Source: Candidatus Obscuribacteraceae bacterium (GTDB lineage Bacteria > Cyanobacteriota > Vampirovibrionia > Obscuribacterales > Obscuribacteraceae). From it: a DNA stretch of 64,000 nucleotides. The translations under genes and the position numbers were made by a program. Where the stretch lies: the NCBI GenBank assembly GCA_044229845.1, contig JBGASG010000014.1, positions 1-64,000 of the forward strand, in the 5' to 3' direction. Shown here one piece after another: positions 1 to 64,000 of the stretch. Under the pieces are notes generated by a model that was not told the DNA's origin, made no database searches, and saw only the letters and a list, made by a program, of their open reading frames with translations. Every line of letters starts with the position of its first letter. Within the stretch, counting starts at the first letter, position 1.

Positions 1-164
1 TGCTCGCCATAACCCACCTGCGCATCGAGGTCGTCCATCCTCGCCAGTGCTGCCTTGTAGACAGGATCGGACAAGAAATTGACTTCGGGCGTCTTAGCCG
101 CAGGTTTGACTGAATTGGCCGAATCGTCAACCGCCAACGTAGTCGGCGGAGGTTCTTCACCCAT
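1..164 (-). CDS. Hypothetical protein, N-terminal part (runs off the window start)
   Basis: ATG at 164-162 with GAGG upstream; open to the window edge (MGEEPPPTTLAVDDSANSVKPAAKTPEVNFLSDPVYKAALARMDDLDAQVGYGE). Not in the ORF track; no recognised motif. Confidence 0.4.
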   Translation of the reverse strand, partial: MGEEPPPTTLAVDDSANSVKPAAKTPEVNFLSDPVYKAALARMDDLDAQVGYGE

Positions 165-216
165 TGCAAGCTGCCTCACAGATGAATGAGCACTTTAGCT
201 TTTTGCCCGATCCCGA

Positions 217-424
217 CAACATTAAATCGTTGTCGCGGCGGCGTCACTCTTGGCATGTGGGAACGTCGCGTTGAGTCTGCACCTAGATTAACGAACTCAA
301 GAAAATCACAGCCGGCACGACCTGAATACCGTTTACTACTAAATTTGCCTATAGGCAAATTTACTCGCGAGTATTTTCGCCTACAGGGCAATTTACTCGC
401 AGCCACCATGCAACATTAAATCGT
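217..424. repeat. 14-bp perfect direct repeat CAACATTAAATCGT (217-230 and 411-424)
   Basis: Both copies read directly; they flank the palindromic block in the divergent intergenic region. Confidence 0.8.
340..400. promoter_or_regulatory. Operator-like block: 24-bp perfect palindrome, 12-bp palindrome and a degenerate second copy
   Basis: TAAATTTGCCTATAGGCAAATTTA (340-363) is self-complementary, as is TACTCGCGAGTA (362-373); 342-368 and 374-400 match at 21/27 positions. The regulatory role is inferred. Confidence 0.6.
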
Positions 425-548
425 GATCGACACCGGTAGCTCTCAGCACGCAAGCGCCCGTAGTAGAGGTTTTCACGAGATGGAACCAGCTGTCATACCA
501 AGGGGCGGTGTGGCTAATCCTCTTCCGATGACCTTATGATCTACGGCT

Positions 549-3169
549 ATGATCGAAATTGTACTGACTCCCGCCGGAACGCTGGTATTCGAAGAGGCAG
601 CAGATGCCTCTTCGGCGCCGTGGACAAAACGCATAGTTGAAAAATTCGCTGCCGATCACGCAGCTGGTCTGTTCGGGCTCGCCGCTACTAAGCCCGATGG
701 CTACGTTGGTCCCTCAGTGATGTTTTGGCAGGAATTTGCCACCACATTCATGACTGAATTCTGCCGCAACCCGGAAGTGATAAACGGCGGTGTAACTGCG
801 GCTACCGAACCTCCACCGGAAGCGCAACTCGAAGCCATACGAGTCAGCGCTCCCCCCATGCGTGGCGCTGAATATTTGTCGGCAGACGTGCTGCGCAATC
901 TGTGGAATGACCTTGATTCCCCGAGAACGCACGCGACGAGCAATTTCCATTCGCGTTCCTCGCGACCTATGCGCCACGAGTTTCCACCGGCGGACGCGTA
1001 CAGTACCAACCGCTCAGTAAGGCGCTCCAGGAGCACGCCGGCGAGCGCAACAAAAAAGCGCTGATCAACTTGCTATCACCAGTTCATGTCGCGTCGGAGA
1101 AGAGCCGGTTCGTCAAACAGTTGCTGGAGTCCAACGATGTGTTCCATCCACTGCGCTGGACACCAGAGGAAGCATATCTTTTCTTGAAGGATGTGCCGAT
1201 GCTGGAGGAGAGCGGGCTTCTGGTGCGCATGCCGGATTGGTGGCGCAAACGGCAGCGCCCTCAAGTTAAGGTCACCATCGGCAACAAAAAACAGGAGCAT
1301 CTCAGCCTCGAAACCATGCTCGATTTCCAAGCCGAAGTAGCGCTCGGCGACACAAAGCTGTCCTCCGAGGAACTGAAACAGCTCATGAATTCCGGCGACG
1401 GTCTCGTTTATCTAAAAGGTCAGTGGGTCGAGGTAGACAGAGAGCGCCTCTCTCAGGCTCTGCAACAGTGGGACAAGATTCAAGGCGAAGCCGCATCAGG
1501 GGGAATTTCATTCGTCGAGGGAATGAGGCTGCTTGCGGGAGCGCCTGCAAACCTGGGCGCAGGCGAATCCTCTTTGACGGAGAGACAAGGCGATCAGTGG
1601 TCGGTCGTTGATCCGGGTTCATGGCTGGCCGATGTGCTGGCTCGACTGCGCAATCCCCAGCAATTCGCCGATCTCGGCACCACGACAATCAGCCGCGACT
1701 TCCGCGGCACGCTCCGCCCTTACCAATACGCAGGTCACCGGTGGCTGCAATTCGTTTCCTCCCTGGGGCTTGGCGCGTGCCTCGCCGATGACATGGGTCT
1801 GGGTAAGACAATTCAGATCATCTCAGTGCTCTTGTCGATGAAGGAAGAAACAGTCGGACAAACATCGGCAAAACGCCCTTCGCTGCTTGTTCTTCCCGCC
1901 TCGCTTTTAGCAAACTGGAAATCGGAAATTGAGCGGTTTGCGCCTTCGCTTTCCACCTGTTTCTTGCATCCCTCGCAAATTTCGTCGGCGGAAATGGCTA
2001 CCATCGCCAGCGATCCGCAAGCCCGCCTTTCCGAACACGATCTGGTTGCCACCACATACGGTATGCTTTTGCGCCAGCAGTGGCTGAACAATCTCAACTG
2101 GCGTCTTGTCATCCTGGATGAAGCGCAGGCCATCAAAAATCCGGCAGCAAATCAGACGCGCGCTGTGAAGAAACTGAAATCCGAGGCGCGCATCGCGCTT
2201 ACTGGAACGCCCATCGAGAACCGGCTCGGGGACTTATGGTCGCTGTTCGATTTTCTCTCACCTGGGTTGCTTGGCTCGACCGACAAATTCAAGCGGTTCA
2301 TTCAGAAGCTCAACGAACAAGAACATCCTAACTATGCGCCATTGCGCAATCTGGTGTCGCCATACATTTTGCGTCGATTGAAAACCGACAAGAGCATCAT
2401 TACAGACCTGCCCGACAAGACTGAACTCAAGACGTTCTGCGGAATGGCGCCCGCACAGGCGGCACTATATTCGAAGACAGTCGACGAATTGAAAGACTCG
2501 CTCAATCAGGTCGAAGGCATACAGCGTCGCGGACTGGTTTTGTCGTATCTTCTCAAGTTCAAGCAAGTGTGCAATCATCCCAGCCAACTCCTCGGCGACG
2601 GCGTCTACGAACCGGAGATGAGCGGCAAGTTTCAACGACTGCGCGCCATCTGCGAAGAGATTGCTTCGCGCCAGGAGAAAGTTCTGGTCTTCACGCAATT
2701 TCGCGAAATGACCGAGCCGCTGGCGGCGTTTCTCGCCCAGATATTCGCGCATCCCGGGCTGGTGCTGCACGGCGGCACGGCTGTCGGAAAGCGCAAGGGC
2801 ATCGTAGACACGTTTCAGGCAGCGGACGGGCCGCCATTCGTGGTGCTCAGCCTCAAGGCTGGCGGCACGGGGCTGAATCTCACCAACGCATCGCATGTGG
2901 TGCACTTTGATCGCTGGTGGAACCCGGCTGTTGAGAACCAGGCGACTGACCGCGCGTATCGCATCGGGCAGCATCGCAACGTTCTGGTGCACAAGTTCAT
3001 TTGCCAGGGCACCGTGGAAGAAAAAATCGACGCGCTGATCTCTGATAAAGTGGAGCTGGCTGAGGGTATCTTAACCGGCGGCGGAGCGGAGACTATGCTC
3101 ACCGAGATGAGCGATAGAGAATTGATCGCTCTGGTCAGCCTGGACCTCGACCGGGTCACATTAGATTAG
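549..3169 (+). pseudogene. SNF2-family (SWI2/SNF2) helicase/ATPase, split by a frameshift near 918-922
   Basis: ORF 1070-3169 has LADDMGLGKT, LDEAQAIKN, ALTGTPIENRL, SLKAGGTGLNL and QATDRAYRIGQ. ORF 549 gives the family N-terminus (APPMRGAEYL...LWNDLD), which continues in the downstream frame from 923 (ENARDEQFPFAFLATY...ALINLLSPVH). Confidence 0.85.
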
Positions 3170-3196
3170 ATAAGGCAAGGAGGAACCACGCGCAAA

Positions 3197-4276
3197 ATGC
3201 CGAGAGGCGGTAGATGGGGATGGAAATTTGCACCATACGTGACCATTGAGGAACGTCGGGCGATAGCAGACGACATCGTTCGCCGGCGGCGGGTAGCCGG
3301 GCACGATGTCCAGCCGGTTGAAATAGAGCGGGGACGCAAGATCGCACGCACTTTCTGGGGTGAAGCATGGTGCCAACATCTCGAGTCGTTCAGCGATTTC
3401 GCCAGTCGCTTGCCGCGCGGTCGCTCATACGTTCGCAATGGCGCGGTGTGCCATCTGGAGATCAGCAAAGGTAAGGTGAAGGCGCTCGTCAGCGGCAGCG
3501 AGTTATACGAAGTCAAAGTTCAAATTCAGAAACTGCCAGACTCAAAATGGCAAGCGGTCAAGAAACAGTGTGCCGGTGAAATCGGCTCGCTTCTTGAGCT
3601 TTTGCAAGGGAAGTTTTCAGAAAGGGTAATGTCTACCGTCACCGATCGGCGCCAGGGGCTGTTCCCCTTGCCCACCGAGATCCGCATGGATTGCAACTGT
3701 CCCGACATTGCCACCATGTGCAAGCACATCGCCGCTGTACTGTACGGCGTGGGCGCGCGACTGGACACCGCACCGGAACTGCTTTTCCTGATGCGCGACC
3801 TGGACCACGAAGAACTGATTGAGACAGATGCCACCACCATCATCGGCGCCGGACATGGCGATGCGTCGCGCCGCATCGCGGAGAGTGAACTTGCCGACAT
3901 TTTCGGAATTGATGTAATCGAAGCCGTGTCGGCGGGAGAGGGTCCCGTTCCGAAGTTGACCGCGCCGCAGAAGCCTTCTACGAAACAGACTTCTGCAAAG
4001 AAGGCGGCAGCCACGAAGAAGGCGGCAGCCACGAAGAAGGGGACAGCCACGAAGAGGTCCGAACACGAGTGGATCGCCGGGGCCAGCATTCGTGAAAAAC
4101 GGCGTTCTTTCGGCATGACGGAGAGCGAGTTCGCCCAATTGGTCGGTGTTACGCCTGCCACCATCAAGAAGTGGGAAGCCAGGCGCGGTCGGCTCAGACT
4201 TACGCCGCGCAGCTACGCCGCCGCCTCTGCAGTCTTCCTTCTTTCAGAGAAGCAAGCCTGGAAGAAACTGCAGTGA
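3197..4276 (+). CDS. SWIM zinc-finger protein with Lys/Ala-rich linker and C-terminal XRE-like HTH
   Basis: RLPRGRSYVRNGAV and CNCPDIATMCKH (SWIM CxC...CxH); C-terminal IREKRRSFGMTESEFAQLVGVTPATIKKWEA fits a Cro/XRE HTH; lies directly after the SNF2 gene. Confidence 0.88.
   Translation: MPRGGRWGWKFAPYVTIEERRAIADDIVRRRRVAGHDVQPVEIERGRKIARTFWGEAWCQHLESFSDFASRLPRGRSYVRNGAVCHLEISKGKVKALVSGSELYEVKVQIQKLPDSKWQAVKKQCAGEIGSLLELLQGKFSERVMSTVTDRRQGLFPLPTEIRMDCNCPDIATMCKHIAAVLYGVGARLDTAPELLFLMRDLDHEELIETDATTIIGAGHGDASRRIAESELADIFGIDVIEAVSAGEGPVPKLTAPQKPSTKQTSAKKAAATKKAAATKKGTATKRSEHEWIAGASIREKRRSFGMTESEFAQLVGVTPATIKKWEARRGRLRLTPRSYAAASAVFLLSEKQAWKKLQ
3998..4051 (+). repeat. Three 18-bp in-frame tandem repeats encoding KKAAAT/KKAAAT/KKGTAT
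   Basis: AAGAAGGCGGCAGCCACG twice, then AAGAAGGGGACAGCCACG. Confidence 0.9.
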
Positions 4277-4402
4277 GATAACACCTATTCGGGATACGAT
4301 TCCAGTAGCTGTAAGAACTCCCGCGCGGTAACGATTTTCGTGCCTTGGAACGAACTCTTTCTTTTCGGCCGTCGACTCTTGGTGCGTTCGATGCTCCCGA
4401 TT

Positions 4403-4521
4403 CGCTAATGCTGAATCCGCACATTTTCGAGTTCGGCGTGCGCAGTTTTCGCATCTTCGGCGTCGTTTTAATGTCTAACTGCGCATCCAGATGCGGAAAA
4501 TGTGCGGATTCAGCAACAGCG
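4403..4521. repeat. Long imperfect inverted repeat (about 120-nt hairpin) between convergent genes
   Basis: Perfect 20-bp arms TGCTGAATCCGCACATTTTC (4409-4428) and GAAAATGTGCGGATTCAGCA (4496-4515); inner 9-bp stem TGCGCAGTT (4439-4447)/AACTGCGCA (4477-4485); outer CGCT/AGCG pair. Confidence 0.85.
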
Positions 4522-4760
4522 CGTCGTCCGACGATGTCCCTAGCGTGTTGCGACCGGCCTGCTAACTATCGCGCCACCTTCGACCGATACATCAATGGGC
4601 GTATTTTCTCGCACACCAATGCTTGCCGCTAAGGACTGCGGAATGCGAATCCCTAGACCTGTTTTCCCATTTCTTAACCCTGGATCGCATCTTCGCCTCC
4701 GCTCATATTAGTGTACACAACGGCAAAATTGCAATCGCGATGCCACGCAAGACGGGGCAA

Positions 4761-5903
4761 TCAAACGGCGGCGACGGGAAGTTCCTGCAGGAGCGCATTG
4801 ATGCGGCGTGTATATCCGACGCCGCAGACATCCAGAGAGTGATGCTCGCGCATGAATCGGGCGGCGGCATTGCCGATGCGGCGGCGCAACTCATCGTTGG
4901 CGACGATGGTGCGCATGTGGGAGGCGGCGTGCTCGACGTCGGGTTCCGCCCACATCTGTCCTTCTTCGAAAAACATGTATTCGCCTTCGCGGACCGGCAC
5001 CAGCTCGCAGTCCACTAGCAGTGAATTGTCCTGGCGAGTGAAATCCAAATTGCCCGAATAGTTCGTGACGATCACGGGCTTGCCCATCACCATCATCTCG
5101 GCTGGTCCCAGTCCAAAGCCTTCGCACCGGTGCAGCGACACGTACGCGTCGCACAGACTTTCCAGCGCCGTCACTTCATCGCGCGTCCAGTCTTTGATCA
5201 ACAGCTTGATGCGATCGTCGCCGGCGATAAAGTCATTGAGCCGCTCCAGTGCTGCCGGTGGCAAGTTCTTCGACTTGATCACCAGCCCGACATTTTTGTT
5301 GTCGGGTTTGAATGCACTCTTGAATGCGCGAATGGTGGCATAAGGATTTTTGCGCGCGGGATAAGAGTAGCCATCGAAATGGAAGAGGAAAAGAAACTGA
5401 TCTTTGGGCAGTCCGAAAAACTCCCGTCCCAGCGGCGGTGCCTTCGGAACCTGCACTGCCAACGGCATGTGGAACACCGGCTTGTTGGTGGCACGTCGGT
5501 AAGCATCGGCGATAAATGTAGTCGGTGCCCAGAATTCGTCGTAATGATCGAAAAATGGGTTCCAGGCGCTGGGGATTTTTTCGAATTCCCAGTAGCCGTA
5601 TGAAATGTTGAACTTCTTGTCCAGCACTTGATTCCCGAGCGCCGTATGCGCGGCGTCGTAGTCGAAAATGTTGAAACACAAAAGGTTTATGGCGTTGGCA
5701 GTTCCGGCTCCATTCGTTTCGCTGAAGCGCCCCGCGTACTCCTGATTGATGTGCAGGTGCGGTCCGATCTTGGTGTTGATCAGAGCGAATTGCGATTGGG
5801 CACCGGCTGCATCCAGTGACGCCGCCACAATGCGAGCATGCTGCCCGACTCCGAATTCGCCCTGGAATGAACCGATTACAGAAAACGAGGTTGCCTTAGT
5901 CAT
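4761..5903 (-). CDS. Glycosyltransferase family 4 (GT-B)
   Basis: YVSLHRCEGFGLGPAEMMVMGKPVIVTNYSGNLDF carries the GT4 EX7E motif; RKNP motif upstream. Confidence 0.88.
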   Translation of the reverse strand: MTKATSFSVIGSFQGEFGVGQHARIVAASLDAAGAQSQFALINTKIGPHLHINQEYAGRFSETNGAGTANAINLLCFNIFDYDAAHTALGNQVLDKKFNISYGYWEFEKIPSAWNPFFDHYDEFWAPTTFIADAYRRATNKPVFHMPLAVQVPKAPPLGREFFGLPKDQFLFLFHFDGYSYPARKNPYATIRAFKSAFKPDNKNVGLVIKSKNLPPAALERLNDFIAGDDRIKLLIKDWTRDEVTALESLCDAYVSLHRCEGFGLGPAEMMVMGKPVIVTNYSGNLDFTRQDNSLLVDCELVPVREGEYMFFEEGQMWAEPDVEHAASHMRTIVANDELRRRIGNAAARFMREHHSLDVCGVGYTRRINALLQELPVAAV

Positions 5904-6027
5904 TGCCCCATTTTACATGCAAGCTCCGCAGGTCCCTCCGAAAGCGCTGATGTTCTCATGTAGTTGAATTACCGGCGCAAGCACGACAGAATGACGTCGG
6001 AATTCAGAATCGGCGGATTAAGCGAGC

Positions 6028-7479
6028 ATGTCCACAGCAGCAAACAAAGATACACAATCGCATATCAAGTTCGGCACCGATGGCTGGCGGGCGGTAATGG
6101 CCGACCAGTTTACCTTCGCCAATCTCGAACGTGTCAGTCAGGCGTATGCCAGCCATATTCTTAAAGATGGTGGTGCATCACATACTGTGAGCATCGGGTA
6201 TGACAACCGCTTTCTATCCGAAGATTTCGCCACTCGCGTCGGGCAGGTACTGCTTGGCAATGGCATCGATGTGCAACTTTTCTCGCATGCCGTCCCGACA
6301 CCGCTTTTGTCCTTCGCGGTCGTGAATGCAAAACATGCCGGCGGCATCATGATCACAGCTTCACACAATCCGCCGCAGTTCAACGGTTTCAAAATCAAAG
6401 CCAACTGGGGCGGCAGCGCTTTCGAGGAAGAAACTCGCGCCGTGGAATCTCTCTTGCCGGATCACTCAGCCGTAAAACTGGCTGGGCAAGCGGAAGTACG
6501 CCCAGTCGATTCGGCCGGCATCTGGAAGATATACAAAGACCACGTCCACAAGCTGCTCGACATCGAAGCCATCAAAAATTCCGATCTGAGCGTAATCGTC
6601 GACTCCATGCACGGCACAGGCTCCACCTGCATTGAGGAGTTTCTCCAGGGCGGCAAAGCCAAAGTGAAAGTGCAGACTATTCGCGCCCACAGAGACCCGC
6701 TTTTCGGCGGCGTGGCGCCGGAGCCTGTCGATCGCAATCTCGCTTTGACGAAACAAACAGTGCTGCAACAGAAAGCCACAGTGGCTGTGGTCACAGACGG
6801 CGATGCCGACCGCGTCGGCGCCGTCAGCGAGAAGGGCGAAACCATGACCATGTTGGAAGTGGTGCCGATTTTGCTCAAGCACTTGATGAAACGAGGCGGC
6901 AAAGGCAAAGTGGTCGCCACCGTCACGCAATCAGTGTTGCTGCGCCGCATGGCGGCTGCCAATAATCTGGAATATATCGAAACGCCGGTCGGCTTCAAGT
7001 ACATCGCCAAAGAAATTCTTGACGGCGACGTTTTAATCGGCGCGGAAGAGTCAGGCGGGATTGGCGTTGCGGGACACATTCCCGAGCGCGACGGCATCTA
7101 CAATTCGCTGCTTTTCTTAGAATCGCTGGCAGTCAGCGGCAAGAAACCAACCGAGTTGATCGCCGAAATTCACAAAGAATTTGGTTTCTTCGCGTATGGT
7201 CGCAACGATCTGCATGTCACACCGGAAGCTGGTCTTAGTTTCCTCGCCGAGCTGCAGCGCCGCGCTCCGGACAACATTGCCGGAAACAAAGTCGTGCAAA
7301 TGATCACCATGGATGGTGTCAAATTCGCTCTCGCTGACGATTCCTGGCTGATGTTCCGCCAGTCCGGAACCGAGCCCGTCCTCCGCTGTTATGCCGAGGG
7401 AACCTCACAGGAAAAGGCTCAGCAATTGTTAAGTGAAGCTCTGGTGCTGTTGAAAAAGTTCCAGCCTGCGGGCGTTTAA
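6028..7479 (+). CDS. manB: Phosphomannomutase/phosphoglucomutase (alpha-D-phosphohexomutase)
   Basis: FGTDGWRA, catalytic ITASHNP, metal loop DGDADR, GAEESGG and RQSGTEP. Confidence 0.9.
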   Translation: MSTAANKDTQSHIKFGTDGWRAVMADQFTFANLERVSQAYASHILKDGGASHTVSIGYDNRFLSEDFATRVGQVLLGNGIDVQLFSHAVPTPLLSFAVVNAKHAGGIMITASHNPPQFNGFKIKANWGGSAFEEETRAVESLLPDHSAVKLAGQAEVRPVDSAGIWKIYKDHVHKLLDIEAIKNSDLSVIVDSMHGTGSTCIEEFLQGGKAKVKVQTIRAHRDPLFGGVAPEPVDRNLALTKQTVLQQKATVAVVTDGDADRVGAVSEKGETMTMLEVVPILLKHLMKRGGKGKVVATVTQSVLLRRMAAANNLEYIETPVGFKYIAKEILDGDVLIGAEESGGIGVAGHIPERDGIYNSLLFLESLAVSGKKPTELIAEIHKEFGFFAYGRNDLHVTPEAGLSFLAELQRRAPDNIAGNKVVQMITMDGVKFALADDSWLMFRQSGTEPVLRCYAEGTSQEKAQQLLSEALVLLKKFQPAGV

Positions 7480-7581
7480 GCGCTCTCGGTCCCACTGGTG
7501 AGCGCGTCTTAACTATATCTCGGGCCAAAATCGTACTTCTTGGATACAATACGGGCGTTCTCTACAGGTAAGCCAAAAATC

Positions 7582-8622
7582 ATGACTAATGTTCTCATCA
7601 CTGGCGTTACCGGCATGGCCGGCTCGCACCTCGCGGAATTTTGTCTGGCCAACGTGCCGAATGCGAAAGTCTACGGCGTCAAGCGCTGGCGTTCGCAAAT
7701 GAACAACGTCGAGCACCTGGTCGACCAGGTCAACCTGATCGATTGCGAATTGACCGACGCTTTCGCGGTCAGCAACTTGATCGAAGCCACCAAACCCGAT
7801 TTTATTTTTCACCTGGCGGCACAGAGCTTCGTTCCGGAATCGTGGAACAGCCCGGCAGCCACCATCGCCAACAACACTGCCATGCAGCTCAATATTTTTG
7901 AAGCCGTGCGCAGACAGGGACTGAAGCCGCGCATTCAAGTCGCGCTCAGCTCCGAAGAATACGGCAAAGTGCTCGAGCACGAGCTGCCGATCAGCGAAAA
8001 CAACCCGCTGCGCCCGCTCAGCCCCTACGCGGTCAGCAAAGTCACGCAAGACATGCTCGCTTATCAATACAATCAATCGTACGGTCTGCACGTGGTGCGC
8101 ACCCGTGGTTTCAACCACGAAGGTCCGCGTCGCGGCGACGTTTTCGTCACCTCCAACTTCGCCAAACAGATTGCGCAAATCGAACTGGGCATCAAGCCGC
8201 CGGTGCTGCATGTCGGCAACCTGCAAGCCAAGCGCGACTGGACCGATGTGCGCGATATGGTGCGCGGTTACTGGATGGCTCTGCAATCCTGCACACCCGG
8301 CGAAGATTATGTAATCTGCTCCGGCGTCACCCGCACGATTCAAGAAATGCTCGACCTGCTGCTCACCATGAGCAACGTCAAGATCGAAGTCAAAGTCGAT
8401 CCGGCTCGCCTGCGTCCGAGTGATGTGGAAGTGCTCTGGGGCGATTGCAGCAAGTTCAAGAAAGCCACCGGCTGGGATACCACCATCTCGTTCGAAAAGA
8501 TGATGGGTGATCTGTTGGATTACTGGCGCTTGGAACTGCGCAGACGCGCTCCGGGCGCTGTCGCCGGCGCGGAGCAAGTAATTCCGGTGCAAAAAACATC
8601 TTCGACATCAGCTAAGAACTGA
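7582..8622 (+). CDS. GDP-mannose 4,6-dehydratase / GDP-4-keto-6-deoxymannose reductase (Rmd)-like SDR
   Basis: ITGVTGMAGSHL, HLAAQSFVPESW, SSEEYG, SPYAVSK, FNHEGPRRG, RDWTDVRD and RLRPSDV. Start moved to the ATG at 7582. Confidence 0.85.
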   Translation: MTNVLITGVTGMAGSHLAEFCLANVPNAKVYGVKRWRSQMNNVEHLVDQVNLIDCELTDAFAVSNLIEATKPDFIFHLAAQSFVPESWNSPAATIANNTAMQLNIFEAVRRQGLKPRIQVALSSEEYGKVLEHELPISENNPLRPLSPYAVSKVTQDMLAYQYNQSYGLHVVRTRGFNHEGPRRGDVFVTSNFAKQIAQIELGIKPPVLHVGNLQAKRDWTDVRDMVRGYWMALQSCTPGEDYVICSGVTRTIQEMLDLLLTMSNVKIEVKVDPARLRPSDVEVLWGDCSKFKKATGWDTTISFEKMMGDLLDYWRLELRRRAPGAVAGAEQVIPVQKTSSTSAKN

Positions 8623-8634
8623 TCGGGGGTAAAC

Positions 8635-9594
8635 GTGCCAGCGCGTGTTGTACAACCGCGAGCACTGATAACGGGAGCCGGCGGTTTCATCGGCTCCCAT
8701 CTGGCCAGGCGACTGGCGGAATTGGGCTGGCAGACGACGCTCACCGCGCTCAGTCTCGGCGACGAACTGAAACGCGTCAGCAAGCTGTCTGCCAGCACAC
8801 GGCTGGTCACCGGCGACCTGGGTAATTTGCTGCAGAGCGGCAAGTTCGACGAGGCTTACGAGTTCATTTTTCATTGCGCCGGCAGCAGCACAGTGCCGGA
8901 ATCGGTGGATGCGCCGATGAAGGACCTGAGCAAGAACACGCTTCTGGCATTGCAATTGCTCGAACACTGCCGCAAGCGCGAAGACCGCCCGAAGGTGATT
9001 CTGCTCTCGTCGGCGGCCGTCTACGGCAACCCGGCGCGTGTGCCGATTAAGGAAGACGATCCGACGATTCCCGTATCGCCGTATGGTGTCAGCAAACTGG
9101 CCGCGGAAAACTATGCGCGCGTCTATCACGATCTGCACCAGATACCAGTGGTGGTGGCACGACCATTTTCAGTCTACGGACCCGGGCAGAAGAAACTTTT
9201 GATCTATGAGTTTCTCAATCAACTTCTGCAGAATGAGAAGGAAGTGCATCTGCGCGGCGATGGCTCGCAGATGCGGGACTTCGTCCATATCGATGATTTG
9301 ATCGAGGCACTGCTTCTGGTGGCAACCCAGGGCGACTTCACTGCCGAGGCATACAACATCGCCTCCGGTGAATCGATCACAATCGCGCAGCTGGTTGACC
9401 TCTTGCTGGAAGTTACTCAGCAAAGCCGCCACGTAGTTTTCTCAGAAGCAGCCGGTCCCGGCGAACCGCAGCGCTGGTCGGTGGACATATCAAAACTGGA
9501 AGCTCTCGGTTTCAAGTGCAACGTCTCACTCAGAGATGGACTGGAGCGATTGAGTTCCGCATTTCTAGCCGCGTCAGAGAATGCTTATGTCTGA
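8635..9594 (+). CDS. NAD-dependent epimerase/dehydratase (extended SDR)
   Basis: ITGAGGFIGSHL, SSAAVYG, SPYGVSK and RDFVHIDD. Confidence 0.88.
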   Translation: MPARVVQPRALITGAGGFIGSHLARRLAELGWQTTLTALSLGDELKRVSKLSASTRLVTGDLGNLLQSGKFDEAYEFIFHCAGSSTVPESVDAPMKDLSKNTLLALQLLEHCRKREDRPKVILLSSAAVYGNPARVPIKEDDPTIPVSPYGVSKLAAENYARVYHDLHQIPVVVARPFSVYGPGQKKLLIYEFLNQLLQNEKEVHLRGDGSQMRDFVHIDDLIEALLLVATQGDFTAEAYNIASGESITIAQLVDLLLEVTQQSRHVVFSEAAGPGEPQRWSVDISKLEALGFKCNVSLRDGLERLSSAFLAASENAYV

Positions 9595-9761
9595 TGTGAT
9601 GGCTCCCTGACGAACAACATGTTGACGACCGTGATCATATTGCGGCAACACGGCAATTGTTGTGTAGCTAACACTTTCTCAAAAAACGCTAGGCAGAATC
9701 GGCAGTCCCGTGCATGATGGAGGTAACCTGCCGCAAACACTTCCCCAGGAGAGTCGTATTG

Positions 9762-10007
9762 ATGTCGACTCCGAGATTTGACCACATCCTGGACCTTGCC
9801 GTTCAGAGTGAAGACGCGCTTAACTTCGCTGAGGCCGAGGCGCATTTGAATAGCGCAGTGACGGCAGCCATCAAAGGGACCAATAGCCATCAGTTGCTGG
9901 TAGCCTATTATAGATTCGGCGCCTACTTGCGCCGGCAGGGTCGTCACGAGGACGCTGATGCAATGGAAAAAATGGCTGAGGTTTGCGCAAAAAGTGTGAG
10001 CGGCTGA
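9762..10007 (+). CDS. Small hypothetical helical (TPR-like) protein
   Basis: AGGAG RBS at 9747-9751 before the ATG at 9762; helical-repeat-like YYRFGAYLRRQGRHEDADAMEKMA. Confidence 0.55.
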   Translation: MSTPRFDHILDLAVQSEDALNFAEAEAHLNSAVTAAIKGTNSHQLLVAYYRFGAYLRRQGRHEDADAMEKMAEVCAKSVSG

Positions 10008-10275
10008 TCTCGGCTCGGCTCGCTATTTGACTCGCCATCCTCGTCATGCACGTCTCCGCCTCGGCGGGCAGCGCATTCATTCAACCCGCCACCATATATG
10101 ATGCGCCGCGGCGAACGGAAGCGCCGAGGCGCTTCTCTCGAAATGTATTCTGCACGACGTTCCAACAAGAACGATTGGAAAACAGGCACCGAAAAATAAC
10201 GCAGACTGTGTAGTGTAGGTGTATGAGTCCGTCGAACCCTCCACACAGGTCTGCCTACCTTCACTTGCTCTGCAG

Positions 10276-10674
10276 ATGACCATTCACTCTGCCTTGATTT
10301 TGTCTTTTGCCAGCACCGCCGAGGATCTACCAGAGAGCCCGCTGGAATTCCAGTTCGATTTGCATTACGCAGAGAGCCTGGAGGCGTGCTTCGTAATCGT
10401 TGCCGCCGAAGACGTCGACTTGATTTTGCTTGATGCCGACTCGTGTGGTGACAAGCTGTCGATTATCAGGCAGCTGCTTCAAATCAATGAATCGACAGCG
10501 CACATCCCCATTCTGCTTATGTCGTCTCACCCGGAGGAATTTCGGGACGCAATGACTCAGCACGCAGTAGATGGCGTCCTATCGAGCCTACTACCGAAGC
10601 CCGAGATGGCGGAGCGCCTACGGGAGCTGTGCGCCTTGATCGAACGCGAAAGTCCGTCGCAGACAGAACAGTAG
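10276..10674 (+). CDS. Stand-alone atypical response-regulator receiver domain
   Basis: VDLILLDAD and TAHIPILLMS match REC strands 3 and 4; the N-terminal acidic pair is absent. Confidence 0.65.
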   Translation: MTIHSALILSFASTAEDLPESPLEFQFDLHYAESLEACFVIVAAEDVDLILLDADSCGDKLSIIRQLLQINESTAHIPILLMSSHPEEFRDAMTQHAVDGVLSSLLPKPEMAERLRELCALIERESPSQTEQ

Positions 10675-10951
10675 CCAGCAAAAGGACTGCTTGTTGGACA
10701 CCACATTCTGCGCATCTGTTTTGCTGAGCGGAAATTAAAGCGCACTTTATAAAGCAGGCTGGAAGGATTGTTTGCGATCAGGACAACCGGCTGGTAAAAG
10801 GAATAGGCTGGAATTGCTGTGAGCAGCAGAATGATAGATTGCAGATCAAAGCGTTGGAACCTCCGCCACATGCCGCGCCAAGCAACCAAGTTAGAAAGCG
10901 CGCTTCGATTCGCACCAGGCAGCGTAGCTCCGTCATCTTCGGAGGGCGGTC

Positions 10952-12130
10952 ATGGCTGAAAGGAAGAATTTGCGCGTAGGGATAAGAGTGACCGGCGGTA
11001 AGCAGTGGATAGCCGGATTTCACTATTTGAAAAATCTGTTTATAGCACTTCGCAACGCAGGCGAAAACCTTGATTTGATCCTATACGCCGCACATGAAAC
11101 CGATCCGACAGAATTACAAGTGTTTGCAGCGTACGCAAAGGAAATCATTGAGTACGCAGAGTACAAGGACGACGAAGTGCGGCAGTTCTTGCAGAAGCAA
11201 AGCCTCGATTGCGTCTTTGCCACAGCCGACTATGGTGAGAGCCTGGGACTGCCCCTGCTTTCCTGGCTGTTCGACTTCCAACACAAAGACATGCCCGAGT
11301 TATTTCCCAAACGCGATCTGGACATTCGCGAGAGCATGTTTCAGCGCGTCTTAGAGCGCGCCGACATCGTCATCCTCAGCAGTGATCATTCGCAGTCGGC
11401 TTGCAGAAAATACTATCCACAGCACGTCCACAAGACTCGAGTGATGCCGTTCGTTGCCCACGTCCCGGGCGAGATGTTGAAAGTAGATCCGGCTGCGGTA
11501 GCCCGAAAGTACCACCTGCCCGACAGATTTATCTTCCTCCCCAATCAGTTCTGGAAGCACAAAAATCATGATGTTGTAATCGAAGCCGTCAAAAACGCCG
11601 TCAAGCAAGAACCATCACTGGTAGTGGCGTTGAGCGGAACGCCTGAAGACACCCGCGATCGCTTTTATGGTCCTTACCTTCGCTCAAAGATTCAATATTA
11701 CGGATTGCAGAGCCATATCAAAATCCTCGGATTGATACCAGAAGAGGATGTCTTTGCGTTGATGCGCTCGTCACTGTGCATTTTGCAGCCATCTTTGTAT
11801 GAGGGTTGGAGCACCGTAGTGGAACAGGCAAAGGCCCTAGGAAAACCAATTTTACTCTCAGATTTGGCAGTCCATCGCGAACAGAATCCAGAAAAGGCAA
11901 CCTATTTCGATGCTCTCGATCACCATCATCTTTCAAAATTGCTCGTTCAATTCATGCATGAAGGTTCCCCCGGGCCGCATCACGCTGCTGAGTCTGCGGC
12001 ACTGAAAACGCTGCACGATCGCTCAGTGACTGTTGGACTCACATTTAGTCACCTGGTAACCGAGACCATTGAAAAATTTCACGAGCAGCTAGCTGACCGC
12101 ACAGCTCAGTCTATCGATAAAATCAAATAA
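10952..12130 (+). CDS. Glycosyltransferase family 4 (WbaZ/MtfB-like)
   Basis: DFQH, PNQFWKHKNH, QPSLYEGWSTVVEQAKALGKPILLSDLAVHREQ; GGAGG RBS. Confidence 0.88.
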   Translation: MAERKNLRVGIRVTGGKQWIAGFHYLKNLFIALRNAGENLDLILYAAHETDPTELQVFAAYAKEIIEYAEYKDDEVRQFLQKQSLDCVFATADYGESLGLPLLSWLFDFQHKDMPELFPKRDLDIRESMFQRVLERADIVILSSDHSQSACRKYYPQHVHKTRVMPFVAHVPGEMLKVDPAAVARKYHLPDRFIFLPNQFWKHKNHDVVIEAVKNAVKQEPSLVVALSGTPEDTRDRFYGPYLRSKIQYYGLQSHIKILGLIPEEDVFALMRSSLCILQPSLYEGWSTVVEQAKALGKPILLSDLAVHREQNPEKATYFDALDHHHLSKLLVQFMHEGSPGPHHAAESAALKTLHDRSVTVGLTFSHLVTETIEKFHEQLADRTAQSIDKIK

Positions 12131-12166
12131 AGGCAGCACTTGAGAATTGTCACGCCTTCGATATTG

Positions 12167-12421
12167 CTAGATGCAAGCAGCATGCGCCGAGAGAGGATCG
12201 CAATACAGAAGTTTACCGGAGCTGCGGACGCGAAAACGGCCAGATGCCACTCTGTCGACTTCCTGTCCATCCGTCAATCGCAGCCATTTGCGTCCTTCCA
12301 CGATAGAGCGTCCACCAGCTACAGTCACCTCTAAAAGCTCAACGTACAGATTCACCATCGAAAGCGTTTCATCACCGTCTAGTACTTCAAAGGACAGCCT
12401 ATGTTGAACTTGCGTCTTCAT
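12167..12421 (-). CDS. Small hypothetical protein
   Basis: 84-aa ORF starting 16 nt after the stop of the upstream minus-strand gene; beta-rich, protein-like composition. Confidence 0.55.
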   Translation of the reverse strand: MKTQVQHRLSFEVLDGDETLSMVNLYVELLEVTVAGGRSIVEGRKWLRLTDGQEVDRVASGRFRVRSSGKLLYCDPLSAHAACI

Positions 12422-12437
12422 TACGTTCTTCCAAATT

Positions 12438-13541
12438 TCAAGGCAATAGTGAGTTCACCGTCTTCATCTTCAAATCCAGGACATCAAACACCTGCATTTC
12501 GGCAATCTCTTCAAAGCGCTTGTCTGGACCGGCAAATGTCAGTTCACCTTGAGCAGAACGTGCCTCTCTGAACTTTGCTTGGACAAACCGTGCGTTTTGA
12601 AGAAGTTGACCGGCAACTTTGTGCACATGGCTGTTACGAACGAAATAGGCATTATTTCCTGCATTGTTGCAACCGACAAATGTATAACCTTTCTCTTCAG
12701 CCAAATTCATCAAAGCCCCAAGCGAAGCTCCCCAATAGAGATTGGAGTGATGGAAGCTCGTCCTTTGAAAGTCAGGCATGTAAGGTATGGTTACTGCGCT
12801 TCCTTCGCCGAAAGTACTGTTGAATTCGCAAATTACGACAACTGGATCGACCGAATTTATTGCTCGCCATACCCAGTAGTCGTTGCCGTCAATATCTATG
12901 CTGAGCAGCCCAATTGGGCCGCTAAAACCGTTGTCTGTGAAAAGCTTGTTGATATTGTCGGCGTCGATGAAAGCGCAGACCGCAGTGAGATCGTGCCGCC
13001 AATAAAAGTCTTGCTTTCGTATCCACTCCAGGTTTTCTGGTGAACCATCGATAATCAGCCCGCTCCAGTTTCGATGCTGCATGAGGAATCTGGTATTGGA
13101 TTCCATGTAGCACTCGACGCCGAATTCGATGAATTTTTCTTGTTCGATCTCCAAGGTCGAAACCAGATACTCAATTATTCCATCGTCACCGAATTGAGAA
13201 AACACCTTAAACTCGACATCTTGGAGCGAGTTTATGGCATGGGGGATCTGACCGCATTTCACTTTGCCTGACGCAAATGTGACATGATCCAGATGCTGGT
13301 GCAGTGCATCGATTCGCAAATGCAGTGGGCGAAAGTCAGGTTCTATAGGCGCCGGCAAATTCAGGACATCGACTTCCAGGCTAGTCAGTCGTTGATGCAT
13401 GGAATCAATTTTGCGGTCGAGATTCTGCACGCCCTCAAGTAGCATGAGGACATGCGAGGGCGTGTGCAAGAGAATCTTCAACCAATGTCGTAGTTTCGTC
13501 AGCATCGAGCATATTTTACGAGCCCTGGTTTCCATGCGCAC
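12438..13541 (-). CDS. FkbM-like putative methyltransferase-fold protein with N-terminal coiled coil
   Basis: EFKVFSQFGDDGII, FIEFGVE, GLIIDGS, LLSIDIDGNDYWVW, YWGASL and NAYFV; a family typical of glycan loci. Start uncertain. Confidence 0.65.
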   Translation of the reverse strand: MRMETRARKICSMLTKLRHWLKILLHTPSHVLMLLEGVQNLDRKIDSMHQRLTSLEVDVLNLPAPIEPDFRPLHLRIDALHQHLDHVTFASGKVKCGQIPHAINSLQDVEFKVFSQFGDDGIIEYLVSTLEIEQEKFIEFGVECYMESNTRFLMQHRNWSGLIIDGSPENLEWIRKQDFYWRHDLTAVCAFIDADNINKLFTDNGFSGPIGLLSIDIDGNDYWVWRAINSVDPVVVICEFNSTFGEGSAVTIPYMPDFQRTSFHHSNLYWGASLGALMNLAEEKGYTFVGCNNAGNNAYFVRNSHVHKVAGQLLQNARFVQAKFREARSAQGELTFAGPDKRFEEIAEMQVFDVLDLKMKTVNSLLP

Positions 13542-13646
13542 CCAGGACTAACTCGAGTTAATTTAATGGACTGTCGAATGTAAAGCGGATTTAGAGTCCC
13601 GAACGCGTCCCTGTGTAATAATTCGGCTATCTGACGGGATTTTGAC

Positions 13647-14618
13647 ATGCCGATTACAAATAGCAGCAGAACGATTGTCACAGGCGGCGCTGGATTTCTA
13701 GGAAAAGCAGTGATCGCCAGATTGAATGAGTCTGGTTTCACCAACATTTTTGTACCGCGCAGCAAGGACTTTGACCTCACTGAGCAGTCGCATGTGCGCA
13801 AGCTCTATAAGGAAAACAAACCAGACTTAGTGATTCACCTAGCCGCAGTCGTCGGCGGTATCGGCGCCAACCAACAAAACCCAGGGAAGTTTTTCTACGA
13901 CAACTTGATGATGGGCGTGATGCTTATGGAAGAAGGCAGACGCGCCGGACTTGAGAAGTTCGTTGCAGTGGGAACGATTTGCTGCTATCCGAAATTCACT
14001 CCAGTGCCGTTCAAAGAAGACGATTTGTGGATTGGTTATCCGGAAGAGACCAATGCACCTTACGGACTGGCGAAAAAAATGTTGCTAGTGCAGTCGCAAG
14101 CTTATCGCGATCAGTACGGATACAACTCCATCTACCTTATGCCCGTGAATCTGTACGGTCCGGAAGACAATTTTGACGACAACTCGTCGCATGTAATTCC
14201 GGCCTTGATCAAGAAATGCGTGCAAGCCAAGGAGAGCGGATCGTCATATATAGAACTCTGGGGAGACGGCAGCCCCACAAGGGAGTTTCTCTACGTGACC
14301 GATGCTGCAGATGGTATCGTCACTGGTGCTCTAAAGTTCGATTCATCGCAACCCATAAATCTCGGTTCAGGGGAAGAAATCTCCATCAAGGACCTGGCTG
14401 AGCTAATTGCTCGTCAGGTTGGCTTTGAAGGAGAAGTGCGCTGGGACACGACCAAACCTAATGGTCAACCGCGACGCAGGCTGGACGTTTCACGCGCCAA
14501 GAGCGAGCTGGGCTGGGAAGCGAAAGTAAAACTTGCAGAAGGCATTCAAAAGACGATCGACTGGTACACAACTAATGAAGCAACGGCTGAGAACAGAGCT
14601 CCTGCTGTAGCGCGTTGA
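13647..14618 (+). CDS. fcl: GDP-L-fucose synthase
   Basis: [64 protein letters not shown] and KPNGQPRR. Confidence 0.93.
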
Positions 14619-14621
14619 AAC

Positions 14622-15500
14622 ATGAACACCGCAAGTTTACCGAGAGTATCGATAGTGACACCATCCTACAACCAAGGATGGTGCATCGAACGCACAATTT
14701 TGAGCGTGCTCAAACAAGACTATCCAAACATCGAATACATCGTTATGGACTCGGCCTCAACCGACGAGACCGGGGCAATCCTAGAACGCTTCGCTGGACG
14801 AATTGACAAAATCTGTAGAGAGAAGGACAAGGGACAGTCGGATGCACTAAACCGTGGGTTCAAGATGGCGACTGGACAGATCTTAGCTTATTTGAACTCA
14901 GACGATTGTTATGCGTCGAAAACCGTCGTCAGCGACGCCGTCAATGCTTTGACCAGCGATACCAACATCGATGCGGTTTACGGACGTCGCTACTTCATCG
15001 ACAAGGATGGCTTTTTTACTCGCTCTTATCCCCATCGTGGCTTCGATGCTGATCTCCTCAAAAAGTCTTGTTACCTTCCACAGGAATGCTGCTTCTGGAC
15101 TCGCGAAATCTACGAGCGCGCCGGCGGATTTATTGATGAAAAATTGCGCTTCGCCATGGACTACGAACTATGGCTGCGTTTCTTAAAATATAACGGAAGA
15201 TTCAAGTCATTAGACCAAGTTTATGGGCTATTTCGATGGCACGAGAATCAAAAGTCGCAAGACCTCTGGAAACAGGTGGCATTACCCGAGATCGCTGGTT
15301 TGCATCAAAAGTACTGCGATCAGGTCATGCAAGAACTGGATATGCAAGACGTCCATGAGCAATATGATTTCGGTGTAAGCTTCAACACTAACTCGCGCGC
15401 CTTTCAGCTCGCCGTACGCCTTTTGCGGCACAAGAACGAATTCGCCCATGGTTCGCTTGCCGACACGCCTTTGGATTATTGGGTCTATGCAACTGTATGA
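14622..15500 (+). CDS. Glycosyltransferase family 2 (WfgS/WcaE-like), paralogue 1
   Basis: SIVTPSYNQG, EKDKGQSDALNRG, YLNSDD and AMDYELWLR. Confidence 0.9.
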   Translation: MNTASLPRVSIVTPSYNQGWCIERTILSVLKQDYPNIEYIVMDSASTDETGAILERFAGRIDKICREKDKGQSDALNRGFKMATGQILAYLNSDDCYASKTVVSDAVNALTSDTNIDAVYGRRYFIDKDGFFTRSYPHRGFDADLLKKSCYLPQECCFWTREIYERAGGFIDEKLRFAMDYELWLRFLKYNGRFKSLDQVYGLFRWHENQKSQDLWKQVALPEIAGLHQKYCDQVMQELDMQDVHEQYDFGVSFNTNSRAFQLAVRLLRHKNEFAHGSLADTPLDYWVYATV

Positions 15501-15530
15501 AATTCGTGAACCATGAGATAATTGCTTGAC

Positions 15531-16076
15531 ATGAAAGCTCTATTCAACAAAATCTATTGGACTATCTTCGGCCCGGTGTATAACCGACTCTCGAGGGACG
15601 TGTCGCTGCGCATGCAAGAACTGGCACGAGTGCAGGTCGAGTTTCAGGAGAAGTGGTCCGTCACCATCTCAGATGAGATAATCGCTCTCAGTATGAAGGC
15701 TGGCGACCCGGGCAATGCTTTAGAACGCTCGCAACGAAATTATTCCCTATATGAAATAATTGACATAGCGGGACGGCTGCAGAAGTCCGGAGATCTGGTG
15801 CAGCTGAGCGAACAGCTAAGTATTCCACTGGACGAACTAGCGGCACTCTACATGAAGTACGGTCACGTCAATCGGGCCGGTATCGCGCGCATTTTCGAAC
15901 TCGAGCAACAAGTGAAAGAGCTGGGCCGCCTATCGACACCGGTATTGGCGGCTGTCGAACAGAGCGTCGGTCTGGTATCAAAACACCCCGGACACATGTA
16001 CTCGCCTTTCTCGGCGAGCGGTTGTGGTGGTACGCACGGCGAATCGTCGCAGTCGCAAGCCATCGCAGGCGATTAG
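15531..16076 (+). CDS. Hypothetical protein containing an IS3 OrfA-like HTH/zipper segment
   Basis: In operon order between two GT2 genes; the segment YSLYEIIDI...LSIP...KYG...RIFELEQQVKEL resembles IS3-family OrfA. Confidence 0.6.
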   Translation: MKALFNKIYWTIFGPVYNRLSRDVSLRMQELARVQVEFQEKWSVTISDEIIALSMKAGDPGNALERSQRNYSLYEIIDIAGRLQKSGDLVQLSEQLSIPLDELAALYMKYGHVNRAGIARIFELEQQVKELGRLSTPVLAAVEQSVGLVSKHPGHMYSPFSASGCGGTHGESSQSQAIAGD

Positions 16077-16082
16077 AATGCA

Positions 16083-16961
16083 ATGCCAGGCGAGCTGCCA
16101 CGTGTATCGATAGTCACCCCTTCATTCAATCAGGGGGAGTTTATTGAGCGCACAATCCTCAGCGTCTTGCGACAGGATTACCCAAACATTGAGTACATAG
16201 TTTTGGATTCCTTGTCCGCCGACGGCACTGCGGAAATTTTGGACCGCTACAAACACAGGATCTCCAAGATTATTCAGGAAAAAGATGCCGGGCAGTCGGA
16301 CGCGTTGCACCGCGGATTTGCCATGTCGACCGGCACGATCATGGCTTATTTGAATGCCGACGATTGCTTCGCCAATGCCAGCATCGTCAGCCACGCAGTC
16401 GAGCAGATCACGCGAGCCAGTGCCGATGTCATCTATGGCCGCCGTTATCGGATTAGCTCGGAAGGGTATTTTCTGGACTGCTACCCCTACCGTCCTTTTG
16501 ATGGCGAACTTCTTAGACAATTCAATCTAGTGCCACAAGAATGCACCTTCTGGACGAGAGACATTTACGAGCGAGCGGGCGCCTATGTGGATAAAGACCT
16601 GCATTTCGTAATGGACTACGATATGTGGCTGCGATTCTTACAACATGGAGCACGGTTCGAGTCGGTAGATAAGGTGTACGCGTATTTCCGTTGGCATGCG
16701 CAACAAAAGAGCCAGGTGATCTGGAGAGAAGTGTGCCTTCCCGAGGTGGAAAAAATACAACTCAGAGAAAGCGGTGATGCCACCAGCTGCGGTGAGATGG
16801 AAGTGTTGCATGAGTCGTTTTACTATGGTGCAGACGCAAAGACATTTCCTCACTCACACGCTATCGCTGAAGGGCTGTGGAAACAGCAATCACACTATGC
16901 GCGCCAAATGTTTGCCGACACTCCGCTGGATTGCTGGGTTTTCGCCAGCGGACTCGGGTAA
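16083..16961 (+). CDS. Glycosyltransferase family 2, paralogue 2
   Basis: SIVTPSFNQG, EKDAGQSDAL, YLNADD and VMDYDMWLR; same length (292 aa) and C-terminal ADTPLDxWV as 14622-15500. Confidence 0.9.
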   Translation: MPGELPRVSIVTPSFNQGEFIERTILSVLRQDYPNIEYIVLDSLSADGTAEILDRYKHRISKIIQEKDAGQSDALHRGFAMSTGTIMAYLNADDCFANASIVSHAVEQITRASADVIYGRRYRISSEGYFLDCYPYRPFDGELLRQFNLVPQECTFWTRDIYERAGAYVDKDLHFVMDYDMWLRFLQHGARFESVDKVYAYFRWHAQQKSQVIWREVCLPEVEKIQLRESGDATSCGEMEVLHESFYYGADAKTFPHSHAIAEGLWKQQSHYARQMFADTPLDCWVFASGLG

Positions 16962-16977
16962 CAGCACGGCGATTCCC

Positions 16978-18690
16978 TTACCGCTGTGATTGTCGATTGT
17001 GGTAGACGCAAAGCATTCCCCTCGGACTGTTTACCGCTTTCAGCGCCTTCCATCGCGAGTCTTGGCGTACCTGCTCTGAGACATAGATAGCAGTGCATTC
17101 GCTGTACGAATTATCGAATTTCCCTCTGGCCTCTTCTGGGCGGGCGAACACAGCAATCAGATCTACCGTTCGGCAAACTTCTTCGTATGCGGCCTTTGCC
17201 ACATCGCTGGCAGACTTGTTGGGATAAAGACCCTTCATGTGATACTCGTGTATGCTGAAGCAAGCAGACTCAGGGCAGTAGATGCCATATTTGTAGAATG
17301 CCTCGAGTTGCGGGTAAATTGTTTGCGTGTCAAACTCAAGAAACGATTTCGAGCCCGTCGAGGCGATCAATGAGGCCAACTCGACGTCAGTACTCTTCTG
17401 GAGTTGATGCTGACCGCCAGGATTATTGGTGATCCTGCGAAAGCGGTCGTATGAAAGAGCGGCGGAAGTAATGTTTAAGGCTAAGAGCGACAGACAAGTG
17501 CCTGCCACGAGCCAGCGACGAGAACCGTCTATCGGTCCAGGTACAAAAGCCATTATGGTCACAGCCGGCAGAAAATACGCAAGGGCGTGCTCGCCACCGG
17601 CAATGCGGCACACTAGACACGTCACGAGCACTAACGATAACGTAAACCACAGACAGACGAACGCGGGTCTCCAATTTTCTCTGCGTCGATCCCAATTCGC
17701 CAGATTGATCACCGAAAGAGTCAGTAAGACGGCCAGGACAGGCAGTCCAAACATTGCGAGAAGAGACACAGCAGTCCACTGCACGGATTCGATAACCGTA
17801 TGGTTAAGTGCGCAGCCTGCTACTTTGTAATAAGCCCACGAAGTCGGAAATGAGCTTATTGCAAATGCCATGCCGGGCAGCGCTCCCAGTAATGTGCATC
17901 CACAGGACAACACTCGCGCTTTCAGAGAAAGCTCTTTACGAGATAGCACCACGGGCAGTGCCAGGCACGAGAATGCCGCAACGTGAATAGTCGACCACCA
18001 TCGGCAGAGAACGGTGGCCGACAAAAAGCAGCCGAAAGCGAACACCCAGCGCTTTTGACCGGTCTCATGAAAAAACAAGAGCGAAACCGCGGCACAGCCA
18101 AGCGCGAAAGCGGCGGTCAGGTCAAGCCAGAACGCGGCAATTCCGTGCATGGGATCGTAGAGAAAGGGCATTGCAATGAAGGTAGTCATGGCAGTCAGCG
18201 CGAACAGCACCGAAGCGGTGCGGCGAGCGACCAGTGCCCCGAACAACACAAGGAGAGAAAACAAGAAAGGAATTTCTGTCCACAAATGTCCCGACTCTTC
18301 AATTAGCAATCGAGGAGCAAGCATAAGGTAGGGCAAGGTGCGCAGAGGGCAGCGATCATTAGATAAAAAATCGCTGCAGATAGTAGCCCAAGCGCCCTGC
18401 TGCAAGTACGCATGGTAGAGGGCAATATGCCACTTCAGATAAGCGGCGGCATCATAAAAATAGCCGTAATTCCGGACAAACAAGTTTTCCAGTCTGCAAC
18501 ATGACCAGACCAGCCACGCCGTAATAACAACGGCACACAGAAAAATGCTGCTTCCGCGAACAATTCCCAGCGGCGGACAATCGGAAACAAAATTGGCAGA
18601 CCCACTCAGGCCCGAGCCGCAGTGCTCGTCAGCTGTCCATTGTCCATGTCTACGCAGCATCCCTCGCCTGCATTTTGAAGCGCTAAGCAT
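16978..18690 (-). CDS. Multipass membrane protein, putative GT-C-fold glycosyltransferase (paralogue A)
   Basis: Many hydrophobic spans; YGYFYDAAAY after TM1; LYDPMHGIAAFWLD; soluble C-terminal domain. Function inferred. Confidence 0.7.
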   Translation of the reverse strand: MLSASKCRRGMLRRHGQWTADEHCGSGLSGSANFVSDCPPLGIVRGSSIFLCAVVITAWLVWSCCRLENLFVRNYGYFYDAAAYLKWHIALYHAYLQQGAWATICSDFLSNDRCPLRTLPYLMLAPRLLIEESGHLWTEIPFLFSLLVLFGALVARRTASVLFALTAMTTFIAMPFLYDPMHGIAAFWLDLTAAFALGCAAVSLLFFHETGQKRWVFAFGCFLSATVLCRWWSTIHVAAFSCLALPVVLSRKELSLKARVLSCGCTLLGALPGMAFAISSFPTSWAYYKVAGCALNHTVIESVQWTAVSLLAMFGLPVLAVLLTLSVINLANWDRRRENWRPAFVCLWFTLSLVLVTCLVCRIAGGEHALAYFLPAVTIMAFVPGPIDGSRRWLVAGTCLSLLALNITSAALSYDRFRRITNNPGGQHQLQKSTDVELASLIASTGSKSFLEFDTQTIYPQLEAFYKYGIYCPESACFSIHEYHMKGLYPNKSASDVAKAAYEEVCRTVDLIAVFARPEEARGKFDNSYSECTAIYVSEQVRQDSRWKALKAVNSPRGMLCVYHNRQSQR

Positions 18691-18697
18691 ATCCGCT

Positions 18698-18813
18698 AGA
18701 ATAGCTAGATCTGACTGCTCGGGTCTTTAGGCGGTTGTAATGAGAGCGCGGCGCTTTGTCAGCCACCCTCATTACAACAGGCTAAGGACTCTCTAATGCG
18801 TTAAAGCTATTGT
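18698..18813. promoter_or_regulatory. Back-to-back promoter-like motifs CATTACAAC-N4-TAAR-N19/20-GCTATTST for the divergent paralogues
   Basis: 11-bp inverted repeat GTTGTAATGAG (18734-18744)/CTCATTACAAC (18768-18778); -10-like TATTGT (18808-18813) 6 nt before ATG 18820; TATTCT (18703-18698, minus strand) 7 nt before ATG 18690. Confidence 0.55.
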
Positions 18814-18819
18814 TTCTGC

Positions 18820-20532
18820 ATGAATCAGGTTAGCGTTCTGACCGCTCAGAAGAGCCAAACACCCGACTCAGCTCGCGAGCGAGCGAGCCAGTCCAAGCAG
18901 GCGCCAAAATCGTCTAGGTGGGTTAAAGCCGAGCATTTTCTCTGCGTCTTGTTCGCCACCTCGATGACCGCTTGGTTGACCTACGCGTCGGTGCACATAG
19001 AGTCATTACATCTTGCCAACCATGGGTTCTTCTACGACCCGGCGACTTATCATTTTCAACATATCGACCTGTACCGTGCGTGCATTCGCGACGGAGCTTG
19101 GCCGACTCTTCTACATGAACTATCTACTAACTCGCGCTGCTTGCTGCGCACAGTACCCTACCTGTTGTTAGCGCCCTCTGCATTGAAGTCAGTTTTTGCC
19201 CATTTGTACACGGAGGTGCCTTTCCTCTGGTCGTTTCTCCTTTTGCTCACGTTCACCTCCTATTGGCGAACGAAATCTGCTCTGTTGGGCATTTTGCCGG
19301 CTACATGTTTTTCGTGCTTGCCCTGTCTCTACAATCCACAGTCCGGGCTGGGGGCTTTCTGGCTGGATTTGACGGCGTCACTGTCCATGGGTAGCGCAGT
19401 CTTGTGCTTGATTCGGTTTGCTGAAACCAAACACGCACGTTGGATGCTGCTCTTTGGAATATTCGCCTCAGCCACAGCGCTTAGCAGGTGGTCGGCCGCC
19501 TCATACTTGCTGCTATACGCACTCGCCGCCGTACCGATAGCCCTAATTCAACCGCAATTCCGCATTGGTAGTGTGATTAAGCCGCTCGCGCTGGCACTGC
19601 TGACTGCTCTACCTGGACTAGTTTTTACGTTCTACTGGTTCAAGGAGTGCACGAGTTACTATGCCCATTCCGGATATGCACTAAATTCACCAATCAGCGA
19701 CTCGTTTGCTTGGGCGTTCCGGACTCTCCAGCTGCAATTGAGCCCAATCGCCTCTCTTATCCTGGTTGTCCTAACGATGCTCCATTTAGGGCTGGCGTTC
19801 AGAAACCGCACAAATCGCCGAGTTACGCTCATTTCTGTCTGGTTTCCAGCCGCTGTACTACTCTTTGTTTGTGTCGTTTGCAGAGCGGTCGATGCTTTTC
19901 ATGCCCTGTTCTACATGGCACCAGCTTTAGTCGTTTCAGCATTTGCACCCATATCAAAGGAGCTGGCTGAACGCCATACCAAAGCACTGAAAATCTTTGC
20001 AGTCGCATTGATCGTCGGCTCAGTCGTCCTTATTAGTAATGCCTATGATGAACAGCGGCGTTTCGCATCTTCGGTAGACCCAGCCAGAACGATCCGCAAG
20101 AAGGCCGATGTCGCAATGGCAAAGTTCATTGCCCAAACCCAGGCTCCCACTTTCATTGAGTTCGACACACAAACGATAATGCCGCATCTAGAGGCGTTTT
20201 ATGCGCACGGCGTTTACTGTCTGCATCCGCACTGGTTTAGTGTTCACCCATTCCACTTTACCGGTCTATATCCGAACAAGACGATCGACCAGATGGCGGC
20301 TCGCAACTACTCAGATGTGGACAGAGACGTGGCTCTGGTGGCAGTGTTTCATAACCCGAACGATGCCTTAGCTCCGGGCTTGTTCAACAATCCGTATAGC
20401 TCGCAGGTATCAGCGTATATTTCGGCTCGTGTGCCCAAAGAACACCAATGGCAGTTTTTAGGTTCGGTTGCTACACCCAATGGGTTGCTCGATGTTTACC
20501 ACAATAGAGACTTTCGTGGGATAGGATTATGA
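18820..20532 (+). CDS. Multipass membrane protein, putative GT-C-fold glycosyltransferase (paralogue B)
   Basis: HGFFYDPATY, RTVPYLLLAP, LYNPQSGLGAFWLD, FIEFDTQT and GLLDVYHN. Confidence 0.7.
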   Translation: MNQVSVLTAQKSQTPDSARERASQSKQAPKSSRWVKAEHFLCVLFATSMTAWLTYASVHIESLHLANHGFFYDPATYHFQHIDLYRACIRDGAWPTLLHELSTNSRCLLRTVPYLLLAPSALKSVFAHLYTEVPFLWSFLLLLTFTSYWRTKSALLGILPATCFSCLPCLYNPQSGLGAFWLDLTASLSMGSAVLCLIRFAETKHARWMLLFGIFASATALSRWSAASYLLLYALAAVPIALIQPQFRIGSVIKPLALALLTALPGLVFTFYWFKECTSYYAHSGYALNSPISDSFAWAFRTLQLQLSPIASLILVVLTMLHLGLAFRNRTNRRVTLISVWFPAAVLLFVCVVCRAVDAFHALFYMAPALVVSAFAPISKELAERHTKALKIFAVALIVGSVVLISNAYDEQRRFASSVDPARTIRKKADVAMAKFIAQTQAPTFIEFDTQTIMPHLEAFYAHGVYCLHPHWFSVHPFHFTGLYPNKTIDQMAARNYSDVDRDVALVAVFHNPNDALAPGLFNNPYSSQVSAYISARVPKEHQWQFLGSVATPNGLLDVYHNRDFRGIGL

Positions 20533-22217
20533 CCAGCACCACGATCTCACCGCAATCATCTCTGTCAGCGGAAAGCGAGCCCCGAGCAGCCGATCTTGTG
20601 ACAAAGTCGCCTCTTGCCGGAACGGTTATGCTGGTGACTCTATCTGCAATGGCAACTATTTGGCTAACGTTCGCGGGAATCAAAATCGAAGGCGCATATC
20701 TGCACAACTATGGATTCTTTTTCGATCCGGCGGCATACTACCTGCACAACATCGAAGTGTATCGGCATTATGAGTCCCAGGGGATTCTGTCCACCCTAGC
20801 CCATCAGATCGCGCACAACCCTCGAGACCCAGCGCGAATCGTCCCTCATTTGTTATTTGCACCGCAGTCGTTGATTAGCCTGTGGGGGCACATGTGGACA
20901 CAGATGCCACTGGTCTTCGCCTTTCTCAGTTTGCTTTCAACAACAACTTGGGCCCGTACGCGATCGCTACTTCTGAGTTGTGCGGCGATCGCAAGCTTTG
21001 CGTCTATGCCATTTTTGTACGATCCGATGCATGGAGTAGCGGCCTACTGGCTGGACTTTACGCCAGCGTGCGCACTGGGTTGCCTTGCCCTTTGTCTTGT
21101 CAGATTCTTGATGCGGCCTCATCTCGGGTGGATGTTCTTCTTCGGGATTTTTGCATCGCTAGCCGCGTTGAACAGATGGTCATCATCCTTCTACGTCATA
21201 GCCTTCGCCGCGTTGGCATTTCCACTTGCCTTAACCGCACAGAACCGCTCGCAATCAATCGTCAAATGCGTCCTCGTAGCATTCTTAGGAGCAGCACCAG
21301 GATTGCTGTTTCTGTTCGGCTTTTGGCAGGAAAACAGCTGGTACTACAAAACGTTCGGTTTCGCGTTCGGGGCTCCAATTTCCCAATCGGTGTTATGGAC
21401 AAGCAAAGCGATCGTCAAAATGATTGGAGCGCCTTTGTTATGCACAATTCTAGCGATGTCACTTCTACATCTTAAGCGGCTTAAACAAGAGGCACGCGTA
21501 ATCGCATTATGCTGGTGGCTTCCTATCTCGATACTGCTGTTTGTTTGCTGTGTTGTAAAAGCCGTAGACGGATATCATCCGCTCGTTTATTTTGGCCCAG
21601 CCCTTGCCGTTTCAGCATTCGGTGCACTTAGAACCCCATCAGAACTTACTGGGAAATGGCTAGGAGCAACCGTCGCCATCCTGGTGTTGTGCCTTGCTGT
21701 CGGAGTGCATTCGTATGAGGTTGCGCGAAAAATAGCCCATAACCCCTCGCCAGAAGAAACCTTGAAAAAGAAAGCTGACGCGGCTCTGGCCGGGCTCATT
21801 ATCGAAACAAACTCTCGTTGCTTTACGGAGTTTGATACAGAATCAGTACGCCCGCAGATGGAAGTGTTCTTCTTTCATAAGCGTTTTTGCAACTGGGTCT
21901 CTTATTTCAGCATTCATGAGTCCTATCTAAAATTCATCTATGACAATGCGACGCCGCCACAAATGGCAGACCGCGCCTTCAAGCAACTTAAGAACAAAGT
22001 GGAACTGGTGGCAGTCTTTGCCAATGCGAGCGATGCTCTCAAGCCGGGCGTTTTCAATAACCAGTATAGTGCGGCTGTATCAAAAGGAGTGGCGGAACAA
22101 GTGGCAACAGACCCGGATTTCCACCTCACGGGGCACGTGCAGGCTCCCGCCGGATTGCTGGCAGTTTACAAAAACAACGCCTACAAGACTCTAGGCACCA
22201 CATTGAACCCTAAATAG
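20529..22217 (+). CDS. Multipass membrane protein, putative GT-C-fold glycosyltransferase (paralogue C)
   Basis: YGFFFDPAAY, LYDPMHGVAAYWLD, FTEFDTES and GLLAVYKN; ATGA overlap with paralogue B. Confidence 0.7.
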   Translation: MTSTTISPQSSLSAESEPRAADLVTKSPLAGTVMLVTLSAMATIWLTFAGIKIEGAYLHNYGFFFDPAAYYLHNIEVYRHYESQGILSTLAHQIAHNPRDPARIVPHLLFAPQSLISLWGHMWTQMPLVFAFLSLLSTTTWARTRSLLLSCAAIASFASMPFLYDPMHGVAAYWLDFTPACALGCLALCLVRFLMRPHLGWMFFFGIFASLAALNRWSSSFYVIAFAALAFPLALTAQNRSQSIVKCVLVAFLGAAPGLLFLFGFWQENSWYYKTFGFAFGAPISQSVLWTSKAIVKMIGAPLLCTILAMSLLHLKRLKQEARVIALCWWLPISILLFVCCVVKAVDGYHPLVYFGPALAVSAFGALRTPSELTGKWLGATVAILVLCLAVGVHSYEVARKIAHNPSPEETLKKKADAALAGLIIETNSRCFTEFDTESVRPQMEVFFFHKRFCNWVSYFSIHESYLKFIYDNATPPQMADRAFKQLKNKVELVAVFANASDALKPGVFNNQYSAAVSKGVAEQVATDPDFHLTGHVQAPAGLLAVYKNNAYKTLGTTLNPK

Positions 22218-22280
22218 CTAGTGCGGACGCGGCATAGCCGGAGTTGTGGTCTACAAATTCGTCCCAGCAGCACGCAACTA

Positions 22281-22324
22281 CATTACAACCGGTTAAATAA
22301 CTCTCCGTCGCAACTCGCTATGCT
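22281..22324 (+). promoter_or_regulatory. Third copy of the CATTACAAC...TAAA...GCTATGCT promoter-like motif
   Basis: CATTACAAC CGGT TAAA N19 GCTATGCT, upstream of the acyltransferase gene. Confidence 0.5.
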
Positions 22325-22354
22325 TTGGTTGGGAAATCAGTATGTGAGGTACGT

Positions 22355-23638
22355 GTGCAGCGCCCCGGCATCACTTATTGGCCGCAGCTGGATGGACTCA
22401 GAGCGTTGGCATTTCTGCTGGTCATGTTTCATCATCACTGGGCTCCTGCAAAGCTTTTTCCCTGGGACTTCATGCAAAAGTCGCTGGTTAAACTGGCTGA
22501 GTGGGGATGGCTGGGCGTTGATTTGTTCTTCGTGCTCAGTGCCTTCCTAGTCACACACTTACTGTGCGCGGAACTATCCCATAAGAGAGATATCTCGCTA
22601 TCAAAGTTTTACTTACGCCGAGCTCTGCGTATCTGGCCGCTGCTTTTCCTTGTCTTGACGATCGTTTGTTTTGTCTGCCCACTGTTCGCGCCGCACAAAG
22701 CATCACATTTGTACGGCCTATTTCTCACCAACATCGCACTGCCTTTGTACACTTTCTCCGGTAACTTTGCCCTGTCGGTGCACTTTGGAGACATGCAGAA
22801 CTATGCCACGGCGTCCGGATTGGATTTCATGTTGTTCGTTACGCTGTTGTGTCCCTTTTGGTCGCTTTGTATAGAGGAACAGTTCTATCTTTTTTGGGGA
22901 CTGGTGGTGAAAGCAGTAGGCAACATCCGAACACTTGCTTTTGTGACCGCGGCACTCATTGTAGTTGGTTTTTTTGGTCGCCTTTACTTGCTTATCAACC
23001 GCGGGGAAGCAGCCTTTACCTGGTACTACATGCATTCTCTTTGGCACCTGGATACCATCATGTTTGGTGCCATGCTGGCAGTAGTTTTAAATCGGCGTCC
23101 ACAGATTTTCAACTGTCTGCGCGCTGGTTGGCTGCCAGCGTTCTTGACGGTCTTCGCTATTTCGACTTTTCTAGGTATCGTAAATTTCGCACCGGGCATT
23201 GACACTGGCAGTTACTGGTTGGCACCGGTGATGACGACCGTTTCTCTGACCGGGGCGCTAATGGTGGCATTGGTATTGCACTGGTCACCCCTCTCAAAGC
23301 TCATGTCTTCGAAATGGCTCACCGAAATAGGAAAGTTGACCTTCGGTATGTACGTCTTCCACTATGCGATTATTTGGTACGCGCGTACCTATTTGAACCT
23401 GACAGTGACTGGTCTTAACGGAATTTGGAGCCTGATCGTATCGTTTGCACTCATCTACGGCGCAGCACGTCTTTCTTGGGAAGTTGTTGAAAAGCCCATG
23501 CAAAACCTACGCCGCCGATTCGCTTCTGTAGAATACTCAGCGGAACAAGCTCAGAACGACCCAAGCGCATCAATTGTGCCAGCCGCACCAAGCAACCAGC
23601 TCGAACAATTGGCTCTGAGTACTGGAACAACAAAGTGA
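22355..23638 (+). CDS. Acyltransferase family 3 (OafA-like O-acyltransferase)
   Basis: LDGLRALA, GVDLFFVLSAFL, FYLRRALRIWP and WSLCIEEQFY. Start placed at GTG 22355 behind GAGGT; the track uses TTG 22325. Confidence 0.9.
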   Translation: MQRPGITYWPQLDGLRALAFLLVMFHHHWAPAKLFPWDFMQKSLVKLAEWGWLGVDLFFVLSAFLVTHLLCAELSHKRDISLSKFYLRRALRIWPLLFLVLTIVCFVCPLFAPHKASHLYGLFLTNIALPLYTFSGNFALSVHFGDMQNYATASGLDFMLFVTLLCPFWSLCIEEQFYLFWGLVVKAVGNIRTLAFVTAALIVVGFFGRLYLLINRGEAAFTWYYMHSLWHLDTIMFGAMLAVVLNRRPQIFNCLRAGWLPAFLTVFAISTFLGIVNFAPGIDTGSYWLAPVMTTVSLTGALMVALVLHWSPLSKLMSSKWLTEIGKLTFGMYVFHYAIIWYARTYLNLTVTGLNGIWSLIVSFALIYGAARLSWEVVEKPMQNLRRRFASVEYSAEQAQNDPSASIVPAAPSNQLEQLALSTGTTK

Positions 23639-23644
23639 CACCGC

Positions 23645-24364
23645 ATGAGTACGGGTATCATAACGGCATTCCGAACTCGGCTATGGAATTGGCTAAAGGG
23701 TGCCGAATCTGCGGTGCCACCTGCTAGCGCAGACATTGCTATCAAAATTCGCGAGTTGGAAGCACGCTTGGATCAGGTTTCAGGCATTTCCTCTTGTAGG
23801 TGCGCAGCGACCAGGGACGTTGCGAATGACTGTGTCTTGGGCTCGGGCTCGGCGATCGCGCCCGAAGCAGCTATAGAAAATATTCGCAACGACAAAAAAT
23901 ATATCCGCATTGGCGAACACTCTTACATACGAGGTCGCCTTCTCACATACGGTCACGCTGGGGAAATTGACATCGGCGACTGGTGTTACATCGGAGCCCG
24001 CACCGAAATCTGGTCTATGTGCAAGGTGACAATCGGGAACCGAGTGTTAGTCTCACACGACGTCAATATCATAGATGGTTCGTCGCACTCTATGGATCCT
24101 CAAGAGCGTCACCAACATTTCAAAGCCATCTTGTTAAAGGGACATCCGTCGAATCCCTCGGAAGTCCCCGGGATTCAAGCAGCACCAATTGTTATCGAGG
24201 ACGACGCTTGGATCAGCTTCGGGGTAACCATTCTAAAGGGTGTGACTATCGGAGCGCGTAGCATCATCGCTGCTGGCTCAATAGTAACAAAGGACGTACC
24301 ATCGGACTGCTTATACAGATCCCGGGTGGAACCGGTAATCACGCCACTCAGCCAGAACAGATAG
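23645..24364 (+). CDS. Hexapeptide-repeat (left-handed beta-helix) sugar O-acetyltransferase
   Basis: IGEHSYI/IGDWCYI/IGNRVLV repeats; PIVIEDDAWISFGVTILKGVTIGARSIIAAGSIVTKDVP. Confidence 0.88.
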   Translation: MSTGIITAFRTRLWNWLKGAESAVPPASADIAIKIRELEARLDQVSGISSCRCAATRDVANDCVLGSGSAIAPEAAIENIRNDKKYIRIGEHSYIRGRLLTYGHAGEIDIGDWCYIGARTEIWSMCKVTIGNRVLVSHDVNIIDGSSHSMDPQERHQHFKAILLKGHPSNPSEVPGIQAAPIVIEDDAWISFGVTILKGVTIGARSIIAAGSIVTKDVPSDCLYRSRVEPVITPLSQNR

Positions 24365-24365
24365 A

Positions 24366-26078
24366 TCAGATCTGCGCCTTGGTTTTAGGGTGCTGAAGTT
24401 CTGTGTTTTGGTAAACAGACAAAAGACCGGTAGGACTCGTTACGCAACCGACAAATTTAAAACTCGGATCGGCAGCAACCTTCGCGGATACAGCCTGGGC
24501 AATGGCTGCACTCAAACGGCTGGGGAATGCACCGGGTTTAGTGGCATCCTCTGGCTTAGCGAAAACAGCGACCAACTGAACATGCTTTTTGGTTTTCTTG
24601 TAAATGCTCTCGATCATGGCTGCGCGGTCCTGTCCCGGATACATTCCCTCGAGGTAAGCATCGTATCGGCTAAAGATAGGGAACGCAGAACAGGACCGCC
24701 CGGTCTTAAAAAATGACTCCAGGTGCGGGTTGACAGTTTCGTCATTGAACTGCAAAAACGACTTGGCGCCAGAGCTTACGATCAGGTTTGCCAGACTTTC
24801 GTCGCACCGCTTGGCAAGGCGCGCTGCAGGTGGAGCCGCATTTGCAAATTTGCGGCTGACATCATATGCAGCGGCAATCAAGAATGTTGAGCAGATAAGC
24901 AAGAGTGCACTCAGAGCATTAACCACTTTCTGATTCCAATGCCGAAAATCAATTGGAATCATCGCAGCTACAATTAGTGCCGGACCAAAGTAGACCAGCG
25001 GGTGCGTTCCGCTTACCGCTCTTACCACGAGGCAAACAAACAATGCCAAAGACATCGGTAGCCACAAAGCTATGGACTGCAACTTCAGCTGTTCTTTGTT
25101 TTTTGTTTGAACAACATTGACCACCATCAGTGTCAGTAGCAGCGTCAAAACAGGAACTCCCATAATCCGGACAATCGCTTGCATGGTCCACTCGATAGAC
25201 TGGCTAAGGGGTGCGCCAAAAGCAAAGCCGTAGGTTTGGTAGTACGTTCGGTTCAATTCATAGAAAGCGAGAACAAAGACAAGCCCCGGCAATGCCCCGG
25301 CAAACATGACAAAGAGCGCTTTCAGCAGTTTCTTACCATCCAGCCCAAATACGCTCAACAGCGTTAACGGCAAAGCAGCGGCGAGAAAAGAGAGTAGATA
25401 GAACGCCGATGAAAATCTCGCGAGAGCAGTTGCCGAGAAAAAAGCCCCGGTTCCTAGCAGCCAAATCCAATGTCGTTGCTGGCTGTAAGTTATTAAACAG
25501 AGTGCAGCGGAACCTAAGCAACATGCAGCAGTGAAGTCCAGCCAGTATGCCCCTAACCCCACTCCCGGATCGTATAGAAACGGTAATGCCGCAAACACTG
25601 TCATTGTGGAGAGCGAGAACAGCAAATTGCGCGTGCGCAAATAGGCGACTGAGGACAACAGCGCTAAGAACGCCCATAAGAATGGCGTCTGCGTCCACAG
25701 GTGTCCGTCCATACGGACCAGCAGGTCTGGTGCTACTAGCAAATAGGGCACTGTACGCAGTGGATGCCTGGCATTAAATTGCACTTCCTGCTGGATGGCA
25801 GCCCATGCACCGTTCGCTTTCGCATAATCGTGCAGATGGATGTTGTGGACATAGTATGCGGATGGATCGCAGAAAAATCCGTAGTTGCGCAGATACGTTG
25901 ACTCAATACGCCACGGCGCGACTGTCAACCAAGTACTGATGATGGTGGCAACCACCAGAAGCAGGCTAATCACCAGCTTAGACACTGGCGCCGCTGATTC
26001 CGCATTTGTACACGATATTTGAGCCTGAGCTTTTGGCATGGCAGGCGCGAACAAGTGACTCATAGAACCTGTATCCAC
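24366..26078 (-). CDS. Multipass membrane protein, putative GT-C-fold glycosyltransferase (paralogue D)
   Basis: YGFFCDPSAY, LRTVPYLLVAP, LYDPGVGLGAYWLD and GLLSVYQN. Confidence 0.7.
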   Translation of the reverse strand: MDTGSMSHLFAPAMPKAQAQISCTNAESAAPVSKLVISLLLVVATIISTWLTVAPWRIESTYLRNYGFFCDPSAYYVHNIHLHDYAKANGAWAAIQQEVQFNARHPLRTVPYLLVAPDLLVRMDGHLWTQTPFLWAFLALLSSVAYLRTRNLLFSLSTMTVFAALPFLYDPGVGLGAYWLDFTAACCLGSAALCLITYSQQRHWIWLLGTGAFFSATALARFSSAFYLLSFLAAALPLTLLSVFGLDGKKLLKALFVMFAGALPGLVFVLAFYELNRTYYQTYGFAFGAPLSQSIEWTMQAIVRIMGVPVLTLLLTLMVVNVVQTKNKEQLKLQSIALWLPMSLALFVCLVVRAVSGTHPLVYFGPALIVAAMIPIDFRHWNQKVVNALSALLLICSTFLIAAAYDVSRKFANAAPPAARLAKRCDESLANLIVSSGAKSFLQFNDETVNPHLESFFKTGRSCSAFPIFSRYDAYLEGMYPGQDRAAMIESIYKKTKKHVQLVAVFAKPEDATKPGAFPSRLSAAIAQAVSAKVAADPSFKFVGCVTSPTGLLSVYQNTELQHPKTKAQI

Positions 26079-26344
26079 TCATTGCGGCTCGCGCAACGAA
26101 GTTTTCAAGGACTACAAAGGTAAGCTAGCGGGCTGCCCATGTCAAATTTTATTGATCTAAGTGAAATTGAATTTCTGCATGGCTTAGTTAGAGATCAACC
26201 ACCAGCCCAATGAAAATGTCTTTACTCGGAACTGCCGTACCACCTCCGAACTCGGTGATATCATCATGCTTGTAAAGTGACGCGAATGCTGTTCGCCTCG
26301 TCCTGAACGCCCCCGCATTCGCGCGATTGGCGCCCTGAGTGATA

Positions 26345-27652
26345 ATGACCACAACGACGAAAACTAAGCCGCCGCTGAGAGCTGACACTGCAATTGGTGC
26401 GAGCCCAGAAGCACTCAGAAACACAACTCTAGTACAAGAGCCCGTGTTGGGTTTCGCTTGGCTTGGACGATTGTTTGCACCCAAGGCTTTTCTAGTTAGT
26501 GCAGTACTCGGGTTTGTGATTTGTTGCGGACTCGGCTACTTAACTACTTTGAAAAATCAATATGGCGACATCCCTAGATTCGGCGTCTACGTCGGTCCAC
26601 AGGCATCGCTTTTCCCAACCGCCAGCCAGCTTCTCGCGTACACCAAGGCGCATGCACGAGATGACCAAATTCTCGTCGTGGTGGGCGGTAGCTCTGTTAT
26701 GAATGGCGTTGGACAGTCGAACGAGCAACTTTGGACGAAGAAACTTCAGCAACGCCTCGGCGACAAGTTTGCGGTTGTGAACTTAGCCATGAGGTCCTGC
26801 AGCACGTACGAAGTTGCTTGTTTTATCGCAGAAGCCATGCTCAAAGAGCACCGGAAAGTCATCTTTGTGACCGGTACTCAGGCAGCCTATGGCTGGAACG
26901 TCATTGGACGCCCGCCTTACGCGCACTATTATTGGGACGCCAAATTTCATGACTTATTGCTCGACTTTCCTGAACGCGACCAAGCGCTGAGAGATTCTGA
27001 GAAGGACCTGTCCAGCTTCGGCTGGACACCGGAAAGCCTCACCGAACTCAAATTAGGCGAATGGCTAAATTCCAAGCTATATCAGTACGAACTCTGGAAC
27101 ACAGTAGGCTACAGATATTTCTTCACCAGCTACTCGGCAGTGGCAGCGGGTGCGACAGAACTCAAAGGCGTTTATTGGCCGCGAAAAAAGCTGCCCAAAA
27201 ACATGGAAGCAGAGGAGACGTTCCCACTTCCGAGCGAAGAATTTGCAAAAAATTTCTTCCCAACTGTACTCTCGAAGTTTGTTGTCTGGAATGAAAAATC
27301 CAAGCAGTGGGAGAAGAAGGTCGACACTTGGAACGCAGCTGAAGAAACGCTCCGCACCAATCTGGTGCGGCGGCTGCGCCCACACACGCTTTTGGTATTG
27401 AGCTATTACAGCCCATATTTCCGTCACAAGTACCTCACCAGACCACAACAACTCAGTGAACAAAAGGCCTACAGTTTGACCCAAGATCTTTTCAAAAAAG
27501 AAGGTGTTCGCTCTATTCGTTCTGGAGACGCCTACGATGCAGCAGATTTCCGAGATCCAATTCACCTGAGCCCAAGTGGCGGTCAGAAACTCGCGATTGA
27601 TGTATCAAAAGAGGTCACGGAAATGGCAAAAGAGTTGGGGTATCTTAAATGA
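26345..27652 (+). CDS. Membrane-anchored SGNH-like protein (DltD/AlgJ-like acyl transferase)
   Basis: One N-terminal TM (AFLVSAVLGFVICCGLGYL); nucleophile block VVGGSSV; VVNLAMRS; C-terminal DxxH motif FRDPIHLSPSG. Confidence 0.65.
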   Translation: MTTTTKTKPPLRADTAIGASPEALRNTTLVQEPVLGFAWLGRLFAPKAFLVSAVLGFVICCGLGYLTTLKNQYGDIPRFGVYVGPQASLFPTASQLLAYTKAHARDDQILVVVGGSSVMNGVGQSNEQLWTKKLQQRLGDKFAVVNLAMRSCSTYEVACFIAEAMLKEHRKVIFVTGTQAAYGWNVIGRPPYAHYYWDAKFHDLLLDFPERDQALRDSEKDLSSFGWTPESLTELKLGEWLNSKLYQYELWNTVGYRYFFTSYSAVAAGATELKGVYWPRKKLPKNMEAEETFPLPSEEFAKNFFPTVLSKFVVWNEKSKQWEKKVDTWNAAEETLRTNLVRRLRPHTLLVLSYYSPYFRHKYLTRPQQLSEQKAYSLTQDLFKKEGVRSIRSGDAYDAADFRDPIHLSPSGGQKLAIDVSKEVTEMAKELGYLK

Positions 27653-27852
27653 GCCAAATTCAGGCAGCCGATACGAATTCAACCAGTCGGATGAACCGCG
27701 TAAGACCTGTTTTCTTCGCCCTCCCATCCAGCCATCGTTTTACCGGAATCGCCCTGTCCATAGCCTTAGGACTGGCGGTAGGAATACTCTCGCATTACAT
27801 TTTATACAGACTCTCCCTACCAGCAAAGCCTTTCATATACGCCGCTTTCTAA
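27649..27852 (+). CDS. DltX-like single-TM microprotein with C-terminal FIYxxF motif
   Basis: ATGA overlap with the SGNH gene; TM GIALSIALGLAVGILSHYIL; ends PFIYAAF-stop. Confidence 0.7.
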   Translation: MSQIQAADTNSTSRMNRVRPVFFALPSSHRFTGIALSIALGLAVGILSHYILYRLSLPAKPFIYAAF

Positions 27853-28000
27853 AAGAAGCCGCAAAACTGCACCATCCCACTTATGAATCATTTCTGAACT
27901 CATCTGCATCCGCATAAGAGCAGTAAGACGTAGCTCATGAAAACCCCGAGATTTGCGATTACTCTCAGGTCAGTGCGCACACTAGTCCTCCGAGGTAGCT

Positions 28001-29566
28001 GTGAAACTTTTAATTTTTATAGTCGCATACAATGCGGAGAAGACAATCACGTCAGTCCTTCGCCGCATTCCAGCCTCGCTGATGGAAGAACATGAGACAG
28101 AGGTATTGATCATCGACGATGCTTCGGCCGACAGCACGTTTGAGACAGCCAACCACTTCAAAGCCCAAGAAGAGGGCGAATTCCCCTTCAGGCTGACGGT
28201 GCTTGCAAATCCGGTCAATCAAGGATACGGCGGCAACCAAAAACTGGGCTTTCTGTACGCCATTCGCAACGGCTTCGATGCCGTTGCTCTCGTGCATGGA
28301 GACGGGCAATACGCTCCTGAGGCATTGCCTATGCTCGTGCGTCCGATCGCAGAAGGACACGCCGATGCTGTCTTTGGATCGCGAATGATGACGGCGCTAG
28401 GCGCATTGAGAGGTGGAATGCCGCTCTACAAGTACGTCGGAAACCGGATTCTCACTACATTCCAGAACGTAGTGCTCGGGCACCATCTCAGTGAATATCA
28501 TTCAGGCTACCGAATCTACAGCACGTCCGCACTTAAAAGAATTCCCTTCGAATTGAATTCTAATGTTTTCCATTTCGACACCGAGATCATTATCCAGTTG
28601 ATTTTCGCGAAGCTCAGAATCAAGGAGCTGTCCATCCCGACTTATTACGGTGATGAAATATGTCACGTGAATGGCTTGCGATATGCGTGGGAGGTTTTCA
28701 TCGCCACCATGGTGGCACGCCTGCAATCCTATTGCCTACTTTACCGAGCGCGATTCGACGTACAGCCTACACAAGTTGAAAGCCATTATGAGGCAAAACT
28801 TGATTTCGACAGTCCCCACACCAGAGCCATACAGGCTGTGCCGTCTGGGGCGGTGGTCGCAGACCTGGGATGCGCTTCGGGGTATGTCAGTGCTCCGCTC
28901 AAGAAAAAGAACTGTACGGTTATCGGCATCGATCAGTTTGACGCGTCGCAAAGCGGGACTTTCGATCAATTCGTTCAGCATGATTTGAACGAAGACCATC
29001 TGCCAAGCGAGATTCAAAACGCAGATCACGTTCTAATGCTAGATATCATCGAGCATCTTCTGTCTCCCGAGAAGTTCTTGCGCAAGCTGTCTGCCGCAAG
29101 CAGTCCGGAAACGACCGTCATAATCTCCACTCCCAACATCGCGTTTATAGTCGTCAGATTGATGCTGTTGATTGGCCAGTTCAACTACGGAAAGAAAGGC
29201 ATTCTGGACTTGACGCACACGCGGCTATTTACTTTCGCAAGTTTGAAAGCCGTCTTGGAAGGAAACGGCTTCAGAGTCTTGAGCATGGATGGGATTCCGG
29301 CACCGGTGCCGATGGTTGTGAAAAACGCTTCTCTTGCGGCGCTGCTGCTACGCGTCAACCAAGTGCTGATAGCCCTCGCGCCCGGCTTGTTCTCTTATCA
29401 AATTTTCGCGCTTGCTAAACCGATTCCATCTATCAGCTGGCTCCTGGACCAGACTAACGATTACTCCAGCCAGCGCGCAGCCCTAAGTCCCGAGACTCTC
29501 GAGAGTCTGCAAGCTCACGCAAGCAACAACCTGCAAGTACTGCAACCTACCGCTAAACAAGGCTAG
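28001..29566 (+). CDS. Bifunctional polyprenol-phosphate glycosyltransferase (GT2, DPM1-like) / class I SAM methyltransferase
   Basis: IVAYNAE, IIDDASAD, NQGYGGNQK, HGDGQY, VFGSR and FHFDTE; then ADLGCASG, LDIIEHL and GILDLTH. Confidence 0.87.
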   Translation: MKLLIFIVAYNAEKTITSVLRRIPASLMEEHETEVLIIDDASADSTFETANHFKAQEEGEFPFRLTVLANPVNQGYGGNQKLGFLYAIRNGFDAVALVHGDGQYAPEALPMLVRPIAEGHADAVFGSRMMTALGALRGGMPLYKYVGNRILTTFQNVVLGHHLSEYHSGYRIYSTSALKRIPFELNSNVFHFDTEIIIQLIFAKLRIKELSIPTYYGDEICHVNGLRYAWEVFIATMVARLQSYCLLYRARFDVQPTQVESHYEAKLDFDSPHTRAIQAVPSGAVVADLGCASGYVSAPLKKKNCTVIGIDQFDASQSGTFDQFVQHDLNEDHLPSEIQNADHVLMLDIIEHLLSPEKFLRKLSAASSPETTVIISTPNIAFIVVRLMLLIGQFNYGKKGILDLTHTRLFTFASLKAVLEGNGFRVLSMDGIPAPVPMVVKNASLAALLLRVNQVLIALAPGLFSYQIFALAKPIPSISWLLDQTNDYSSQRAALSPETLESLQAHASNNLQVLQPTAKQG

Positions 29567-29571
29567 TCGAA

Positions 29572-31530
29572 ATGGCTGTCCTATCAGATCGCAAAGATGC
29601 TCCGAAATCCCAGCCGGCTGCTTCGCCCACGCTGGGCGCAAAGGGTACCAGTTTTCCTTCACTTGCCGGCTTAAGTTCAGCCTTCCGCAGCAAAACTCTC
29701 GCACGGCTGCTGACCAGCGACTGGTTTGCGCTGTTGATGCTGCTGGCGCTGCAACTCAGGCTGATGTGGGGCATTTGGGATTTCAAAGACATCTCGCTGG
29801 GAGATTCGCCATCGTATTTCCAGCTGGCTTCTGAGGGGCTCGAAAGCCATCGGGTTCACTTTGCCTGGTCACCACTTTACACCATAACTGGTGCGGTACT
29901 GCTTCACTTCCAGAACCATCCGCTGATGTTTACGACAGGTATGCGGTTGATACTGGTGGCACTCATCACCACCATGGTTTTCTCAATCATGCGCCGGTTG
30001 CTCCCACTGCCGGCGGCATGGTTGGCCTCCGCATGGTTCGCCAGCCTGCCCATATACTTCGACACTCTTTACGAAGTCCATCTGTTTGGCTGTTTGCCGA
30101 CCCTGAGCGCCTGGCTCATTCTGCTCACCTTTCCGGGACGGTGGGGACGCGGAATCGCTTTGGCAACTTTTGCCCTCGGGGCATGTCTCATACGCAATGA
30201 GCTGTCGATTCCATGTGCTATCTTCGGGACGTGTGTACTTGTGTACGAACTCCTCCAGTACAGAGAGCTGAGACGCACAGACAAGCTATCGAACCGCTCC
30301 ATCACCGGTTCGCGGCTACCAGGACTCTTGATACCGTATTTGGTACCGCTTTTGGTCAGCGCGACGATTGTGGGAATCGTCTATGAGCGCTCGACCGCAC
30401 ACTTCCCACTGCTGTCAAAGCATTTCAAAATCAAGCACACTCTTAACGTCTGCCAAATTTATGCTGCCAACTACCAGCAGCGTCATCCTGAGTGGACAAA
30501 TGATCCCTGGACCGGCTATTCCGAACTCATGAAATCGACATTCGGGAAAGTACACGTGACCATGGGCGAGGCGATAGCGCGCAACCCGCGGGCAATGCTC
30601 GACTATTTTGCCTGGAACTCACACCTGATACCATCCGGACTGCAGGTTCTTCTGTTCAACGCTGCTTCCGGGAAGGACAACCCAGACTATGCTCAGGTCA
30701 TCGTCGACGCTCCAAAAGCCATCACATTATCTTGTCTGGTCCTGGCAGCGTTGCTTTCAGGGGCGATCAAAATCTCGCAAGAATTGCCCGACGTAAAACA
30801 ATGGCTCATAGATAGGCAGCGTTATTTTTGCGTGCTGGCCATGACTGCGAGCGCTTGTTGCTCGTTGTTTGTAATGCTGATGCAGCGTCCACGCCCGTCC
30901 TATATTCTTACTTTGGGAGTTTCAATCATTGCTCTGACAGCTTTCTGTTGCTGGCGCCTAGTTCGTAATCTCAAGTTACAACTGCCGGCCGCAATGCTTC
31001 CGACGGTGATGATTTGGATGGTAGTGTTCGCCCCGCCTTACTATGCGATGCTTAGCGCCAATCGCCGTGTCATGTTCGACTATTACACGTTTCTCGTCCC
31101 TTTCAAGCCATTATTCAAGCAGACTCAGGGCGCTATCGTGTTGCCTGACCACGGCATCGATATGGCTCTCTACGTGATAGGCGGCAAAGCCTGTGATCAA
31201 TTCAAATATTGGCGCTCATTTTCTTCGCTGGGCGGTACGCCGAAAAGCGCCACCCAAATTTGCAACACTCTGGATAAAGAGTTCGCAAATTACGTGCTCT
31301 TCGCAGAAGACAACATCGATCAGCCGTCTGTCTCGGATTTCATGCGTAGAGCAAACTCCAAAGGCTGGAGAAATATCGGATTGCAGCGCACGCCGGGAAA
31401 GAGGTTTGCTCTCTTCCAGCGGATTGAGCCCGTCAACTTGTTTGTTTCTGCACCGGCAAAAAACACTCCCGTGAAAGCCGGTTCTGGCGCACCCAGAGAT
31501 CCTGCGTCCAACCGGGCCGGGCAGCTATGA
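29572..31530 (+). CDS. Multipass membrane protein, putative GT-C-fold glycosyltransferase (distinct family)
   Basis: GDSPSY and WSPLY after TM1, many TM spans, large loop; directly follows the GT2-methyltransferase gene. Confidence 0.6.
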   Translation: MAVLSDRKDAPKSQPAASPTLGAKGTSFPSLAGLSSAFRSKTLARLLTSDWFALLMLLALQLRLMWGIWDFKDISLGDSPSYFQLASEGLESHRVHFAWSPLYTITGAVLLHFQNHPLMFTTGMRLILVALITTMVFSIMRRLLPLPAAWLASAWFASLPIYFDTLYEVHLFGCLPTLSAWLILLTFPGRWGRGIALATFALGACLIRNELSIPCAIFGTCVLVYELLQYRELRRTDKLSNRSITGSRLPGLLIPYLVPLLVSATIVGIVYERSTAHFPLLSKHFKIKHTLNVCQIYAANYQQRHPEWTNDPWTGYSELMKSTFGKVHVTMGEAIARNPRAMLDYFAWNSHLIPSGLQVLLFNAASGKDNPDYAQVIVDAPKAITLSCLVLAALLSGAIKISQELPDVKQWLIDRQRYFCVLAMTASACCSLFVMLMQRPRPSYILTLGVSIIALTAFCCWRLVRNLKLQLPAAMLPTVMIWMVVFAPPYYAMLSANRRVMFDYYTFLVPFKPLFKQTQGAIVLPDHGIDMALYVIGGKACDQFKYWRSFSSLGGTPKSATQICNTLDKEFANYVLFAEDNIDQPSVSDFMRRANSKGWRNIGLQRTPGKRFALFQRIEPVNLFVSAPAKNTPVKAGSGAPRDPASNRAGQL

Positions 31531-33254
31531 AGACAGCGCCAGAACCGACCGCCGCAAACTGCCAGACTGCAACTTTTCCTTCAGCGACCACGTCCGGTAT
31601 TCAGCAAGAGAATTGGAAGTGGCAAAACTTCGCCAGTCCGGCGCTATTTGTTTGCCTGGGAGTGGCGCTGATCTGTATTGTGGGGCAAATCGGCTACCAC
31701 GTCCAAACTCTGCACTTCGCCCACTATTCGTACATATATGATCCAGTTTCCTACATGTATATGAACGCAAAAACGTATTTGCGGCTTCAAGATCAGGGAC
31801 TGATTAACACCATCGGTTACGAGTTGCAGAAAAGTTGCTACCCGTGGCGCACTATTCCATTGTTGCTCGTGGCACCAGGTCTTCTGGCAAAGCCACTTGG
31901 GCACATGGCCACAAGCCTGCCCCTAATGGGCTTCTTTGCCGCTCTGCTTGGCTGGACATCATATCGATTCGGCGGCAGCCGCTGGTACGCAGCCGCCGCA
32001 ATGTTTGTCTTACTTGCTATTCCGGGTTTGTTCGATACCAAATTCGGGGTCGGACAAAATTGGCTGGACTTCGCGTCAGCCTGGACGGTGGGAGTGTGTT
32101 ACCTGTGCGCACTCAATCATGAGCGAACCCTGAAAACGAGATGGCTTGTCTTGGCGGCAATAGCACTTACTCTGGGAGCGTGGTGCCGCTATGTCAGTTG
32201 CGTCTATGCTGTTTTAATTTGCGGACCGATGCTGGGATACAACTGGGTAACAGCGTGGCGCAGCCGAAGGCTAACTGCAAGCGCCACCGGCAAGCAAGTA
32301 TTGACTCTTGTGCTGTCCACGGTCTTGCTCGCAGGTCCATTTGCAGTCAGCAGATTTGCCGGCATGTATGTCCGATACACAGAGGTAGGCTACGGACTCA
32401 ACCAGACCGTTGAAGCAGCCTACATCGGGTTGAGCAGTGTCTTGCTGACAGCGCTTCTCACTGTGCCCTTTATCGCGTTCGTTGCCACCATCGCGCTGGC
32501 GATTCTTCTACTTACTCAGTTTCGCGTTACGGCTAGTTTGCTTGTAAATCGTGTGTGGCCAGTGGTGTCCGTGCCGCTTTTGCTTGTACTGGTGCTGCGA
32601 GCTCCCCAGAACGGCTATGTATTGTGGCATGAAATTCCTGTCCTAATCGCGGCAGTAGTTGTTCCTTTGGGAGCGGTCAAGCACAGCCCCATCGTGCCTC
32701 GCATTCTGGCAACAGCAGTACTGGTGGGGACATCAGTGCTCTCCTGGAACAACATTCACCATCACTTGGAGACAGCCGCACATCCATCACTGGACGTTGC
32801 TGAGCTGAAACTTTTAGATCGGCAATTGGCTGATGAGATAGTCAAGCTTCCTGCCAATTCAACCTGGTCTCCATTTTTTGCCGAGTACCACGTAATACCA
32901 AATATGGTGGCATTCTATTCCGACCATAGACTGGCAAGCATTCCAGAGCCGGGACTCTTTACCGAGCACAAAGCATTCTGGGTGCAAGATTATAAAACAG
33001 ACAATCCAGCCGTCATCAGCGCGCGTGTTCTGCAAGGTCTCGAGGCAAACTGCGCAATGGCTGTCGTCTACGATTCGCCGGAATTTATCGACCGCGCCCA
33101 GCAATTAGCTATCTTAGACAACGCGATCAGCATCGAAGTTTCGCGCCAAGTACTCAAGCACCTCGCTGGCAATCACAATTGGCAAAAAACATCTACGATT
33201 AATACCAAACGATTCGGGACGTTGGCAATTTACACGCGGAAAGACGGCCGGTAA
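31527..33254 (+). CDS. Multipass membrane protein, divergent GT-C-like paralogue E
   Basis: YSYIYDPVSY, PWRTIPLLLVAP, GH, LFDTKFGVGQNWLD, LDRQLA and GTLAIY correspond to motifs of paralogues A-D. Confidence 0.65.
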   Translation: MKTAPEPTAANCQTATFPSATTSGIQQENWKWQNFASPALFVCLGVALICIVGQIGYHVQTLHFAHYSYIYDPVSYMYMNAKTYLRLQDQGLINTIGYELQKSCYPWRTIPLLLVAPGLLAKPLGHMATSLPLMGFFAALLGWTSYRFGGSRWYAAAAMFVLLAIPGLFDTKFGVGQNWLDFASAWTVGVCYLCALNHERTLKTRWLVLAAIALTLGAWCRYVSCVYAVLICGPMLGYNWVTAWRSRRLTASATGKQVLTLVLSTVLLAGPFAVSRFAGMYVRYTEVGYGLNQTVEAAYIGLSSVLLTALLTVPFIAFVATIALAILLLTQFRVTASLLVNRVWPVVSVPLLLVLVLRAPQNGYVLWHEIPVLIAAVVVPLGAVKHSPIVPRILATAVLVGTSVLSWNNIHHHLETAAHPSLDVAELKLLDRQLADEIVKLPANSTWSPFFAEYHVIPNMVAFYSDHRLASIPEPGLFTEHKAFWVQDYKTDNPAVISARVLQGLEANCAMAVVYDSPEFIDRAQQLAILDNAISIEVSRQVLKHLAGNHNWQKTSTINTKRFGTLAIYTRKDGR

Positions 33255-33373
33255 GTCAATTCACTAACCGCATCTCATAAGCCAGCCGTCTAATCGTGGT
33301 ACCCTTGACTGCCCGGCGCGGTCCTTAGTCGGTCGGCGCCGGTAAGTGGAACCAAACTCATTGGAACCATCTA

Positions 33374-34153
33374 ATGAATTCAGCTACAGCTGACAATGTG
33401 GGCTTCGATCCCTCGCATTTTGCCAGGCTCGCTCGTGCGGAGGCTGGCAATTTCTGGTTTCGTGCCCGCAACAGGTTGATTCTGTGGTCGGTGGAAAAAT
33501 TCGCCCCGTCAGCGGAAAATTTTCTGGAAATTGGCTGCGGCACGGGTTTTGTGTTGCAAGCGATTGCCGAGCGCTTTCCGAATATGTCGCTTTCCGGCAG
33601 CGAGCTGTTTGCAGAAGGACTGCCTTTCGCCTCAAAAAGAATTCCACAAGCTAGTCTGCGGACGCTGGACGCCAAACAGCTCGACATCGAAAATGAGTTC
33701 GATGCCATCGGCGCTTTTGATGTAATCGAACACATCGACAACGATGTTCTGGTGCTGTCAAACTTGCATAAAGCCCTGAGAATAGATGGGCACCTCTTCA
33801 TAAATGTCCCTCAGCACCAATTTCTCTGGAGTCAATCGGACGAGATCGCCTGCCACTGCCGGCGATACGAACGCCAAGATCTTGTGAAGAAACTCGAATA
33901 CGCCGGTTTTACAGTGGTCTTTGCCACATCCTTCGTAGCGCTCTTGCTGCCGATGATGCTCGTCTCGCGCTGGTGGTCAAATAATGTAGACCGCAGCCAA
34001 TCCGTGCTTTCGGAGTTGGAGATGCGCGGTCCGCTGAACTTTCTGCTGGAGCAAATTTTGAACTTAGAGCTCGCGCTGGTTCGACTGGGCGTTCGTTGGC
34101 CCATGGGCGGCTCACTATATGTGGTGGCACGAAAGCAGAGGACCAGTCTGTGA
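33374..34153 (+). CDS. Class I SAM-dependent methyltransferase
   Basis: FWFRARN, LEIGCGTG, FDVIEHI, VPQHQFLWS and HCRRY. Confidence 0.88.
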   Translation: MNSATADNVGFDPSHFARLARAEAGNFWFRARNRLILWSVEKFAPSAENFLEIGCGTGFVLQAIAERFPNMSLSGSELFAEGLPFASKRIPQASLRTLDAKQLDIENEFDAIGAFDVIEHIDNDVLVLSNLHKALRIDGHLFINVPQHQFLWSQSDEIACHCRRYERQDLVKKLEYAGFTVVFATSFVALLLPMMLVSRWWSNNVDRSQSVLSELEMRGPLNFLLEQILNLELALVRLGVRWPMGGSLYVVARKQRTSL

Positions 34154-35139
34154 CGACTCTCGATGCCACAACGCCGTCAGCGCTTTGTCGCTGGAAGATG
34201 CTGCCCTTTGCCGCATCCAAAGAATGCCTGACTGAATTTAGCGAAAAGCTCTCCGGCAAAACCATCCGATTGACCGAAAACCCCAACGACTGGTGTGCGG
34301 GACTACGCTCTCTTACCTGGGAAACCGAATTTTTTGGATTCGCCAGCGGTCGCCTGGAGCCTTACATCCCGCCTACAGAACAAGATTTAAATCAGCCCGA
34401 GAGAGCAGCGCAATTCGCACTCAAGTGCAAACAAGAGGCGGCGCTAGCCAATCTCGCTCACGTCTCGGTACAGGTCCACGCATCTGACACGATTGCTCAT
34501 CGTGGACTTCAGCAACAAGGCTTTTGCTTAGCTGACACGATAGTCGAGTACCGCAAGAATTTGATGCTAGAAGCGCTTCCTGAGCCGGAGATTGATATAA
34601 CGGTGGCAACTGAAGACGACCGCGGCGCGCTGGCCAGAATCTCGGGAGAGTGTTTTAGCAGAGTTGACTTGAATGCCAATCGCTTTCTAAACGATCCCAT
34701 TTTCCCAATAGCCAAAGTATCCGAAATGTACAGTCTATGGGCAACTCGTTCCTTAGACAAAGTGCTTGCGGACGAGGTATTGGTACACAGAAAAGATGGC
34801 GAAGCGGTGGGTTTCATAACCGTTTCTTTGCCGGGCAAATCAAATGATTTTACCGGCTCAATACCGCTCAATGCGGTTGCTCCGACCTTTCACGGACAGG
34901 GAATCTACACAGAGTTAGTCAAAGCAGCCATGTTGTGGCTGCGCTCGCGCGATGCTCAGTATGTAGAAATCAGAACTCAGCTGCCTAATCAGGGCGTGCA
35001 CAAAGCCTGGTCCAAGCTGGGAGCTTCATTCAGCATGGCCTTCCACACGTTTCACCTGAACTTGAGTAGCGCGCCGATAGACTTGGTAAGCCAAACCAGG
35101 AATGACGCATCTCCCACAAGCCAGACTGGGAGTAAGTGA
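34150..35139 (+). CDS. dTDP-4-amino-4,6-dideoxygalactose acetyltransferase-like GNAT (WecD/RffC-like)
   Basis: LTWETEFFG, RFLNDP, MYSLW, AVAPTFHGQG and TQLPN; the GTG start overlaps the upstream TGA; wecE is nearby. Confidence 0.75.
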   Translation: MTTLDATTPSALCRWKMLPFAASKECLTEFSEKLSGKTIRLTENPNDWCAGLRSLTWETEFFGFASGRLEPYIPPTEQDLNQPERAAQFALKCKQEAALANLAHVSVQVHASDTIAHRGLQQQGFCLADTIVEYRKNLMLEALPEPEIDITVATEDDRGALARISGECFSRVDLNANRFLNDPIFPIAKVSEMYSLWATRSLDKVLADEVLVHRKDGEAVGFITVSLPGKSNDFTGSIPLNAVAPTFHGQGIYTELVKAAMLWLRSRDAQYVEIRTQLPNQGVHKAWSKLGASFSMAFHTFHLNLSSAPIDLVSQTRNDASPTSQTGSK

Positions 35140-35330
35140 TGAAGAGCCTGAGCGTGGCTATTCCAGCCTACCTGAGTCAAGATAGCCTACCCGATTTGGT
35201 CAACGAGTTGGCGCGTTTTCTGCCCCCTATTACTTCCGAGTTTGAGGTGACTGTCGTAGATAACGCCAGTCCCGATAAGGACCTCGTCGGTTGTGCAAGA
35301 ATTTGCGGCAGCAAATCGTCCCGGGGATCC
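35136..35330 (+). pseudogene. Relic N-terminus of an ArnC-like GT2
   Basis: SLSVAIPAYLSQDSLPDLVNELARFLPPITSEFEVTVVDNASPD parallels the next gene's N-terminus; similarity continues in another frame (TSSVVQEFAAAN) and then stops. Confidence 0.65.
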
Positions 35331-35365
35331 GAACCGCCACACAAAATCGAGATGGATGCCACATA

Positions 35366-36523
35366 ATGACGCCAGATCAAAAAAGCAACACCCACATCTC
35401 CCATGCAATGCCTCCCTATGCGGTGAGCGCGGGTCTGCCGGCAGGCGCGCCACTGCGCAGTACAGACACGGAAGCGGGCACGCTGGATGCGAGCGGCCGC
35501 ACCAGTATCAGTATCATCATCCCCGCCTACAACAGCGAAGCCAGCTTACCGCCTTTGATTGAGCGCCTGGCGGCAGTAATGCCTGCGATTGCACCGGTTT
35601 TTGAAGTGATCATCGTTGATGATGGCAGCCGCGACCGTTCTTGGTCAGTGATCTCGCAACTGGCATCGCACATGAGTTTTATCCGCTCTTTCAAGCTGAT
35701 GCGTAACTTCGGACAACACAATGCGCTGCTGTGCGGTATCAGAAATGCTTGGGGTGATGTGATTGTCACCATGGACGATGACTTGCAGCACCATCCAGAA
35801 AGCATCGAGACCCTGCTACGCCAGTTAGAACTGGGTTCTGATGTCGTTTACGGCTATCCGGAAAATCTCAAACATGGATTTTTACGCAATCTCGCTTCTG
35901 AGATCACCAAAGCCGTTCTTCAGAAAGCGATGGGAGCCGGCACCGCCAGACACATTAGCCCGTTTCGCGCCTTTCGCAGCGAGTTACGGGAGGCTTTCGC
36001 CGAACACGGCGGTCCGTTCGTAAACATCGATGTGTTGTTGAGCTGGTCCACTACCAATTTTAGCTACGTCCTTGTACCACATTCCCAAAGGGTCTGCGGC
36101 AAGTCAAGCTATACATTTTGGAAACTGGTCACACATGCCGTCAACATGCTCACAGGATTCAGCATTCTGCCACTACAGCTAGCCACGATTTACGGCTTCA
36201 TCTGCATGGCTTTCGGACTTCTGGCTCTCGCCTACGTCTTCGCCCGCTACTTCCTGGAAGGAGGTTCGGTTGCTGGCTTTCCCTTCCTGGCATCAATTAT
36301 CATCATCTTCTCTGGTGCGCAACTTCTAACCCTGGGTATCATTGGGGAATACCTGGCTCGCATGTACGTGCGTATGTCAAACAGACCGGCGTATGTGGTG
36401 AAAAAGTCATCGACAACCGTCGCGGCACTACAGGCAGTGTCAAACGTCCAGCCGGGCGACCGAGTCCCGCCAATCAGAAACTTGCATGCTCAACAGCCAG
36501 ACGCTAGTTTACTATCCAAATGA
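35366..36523 (+). CDS. ArnC/GtrB-like undecaprenyl-phosphate glycosyltransferase (GT2)
   Basis: IIIPAYNSE, VDDGSRD, RNFGQHNAL, MDDDLQH, and two C-terminal TMs ending LGIIGEYLAR. Start uncertain (35366 or 35408). Confidence 0.88.
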   Translation: MTPDQKSNTHISHAMPPYAVSAGLPAGAPLRSTDTEAGTLDASGRTSISIIIPAYNSEASLPPLIERLAAVMPAIAPVFEVIIVDDGSRDRSWSVISQLASHMSFIRSFKLMRNFGQHNALLCGIRNAWGDVIVTMDDDLQHHPESIETLLRQLELGSDVVYGYPENLKHGFLRNLASEITKAVLQKAMGAGTARHISPFRAFRSELREAFAEHGGPFVNIDVLLSWSTTNFSYVLVPHSQRVCGKSSYTFWKLVTHAVNMLTGFSILPLQLATIYGFICMAFGLLALAYVFARYFLEGGSVAGFPFLASIIIIFSGAQLLTLGIIGEYLARMYVRMSNRPAYVVKKSSTTVAALQAVSNVQPGDRVPPIRNLHAQQPDASLLSK

Positions 36524-37695
36524 ATTACAAAATTCCATTCAACAAACCGCAATTTGTCGGCAGTGAACAAGAATACATAGCGCAAGCCATGAAGCTGGGC
36601 AAAGTATCGGGGGATGGCGAGTTTACGCGTCGGTGTAGCGAGCGCCTCGAGATGCTAGTCGGTGCCAAGAAAGCTCTACTGACGACAAATTGCACCCACG
36701 CGTTAGAAATGTCGGCAATCTTGCTCGACATTCTTCCCGGCGACGAGGTGATTATCCCATCGTTTACATTTGTCTCTACCGTCAATGCTTTTGTACTGCG
36801 CGGCGCCAAACCAGTTTTCATCGATGTACGCCCTGACACTCTAAACATGGACGAGAGGTTGCTTGAGGGTCTGATTACACCGAGGACACGAGCGATCGTG
36901 CCTGTCCACTACGCCGGTGTTGCATGCGAAATGGACACCATCATGGCAATTGCGACAAATCATGGGATTGCCGTAGTTGAGGACAATGCGCACGGACTTT
37001 TCGGTAAATACAGAGGAAGAAACCTGGGCACCTTCGGACGCCTATCCACGCAAAGCTTTCACGAAACTAAAAATATCCATTGCGGCGAGGGCGGCGCCTT
37101 ACTAATAAATGATCAGTCGCTGATCGAGCGGGCTGAGATAATTCGCGAAAAGGGCACCAATCGCAGCCGCTTTTTCCGGGGACAGGTCGATAAGTACACA
37201 TGGGTGGACTTGGGCTCCAGTTACTTGCCGTCAGATATGTTGGCCGCTTTTCTGTACGCCCAGCTCGAAAAATTTGACGTGATTCAGTCAGCCAGAAAGA
37301 AAATCTGGAGGCGTTACGAGAGCGAGCTGGCTGGCTGGGTTCATGGCATTGGAGCAACCATGCCGACTATACCGGTTTATTGCGAACAGCCATTTCACAT
37401 GTTCTACCTGCTGATGCCGTCTCTGGCTGCAAGACAGGCGCTGATTGCTCACATGCGAGAGCTTGGTATTCTGGCTGTCTACCACTATATTCCTCTGCAC
37501 TCATCCGAGATGGGCACTAAATACGGTGCAAAACCAGAAGATTGCCCCGTCACTAGCGACATCAGCGAGCGCCTGGTACGCTTGCCTCTCTATCATGGCT
37601 TGACCGATGAAGAGCAAGAAGCGGTGATTAGCGCCATCCAAGCATTTGATTGCCGCTCGCTATTAGCGCAGCCTAAGAAGATCAGCACTGCATAA
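36520..37695 (+). CDS. wecE: dTDP-4-amino-4,6-dideoxygalactose transaminase
   Basis: IPFNKP, SGDGEFT, CTHALEM, SFHETKN, IIREKGTNR and GQVDKYTWVDLGSSYLPS. Confidence 0.93.
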   Translation: MNYKIPFNKPQFVGSEQEYIAQAMKLGKVSGDGEFTRRCSERLEMLVGAKKALLTTNCTHALEMSAILLDILPGDEVIIPSFTFVSTVNAFVLRGAKPVFIDVRPDTLNMDERLLEGLITPRTRAIVPVHYAGVACEMDTIMAIATNHGIAVVEDNAHGLFGKYRGRNLGTFGRLSTQSFHETKNIHCGEGGALLINDQSLIERAEIIREKGTNRSRFFRGQVDKYTWVDLGSSYLPSDMLAAFLYAQLEKFDVIQSARKKIWRRYESELAGWVHGIGATMPTIPVYCEQPFHMFYLLMPSLAARQALIAHMRELGILAVYHYIPLHSSEMGTKYGAKPEDCPVTSDISERLVRLPLYHGLTDEEQEAVISAIQAFDCRSLLAQPKKISTA

Positions 37696-37749
37696 CACCC
37701 GAGCCTGAATTCGGGAATTCGAGTACCATAGCGCTGGTCACCAAAGCGC

Positions 37750-38352
37750 TCAAGATACGGCAGCGCACGGATTCCCCAGTGCTGTGACCCCAGCGCCGAC
37801 ATCCTTGATCACCACGCTGCCAGCTCCTACTACTGCCCACTGTCCCACTTTCGAGCCAGGTCTGCCGACCGAGCCAATGCCTACCAACGCTCCTTCTCCC
37901 ACCTGGCACTGTCCACCTAACACCACGTGTGGTGCCAGGTGAACGTGATCACCGATCGCGCAATCGTGCTCCACTATCGCGCCAGTGTTAATGATTGCGT
38001 TTCTGCCGATGGTCGACTCAGCATTGATTATCACTCCGGCGCCAATGTAAGACCCTGGCGCAACGTTTGCAGTCTTGGAAATCAATGCCTGTGGATGAAT
38101 CGCCGAGCGAGCGATCCATCCATAGCCCAGTGCCGCTTCGAACAACTTTTTGCGGAGCTGGTTATTTCCGATTGCGACTATAAATTCATGCTGCCCGGAT
38201 AAAGAGGACTGGCAGGCGTGAACCGGCCGGTTGTAAAACTCTTTCCGCTCGGTCAGGGGATCGATGAACCCGTCAATGGCTACACTGGCGCTCGCAAAAT
38301 TCTCTGCGACGACCTTCGCATGCCCACCGGTGCCAAAAACATATAGCCCCAA
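37750..38352 (-). CDS. PglD/NeuD-like sugar acetyltransferase (LegH role likely)
   Basis: GTGGHAKV, VAIGNNQLR and INTGAIVEHDC. Confidence 0.87.
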   Translation of the reverse strand: MGLYVFGTGGHAKVVAENFASASVAIDGFIDPLTERKEFYNRPVHACQSSLSGQHEFIVAIGNNQLRKKLFEAALGYGWIARSAIHPQALISKTANVAPGSYIGAGVIINAESTIGRNAIINTGAIVEHDCAIGDHVHLAPHVVLGGQCQVGEGALVGIGSVGRPGSKVGQWAVVGAGSVVIKDVGAGVTALGNPCAAVS

Positions 38353-38367
38353 AGCGCAATCCTCAGC

Positions 38368-39033
38368 TTACATGTTCAAGAAATTTGTGAGCAACTTGAG
38401 TCCCACTTCGCCGCTTTTTTCGGGATGAAACTGACAACCGAAAACCATGTCCTGATTTACTATCGCGGTGATACGTCGGCCGTTATAGTAGGAATCTGCC
38501 ACGCGTACGCAGTTGTCGTCAGGCACTACGGAGTAAGAATGCACGAAATACACATGTGGAGACTCGCCCAAATTATGTAGCAGCGCCTCGCCCTTGTGGT
38601 TATCGGCACTGGGACGAGCGGCACACTCGGATGAGCGGTGCAAAGCATTCCAGCCGACATGGGGAATCTTATGCCTGCTGCCATCGGTGCCCGTGTCCGG
38701 TATGGCAACGACTTTGCCTCGAATCAGATTGAGTCCTTCGTGGTCTCCAAATTCTTCTGCTGTCGATAGCAGAAGCTGCATGCCCAGACAAATGCCGAGG
38801 ATCGGCCGGCCGCTTTTTGCATATTCTCGTAGAGGTTCCACCAAACCGTTTTCGCGAAGTCCCTGCATGCCGTCGGCGAAGGCTCCTACGCCCGGAATAA
38901 CTACTCGCTCTGCAGAGGCTATGTCGCTGGCAGCACTGGAAAGATGCACATCAGCCCCGCAAACCGTCAAAGCTCGCGTAACGCTCATAATGTTACCAAG
39001 CCCATAATCAACAACAAGAGCGCGTTTGCTCAT
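38368..39033 (-). CDS. HisH-like glutamine amidotransferase subunit (WbuY-like)
   Basis: DYGLGN, PGVGAF, GICLGMQ, YFVHSY and QFHPEKS; glycan-locus context. Confidence 0.9.
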   Translation of the reverse strand: MSKRALVVDYGLGNIMSVTRALTVCGADVHLSSAASDIASAERVVIPGVGAFADGMQGLRENGLVEPLREYAKSGRPILGICLGMQLLLSTAEEFGDHEGLNLIRGKVVAIPDTGTDGSRHKIPHVGWNALHRSSECAARPSADNHKGEALLHNLGESPHVYFVHSYSVVPDDNCVRVADSYYNGRRITAIVNQDMVFGCQFHPEKSGEVGLKLLTNFLNM

Positions 39034-39881
39034 GGCGTGCGCACCCTCAATCCGGCGCCGCGGGCAGTTTCTCGCAGCTCGGACAAGTTGCAGCGTCCGT
39101 AGTGCAAGGCGTCCGCAATGGCGACGGCATCGGCACAGCCTTCTTGAAACACTGCAACCAGATCGCCCGCTTTCCCCAAGCCGCCGCTGGCAATAACGGG
39201 CACCGGTACCGATGTGGCTACCGCCCGAGTCAGTTCGACATCAAACCCTTTGCGTGTACCCTCTTGGTCTACAGAGGTCAGCAAAATCTCTCCGGCGCCC
39301 CGCTGCACCCCTTCTATAGCCCATTCGACAACACTGCGCCCTGTGCGATCTCTTCCATTGTTAACCAGCGCTTCCCAACCATCTCGTCTCCGTTTGGCTT
39401 CGATAGAAAGAACCACGCATTGGGAACCGTACGAGCGCGCAACTTCTTCTATCAATGCCGGATTTTCCGTGGCGGCAGTATTGATAGCCACTTTGTCGGC
39501 TCCTGCTCGTAAGAGAACACGAACATCATCGACCGAACGTATGCCACCACCGACGGTTATGGGCACAAAGATGCTCTCAGCCGTGCGGCGAACTATTTCA
39601 ACAAGATTGTTGCGTCCATAGAGACTAGCCACCGTATCGATATAGACAATTTCGTCGATCCCCTGCTGGTAGTATTGCTGAGCGAATTCTTGCGGATCGC
39701 CGACGACACGCAGACCTTCCAGGTGCATCCCCTTGATTAAGTTCGCGCCTTTAACGTCGAGACGGGCAATGATCCGTAAAAGTGAACGGTTGGGCGACGA
39801 CAATTTCGTTACTGGATCGCAACTAGTCGGATCGGTTTCCTCATTCAATCTGGGTTGCTGTTGATGCTCAAGAGACATCAT
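39030..39881 (-). CDS. HisF-like cyclase-fold subunit (WbuZ-like)
   Basis: RIIARLDVKG, VASLYGRN, VGGGIR, GAGEILLTSVDQEG and IASGG. Confidence 0.9.
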   Translation of the reverse strand: MMSLEHQQQPRLNEETDPTSCDPVTKLSSPNRSLLRIIARLDVKGANLIKGMHLEGLRVVGDPQEFAQQYYQQGIDEIVYIDTVASLYGRNNLVEIVRRTAESIFVPITVGGGIRSVDDVRVLLRAGADKVAINTAATENPALIEEVARSYGSQCVVLSIEAKRRRDGWEALVNNGRDRTGRSVVEWAIEGVQRGAGEILLTSVDQEGTRKGFDVELTRAVATSVPVPVIASGGLGKAGDLVAVFQEGCADAVAIADALHYGRCNLSELRETARGAGLRVRTP

Positions 39882-40960
39882 TACACCGGTGAGAAGCTAG
39901 TTGCGCTTGGACCATCAGCCATGGTTTCTTGGAAAGATTGCCGAACACTCAAATAATCCTCCACCCTCCCAATATCGGCCCACTCTTCACGTACTGGAAA
40001 TGCCGCAGTTGGCTGTCCATCGTCTATGAGCTGAGTAAAGAGGGTCGTCATATCGAGATTAGCACCCTGTTTGACGTATCTGAGTACCGACGGCTCGAGC
40101 GCGTATATACCGGCATTGACAAAGAAGTCCTGCATTGGCTTTTCGTCGATCTGTCGAATGCGCGTTCCGTCCATGCGCACCACCCCATAAGGGACCTGGA
40201 AATTGTACTTGAACACACACATCGTGGCTTCAACTTGCTGCTCTTTATGAAACTGCAGTAGCTGCCTAAAGTTGACGCCGGTTACCAGGTCGGCATTCAT
40301 AACGAGCAGGGTTTCTGTTGGCAAATCGGGTAACAGTCCTAGTGCGCCGGCGGTTCCCAGCTGGACGGGCTCGTCCAGATACTCGATTTGCACCCCCCAT
40401 TTCTCTCCCGTGCCGAAATACTCTTTCACCATCTCAGCTTTGTAATGCACGGTGACGAAAAATCTGTGAAACCCATGCTCGGCAAAGTTATCGATGATGC
40501 GCTCCAGGATTGGTTTGTTGCCCACCTCAAGCAGTGGCTTGGGCACATTTTCTGTGAGCGGCCTGAGTCGCGTTCCCAACCCGCCAGCCATGAGCATCAC
40601 CCAATGCTCGCTGTTCTTGCTTTGCTTCAGTTCGTGCAGAAAACGCACAGCCACCACACGATTAGAGGAGTCGACCACGGGAATCTGTCTGACAGACATG
40701 TTTTTCATTCTGCTCAAAATCGACAGATGAGGTTCGTTTTCCAGAGCGACAATCGGGTGATGATTCATCACTTCCTGAACATTGGCATCCGGTGTTATTC
40801 CGGACAACAGCGCTCGTCTGATATCGCCATCGGTAACGGTTCCGAGAAGTGTATTGTTGGGCCCGACGACCAGTGCAATCTGTTCTGCCCCGCGGTCAAT
40901 GATTTCCAGGGCCGTGAGCACGCTTGCTTCCGGGCTAACACTAAATGTTTTCCAGCGCAC
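39881..40960 (-). CDS. CBS-domain sugar-phosphate nucleotidyltransferase (PtmE/LegX-like)
   Basis: GTVTDGDIRR (CBS); MAGGLGTRLRPLT..PKP; LGTAGAL; VNAGIY. Confidence 0.88.
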   Translation of the reverse strand: MRWKTFSVSPEASVLTALEIIDRGAEQIALVVGPNNTLLGTVTDGDIRRALLSGITPDANVQEVMNHHPIVALENEPHLSILSRMKNMSVRQIPVVDSSNRVVAVRFLHELKQSKNSEHWVMLMAGGLGTRLRPLTENVPKPLLEVGNKPILERIIDNFAEHGFHRFFVTVHYKAEMVKEYFGTGEKWGVQIEYLDEPVQLGTAGALGLLPDLPTETLLVMNADLVTGVNFRQLLQFHKEQQVEATMCVFKYNFQVPYGVVRMDGTRIRQIDEKPMQDFFVNAGIYALEPSVLRYVKQGANLDMTTLFTQLIDDGQPTAAFPVREEWADIGRVEDYLSVRQSFQETMADGPSATSFSPV

Positions 40961-40967
40961 CGGCAGA

Positions 40968-42041
40968 TTACTCCTCGCTCAAAGACTCATCTTCACTGTA
41001 ACTCTTGGAAGCCGACCGGCCAATTAGTTTCCAATACATTAAGGGACTTAGTCCGGTTTCCGGACGCTTTATTGCTACATTGTCAGCATGAAATTTTTCA
41101 CCTTCCCGAATTGGTCTTTTAGCGACCAAGCCTTTTCTGGCAACGGCGCGAGTATCGAGCTCGTTGTCAACCGGAAACTTCCGAGTTGTTCCCAACGCCT
41201 TCTCGACATTGCGAATTAAGCTCGCCATGTACTGAAATTCGTCTGGTTCCAGCGATGCTTTGTGGTCGGGGCCTTCCTGCGAGCGGCTCATTGTGAAATG
41301 CTTTTCAATTACCTCGCTACCCATCGCTACTGCCGCTAGTGGAACTTCAATTCCCATGGTGTGATCGGAGTAACCTACCTTAAGCCCAAAGGCAGTTTTC
41401 AGCGTACGTAGACAATTCAGGTTTACGTCTTCGTACGGAGTCGGATAAAGGCTTGTGCAATGCAGAAGAGTCACTCTTTCATCCAGAATGTCGAATTCCT
41501 CTCGATGTACAGTTTTATAGAATTCCGCAACTTCCGGGTGCGCCTTTCCTGTGCGATATCCATAAGCCATTACGGCCAGCGCGGTTTCAATTTCTCCCAG
41601 GTTTGCCATTCCAGTAGAAAGAATGCAAGGTAGGCCCGAAGCCGTTGCCTTTAACAGCAGAGGCGCGTTAGTTATCTCGCCCGAAGGGATTTTGAGTTGA
41701 CGCACACCGCAAGCGAGCAACAGATCTACAGCAGTGACGTCGAATGGCGAGGAAATGAATTCAATGCCGCGTTCGGCACACCGCTCAGAGAGTTTGTTGT
41801 AATCAGAATCCTTTAGCTGCAATTTGGACAGCATTTGCAACTGCGATTCACTTTTGCTTGTAAATTGTTTTTGATAAGTCGCTTTCGGGGCGGTTGTGGT
41901 TACCAGCGCCGCGGCATTGAACGTTTGAAACTTGATCGCATCAGCACCAGCTGTGGCCGCGGCATCCACGAGTTGCAGCGCATTCTCCAGCGAGCCGTTG
42001 TGATTGACCCCGGCCTCGGCAATTATGAAAGTGTGTGGCAT
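40968..42041 (-). CDS. neuB: Nonulosonic acid synthase (NeuB/LegI family)
   Basis: IIAEAGVNHNG, KFQTF, KIPSGEITN, LLHCTSLYP, GYSDHT and IEKHFT; C-terminal SAF domain. Confidence 0.92.
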   Translation of the reverse strand: MPHTFIIAEAGVNHNGSLENALQLVDAAATAGADAIKFQTFNAAALVTTTAPKATYQKQFTSKSESQLQMLSKLQLKDSDYNKLSERCAERGIEFISSPFDVTAVDLLLACGVRQLKIPSGEITNAPLLLKATASGLPCILSTGMANLGEIETALAVMAYGYRTGKAHPEVAEFYKTVHREEFDILDERVTLLHCTSLYPTPYEDVNLNCLRTLKTAFGLKVGYSDHTMGIEVPLAAVAMGSEVIEKHFTMSRSQEGPDHKASLEPDEFQYMASLIRNVEKALGTTRKFPVDNELDTRAVARKGLVAKRPIREGEKFHADNVAIKRPETGLSPLMYWKLIGRSASKSYSEDESLSEE

Positions 42042-43186
42042 AGCTGTGTCGGTTGATGGAATGTCTTGCGAAGTAGCGATTGGGGTTCAGGGAAACGTTT
42101 TAGAGTTTGAACGATCTTTTGTGATGCCGTACCATCTCCAAAGGGATTTTCCACATTCCGGCAATCGAGTCCGATAGCGGTTCTTATGCCGGCAAGTATC
42201 TCTCCTGGAGTCGCCGGCACGTCAATAACGGATGATGCGCTCAATCGACCTTTCTGTCGATCGCCGATATTCACGGTTGCCGTTTGCAGAGCCGGTGCTT
42301 CGTACAGTCCCGATGACGAGTTACCGACAACGCAGTTTACTTCTGCCAACAGACTGAGATATTTCCGAGAGCCCAGATTCGAGCGCGCGATGACATTCGG
42401 TCTGTCTTCGACGAAATTGCGGATCATATCGCTGATTGCCTGTCCGCCGGGATCTATGTTTGGCAGCGTAAAGATAATTCCAGTTGTGGATCCCAGCTGA
42501 TCCAAGGCTTCCAGCAATGCTGCAAAATTTTGCAGAGTATCTTTCTGCCGAGTTTCGGCATGAAAGGTAACCAGGATATTTTCAGAGAGGAAGTTAAAAT
42601 TGAGCTCCCTCTCAAGCTCCGGCCTGGTCAGTCGAGAAATATTTACAATGTAGTCGATTCCCGGACTACCAACTACGAACACGTGCTCAGGGTTTTCACC
42701 CACCTGAATAATGCGATCAGCCGAGACCTGGTTGGTTGGAAAATGAATGTGAGCCATCTTTGTGAGGCAGTACCTGAACGTGTCATCAAATGCCCCCTCC
42801 GTAACGTCTCCGCCCGCTATGTGAGCAATCGGAATGTTCATAAGCACTGCGGATTGGGCAGCCGCGAAGACCTCGAATCTATCTCCCAACAAGAGGATGA
42901 GGTCCGGTTTCAGAGACTGAAAGGATTCGGCAAAACCTATCGTCGCCATTGCGAGTGATTTGCATGCACCAATGGCGGTGTCGCTAGATAGGAGCATGTC
43001 TACATTCCAATCGATGGTCAATCCCTCGGCTTGGATTTCTTTGTAGGTGGTACCGTGGTGCGGGGAAAGATGACTTCCGGAGACTATGAGTTTGGTTGTG
43101 AAAAATGGATCGTCCAGCAGACGCCTAATAGGCCAATAGAGCAGCCCATAATCAGCTCGACTTGTTGTAACTACCGCTACTTTCAT
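42023..43186 (-). CDS. neuC: Hydrolysing NDP-sugar 2-epimerase (NeuC/LegG family)
   Basis: TTSRADYG, LLGDRFE, HIAGGD, VGNSSSG and GDRQKGR; the ATG at 43186 overlaps the upstream stop (ATGA). Confidence 0.92.
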   Translation of the reverse strand: MKVAVVTTSRADYGLLYWPIRRLLDDPFFTTKLIVSGSHLSPHHGTTYKEIQAEGLTIDWNVDMLLSSDTAIGACKSLAMATIGFAESFQSLKPDLILLLGDRFEVFAAAQSAVLMNIPIAHIAGGDVTEGAFDDTFRYCLTKMAHIHFPTNQVSADRIIQVGENPEHVFVVGSPGIDYIVNISRLTRPELERELNFNFLSENILVTFHAETRQKDTLQNFAALLEALDQLGSTTGIIFTLPNIDPGGQAISDMIRNFVEDRPNVIARSNLGSRKYLSLLAEVNCVVGNSSSGLYEAPALQTATVNIGDRQKGRLSASSVIDVPATPGEILAGIRTAIGLDCRNVENPFGDGTASQKIVQTLKRFPEPQSLLRKTFHQPTQLCHTLS

Positions 43187-44418
43187 TTCTCTTGCCACAA
43201 TCCGGGACTGCTGGGGATACAAAGCATGCTCGATGCCAGCTGCTCGGCCACCGGCGTTGGCATCTTCGGGGCATGTTCAAAAGCCGGCAATGTGTGCATG
43301 AGGTCCCAGGCTGGGCGCGTTTGGATCTGCCGTTCGTTCAAGACGGTCAATACCTCATCGAGCGTCGCTCCTGACTTGTCTTCCAGGATGAGCGTGTTTA
43401 ACCAGTAGTTGCTTCTACAGTCTTTCGGCTCGATAAAAAATCTGGCACCGTCCATGCCGTCAAACGCGTTTCTGTACTGCGCAGCCAGCTCTCTCTTCAT
43501 GGCGATGAAACGGTCCAGTTGTTCGAGCTGGGCACATCCGAGCGCAGCGTTAATATTGGGTAGGCGATAGTTGAAGCCCACGCAGTCGTGATAAAAGCGC
43601 CACTTGTGCGGCACTTTCGCCGTAGTCGTTAGGTGCTTTGCTCTTTTGGCCAGCTCGCTGTTGTCCGTCAACAAAGCTCCGCCACCACCTGTAGTGATGG
43701 TTTTGTTGCCATTGAAGCTCAGTACCGCTATCTGCCCGAAACGGCCGGTATGCTTTCCTTTGTAGAGTGAACCGATTGATTCGGCGGCATCTTCAATCAG
43801 AGGCAGCTTAAACTCTTCGCTGACCGCAAGCATCTCATCGAGCTGGGCGGGATGTCCGAATGTGTGCATGACTACAAGCGCTTTAATGTGTCGACCGGTG
43901 AGACGGTTTACGAGTCCATCACTGTCTCTGACGGTCCTCTCTGACAAATAATCGCGTAGAGCTACTGGGTCTACTCCCAATGTCTGCTCAGATACGTCCA
44001 CCAGGTGCGGTATCGCCCCTAGATAACTTACTGCATTAGCAGTGGCGACAAATGTAAGATCGGGAATCAGCACTTCATCGCCGGCGCCGACACCCAGGAG
44101 GAGCAGGGCAACATGCAGTCCCAGTGTGCCGTTAGCTGTGGCGATGCAAAATTGACTTCCTGTATAGGCAGCTAGTTGTTGTTCGAACCTATCGACGTAT
44201 TTGCCTACCGATGAGACCCAGCCGGTGTCCAGGCAATCTTTCACGTACGCCCATTCGTTGCCTTCGAAAAGTGGCGCGTGCAATTGGATCAGATCAGTTG
44301 TCTTGGGCAGACAGCGATCGAGCCGCTGGCAGATCTGTTCGGCTATTCCGCTCTTTCGGTCGATGCTTAGACTCACTTCACTTTGCTTCCGTACGTTGTC
44401 AGTGAGCCATTGTACCAA
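43183..44418 (-). CDS. legC: LegC-family PLP aminotransferase
   Basis: CLDTGWVSSVGKYV, MHTFGHP, EDAAESIGS, SFNGNKTITTGGGG and GFNYRLPNINAALG. The true start may be the GTG near 44376. Confidence 0.88.
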   Translation of the reverse strand: MVQWLTDNVRKQSEVSLSIDRKSGIAEQICQRLDRCLPKTTDLIQLHAPLFEGNEWAYVKDCLDTGWVSSVGKYVDRFEQQLAAYTGSQFCIATANGTLGLHVALLLLGVGAGDEVLIPDLTFVATANAVSYLGAIPHLVDVSEQTLGVDPVALRDYLSERTVRDSDGLVNRLTGRHIKALVVMHTFGHPAQLDEMLAVSEEFKLPLIEDAAESIGSLYKGKHTGRFGQIAVLSFNGNKTITTGGGGALLTDNSELAKRAKHLTTTAKVPHKWRFYHDCVGFNYRLPNINAALGCAQLEQLDRFIAMKRELAAQYRNAFDGMDGARFFIEPKDCRSNYWLNTLILEDKSGATLDEVLTVLNERQIQTRPAWDLMHTLPAFEHAPKMPTPVAEQLASSMLCIPSSPGLWQEK

Positions 44419-44440
44419 CGAGGCTCTCCCAACTCATAAG

Positions 44441-45457
44441 TTAAATCGTGTAGGAAGCAGCTTTGGCAGCGTAGTCTTTGAGATTGCGAGTATCGGTGAA
44501 CCAGGTGACTGTTTCCTCTAGACCGCGGGCTAATCCGTCGCGTCCGCCATAAGCCGGTTGCCAGCCTGTAAGAGCAGCCGCTTTCGTGTTGTCGCACCAG
44601 AGACGTTCGACTTCGCTGTCGGGCGGCCTGACACGTTCTTCATCCAGTGCGATTGTAGCGTCGATGTTCATGACGTCGGCAATCAATCGGGCCGTATCGG
44701 CGATGGAGATTTCAAAGTTGCTGCCGATATTTATCACTTCGCCGACTGTCTGTTCAGTTTCAGCGATCGACACAAAGCCTCTGACAGTGTCGTTAACGAA
44801 ATTAAAGTCTCGGGTTGGCGTGGTAGAGCCGAGTTTGATCGTACGCATTCCGCTTGACAGCTGAGTGATCACGGTGGGGATGACAGCCCGAGCTGATTGT
44901 CGCGGGCCATAGGTGTTAAACGGGCGAATAATCGCCACTGGTGTTTCAAAAGAGCGATGGAAGGAGATGGCCAGCTGATCAGCGCCAATTTTGGAGGCCG
45001 AATAGGGCGATTGTCCCTGCAGCGGATGTTCTTCCGTGATTGGCACGAAGCGCGCGGTGCCATAAACCTCACTTGTCGAAGTGTGGATGACTTTCTGTAC
45101 ACCGAGATCTCGCACCGCTTGCAGCACGTTCAACGTGCCATGAATGTTGGTATCGATATATGAAGCGGGCGATTGGTACGAGTATGGTATGGCGATAAGC
45201 GCAGCCAGGTGCATCACAACGTCACAACCCTTCACCGCTTGCGCGACGCGAGAGGCATCTCGTATATCTCCCTGGAATATTTCGATGCTGTCTCGGGTCT
45301 CCGGGTTGGCAAATTCCAGACAACCATGCGAATTCATGGCGTTGTACCAGATGAATGCCCTCACATCACATCCCAGCTTAACCAGGTAGTCGGACAGATG
45401 TGAGCCGATAAATCCATCGGCTCCCGTTATGAGAATTCTCTTTCCTGCAAGCTTCAA
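44441..45457 (-). CDS. legB: LegB-family NAD-dependent 4,6-dehydratase
   Basis: ITGADGFIGSHL, HLAALIAIPYSY, TSTSEVYGTA, QSPYSASK, RPFNTYGPRQSARA and SEVERL. Start trimmed to the TTG at 45457. Confidence 0.88.
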   Translation of the reverse strand: MKLAGKRILITGADGFIGSHLSDYLVKLGCDVRAFIWYNAMNSHGCLEFANPETRDSIEIFQGDIRDASRVAQAVKGCDVVMHLAALIAIPYSYQSPASYIDTNIHGTLNVLQAVRDLGVQKVIHTSTSEVYGTARFVPITEEHPLQGQSPYSASKIGADQLAISFHRSFETPVAIIRPFNTYGPRQSARAVIPTVITQLSSGMRTIKLGSTTPTRDFNFVNDTVRGFVSIAETEQTVGEVINIGSNFEISIADTARLIADVMNIDATIALDEERVRPPDSEVERLWCDNTKAAALTGWQPAYGGRDGLARGLEETVTWFTDTRNLKDYAAKAASYTI

Positions 45458-45676
45458 TGTTCGCCCTGCGCTGTTGTGCCACTGCAAGCGGTGCTTGGAC
45501 ACGTTTAGAGTGTACAAGAGTTTCTGCCGTTCGTTTCTCGACTCTATGATTTTGAACTCATCATCGAACTTAACAAAACCTACTCCAGACTGCGTTGGTG
45601 CTTGTAAGGATATAAGCAAAAGCAACGATAGAGCGTGCTAGAGTTCAGTATTCGAGCCGTAGTAAGGAGGCAAAAA

Positions 45677-46888
45677 GTGCAACCTCAGAAGAACCTGCTG
45701 TCAATGTACGGACTGCCGATCGATGTGAAGTTCTGCACGAAGTGCGTGGTGTCCAATCAACGTCCACGTATCAGTTTCGATGCTGAAGGTGTCTGCAGCG
45801 CCTGCCGCTATGCGGAAAGAAAAGCTAAGCAAATTGATTGGGCCACACGCGAAAAAGAGCTGGCGCAGCTGTGCGACAAGCATCGCAGCAAAGACGGCTC
45901 TTTCGATGTTGTGGTGCCTTGCAGCGGCGGAAAAGACAGCGCATTCGTGGCACACCAGTTGAAGCACGAATATGGAATGCATCCTTTGACGGTTACATGG
46001 GCGCCTCATATCTATACCGAAATCGGGTGGACAAACTTCCAAAACTTCATCAACTCCGGATTTGACAATATTCTCGGAACGGCCAATGGAAAAGTCCACA
46101 GGCAATTAACTCGCTTGGCCTTCGAACATCTGGGCGATCCGTTTCAGCCTTTCATTTACGGACAAAAGGCTTTCCCTATGCAGATAGCCACCACCTACAA
46201 CATCCCGCTCATCATGTATGGTGAGAATGGCGAAGTGGAATACGGTGGAGATAGCAAAAACGAGAACAGTCCTAAGCATGACGTCAATGACGATTTGCTC
46301 AAACATTACTTTTCCGGAATCGGACCGAGCCACTGGTTGAAATATGGATTCTCGGAAAAAGATTTGCATTTCTACCAGCCCCCCGAACTCGAAAACATGC
46401 GAAAGGTCGGCATCGAATGCCATTTCTATGGTTATTACAAGCGTTGGATTCCGCAGGAGAACTATTATTACGCGGCTGAACATACGGGGTTTCAGGCCAA
46501 TTCCGATGGACGCACTGAAGGGACTTACTCCAAGTACGCAAGCCTCGATGATCGGATCGACGGCTTTCACTATTACATGGCATACATCAAGTTTGGCCTC
46601 GGTCGGGCTACCTCTGATGCAGCCCATGAAATTAGAGACGGTCACATAACCCGCGAAGAAGCCGTGGCGCTGGTGAAACGATTTGATGGCGAGTTTCCCA
46701 ACAAATACTTCCAGGACTTTCTGACGTACACCGAGCTGACTGAATCTCGATTCTGGGAGATTGTTGAAACGTTCCGTTCGCCGCACCTCTGGGCAAAGAG
46801 CGGTAGCGACTGGAAACTCCAGCGCGCAGTGTATGACAGCGAGCCGTATTTTGCAGATTCCGCTGCCTCACAGTCAGTTAGCACCTAA
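45677..46888 (+). CDS. N-acetyl sugar amidotransferase (WbuX/PseA/PtmG-like)
   Basis: CTKC...RP...CSAC, PP-loop SGGKDS, KFGLGRA and EIRDGHITREEA; AAGGAGG RBS before the GTG at 45677. Confidence 0.9.
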   Translation: MQPQKNLLSMYGLPIDVKFCTKCVVSNQRPRISFDAEGVCSACRYAERKAKQIDWATREKELAQLCDKHRSKDGSFDVVVPCSGGKDSAFVAHQLKHEYGMHPLTVTWAPHIYTEIGWTNFQNFINSGFDNILGTANGKVHRQLTRLAFEHLGDPFQPFIYGQKAFPMQIATTYNIPLIMYGENGEVEYGGDSKNENSPKHDVNDDLLKHYFSGIGPSHWLKYGFSEKDLHFYQPPELENMRKVGIECHFYGYYKRWIPQENYYYAAEHTGFQANSDGRTEGTYSKYASLDDRIDGFHYYMAYIKFGLGRATSDAAHEIRDGHITREEAVALVKRFDGEFPNKYFQDFLTYTELTESRFWEIVETFRSPHLWAKSGSDWKLQRAVYDSEPYFADSAASQSVST

Positions 46889-46936
46889 ATGGCGATTTTG
46901 CTTTGCACCAGCAGTACTTAAAGCGAGGAGTCCGAG

Positions 46937-47137
46937 ATGTCGAATGTTTTGAAGGGCAATTTTCAACCAGAGAACGATGTCGTCTTGGACGAGAAAGACG
47001 AAACATTGCGCCAGAAAGAGGAGTTTGAACGCGCTGCGTTACGCCGCTTAGGAGGCAGCATTGCCTTTGCATCGCCGAAGAAAGGATTCATCTGGACTGG
47101 AGACGAAAAACATAACGAAAATGCCGACAAAAAGTAG
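46937..47137 (+). CDS. Small hypothetical protein or gene remnant
   Basis: GAGGAG RBS; 66 aa, highly charged; overlaps the next ORF. Confidence 0.4.
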   Translation: MSNVLKGNFQPENDVVLDEKDETLRQKEEFERAALRRLGGSIAFASPKKGFIWTGDEKHNENADKK

Positions 47138-47513
47138 CTTGAGCCCCGTTGTTCATCAACTGGGGGAACAGCTTCATCAAGCGACTGCTCAGACCGCTGT
47201 TGAGAATGCGCACCTGAACCTTCCTTCTGTCAATCAGTCAGTACTGGCGCTCCGCGAGCTAAACTGGAAAAAAGATCACGCCGTCGTGGTGGCAGCCGGA
47301 CCCAGTCTACACAGACAGGCAATCGCAGATAAGCTGAAGAGTAGTCGTTATGGAGGCATTCTCATCGCCACAGAGTCGCGGAACTGGAACATGTTGCATG
47401 GAATTGATTCCGATCAAGGAGCAAGCGCCGAATCAACAAAGGTCTCTGAATCAACAAAGGTCTCTCATGCAGTCGTCGGACCCAGCGCCTCCACCTCCAG
47501 CATGTCGATCTGA
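47121..47513 (+). pseudogene. Truncated Maf/DUF115 (MptE-like) protein
   Basis: AVENAHLN...HAVVVAAGPSL...ILIATES matches the DUF115 N-terminus, followed by a low-complexity tail and an early stop. Confidence 0.65.
47430..47465 (+). repeat. Perfect 18-bp tandem duplication GAATCAACAAAGGTCTCT x2
   Basis: Read directly; encodes ESTKVS twice. Confidence 0.9.
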
Positions 47514-47515
47514 GG

Positions 47516-48229
47516 ATGATACACAATAAGAAAATCCTGGCAGTGATTCCAGCTCGAGGAGGATCGAAAGGGCTTCCGCGAAAAAACGTTCTGCCCCTGG
47601 CGGGCAAACCTTTGCTGGCATGGTCAATTGATGAGGCGAAGCAGTCGCAGTATATAGATACTCTTGTAGTATCTTCTGAGGATCCGGAAATTCTAGAGGT
47701 CGCGCGTGCCTGGGGAGCCGAGACACCCTTCGTCCGTCCTGCGGAGTTGTCCAGGGACGACACACCTGGCATCGATCCGGTGATGCATGCTGTAAGCATG
47801 TTACCGGATTTTGATTATGTGGTCCTCTTGCAGCCTACCTCACCGCTGCGAACGGCAAAAGATATCGATGCATGTATTGAGCTGTGCTGCTCGCATAATT
47901 CTTACTCGGCTGTGTCAGTGACACTGACCGAGAAAAGCGCGTACTGGGCTTGTACCATAAGCGACACGGGAAGCATGAAGCTTCTCTTCGACGAAAGCGC
48001 GACACGTCAACGCCGGCAAGAACTCCCGGCAACATATGTGATTAATGGTGCAGTCTACGTTGCTGACTGCAGATGGATGAAGGAGTCCAAGAAGCTAATG
48101 GATTCTGGGACGTTGTGCTACGTGATGCCGCGTGAGCGCTCAATCGATATCGATAGCCAAATCGATATGGTAATCTGCGAGGCTCTGGTTCGGCTTGAAA
48201 GCAAGTCGCCCGACAAACTAATTGTCTAG
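47516..48229 (+). CDS. neuA: CMP-nonulosonic acid synthetase (NeuA/LegF family)
   Basis: IPARGGSKGLPRKN, RPAELSRD, LLQPTSPLR, NGAVY and SIDID. Confidence 0.92.
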   Translation: MIHNKKILAVIPARGGSKGLPRKNVLPLAGKPLLAWSIDEAKQSQYIDTLVVSSEDPEILEVARAWGAETPFVRPAELSRDDTPGIDPVMHAVSMLPDFDYVVLLQPTSPLRTAKDIDACIELCCSHNSYSAVSVTLTEKSAYWACTISDTGSMKLLFDESATRQRRQELPATYVINGAVYVADCRWMKESKKLMDSGTLCYVMPRERSIDIDSQIDMVICEALVRLESKSPDKLIV

Positions 48230-49939
48230 GAGCTTGATCTAAAAGTCTGGTGAGGTCTAAAACTCGGACCCAATCGGGATTTGCGGGCTCTAGTAAGTGT
48301 TAAGTGCGGTGAATTTTGCAATCTGATATCGAATACGGTATCAATAGTTGAAAAACTCTTTTCCTTGAACGATCATTTGGTTGCGAAACAGAATGATCCG
48401 AGAGGAGAAGAGTTTTTCTGATGCAAAACAATATCAGATTTTTGGAGTGTCCGCAATCGGCTGGCGGTGCGTCATGAGTAGGATTTTGCCTGCCAATACC
48501 GGTCAGTTGTGCCTGGTTCCAAGTGACGCTGGATGTTGGTTGCCCGAAGCTCATCCAGTCCGAGTTTTCAATGACATGGTCGAAAGAGTTCTCGAACTCG
48601 CGAAGTTCATTGAGCATCCGCTCACTACAGAAAAGCATGGAAGGCCGGGTTACGATCCGGTCATGTTGCTTAAGCTGGTGCTTTATGGCTACATGGTTGG
48701 ATTGCATTCAAGCCGCGAGATGGCGGCCGCTTGCGTGGAGCGAATCGACTTTCGATTTCTAACCGGAGGATTGACACCAAGCTTCAGTACGATAACCAAG
48801 TTTCGGGCAGATCGGGCGGAAGCTTTAGCTGGATTGTTTTCGCAGTCGATATCGATGGCTCTGAATGACGAACTAGTCGAGATGCGAGACGTCGCCTTCG
48901 ACGGGACGAAGATTCTCGCAAACGCCTCCAAGCATAAAGCCATGAGCTATGAGCGTATGTGCGGAAATGCGAAGCGGTATCACGAAGAAATCGAAGCGCT
49001 AAAAAAGGAACGGCGAGCGGCTACAGTCCGACGCAAGAAGGAGATCGAAGTGGAGATTGCGTTCAAGCGCGAACGTTTGGCAAACGTTCAAGAGCAAAAA
49101 TTTGCTCTCGAAGATCAGCATATGGCGCATAGCGGAGAGTTACCCCAGGCGAAAGACCAGCGAAACTTTACCGATCCCGAATCGAGAATAATGAAGAGGG
49201 GCACCGCATTTGAACAGTGCTACAACGCGCAAGCAGCAGTTGACAAAAGTAATCAGATTATCCTGGCGGCGTATGTGACGCAAGCTAGCAACGATAAACA
49301 GCAGCTGGAACCTTTGGTCGAATGTCAGACAGCACAGGTTGGCCTTTTGCCGGATCGTGGGCTGGCGGACGCAGGCTACTTCAGCGACATGGTCGCCGCA
49401 TCGCTAAAGCAGCGGTATGGATCAACTCAATGGCTCATCTCCCCTGGACGCCTTGCACATGGCTCAAACTCTGGCGCCTCGCCACGAGGACGCATTCCGC
49501 GAGACATCTCGCTTGCGGATTTGATGCGAAGAAAACTAGCGACAAAAGCCGGCAAGGCGGCTTACGCCCAACGCAAAGCAATCGTCGAACCGGCATTCGG
49601 ACAGATTAAAGAAGCGAGCCTGGAGTTCCGTCGATTCTCATTTCGTGGTCTGAAAAGAGTTCAAGATGAATGGCTCCTTGTCTGCGCTGCTCACAATCTA
49701 TTGAAGGTGATCCGCCACCGCCAGCGCGTTTCCTCTTACGTCTTAGAAAGAACCGCAGCGTAAGAAAATCCTTCGACTCCCAGCAACAAGCTCTTTCAGG
49801 GCTGTCGTTCATGCTGCGCAGTTGGCGCCGAGCCAGCAAGATGAACACCACCACATCCATGCTGGACACCACCCCGCCGACACCGCGCTTCAGAGGACCT
49901 CATGAAAACACTGATGACCGAGGGTTTTGACTCAAGCTC
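48230..49939 (+). mobile_element. IS1182-family insertion sequence, 1710 bp, CTAG target duplication
   Basis: Terminal IRs GAGCTTGATCTAAAA (48230-48244) and reverse complement GAGCTTGAGTCAAAA (49925-49939) match 12/15; CTAG at 48226-48229 and 49940-49943. Confidence 0.88.
48474..49763 (+). CDS. IS1182-family DDE transposase
   Basis: GRPGYDPVMLLK...YGY...SSR, FDGTKILANASK, TDPESRIM, YNAQ, LADAGY, RKAIVEPAFGQIK and AHNL. Confidence 0.92.
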   Translation: MSRILPANTGQLCLVPSDAGCWLPEAHPVRVFNDMVERVLELAKFIEHPLTTEKHGRPGYDPVMLLKLVLYGYMVGLHSSREMAAACVERIDFRFLTGGLTPSFSTITKFRADRAEALAGLFSQSISMALNDELVEMRDVAFDGTKILANASKHKAMSYERMCGNAKRYHEEIEALKKERRAATVRRKKEIEVEIAFKRERLANVQEQKFALEDQHMAHSGELPQAKDQRNFTDPESRIMKRGTAFEQCYNAQAAVDKSNQIILAAYVTQASNDKQQLEPLVECQTAQVGLLPDRGLADAGYFSDMVAASLKQRYGSTQWLISPGRLAHGSNSGASPRGRIPRDISLADLMRRKLATKAGKAAYAQRKAIVEPAFGQIKEASLEFRRFSFRGLKRVQDEWLLVCAAHNLLKVIRHRQRVSSYVLERTAA

Positions 49940-49944
49940 CTAGG

Positions 49945-51837
49945 CTATGAACTGGAGATCGTTAGGACCGATTCGGGTGGAGCGCAAAATTGTGTTGGAA
50001 CGAGTCTCTCTGCCGGATAAATGAACTCACTTCGATGCAAGATGCCGTTGCAGATTGTGTCCAACGCAGGACACTTGTCTCCCACTAGGTCTTCCAGAGC
50101 GTCTACGCTTACGCCCATGAACGGCCAGCCTTCGCGCGCGAAACTGTGCTCGATAGGAATACAGCGGCGCATATTGTAATGGTACGCATACATGAGGGCT
50201 CGCCTGGTCAACTCCCGGTTCATGCGAAACTCGGGGAAAGGTAACTTATCCAGAATGACGCGATATTCAGCCTCCGAATTTGCTTCGTAAGCAAATCCCT
50301 TGTTCCGTATCCAGGCTTGTCCAGTAACAATAATCGGAATTCCGCGAGCTGCCAGTTCCATTGCCATTGTGCTTCCATACACAATCACTGCCTGACACTG
50401 CTCCATGACGATGTAAGTATTAGCATTGCTTTCCGGAGGGATTACGAACACGTTCGGCGGCAAGACAGGGAAGGCGGCACTAATTACGTCCAGAGCGCGT
50501 TCCCTCGATTTGTTGGTGAACTTAACCTCCGCCGGATGTACGCGGACAACCAGCTGCAGATCAGGTCTCGTGCCAAAGTAAGTGATCGTATTCAACAACC
50601 AGTCGACCATACTGCAGAAAGAATTTGCTGCATAACACACCGCACCATCCCAGATGACATTGGTGCAAAGTCCTACTGTCGGCTTGCTGAAATCAATCTG
50701 TAATGTCTGCGAGAGGACGCTTAAGTCGCGTTGAGAGTCTCTCTGAAAAGGCATAATCCAGTCTTTGCTTCCGCTACCGGCCCTACTTTCCAAATAGTCG
50801 ACTATTTCCCGTTCCATCCAATCGTGCCACTCCATGTTTTCCCACAAGGAGTTCGGCTCATCGATTCCGGTGAACACTTCTGATTTATCGTGGCTAAATA
50901 CCGCGCACTGAGTGCGGTAGCTGAACGACCACGACACCAACCGCCTGTTCTGCTTGCTAGCGGCATCCGCCAATGTTCCATGTGGTACGTAAATTCCGTG
51001 ATTGATCACAAGGCATTCGACTTCTATCGCGGAATATAACCTTTGCGCCACCATCACCGACAGAATGGCTGCTTCCAGATACCGCCTGACAACCGCCTCG
51101 GCGGCTGGCTCGCCATCGAAGCTACCGCGCACGAGAAAACGCAAACACGCAGCTTTTACCTGCACACCTACTTCGATTCCCTCGTAAACATAGGAAGTCA
51201 ATTCGTCCGCAGGAATCGACCCCGCAAGCGTTGAGGCGACGGTTTTGTCTTCTACTGTCAGGTAGTCCGAGAATTTATGCAGTGTTACGCCTGGAATATC
51301 AAAGGCGAGCGTACCACTCTGAACGCAGCCTTCACAGAATTTGCGCTGCAGAGCACCGTCCAAGAACTCTTCGATGCTCGCAAACTCATCCCGAGTAATT
51401 TGCAGGCAAGCTGGCAAAACTCCATCGCAGAGCAGTACATGCACTTCCGCGCCTCGCATCTTTAAAGCTGCCGCCAACAGGCTCTCAATCGGCGTACATG
51501 CATCGTGGCCACCAGCTACGGTGGCAACTAGAATCTTTTTTCCCTTCGCAGGGCCCTCTCGGTGCTCCCATCTGTCTCCGTATTCTTCGACGAGCTTTCG
51601 CCAGTTCGGCAACCAATTCGGATGCGTACTAACTGGTGGCGGGCTCACAGAGGTCTCGTCAGAAGGTGAAGCTGTTTGTGGTTCAGTTACGGTCACGAAG
51701 CGGTGCGACTCAGGCGTCGAGTCTGCCTGATAGCTTACCGTGTTCACGTGCGAGTCTGCGGGCTGCCGAGACAGTCCGACTGATCGCAGTAGACGTTTGA
51801 CGATTGCACGCAAATGCATGGTGCCGATTATCGCCAA
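49945..51837 (-). CDS. Capsule-biosynthesis-family protein (KpsS/KpsC-like GT-B; candidate nonulosonate transferase)
   Basis: NHGIYVPHG, TNVIWDG, VRVHPAE and YGSTMAMELAARGIPIIVTG; adjacent to neuA. Substrate inferred. Confidence 0.7.
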   Translation of the reverse strand: MAIIGTMHLRAIVKRLLRSVGLSRQPADSHVNTVSYQADSTPESHRFVTVTEPQTASPSDETSVSPPPVSTHPNWLPNWRKLVEEYGDRWEHREGPAKGKKILVATVAGGHDACTPIESLLAAALKMRGAEVHVLLCDGVLPACLQITRDEFASIEEFLDGALQRKFCEGCVQSGTLAFDIPGVTLHKFSDYLTVEDKTVASTLAGSIPADELTSYVYEGIEVGVQVKAACLRFLVRGSFDGEPAAEAVVRRYLEAAILSVMVAQRLYSAIEVECLVINHGIYVPHGTLADAASKQNRRLVSWSFSYRTQCAVFSHDKSEVFTGIDEPNSLWENMEWHDWMEREIVDYLESRAGSGSKDWIMPFQRDSQRDLSVLSQTLQIDFSKPTVGLCTNVIWDGAVCYAANSFCSMVDWLLNTITYFGTRPDLQLVVRVHPAEVKFTNKSRERALDVISAAFPVLPPNVFVIPPESNANTYIVMEQCQAVIVYGSTMAMELAARGIPIIVTGQAWIRNKGFAYEANSEAEYRVILDKLPFPEFRMNRELTRRALMYAYHYNMRRCIPIEHSFAREGWPFMGVSVDALEDLVGDKCPALDTICNGILHRSEFIYPAERLVPTQFCAPPESVLTISSS

Positions 51838-51988
51838 CTTTGCAACTCCTCAGGTGAACCAGGTTTAAGAGATGTCACGCAGCGTCTGGCAATGAGTACG
51901 ATCAAATTAAAAGACCCTACCCGACGGGGTAACATAGGAGTTTAGGACATTTTTTGATGATACCAGACTACCGAATGGCACGCTAACA

Positions 51989-53557
51989 ATGGACAGCAGC
52001 AAGCAGCAAAACACTATAGAGGGCTTCTACAAGCACCGGGAAGCGGAGGCGGATCCACGCGCAGTTCTTAGATCCTCAGCCCTATTCTACGTCGTTCAAT
52101 CTGCAGAAGTACAAACGGACATTCTCTTGTTCAATTATTGGCTGCACAAGAGGGGTTTAAGCGGATTAGATTTGCTGGTTACTCTAAGAGACGCAAGTGG
52201 AAACACCGTGTGTACTGAAGCAAGCGTTATCGATTTCCGGGGGGCTAAAACGCTACGAATTGAGCAACTCTTGCACAAGGCGAGCCTTCCTCCGCCCTTC
52301 GAGGGGTCTATTGAGATTGAGATTCTAAGTCGGGAAGATTTGACCATTCCCTATCCGGCGGTTGTTATTCGTTATTACGGCCCAAATTGGCATAGCACCA
52401 CCCATTCATACAGTCGGGTCTTGTCCGAATTGTCCGGAGATCGTCCGGATCGAATGGCAGCCTTCCAGAAAACCAGCGAAGGAAATTGGACGATTCATGA
52501 AGATCCCGGACTGGAGAGCTTTTTTGTTATCCACAACGGGCCTACGGCGGTACCAGCCCACTCCCTATCGATGACTCTAACCAATGCTCATGGCGAGTTG
52601 CTCAAAGCGGAAGTAGCGGACGTGTCCTTGATGCCCTACGAGACCCGTGTCTTCTATCCTCACCGCCTCATGGATGTTGGAGGACATCTTGGTGGTTCGC
52701 CGGGGTGCCTGGAGGTACAGGCGGTAGTCTGTGGAGTATTCCCGCGCATGCTGAGTGGCTCGCGACGTCTCAGCGATGGTGCGCTGGTTATTGATCACTC
52801 TAACTTCAATTACACCGGTGAAGCTGGCGGATTGGACACACTCTCCACGGCCGACTCCGGGACAAAAAAACCACTGGGTTTCATCGTGCCTACAATTGCC
52901 GATCCGAATTGGCAATGCTTTACGGATTTTTATCCCACTTATCCAGATCGTGACTACCAGGCCACTCTCAGAATTCGCACAGCCGATGGAGAACAATCAG
53001 ATAAAGCTGAGATATCAATTGGGTCCCAGAAAGCCTCCGGGGTTATCAGGGTACCCGTATCGGATATGGTGGGCAAACATGGCAGCGTCGGCGCTGTTGA
53101 TTTTACTATTACTCATCAAACACGCGTTCCTACGCGCTTTCACATGGGTATCCACTATGCTCGCAAGGGCGGTTTGCCCGCTCATCTGATTGACGGACCA
53201 ATGCCTTACGTGGCTAAGGGCATCAGAAGCCGCTGGTTCCCGGTCCTTTTGGATTCGGAAACAACCACTTACCTTTTTATTTCAAATCAGATTTTTGACA
53301 CGGCCGCACCCGAAAACGTAATGTACAACGTTTGGGCTCATAACGCCCATGGCGATGCTCCGTTGACTACCGAATTTCAGCTGTTGGCTGGGGCTACCAT
53401 GGCGTGTCCAGTGGAAGATATTGTCGCAGGACTTCGCGGCTTTATGGGAGAGGAACCTGGCTGGATATTTCTTCAAGCAGACAGGCCGACACTCAGTGTA
53501 GTTCACTATATTCTTCAAAAAGGGGAGGATTCTCTTGCCGTCGACCACGCCTTCTAA
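51989..53557 (+). CDS. Hypothetical protein with four internal beta-rich repeats
   Basis: 522-aa ORF; repeated TLRDASG/TLTNAHG/RIRTADG/WAHNAHG segments; no family recognised. Confidence 0.7.
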   Translation: MDSSKQQNTIEGFYKHREAEADPRAVLRSSALFYVVQSAEVQTDILLFNYWLHKRGLSGLDLLVTLRDASGNTVCTEASVIDFRGAKTLRIEQLLHKASLPPPFEGSIEIEILSREDLTIPYPAVVIRYYGPNWHSTTHSYSRVLSELSGDRPDRMAAFQKTSEGNWTIHEDPGLESFFVIHNGPTAVPAHSLSMTLTNAHGELLKAEVADVSLMPYETRVFYPHRLMDVGGHLGGSPGCLEVQAVVCGVFPRMLSGSRRLSDGALVIDHSNFNYTGEAGGLDTLSTADSGTKKPLGFIVPTIADPNWQCFTDFYPTYPDRDYQATLRIRTADGEQSDKAEISIGSQKASGVIRVPVSDMVGKHGSVGAVDFTITHQTRVPTRFHMGIHYARKGGLPAHLIDGPMPYVAKGIRSRWFPVLLDSETTTYLFISNQIFDTAAPENVMYNVWAHNAHGDAPLTTEFQLLAGATMACPVEDIVAGLRGFMGEEPGWIFLQADRPTLSVVHYILQKGEDSLAVDHAF

Positions 53558-54224
53558 ACACGCGCGAGCTCCGGTTCCTGACGTGTTCCAGGAAGAAAAC
53601 CGTTTTTATCATCACTGCGACCCAACTCGCATCGCAAAGTTTTTGGCACATGCCAAACTGTATGAAATGAGCCTGGGACTGCCGGGTCATTTCGCTGAAG
53701 CCGGCGTGTTCAAGGGCGCTTCATTCTGCCGTTTTCGTAAGCTTGGCAAACTGTTTCACCCGGATCACACACGCCGATTCGTAGGCTTTGATGTATTCGG
53801 AAAATTCCCGGATGCCGAGTATGGTCCAGATAAGTCCGTGCTCGCAACCCAATGGGCATCAGACGGTGACACAGGTATTGGGCGGGACGCATTGTTAGAA
53901 ATCCTCCAGTCTCAAGATCTAGCCGGCAACGTCGATCTGATCGAAGGAGATATACGCAAAACTCTACCCCAATTCATTCAAGATCACGCAGAAATGAGCT
54001 TCGCCATCGTCAACATTGACCTTGATCTGTACGAGCCTACATTGGCTGCCCTGGATCATCTATTCCCGCTCGTTGTACGCGGCGGTATCGTCATTCTGGA
54101 CGACTATGAGGGATTTCCCGGCGCCAAAAAAGCAACGGAAGAGTATTTGGCGGCCCATCGGAGGCCAGAGCATATTCACAAGTTTTCCTTTGCTCATTCG
54201 CCCTGCTATTTGGTCAAGCAATAA
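53535..54224 (+). CDS. TylF/MycF-family O-methyltransferase-like protein
   Basis: PGHFAEAGVFKGAS, GFDVF, NIDLDLYEPT and GGIVILDDY. Confidence 0.85.
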   Translation: MPSTTPSKHARAPVPDVFQEENRFYHHCDPTRIAKFLAHAKLYEMSLGLPGHFAEAGVFKGASFCRFRKLGKLFHPDHTRRFVGFDVFGKFPDAEYGPDKSVLATQWASDGDTGIGRDALLEILQSQDLAGNVDLIEGDIRKTLPQFIQDHAEMSFAIVNIDLDLYEPTLAALDHLFPLVVRGGIVILDDYEGFPGAKKATEEYLAAHRRPEHIHKFSFAHSPCYLVKQ

Positions 54225-54310
54225 AAATGCGCACTGTGCAGCTTTGGCCTGAAGAATAATGTCGGAGATCTCGAAGCCTCGTTCCACAGACCCAACAATC
54301 ACCTGCCCGG

Positions 54311-55306
54311 ATGCTCTTTTTCGAGGACTCAAACGTGCTTTCCCAAATTCTGAAAGAACACCTTCCCATCGATGTCGCGAAAATGCGCAGTGCGGAGTTT
54401 ACTAAATCGCAGCTGGCAATCGAGAACGCAAAACTTGAGAGAGTCGAGAAGGGGAGCGGTTGGAAGCAGATAAGCAATTGTCCTGTTTGCGAATCTTCTG
54501 ATCACAAAGAAATCCTCGTCAAGTACGGAAGCCCTCTGGTGCAGTGCAATCGTTGTGAGCTCTGGTATCACTTGCGCGTGGCAGCAAATCCGGATGATGT
54601 CTACAAGGACGAAGCGTACGAGATATTCTCCACGGAAGAGACTTCTGAATTGTTTGAATACAAGAAGAACAGGTTCGGGCGTGAGCGGGTGTCACTTCTC
54701 GAAGAAATCTGTGGCCCGTTGCAAGACAAGAAGATTTTAGAAATCGGATGTGGCAATGGATATTTTCTGGCGGCGGCAAAGGAAGTCTGCGCGAATTGCT
54801 TTGGATCGGAATATTCGGTCAAGAACCAGCAAAAAGCGCGTCAGAACACCGGCTTGCCGATTTATACAACCCCCCTGGAAGAATTTCCGGAGCGCGATTT
54901 TGATGTTGTTGTGGCGTTTGATGTGATTGAGCATGTGCACAAGCCCCTGTCCTTCATGGAAAACATCGGGCGTCTCATGCGACCCGGTGGACACCTTCTG
55001 TTCTACACTCCTAATTACGACAGCTTCAGTATTCGTCTACTTAGAGATTTCTCTTCCTGTATCGACGTCACGGAGCACATCATCCTGTTCAATGCCGCGT
55101 CTTTAGAGTACCTTGGAAAAGTGACTGGGTTCACAACCGTCTACAGGGTAACGCGTGGACTGGACGTCAGCAATGTGAGCGCTTACCTGCAATATCAAGG
55201 ACAGCCGGCGAACCCGTTTCTTATCGATCACGGAAATGAGCTGCAGGCAATGATTGATCACGCCGGCTGTGCGGACTCCATGAGAATAATCTTTCAGAAG
55301 AATTAG
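54311..55306 (+). CDS. Class I SAM methyltransferase with N-terminal Zn-binding motif
   Basis: CPVC...CNRC, LEIGCGNG, FDVIEHV and TPN. Confidence 0.87.
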   Translation: MLFFEDSNVLSQILKEHLPIDVAKMRSAEFTKSQLAIENAKLERVEKGSGWKQISNCPVCESSDHKEILVKYGSPLVQCNRCELWYHLRVAANPDDVYKDEAYEIFSTEETSELFEYKKNRFGRERVSLLEEICGPLQDKKILEIGCGNGYFLAAAKEVCANCFGSEYSVKNQQKARQNTGLPIYTTPLEEFPERDFDVVVAFDVIEHVHKPLSFMENIGRLMRPGGHLLFYTPNYDSFSIRLLRDFSSCIDVTEHIILFNAASLEYLGKVTGFTTVYRVTRGLDVSNVSAYLQYQGQPANPFLIDHGNELQAMIDHAGCADSMRIIFQKN

Positions 55307-55453
55307 ACACAGCCCTGATGAACACTCGCTAATGTAGCGAGGGCATTGGCATCGGTGCAGATGGCACATGTCCAGCCTCTCATGAGATCAGAAAAACTCT
55401 CGTGATATCATCTTGTAATCTGGAAATGCGCCCTACGGCTGTTTGGGGACCTA

Positions 55454-56329
55454 ATGACAGTACATCTCGAGTCTCGTCCGAGCAAAGTTGCGGACAAACA
55501 AAAAGACAACGAAACTGCATACGAGCATCACTATTTGAAGCCGGGGATGTTTGGGCTCTGGTCGATGCGGCACCTGATCGCTGTCATGGTCAAGCGCGAC
55601 ATGCTTGGACGGTACAAGGGCTCCGTAGTTGGATTCTTCTGGACCATCATCAATCCTGTGGGACACTTATTGCTCTACACCTTTTTGTTTTCGATTGTTC
55701 TCAAAGTTTCGTTCAACGGCAATGCCAGCACTGGCAATTTCGCCGCTAACTTGATGACCGGGATTCTGCCCTGGACATTCCTTTCTGATTCAATAACCAG
55801 ATCTGTTACCTGTATTACAGAGCAACCAAATCTAGTCAAACGTGTTGTATTTCCCCTGGAGGTGCTGCCGCTTGCTGTGTCGATTTCGTCGCTTGTTAGT
55901 TTGGTGCTCGGGCTCTCGATTTTAGTGATCATTTTTACTGCCACCAGCCACTCACTACACTGGACCGTCTGTTTTATTCCAGTCCTTCTGGCGTCGCAAT
56001 TCTTGCTGGTCACAGGACTGGGCTGGCTGCTGTCCAGCTTGGGAGTGTACATACAGGACTTGCGCCACATGCTGACTCTTGGGTTATCTATCTGGATGTA
56101 CCTGACCCCGATTGTTTACCCGGCTGCTGCGTTGCCGAAAGAGCTACAGTTCCTCAACTGGGTTAATCCCTGTTCGGGAGTGGTGGAAGATTACCGCCGG
56201 GTGATTCTCCAGGGCGTGATGCCTGATTGGCATATGTTTGCGACCTACACCACCATTGGTGCTCTGTCCTGGTGCCTGGGCTATTACTTCTTCAACAAAA
56301 CGAAGCGCTCCTTCGCGGATGTGGTGTGA
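55454..56329 (+). CDS. wzm: Polysaccharide ABC transporter permease
   Basis: RYKGSVVGFFWTIINP, NLVKRVVFP, TPIVYP, NP and FADVV. Confidence 0.92.
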   Translation: MTVHLESRPSKVADKQKDNETAYEHHYLKPGMFGLWSMRHLIAVMVKRDMLGRYKGSVVGFFWTIINPVGHLLLYTFLFSIVLKVSFNGNASTGNFAANLMTGILPWTFLSDSITRSVTCITEQPNLVKRVVFPLEVLPLAVSISSLVSLVLGLSILVIIFTATSHSLHWTVCFIPVLLASQFLLVTGLGWLLSSLGVYIQDLRHMLTLGLSIWMYLTPIVYPAAALPKELQFLNWVNPCSGVVEDYRRVILQGVMPDWHMFATYTTIGALSWCLGYYFFNKTKRSFADVV

Positions 56330-56330
56330 G

Positions 56331-57107
56331 ATGGCACTGGTAGAACTCAAAGACGTTTCGAAACGGTACAACATCTACAACCGACCTATCGATCGGTTGA
56401 AGGAAATGGCCTGGCGTAATCGCCGCTGTTTTCACCGCGAGTACTGGGCGATTCGCGACGTAAACCTGATCGTAGAACCGGGTTGCACCACAGCCCTAAT
56501 GGGACCCAATGGAGCCGGCAAGTCGACAATTCTGCAGATAATTGCCGGCGTTGTGCAGCCCACAACCGGCACCGTCACGGTAAATGGTCGTCTGACTGCC
56601 ATTCTGGAATTGGGAGCGGGTTTTCAAATGGATTATACAGGACGTGAAAACGTCCTTGTATATGGCATGATTCTCGGCATCAGCCGGGAAGAGATGTTAG
56701 ACCGAATGGATGAGATTGCTGCGTTTGCAGAAATCGGCGATTTTTTCGATCAGCCGGTGAAGACATATTCCAGCGGCATGATTGTGAGGTTGGCTTTCGC
56801 TGCCTGTATCAATGTCGACCCTGAGATTTTGATTGTCGACGAAGCATTAGCAGTGGGCGACATGCGCTTTCAAGATAAGTGCATCAGAAAAATTCTCGCG
56901 ATGCAAGAAAGCGGTAAGACGATCATCTTCGTGCATCATAGCCCTGGCATCATCGAACAATTCTGCACGCGTGCAGTACTGATCAATGACGGGCGCATTG
57001 TGCAGCAAGGATTGGTAAAAGACATCATTCCGCTTTATGAGGAAATGATGGAAGTTGGGGAGTTGACCCCCAAGCGTTTCACGGCACCTGGGGCAGTCCT
57101 AGGCTAG
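56331..57107 (+). CDS. wzt: Polysaccharide ABC transporter ATPase without C-terminal carbohydrate-binding domain
   Basis: GPNGAGKST, LELGAGF, YSSGMIVRLAF and VDEALAVGD; ATG at 56331, just after the wzm stop. Confidence 0.92.
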   Translation: MALVELKDVSKRYNIYNRPIDRLKEMAWRNRRCFHREYWAIRDVNLIVEPGCTTALMGPNGAGKSTILQIIAGVVQPTTGTVTVNGRLTAILELGAGFQMDYTGRENVLVYGMILGISREEMLDRMDEIAAFAEIGDFFDQPVKTYSSGMIVRLAFAACINVDPEILIVDEALAVGDMRFQDKCIRKILAMQESGKTIIFVHHSPGIIEQFCTRAVLINDGRIVQQGLVKDIIPLYEEMMEVGELTPKRFTAPGAVLG

Positions 57108-57170
57108 TCAGAGCAATACTCGATGCTCGTGAGCTGAACTGGATCGATGTTAGTCGGCCGGTTTGCCTTA

Positions 57171-58400
57171 TCAAGCCTTCAAAAACATTCGTTCGAAGAG
57201 TTGTGTTACCCGCTGCACAGTGTCACGAGTGACGTGACGTCCATCAGATTCAAACGGAGTAGGGCTACAGTATGTGACTACCTCATAAGCAGGGAAGTAG
57301 GTTACTGCGTCTGCGTTGCGCCTGACGAATTCTTCAATTGCCACACGCAGCGTGCTCTTGGAATGACAATTTGCTTGCACCACATGGCACTCATCGCCAC
57401 GGAAGGTAGCGTAGAGAGGGACAGGTGAAAGAGTAACGATGAGTTTAACGTCCGGGTTGTGCGCCCGCCATATATCGAACATTCTCTGCAGCTCGGCGAC
57501 GTTTTGCTCAACGCTGAGAATTTCTTTGTAGACCAGATAAGAAGCCAGGCTTCGAGGGTAACGGGCAATCACCCAATCATCTTGCTGTAAACGCCATACT
57601 TCATTCAAGCCGACAGTCATCACGAAGACTTTCGCTTCGGTTAGGGCCTTTCTTGCTGCAGGCAAATGCTGCTGCATGGACTGTTCATATTCCTCGATTG
57701 AATCAAAAATTATTTCCTCGCGGAACGGATCCCAGTACTGCGGCTTTCCGGTCTCGGATGACTTGAATAACAGCTTCGGGCGCTGACGAATACCAAAGGC
57801 GAACTCCATCAGTTGCCTAAAGGACGGTGTATTGTAGAGGTGTCCCCATGCAGCACAAGAGTGAATGTTGGGTTCCGCGAGAATGTAATTGAATCGATTT
57901 GACTTGAGATACTGCGCAATTTCGGTAGCGAAGCAGCTGCCAGCGGAGCCAATAGGTGTTTGCTGATCGATTAATGGTTTACGATGAACCAATAAATCCT
58001 CGTCACAGAGATTACGTCCGTGAGGCTCTGGAGCACCGGGATTCGGCCAATAGACAGCTTTCCAGTTTGGCTTCAAATGAGCTTTGTATGCCGCCTCGGA
58101 ATCATCAGCGCGCAAAGAAACGAGCCGCAGGCGATTCAAGGCCGCTGAGACAGTGCCATGCGTGGTGGCATCGCTCTGCAGCAACTTCTGGAGAAGATGC
58201 TGCTCGCAGGCGATACAAATCTTGCGAAACGACTGATCGTTGTCCGAAGCCCGAAGCATCTCCAGAAGCTCAGCGGCGATAGGTCGAAAGCGTTCCTGAT
58301 TGAAGATCGAGTTGACTACCATCGCCAGAGAGCGGGTCGTCCGGATGTCCTCGTCTGTGCTTGCAACAACTACGGGTGAATTACAAACTGCTGAACTCAT
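57171..58400 (-). CDS. GSCFA-domain protein (SGNH-like)
   Basis: SAGSCFA, TVGLNEVW, TLSPVPL, SKSTLR, YFPAYE and DGRHV. Confidence 0.87.
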   Translation of the reverse strand: MSSAVCNSPVVVASTDEDIRTTRSLAMVVNSIFNQERFRPIAAELLEMLRASDNDQSFRKICIACEQHLLQKLLQSDATTHGTVSAALNRLRLVSLRADDSEAAYKAHLKPNWKAVYWPNPGAPEPHGRNLCDEDLLVHRKPLIDQQTPIGSAGSCFATEIAQYLKSNRFNYILAEPNIHSCAAWGHLYNTPSFRQLMEFAFGIRQRPKLLFKSSETGKPQYWDPFREEIIFDSIEEYEQSMQQHLPAARKALTEAKVFVMTVGLNEVWRLQQDDWVIARYPRSLASYLVYKEILSVEQNVAELQRMFDIWRAHNPDVKLIVTLSPVPLYATFRGDECHVVQANCHSKSTLRVAIEEFVRRNADAVTYFPAYEVVTYCSPTPFESDGRHVTRDTVQRVTQLFERMFLKA

Positions 58401-59324
58401 TACTCAGTCCTATTATAATGGCAACTTTACTCTTTAGCAGCAGAACTTAGTCTGCACGGAGGGTGAGCTACAGTCCCAGTTTTTTAGCACACTCAGCGCA
58501 ACCGCCTTTGTAAGTGTTGACAGCGATCAAAGAGCGCGGAATGCCGGCGATCAGTGCGCACTGGGGAATCACACTGCCTATCGCTCATTCGCGACTCCGG
58601 TATCAAATATGGTGCAATCCGATGACTCGCTCATTGAGTAATCAATCCAACCGGACAGATGTAACTGAATATTGGCTGCGCCCCATAGTTCCGCACTTTT
58701 TGGTCGCCGTCGACAATAAGCTCAATTATCGAACAGAATCGACTTTCTATCCAGTTCTACGAGTTCATTTAATCTATGGACACTCACAATTCCGTTCTGG
58801 ATAAGCGTCACAGTAGAGGCGAGTAAGACTCGTTCAGACTCTCGCACATCTGTGACAACGTCGAGCAGACGCGGAAATGCGGCGCGCGCGACAAAGCTCC
58901 AATCCTGGTTTTGCACCGCGCATCACGGAAGCTACGGTACGCGGTTTTTGGCAGTTGCAAAGACCTGCGGGGGCTTTCCCAAAACCCCATGCTCACCGTC
59001 TCCGACGGCGATTTCAGGAGCGGCTTTCAACAGGGGCGGAGCTGCATCTTATCCCGCAGCATCGCGGCTCGTTACCGTGGATGGGCGAACAATCACGACG
59101 AACATGCGTCTTAGCCCCACGTAGATCGGCAATTGCCGACCCCATATTACCAAGATCTTGTAAAGGTCTTCATAAACGGGGTTTCAGGACAGGGCACGGG
59201 CTTACTTCGCACAGCGCGAGAAAAACGAAGAATGCTATCGTCTAAGTAGCAAGGGGCACGATGGGTGGAAGAACATCAGGACCTCAGACTAAGTGGTCGG
59301 ACCTCTGACGTAGGAAAACCAAGT

Positions 59325-59972
59325 ATGTTTAGCAAATTAATCGCTCTGACGATCGCGGTCTGGATGTTGCTCTCCGGGTATTCAGAACGCGCCGACGCAA
59401 AAAGTAACAATGCTCGCAAGGTCCGAACCCAGGGCGAATCTGCGGTACCCGTCCAACCAGCGGGTACCGTACCGTCGGCCGGAGTATCGCCGACCGATTT
59501 GCAGCTGTCGCCTACCGAAGCTTACAGTCAAGGCGATGGTTATCTGCGCAGTAATGTGATTTTCAATGATCAAGGTTCTAATTATCGACTTTCTCGGCAG
59601 GGGGCGCCGAAACAGACAGGCGGAAGTGGTCTGCCGCCAGCAACCGGAGCACCACCGGCGGTGCCACCATCGTCAAAGCTTCAAAGCCAGACACCCATAA
59701 GCGACATGAGCGCCGCCCAGCAACTCCTCCAGCAGTCATTGGATGCGACTTTTTATGCTTGCGATTATCTAATCCTCACCGGTGTCAATTCACGGCAGTT
59801 AAGTGCTCAGGAAGAACTTGAGTTGCGAACAGAAATGGACGGAATTGCTGCACTCAACAAATCCTACGTGGTCAAAGGTTATACGAAAGATACCTTCAAT
59901 GAAATACAGCGCAAGTTAGTCATTCTCCAGCTGCACATTTATACCTACGGACAAAACGCAATCACAAGGTGA
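59325..59972 (+). CDS. Hypothetical secreted protein
   Basis: Signal-peptide-like MFSKLIALTIAVWMLLSGYSERADA; Pro-rich linker; helical C-terminus. Confidence 0.65.
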   Translation: MFSKLIALTIAVWMLLSGYSERADAKSNNARKVRTQGESAVPVQPAGTVPSAGVSPTDLQLSPTEAYSQGDGYLRSNVIFNDQGSNYRLSRQGAPKQTGGSGLPPATGAPPAVPPSSKLQSQTPISDMSAAQQLLQQSLDATFYACDYLILTGVNSRQLSAQEELELRTEMDGIAALNKSYVVKGYTKDTFNEIQRKLVILQLHIYTYGQNAITR

Positions 59973-60267
59973 AGATCAAGTTTTGCAGCCGACTGCCTAT
60001 CACTACCGATGTTAGAGCGAAACACGATGGCAACGCTCCTGGATGCACAAGACCGGCAGGTGTTTGACCATTGAAAATTATGTGGAAAAACCACTTTCGT
60101 TCATCTAAAGCGGATCTTATTTGACCGACCACCGCTCCTCCTTCTTGAGTCACATGAAAGAAAAAGCTAACCCTGGGTAATGTCTCCTAATGACACCCTT
60201 GGTATCATGCTTCCTTCTGAAGCTCTCAGGCTTCTTCAAGCTTTCGAACCGATGCGGAGCAAACGAC

Positions 60268-62610
60268 ATGCGAAGCACCAGACGTCCGTATGACCAGTCG
60301 AACGGGTCGAAGAACACTCGTTTGCAAGCGCAGGCGCCTGATTTTACTAGACCCAGTGTTTTACACCTGATTGTAATTGCCACTCTGATCATTTCTCTCG
60401 TGAGCTGGTGTTATGCACCCGCAGTCGTGAACGGCTTTCACGGCGACGATTTTCTGCACGTTCATTGGCTCACCCTGGCTGCCAATCATCCGTCGATGCT
60501 CTGGGACAACTTCACCGGACCCTGGCTGGGCTCAACCGACGTCAAGTTCTATCGCCCGCTAATTTCCGTGATCTTCTGGATTGAACATCAGCTCTGGGGA
60601 TTCAATGCGGTCGGTTATCACCTGACCAACGTCGGCTTTCACTTGAGCGGCGTGCTCTGCTTGCTATTCATCGGGAAGCGCCTGGCACTGTTGGCTGGAT
60701 TTGATGAAAAGGCATCGCGAACCGTCGGGATACTCGCCGCTACCCTATGGGGAATTCATCCCCTGAACGCTGAAGTTGTAGCCTGGGTCACCGGGCGGGT
60801 CGATGCAACAGTCACGGCATTTTCTCTCGGCTGTCTTCTCGCGTATCTAAAATGGCGCGAGTCCAAGAAACCAGCCACACTCGCAATCGGCCTGACACTC
60901 TTCATTTTGGCGTTGCTCTGCAAAGAAATGGCGGTCATTCTTCCACCATTATTTGTTTGCCTCGACCTGATGTTCCACGATGGCAGCAAATTCGGCAGAC
61001 TGCGAAGCCTACCCTTTTGGCTTGTCCTTAGCGGCTATTTTATGGTTCGTCAACTTACGATGGGCACCATGATCGGTGCTTATGACAATACATTGGATAC
61101 TGACTGGAGATTGCTCTGGAAGAGGTTCAAAGGCGGACTGCCATTTTTGTTTTCACCTTTCAATCTGAACATATTTCAGCGGACCGATGTCGTGGTCAGA
61201 GTTTGGAACTGCGTGTTCGCCACGATATTGGGATTAGGGTTAGTGCAACTAGTAGCTACCCGAGCCAGACACTGGCGCTTGCATGCATTTTGCATACTCT
61301 GGTTCGGACTAGCACTTCTACCCGTCTACAAAGTATTTGCAGTCGCTCAGAACCTCGAGAGTTCGCGATACGCATATTCAGCGGTTTTACCTCTTTGCCT
61401 GTTGCTGTCCGTCCTTGCAACGCCGACGTTGAAACTGCGCTGGCTAGCAGGACTGCAAGGGGCGTTGGTTATTACGCTAGGCGGCATTGCGGCATTTGCG
61501 CTGCACACCCACGCGACAGTCTGGGGCGATGCAGGGAAGATAAGCACCCGAATCGCTAACCAAATTTATCAACTGGTCAAGGATCGTTCAGTCCGTCCCA
61601 CAGTGCTTATGATGGGACTTCCCGATAACATAAACGGGGCGTATGTAATGCGGAATGCCCTCCCGGGAATGGTGACGCCACCGTACTTCCCTAAAGAACT
61701 CGCGATGGCCCGGAACCTAGATCGATTTTGCGCCCTCTATCCTTTTGCTCTTTTCAGGGACAGCTGGGCGGAAGGCACGGACGCCACCGTCGTATGTTGG
61801 AACGACGAAAAGAAGCAGTTAGAACAGGCAAAGATTACTGCGTCATCGTGGGCAGAAAAAAAGTCCGTCCTGCCGCTCCAAAATGTGAAGGTGGGAGGGG
61901 GCACAGGCCGCCTAACCGATCGGGGACTCGACATCAATGCGCTGCAGAAATATACGATTCTCGATTTGCGAGATTTAAACGCGGAATGCTCTGCGATAGA
62001 TTTCGTCCAAGTGACTCTGAAGAATTGCCACGAGAATCTCGAGCCTTCAACCATGACGTACGTGAATCACCTTCATCCGAACGCCTATCCTACCTGGTCT
62101 TCCACCGTGCGACCAACGGTTGTTTCTGTGGCACCGAATGTGGTGCGGATGATGTTTCCCTTAAGGCAGCATCCCGAGTGGGTACTGGGGGAAAAGTGCA
62201 CAGAGCTGGTATTCGGCATTCCTGCGTCCGATTACTCCGTCATGTCAATTGAGGCTACCACTGCTGCAAATGTGATACCGAGAGTTTCTTTGCCGACAAC
62301 AGCGGTGGAGAGTTCCTCGCTGTCCCTTGGCGCTCAACCGGCGGAAGTGTCCGTCGCAGACAGAGGCGCCCGCAGTCTCGTTCTTGAGGTGTCTCCGCGC
62401 GGACAATACTTCGAAAAACAATATGCCTCGACGCCGAGAGCGCAGAGCGTCCTCAAACACTTCAAGCCGAACCAAAAGATGCTGTTGGACCAAACGATGT
62501 TTGACGCCGGAATGTATCAAGCACGTGTCTGGTGGGCGGGCACCAACGGACAGCCCGAGGGGTTATCGTCTGATCACTTCAATATTGTTGTACCGTCCGG
62601 GACGCGGTAA
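60268..62610 (+). CDS. GT-C-fold (TMTC/PMT-like) membrane glycosyltransferase with large C-terminal extracytoplasmic domain
   Basis: FHGDDF, FYRPL, YHLTNVGFH, HPLNAEVVAWVTGR, LCKE and SRYAY. Start placed at the ATG at 60268 behind GGAG. Confidence 0.8.
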   Translation: MRSTRRPYDQSNGSKNTRLQAQAPDFTRPSVLHLIVIATLIISLVSWCYAPAVVNGFHGDDFLHVHWLTLAANHPSMLWDNFTGPWLGSTDVKFYRPLISVIFWIEHQLWGFNAVGYHLTNVGFHLSGVLCLLFIGKRLALLAGFDEKASRTVGILAATLWGIHPLNAEVVAWVTGRVDATVTAFSLGCLLAYLKWRESKKPATLAIGLTLFILALLCKEMAVILPPLFVCLDLMFHDGSKFGRLRSLPFWLVLSGYFMVRQLTMGTMIGAYDNTLDTDWRLLWKRFKGGLPFLFSPFNLNIFQRTDVVVRVWNCVFATILGLGLVQLVATRARHWRLHAFCILWFGLALLPVYKVFAVAQNLESSRYAYSAVLPLCLLLSVLATPTLKLRWLAGLQGALVITLGGIAAFALHTHATVWGDAGKISTRIANQIYQLVKDRSVRPTVLMMGLPDNINGAYVMRNALPGMVTPPYFPKELAMARNLDRFCALYPFALFRDSWAEGTDATVVCWNDEKKQLEQAKITASSWAEKKSVLPLQNVKVGGGTGRLTDRGLDINALQKYTILDLRDLNAECSAIDFVQVTLKNCHENLEPSTMTYVNHLHPNAYPTWSSTVRPTVVSVAPNVVRMMFPLRQHPEWVLGEKCTELVFGIPASDYSVMSIEATTAANVIPRVSLPTTAVESSSLSLGAQPAEVSVADRGARSLVLEVSPRGQYFEKQYASTPRAQSVLKHFKPNQKMLLDQTMFDAGMYQARVWWAGTNGQPEGLSSDHFNIVVPSGTR

Positions 62611-64000
62611 ATGCTTTTCACCAGCTGCATTTTTCTCTTCCTTTTCTTGCCAGTCGTTATTGGTTCTTACTACTTGCTGCGATCAAACTTAGCGCGCAAT
62701 TTTCTTTTGACAGTGGCCAGCCTGTTTTTCTATTCATGGGGCGAGCCTAGCTATTTCTGGGTGATGCTGTGCATGGTGGCACTGAATTATTCTGCGGCCA
62801 TCGCCATCGAACGGCTTAAGAAGCCCAGGCGAACCTGGCTAATGACGCTAACGGTGATAGCGAATATCTCTACTCTGGCGTGGTTTAAGTACAGCGGCTT
62901 TTTAGTGGATAACTTGAACGCGGGGCTTTTGGGGCTGCGCATGCCTCAGATCGATTTTGCTGGAGTGCACCTGCCGCTAGGGATTTCCTTTTTCATCTTT
63001 CACTCATTGTCCTACGTCATAGATGTTTTTAGAGGAGTCGCCCCGGCGCAGCGCAATCCTCTAAACATGGCTTTGTACATTTCACTGTTTCCCCAGCTTA
63101 TAGCTGGGCCAATAGTACGCTATCACGAGATTAACGAGCAACTTCTAAACAGAACCGAATCGCTTGAGAAATTCGCGGAAGGGATCCGTCGCTTCACGGT
63201 CGGGCTGTCCAAGAAATTACTGATTGCCAATGCTATTGCGGTCCCAGCCGATGCAATTTTTGGTGTGCCGGCGAATCAACTCGGAATTGGAACAGCCTGG
63301 CTGGGCGCAATCTGTTATATGTTGCAGATTTATTTTGACTTCTCAGCCTATTCTGACATGGCAGTCGGACTGGGTTTGATGTTCGGATTTAGGCTACCCG
63401 AGAATTTCAACTATCCATATGCTGCAACATCAATCCGAGACTTCTGGCAACGCTGGCACATGTCTTTGTCTAATTGGTTTCGCGATTATCTATACATTCC
63501 CTTGGGTGGCAATCGCGTTTCTGCATCACGTGTATGTTTGAACTTGATGCTGGTGTTTTTGCTCTGCGGTCTGTGGCACGGAGCCAGTTGGCAATTCATA
63601 GCATGGGGTGCGTATCATGGCACTTTTCTTGGAGCCGAGCGCGCATTCCTGGGTAGAACATTAGAGCATCTGGGCGCACCGCTCAGGCATGCTTACGCGC
63701 TGCTTGTTGTGCTTTTCGGATGGGTGCTGTTTAGAGCCGATAATATCACTCATGCAGCGTCCTACTACTCGGCAATGCTTGGTGCGAATAACCATTCCTC
63801 AGACATACCCTTGCTTGACCCGCGATATTTGTCGAACGAGTTCTTTGTCGTATCAACGGCAGGGGTGCTGCTCTCTTTCGCCGCATATCCGAAAACCCGC
63901 AGTCTGCTAGCTCTGCATCCACGAATTGGCAGATTCCACTTATCAGTGCGCACCGCGGTCTATCTAGCGCTGATGGGGGTTTGCGTCTTGGAGTCCGTCG
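62611..64000 (+). CDS. algI: AlgI/DltB-like MBOAT O-acyltransferase (truncated by window end; absent from ORF track)
   Basis: ATG right after the upstream TAA: MLFTSCIFLFLFLP...FKY...LPLGISFFIF...FPQLIAGPIVRY...YFDFSAYSDMA...ENFNYPY...FWQRWHMSLS.WFRDYLYIPLGG...GLWHGA; open to the window end. Confidence 0.92.
   Translation, partial: MLFTSCIFLFLFLPVVIGSYYLLRSNLARNFLLTVASLFFYSWGEPSYFWVMLCMVALNYSAAIAIERLKKPRRTWLMTLTVIANISTLAWFKYSGFLVDNLNAGLLGLRMPQIDFAGVHLPLGISFFIFHSLSYVIDVFRGVAPAQRNPLNMALYISLFPQLIAGPIVRYHEINEQLLNRTESLEKFAEGIRRFTVGLSKKLLIANAIAVPADAIFGVPANQLGIGTAWLGAICYMLQIYFDFSAYSDMAVGLGLMFGFRLPENFNYPYAATSIRDFWQRWHMSLSNWFRDYLYIPLGGNRVSASRVCLNLMLVFLLCGLWHGASWQFIAWGAYHGTFLGAERAFLGRTLEHLGAPLRHAYALLVVLFGWVLFRADNITHAASYYSAMLGANNHSSDIPLLDPRYLSNEFFVVSTAGVLLSFAAYPKTRSLLALHPRIGRFHLSVRTAVYLALMGVCVLESV

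Follow-up and report, generated by a model that had tools for sequence, protein, structure and literature searches.

What can an acyl-shuttle microprotein serve when no enzyme that could load it is encoded beside it? We considered this question for the opening 64 kb of contig C5 in a Candidatus Obscuribacteraceae assembly (5.16 Mb, 88% complete), a stretch of 64,000 nucleotides referred to here as the window, in which a DltD-like SGNH protein is encoded together with a microprotein ending in FIYAAF. The nearest named relatives are Candidatus Obscuribacterales, and the host is accordingly presumed to be a cyanobacterial relative that does not photosynthesize. A preliminary description of this DNA had noted that no MBOAT, dltA or dltC gene adjoins the pair, and none does in the window. 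It had described the shuttle as stand-alone; the pairing of SGNH protein and shuttle is borne out, but a third gene, an MBOAT gene on contig C3, had been missed. We hold it at roughly 60% probable that the pair is the acceptor-side half of an MBOAT/SGNH acyl relay that is split in this genome. The features on which the argument turns are as follows.

26345..27652, forward strand: DltD-like SGNH protein, a predicted periplasmic acyltransferase of 435 aa with one N-terminal membrane anchor
26480..26545, forward strand: SGNH membrane anchor, at about residues 46-67; the sole hydrophobic stretch, and a helix at 46-67 in the structure model
26693..26695, forward strand: Ser117, the proposed nucleophile, in the G-G-x-S of block I; present in 171/171 homologues
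27554..27565, forward strand: Asp404-x-x-His407 of block V; present in 167/171 and 168/171 homologues
27649..27852, forward strand: predicted free acyl-shuttle microprotein of 67 aa, or 53 aa from a second ATG at 27691
27748..27804, forward strand: single TM helix of the microprotein, residues 34-52; hydropathy 2.09, with four K/R before it and two after
27832..27849, forward strand: C-terminal FIYAAF hexapeptide; F, Y and terminal F in 36/36 homologues
27838-27840, forward strand: Tyr64, the proposed acyl carrier within FIYAAF

The SGNH frame extends from an ATG at 26345 to a TGA at 27652 (a start at an upstream GTG would give 437 aa), and the microprotein frame from an ATG at 27649, which overlaps the SGNH stop in ATGA, to a TAA at 27852. 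GGSS corresponds to SGNH residues 114-117 and DPIH to residues 404-407, and the microprotein ends in PFIYAAF; the two frames, their overlap and the three motifs all lie where they had first been placed. The catalytic serine of GGSS is the second one, Ser116 being found in only 74 of the 171 homologues, and judged by this conservation the triad is Ser117/Asp404/His407.

The microprotein behaves as a coding gene, since comparison of its last 33 codons with those of locus L023 shows 8, 2 and 24 differences at first, second and third positions; across 19 genes of the family the differences (1896/1029/3363) likewise fall mainly on third positions. Its ending exceeds chance, as only seven of the 118,183 stop-to-stop frames of at least 25 aa in the genome end in FIYxxF, and all seven are MBOATs or shuttle peptides (five long MBOATs, the window microprotein and its paralogue on contig C3), while a looser aromatic-x-Y-x-x-aromatic ending occurs in ten. 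The earlier characterization as a DltX-like free peptide agrees with the invariance of the tyrosine among the 36 aligned homologues, in which G27, R40, P44, F48, Y50 and F53 (numbered from the second ATG) are invariant, and in which the tail is preceded by one helix and a family signature, HYxLYRxxLPxxP. Lysine and arginine are richer on the N-terminal side of the helix in 20 homologues, richer on the C-terminal side in five and equal in 11, and the microprotein therefore probably lies N-in, C-out; a mean of 16 residues follow the helix, as compared with 13-18 in three DltX-type controls. Pfam DltX (PF12459) did not match the microprotein, though it matched the controls, and profile comparison by hhalign aligned the motif only, both with three DltX proteins (4%, 11 columns) and with fused MBOAT tails (41%, 12 columns).

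Comparison across genomes indicates that the SGNH protein and the microprotein are two parts of a conserved module, the third part of which is a short MBOAT that lacks a fused FxYxxF tail. Among 80 loci collected with the C3 MBOAT as query, some of them near-duplicates or recurring in the family survey described below, 57 have a complete tail-less MBOAT, accompanied by the peptide in 52, by the SGNH protein in 55 and by both in 50; four of the seven tail-less loci without a full module stop inside the SGNH gene at a contig end. Neither partner was found in the other 23 loci (21 with a fused-tail MBOAT and two cut). The host's family (Obscuribacterales-like) was surveyed through 104 genomes, of which 28 have the full set of three genes, one has only the peptide, located at a contig edge, and 75 have no member of the set, most of the latter carrying long MBOATs; here the short clade was delimited at 559 bits or more, a threshold chosen after the gap down to 382 had been seen, one frameshifted copy (G125) was counted, related genomes do not count as independent observations, and some of the surveyed genomes went into the profiles. 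For 30 of the 34 peptides in this survey both partners are encoded no more than 2 kb away, in the orders MBOAT-SGNH-peptide (26), MBOAT-peptide-SGNH (3) and SGNH-peptide-MBOAT (1), so that the gene pair, whose conservation had been proposed as a check, is indeed conserved, within a three-gene module. The peptide also turns up in the family to which an Opitutaceae-type locus belongs, where 38 of 201 genomes have it. A more distant module of tail-less MBOAT, SGNH protein and peptide (PFVYVGF) at L150:3975-7186 suggests, from its sequence, that further free-shuttle clades exist.

The window SGNH protein, the sole member of its family in the assembly, has no match to Pfam (including Pfam DltD), NCBIfam or PDB sequences; 414 clusters match it at E<=1e-30, and a cluster look-up yielded hardly any names. 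Its structure model (built from 23 sequences; pLDDT 83, pTM 0.82) nevertheless retrieved only DltD chains at Foldseek ranks 1-10 (best E 2.5e-4, TM about 0.4). Together with the triad kept in homologues, this upholds the SGNH fold first suggested for the gene. In VIA the model aligned with DltD 7dxm over 281 residues (Z 13.6, rmsd 4.5), while the alignment with PatB was confined to a 169-residue core. Of the families originally proposed for comparison, DltD is thus matched by fold, and PatB over the core only. In hhalign comparisons, whose sets were small, the SGNH profile scored 31.7% against three DltD and 0.5% against two AlgJ-like proteins; it reached 96.5% (E 7e-10, 260 columns) against the DUF1574-like SGNH partners of the genome's fused-tail MBOATs, and Atlas lists DUF1574/LB_356 clusters among its relatives. 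Profile searches in which 6-7 candidates were scored per genome matched only the host among 251 genomes of its own phylum, three of 251 Verrucomicrobiota genomes and, in the phylum to which a Planctomycetota locus belongs, none of 301; a metagenome scan gave at least two loci. Two proteins, P0169 and P0163, are MBOAT-SGNH fusions, one with a short-clade MBOAT and one with a different MBOAT, and neither has an FxYxxF tail. P0121, P0152 and P0160 are fusions of an SGNH family member with a recurring domain (motif GYDxWG), which is also present in membrane proteins flanking Opitutaceae modules.

SGNH proteins are mostly hydrolases, according to PMC12148441, and the DltX tail is also bound by the esterase DltE, according to PMC13653941. 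By analogy with DltE, the window protein could be an esterase that removes acyl groups, the peptide being its acceptor or regulator, and small GDSL hydrolases do tie with DltD in VIA Z against the model. They cover only about 170 residues, however, and DltD alone aligns over the full 281. Moreover, the SGNH family member is the only SGNH protein in nearly all module loci and thus appears to fill the transferase slot. We regard the esterase reading as very unlikely.

Where, then, is the MBOAT? The preliminary description had proposed that MBOATs lacking a fused FIYxxF tail be listed, and among the six MBOATs of the genome, five of which have a fused tail, there is one assembled case (C3:2269-3468, 399 aa), directly upstream of the peptide paralogous to that of the window. 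Over this part, contig C3 and locus L022 share 95% identity, but on C3 the SGNH gene that separates MBOAT and peptide is missing in its entirety. The deletion junction is bridged by contigs in 3/3 DNA runs of different studies, which indicates that the loss is real and not an assembly error. Between the C3 MBOAT and its L022 orthologue there are 79 silent and three replacement codons (31 and 2 on C3's own branch), and this purifying selection may be older than the deletion. In the C3 copy of the peptide the first ATG is lost and the helix has a Gly to Asp change, so that the C3 locus may be decaying.

The window SGNH protein is the sister of the L022/L023 pair and is not nested in it (53% identity), and locus L023, which holds a full module, adjoins genes homologous to the window's contig. 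Sequencing run X6 contains a second short MBOAT, 84-92% identical and some 7 kb downstream of the peptide of the C3 locus (L001:1500-3228), that is absent from the assembly; run X1 contains the same diverged piece, and a contig of run X10 joins the end of an MBOAT gene to the start of an SGNH gene. The second MBOAT and the X10 junction suggest that another module may exist outside the 88% complete assembly. The loader of the window peptide may accordingly be the C3 MBOAT or an unassembled paralogue, and in trans either way. Loading in trans had been one of the options named at first; given a tail-less MBOAT without SGNH partner on C3 and none beside the pair, it is, on genomic grounds, the likely route.

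The particular loader first suggested, the MBOAT at 62611, fared less well. This gene has an FIYFRF tail of its own at its end (contig position 64038) and an AlgJ-like SGNH partner gene after it, features that make it an unlikely loader. The two form a self-contained AlgI-like and AlgJ-like set from window position 62611 to contig position 65644 (L002:2612-5645), preceded by an 806-aa GT-C-like gene. Loading by this enzyme, by the stand-alone AT3 protein at 22325 or by a carbamoyltransferase would have the advantage that the first two are encoded in the same glycan locus as the pair, and AT3 genes lie near four other module loci. Against it, the peptide occurs in none of 21 fused-tail loci, the 75 family genomes that lack peptide and SGNH protein mostly have long MBOATs, and no carbamoyltransferase was found in the assembly by a search whose control matched in 4/14. 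A loader of this kind therefore seems most improbable.

Pairs of SGNH protein and peptide without an adjoining MBOAT are found elsewhere. Ten Opitutaceae-family genomes have two peptide matches, and seven were examined (of the others, one was already in the locus set and two had weak second matches). Two complete modules are present in three of the seven, a contig end cuts into a fourth, and the last three contain a pair with no MBOAT in the 8 kb read. For these pairs the distance to a full module is 31 kb, 86 kb or one contig, and the triads are intact; the three pairs form one clade (SH-aLRT 90) and may for this reason represent a single event. Other arrangements include two SGNH-peptide pairs behind one MBOAT (L026) and, in two genomes, MBOAT and peptide together with a lone SGNH gene elsewhere. 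L113:5929-8444 has MBOAT and SGNH genes without the peptide, with two peptides elsewhere in the same genome, and so represents the remaining, third way of splitting the module. In G107 the peptide stands beside a 49-aa SGNH remnant, an indication that orphans can decay.

Such decay, seen in G107 and in the C3 peptide, raises the alternative that the window pair has lost its MBOAT and is now a non-working remnant of a module. The usual adjacency of both partners in the family survey would fit this, as would the full module at the related locus L023. On the other hand, both window frames are intact with all catalytic residues present, relatives at 91, 67 and 60% are full length, at least 90% of the stretch's words are held by 14 DNA runs from nine studies, and the same genome retains a tail-less MBOAT without an SGNH partner. 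These observations make a remnant unlikely. RNA runs hold at most 46% of the words, counted over contigs and not a measure of expression, and a scan for promoters and terminators gave chance-level results only.

The sequence of the short MBOAT bears on the acyl donor. Its catalytic His is followed by 63-83 residues (n=61), compared with 138-220 in fused-tail MBOATs (n=32), a difference of about 80 residues; DltB has 68-69 (3/5 measurable). The donor face reads RDY(V/I)YIPLGG in all ten short MBOATs displayed and in nearly all fused-tail MBOATs, as opposed to RD(Y/F)xYMR in the four DltB displayed, and the IPLGG face is shared by short MBOATs, AlgI/PatA-type and HHAT enzymes. The DltC-docking helix of DltB (M302/V305/I306/M309, according to PMC11035591) aligns to a gap and IPLG in the short MBOAT. 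Against the DltB model TIGR04091 the C3 short MBOAT scored 180 bits with a cut-off of 375, a long C3 MBOAT scoring 188. The short clade is firm in the tree (100/99), with Verrucomicrobiota rows nested among Obscuribacterales rows, and its sister may be DltB (support 65/32, not rejected) or the host's fused-tail MBOATs (p-AU 0.48).

Searches for DltA and carrier proteins across 72 module loci (795 kb) recovered the Dlt controls and gave no match of DltA strength and no carrier match apart from one weak AMP-binding match, the carrier search being insensitive, as the genome's own ACP used as query matched nothing, controls included. The lack of dltA and dltC observed beside the pair thus extends, within this sensitivity, to the module loci generally. 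The absence of linked DltA/DltC and the AlgI/PatA-like donor face point to acyl-CoA as the donor, which we consider likely from these sequence features. The same relay could be fed by a carrier-protein thioester as in Dlt, either a fatty acyl-ACP or an aminoacyl carrier encoded elsewhere: the MBOAT is of DltB-like length, DltD is the closest solved fold of the SGNH protein, a sister relation with DltB survives the tree tests, and the genome has three PP-binding and seven AMP-binding matches over cut-off. Yet the best DltA-like score in the genome is 101 bits, compared with at least 236 in Dlt-type loci, no ligase or carrier is linked in the 72 loci, and IPLGG stands in place of the docking helix. 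A carrier-bound donor is accordingly improbable.

The surroundings of the pair concern the likely acyl target. Pfam identified Wzm/Wzt (55454, 56238), AT3 (22325), NeuB (40968), GT2 and GT4 genes in the window, in accordance with the Wzm/Wzt, AT3 and nonulosonate context described before; its GT-C-like element is supported through Atlas for one protein. The latter is the one flanking membrane protein tested (24366-26078), whose nearest clusters are of PMT/GT39 type, and Pfam matched none of the 570-aa membrane proteins that flank the pair. Five paralogous membrane proteins of 562-575 aa, without family-level Pfam match, are encoded at 16978-26078 and 31527-33254, an unusual GT-C-like expansion within one glycan locus, and a sixth paralogue is on contig C8. 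A nonulosonate-type cluster occupies 37750-48229, with NeuB, an epimerase, a WbuX amidotransferase and HisF/HisH paralogues; a transposase comes next, at 48381. The pair shares the lower GC of the locus (0.50 vs 0.555). Glycan genes lie near the module in 22/30 Verrucomicrobiota loci, a count for which 5/22 glycan queries were derived from Verrucomicrobiota loci themselves, in 4/15 Obscuribacterales loci, in 3/18 fused-MBOAT loci and in 8/60 random windows. A surface glycan is a plausible target, a general envelope polymer being compatible as well, and we give about even odds that the target is the glycan of the window's own Wzm/Wzt locus.

Returning to the split relay, we hypothesize that the tail-less MBOAT (C3:2269-3468 or an unassembled paralogue) would take an acyl group, likeliest acetyl or another short acyl, from acyl-CoA; its His would activate Tyr64, so that the acyl is placed, on the periplasmic side of the membrane, on this microprotein residue. 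The tail of the microprotein would then pass the acyl to Ser117 of the SGNH protein, which would transfer it to a hydroxyl of a periplasmic or surface polymer, most plausibly the glycan of the Wzm/Wzt locus. By analogy with DltX/PatA chemistry, as presented in PMC12148441, acyl intermediates on Tyr and Ser are very likely. More tentatively, a tail-less acyl-CoA MBOAT might serve as a shared loader, with cassettes of SGNH protein and shuttle exchanged together with glycan loci and plugging in in trans, each directing acyl groups to its own polymer; the free shuttle would have split off from a fused-tail MBOAT by gene fission, with an origin separate from that of DltX. We consider this wider scheme possible, though rather doubtful.

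The module resembles DltB-DltX-DltD, as laid out in PMC12148441, in its short tail-less MBOAT, its separate one-helix FxYxxF microprotein and its membrane-anchored SGNH protein of DltD fold. Unlike Dlt, it has no linked DltA/DltC, its MBOAT falls below the DltB cut-off and is without the DltC-docking helix, its microprotein is not Pfam DltX and has its own HYxLYRxxLP signature, its hosts are diderms, and in the host genome it is divided over two loci. With the AlgI/PatA and AlgJ/PatB type it shares the IPLGG donor face, the FxYxxF shuttle and, to judge from sequence signature and gene context, probably the lack of a carrier protein and the use of acyl-CoA. It differs from that type in that the tail is a separate gene (57/57 complete module MBOATs have no fused tail) and in that its SGNH protein is not AlgJ-like. 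The closest profile relatives of the window SGNH protein are the DUF1574-like partners of fused-tail MBOATs on C3, C10 and C15, whose MBOATs, unlike those of the module, carry the tail. Two more DUF1574-like SGNH proteins are encoded on C16.

A free shuttle peptide in a diderm is also found in the Dlt-type locus of a Klebsiella plasmid (L111), which encodes DltD, a 40-aa FEYQKF peptide, an MBOAT, an AMP-binding protein and an ACP; in contrast to the window module it has ligase and carrier, and its MBOAT groups with DltB. On a Ralstonia plasmid (L109:3623-7132), a fused-tail MBOAT, an ACP and a DltA-like ligase combine a carrier donor with a fused shuttle. PMC12148441 defines the shuttle motif as FXYXXF and describes non-Dlt MBOAT/SGNH pathways as being without both the carrier protein and a DltX-like microprotein. 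Our literature search found no description of a carrier-free system with a free shuttle, although the supplement of Schultz 2023 may list cases; a preprint on Leptospira small ORFs proved to have no bearing on the free-shuttle arrangement. What is probably new is the splitting of the module in the host genome and its probable use in trans.

A microprotein without a carrier would complete the four pairings of donor type with shuttle type, the remaining three being observed in L105/L106/L111, in L109 and in the fused AlgI type. More generally, tail-less MBOATs and unannotated SGNH proteins of uncultured diderms have overlooked partner genes coding for 40-70 aa, perhaps far from the MBOAT. With a natural split form of PatA/AlgI, loader, shuttle and transferase could be swapped singly, and one could ask directly whether partner specificity is set by the shuttles and why the shuttle of Dlt is kept separate.
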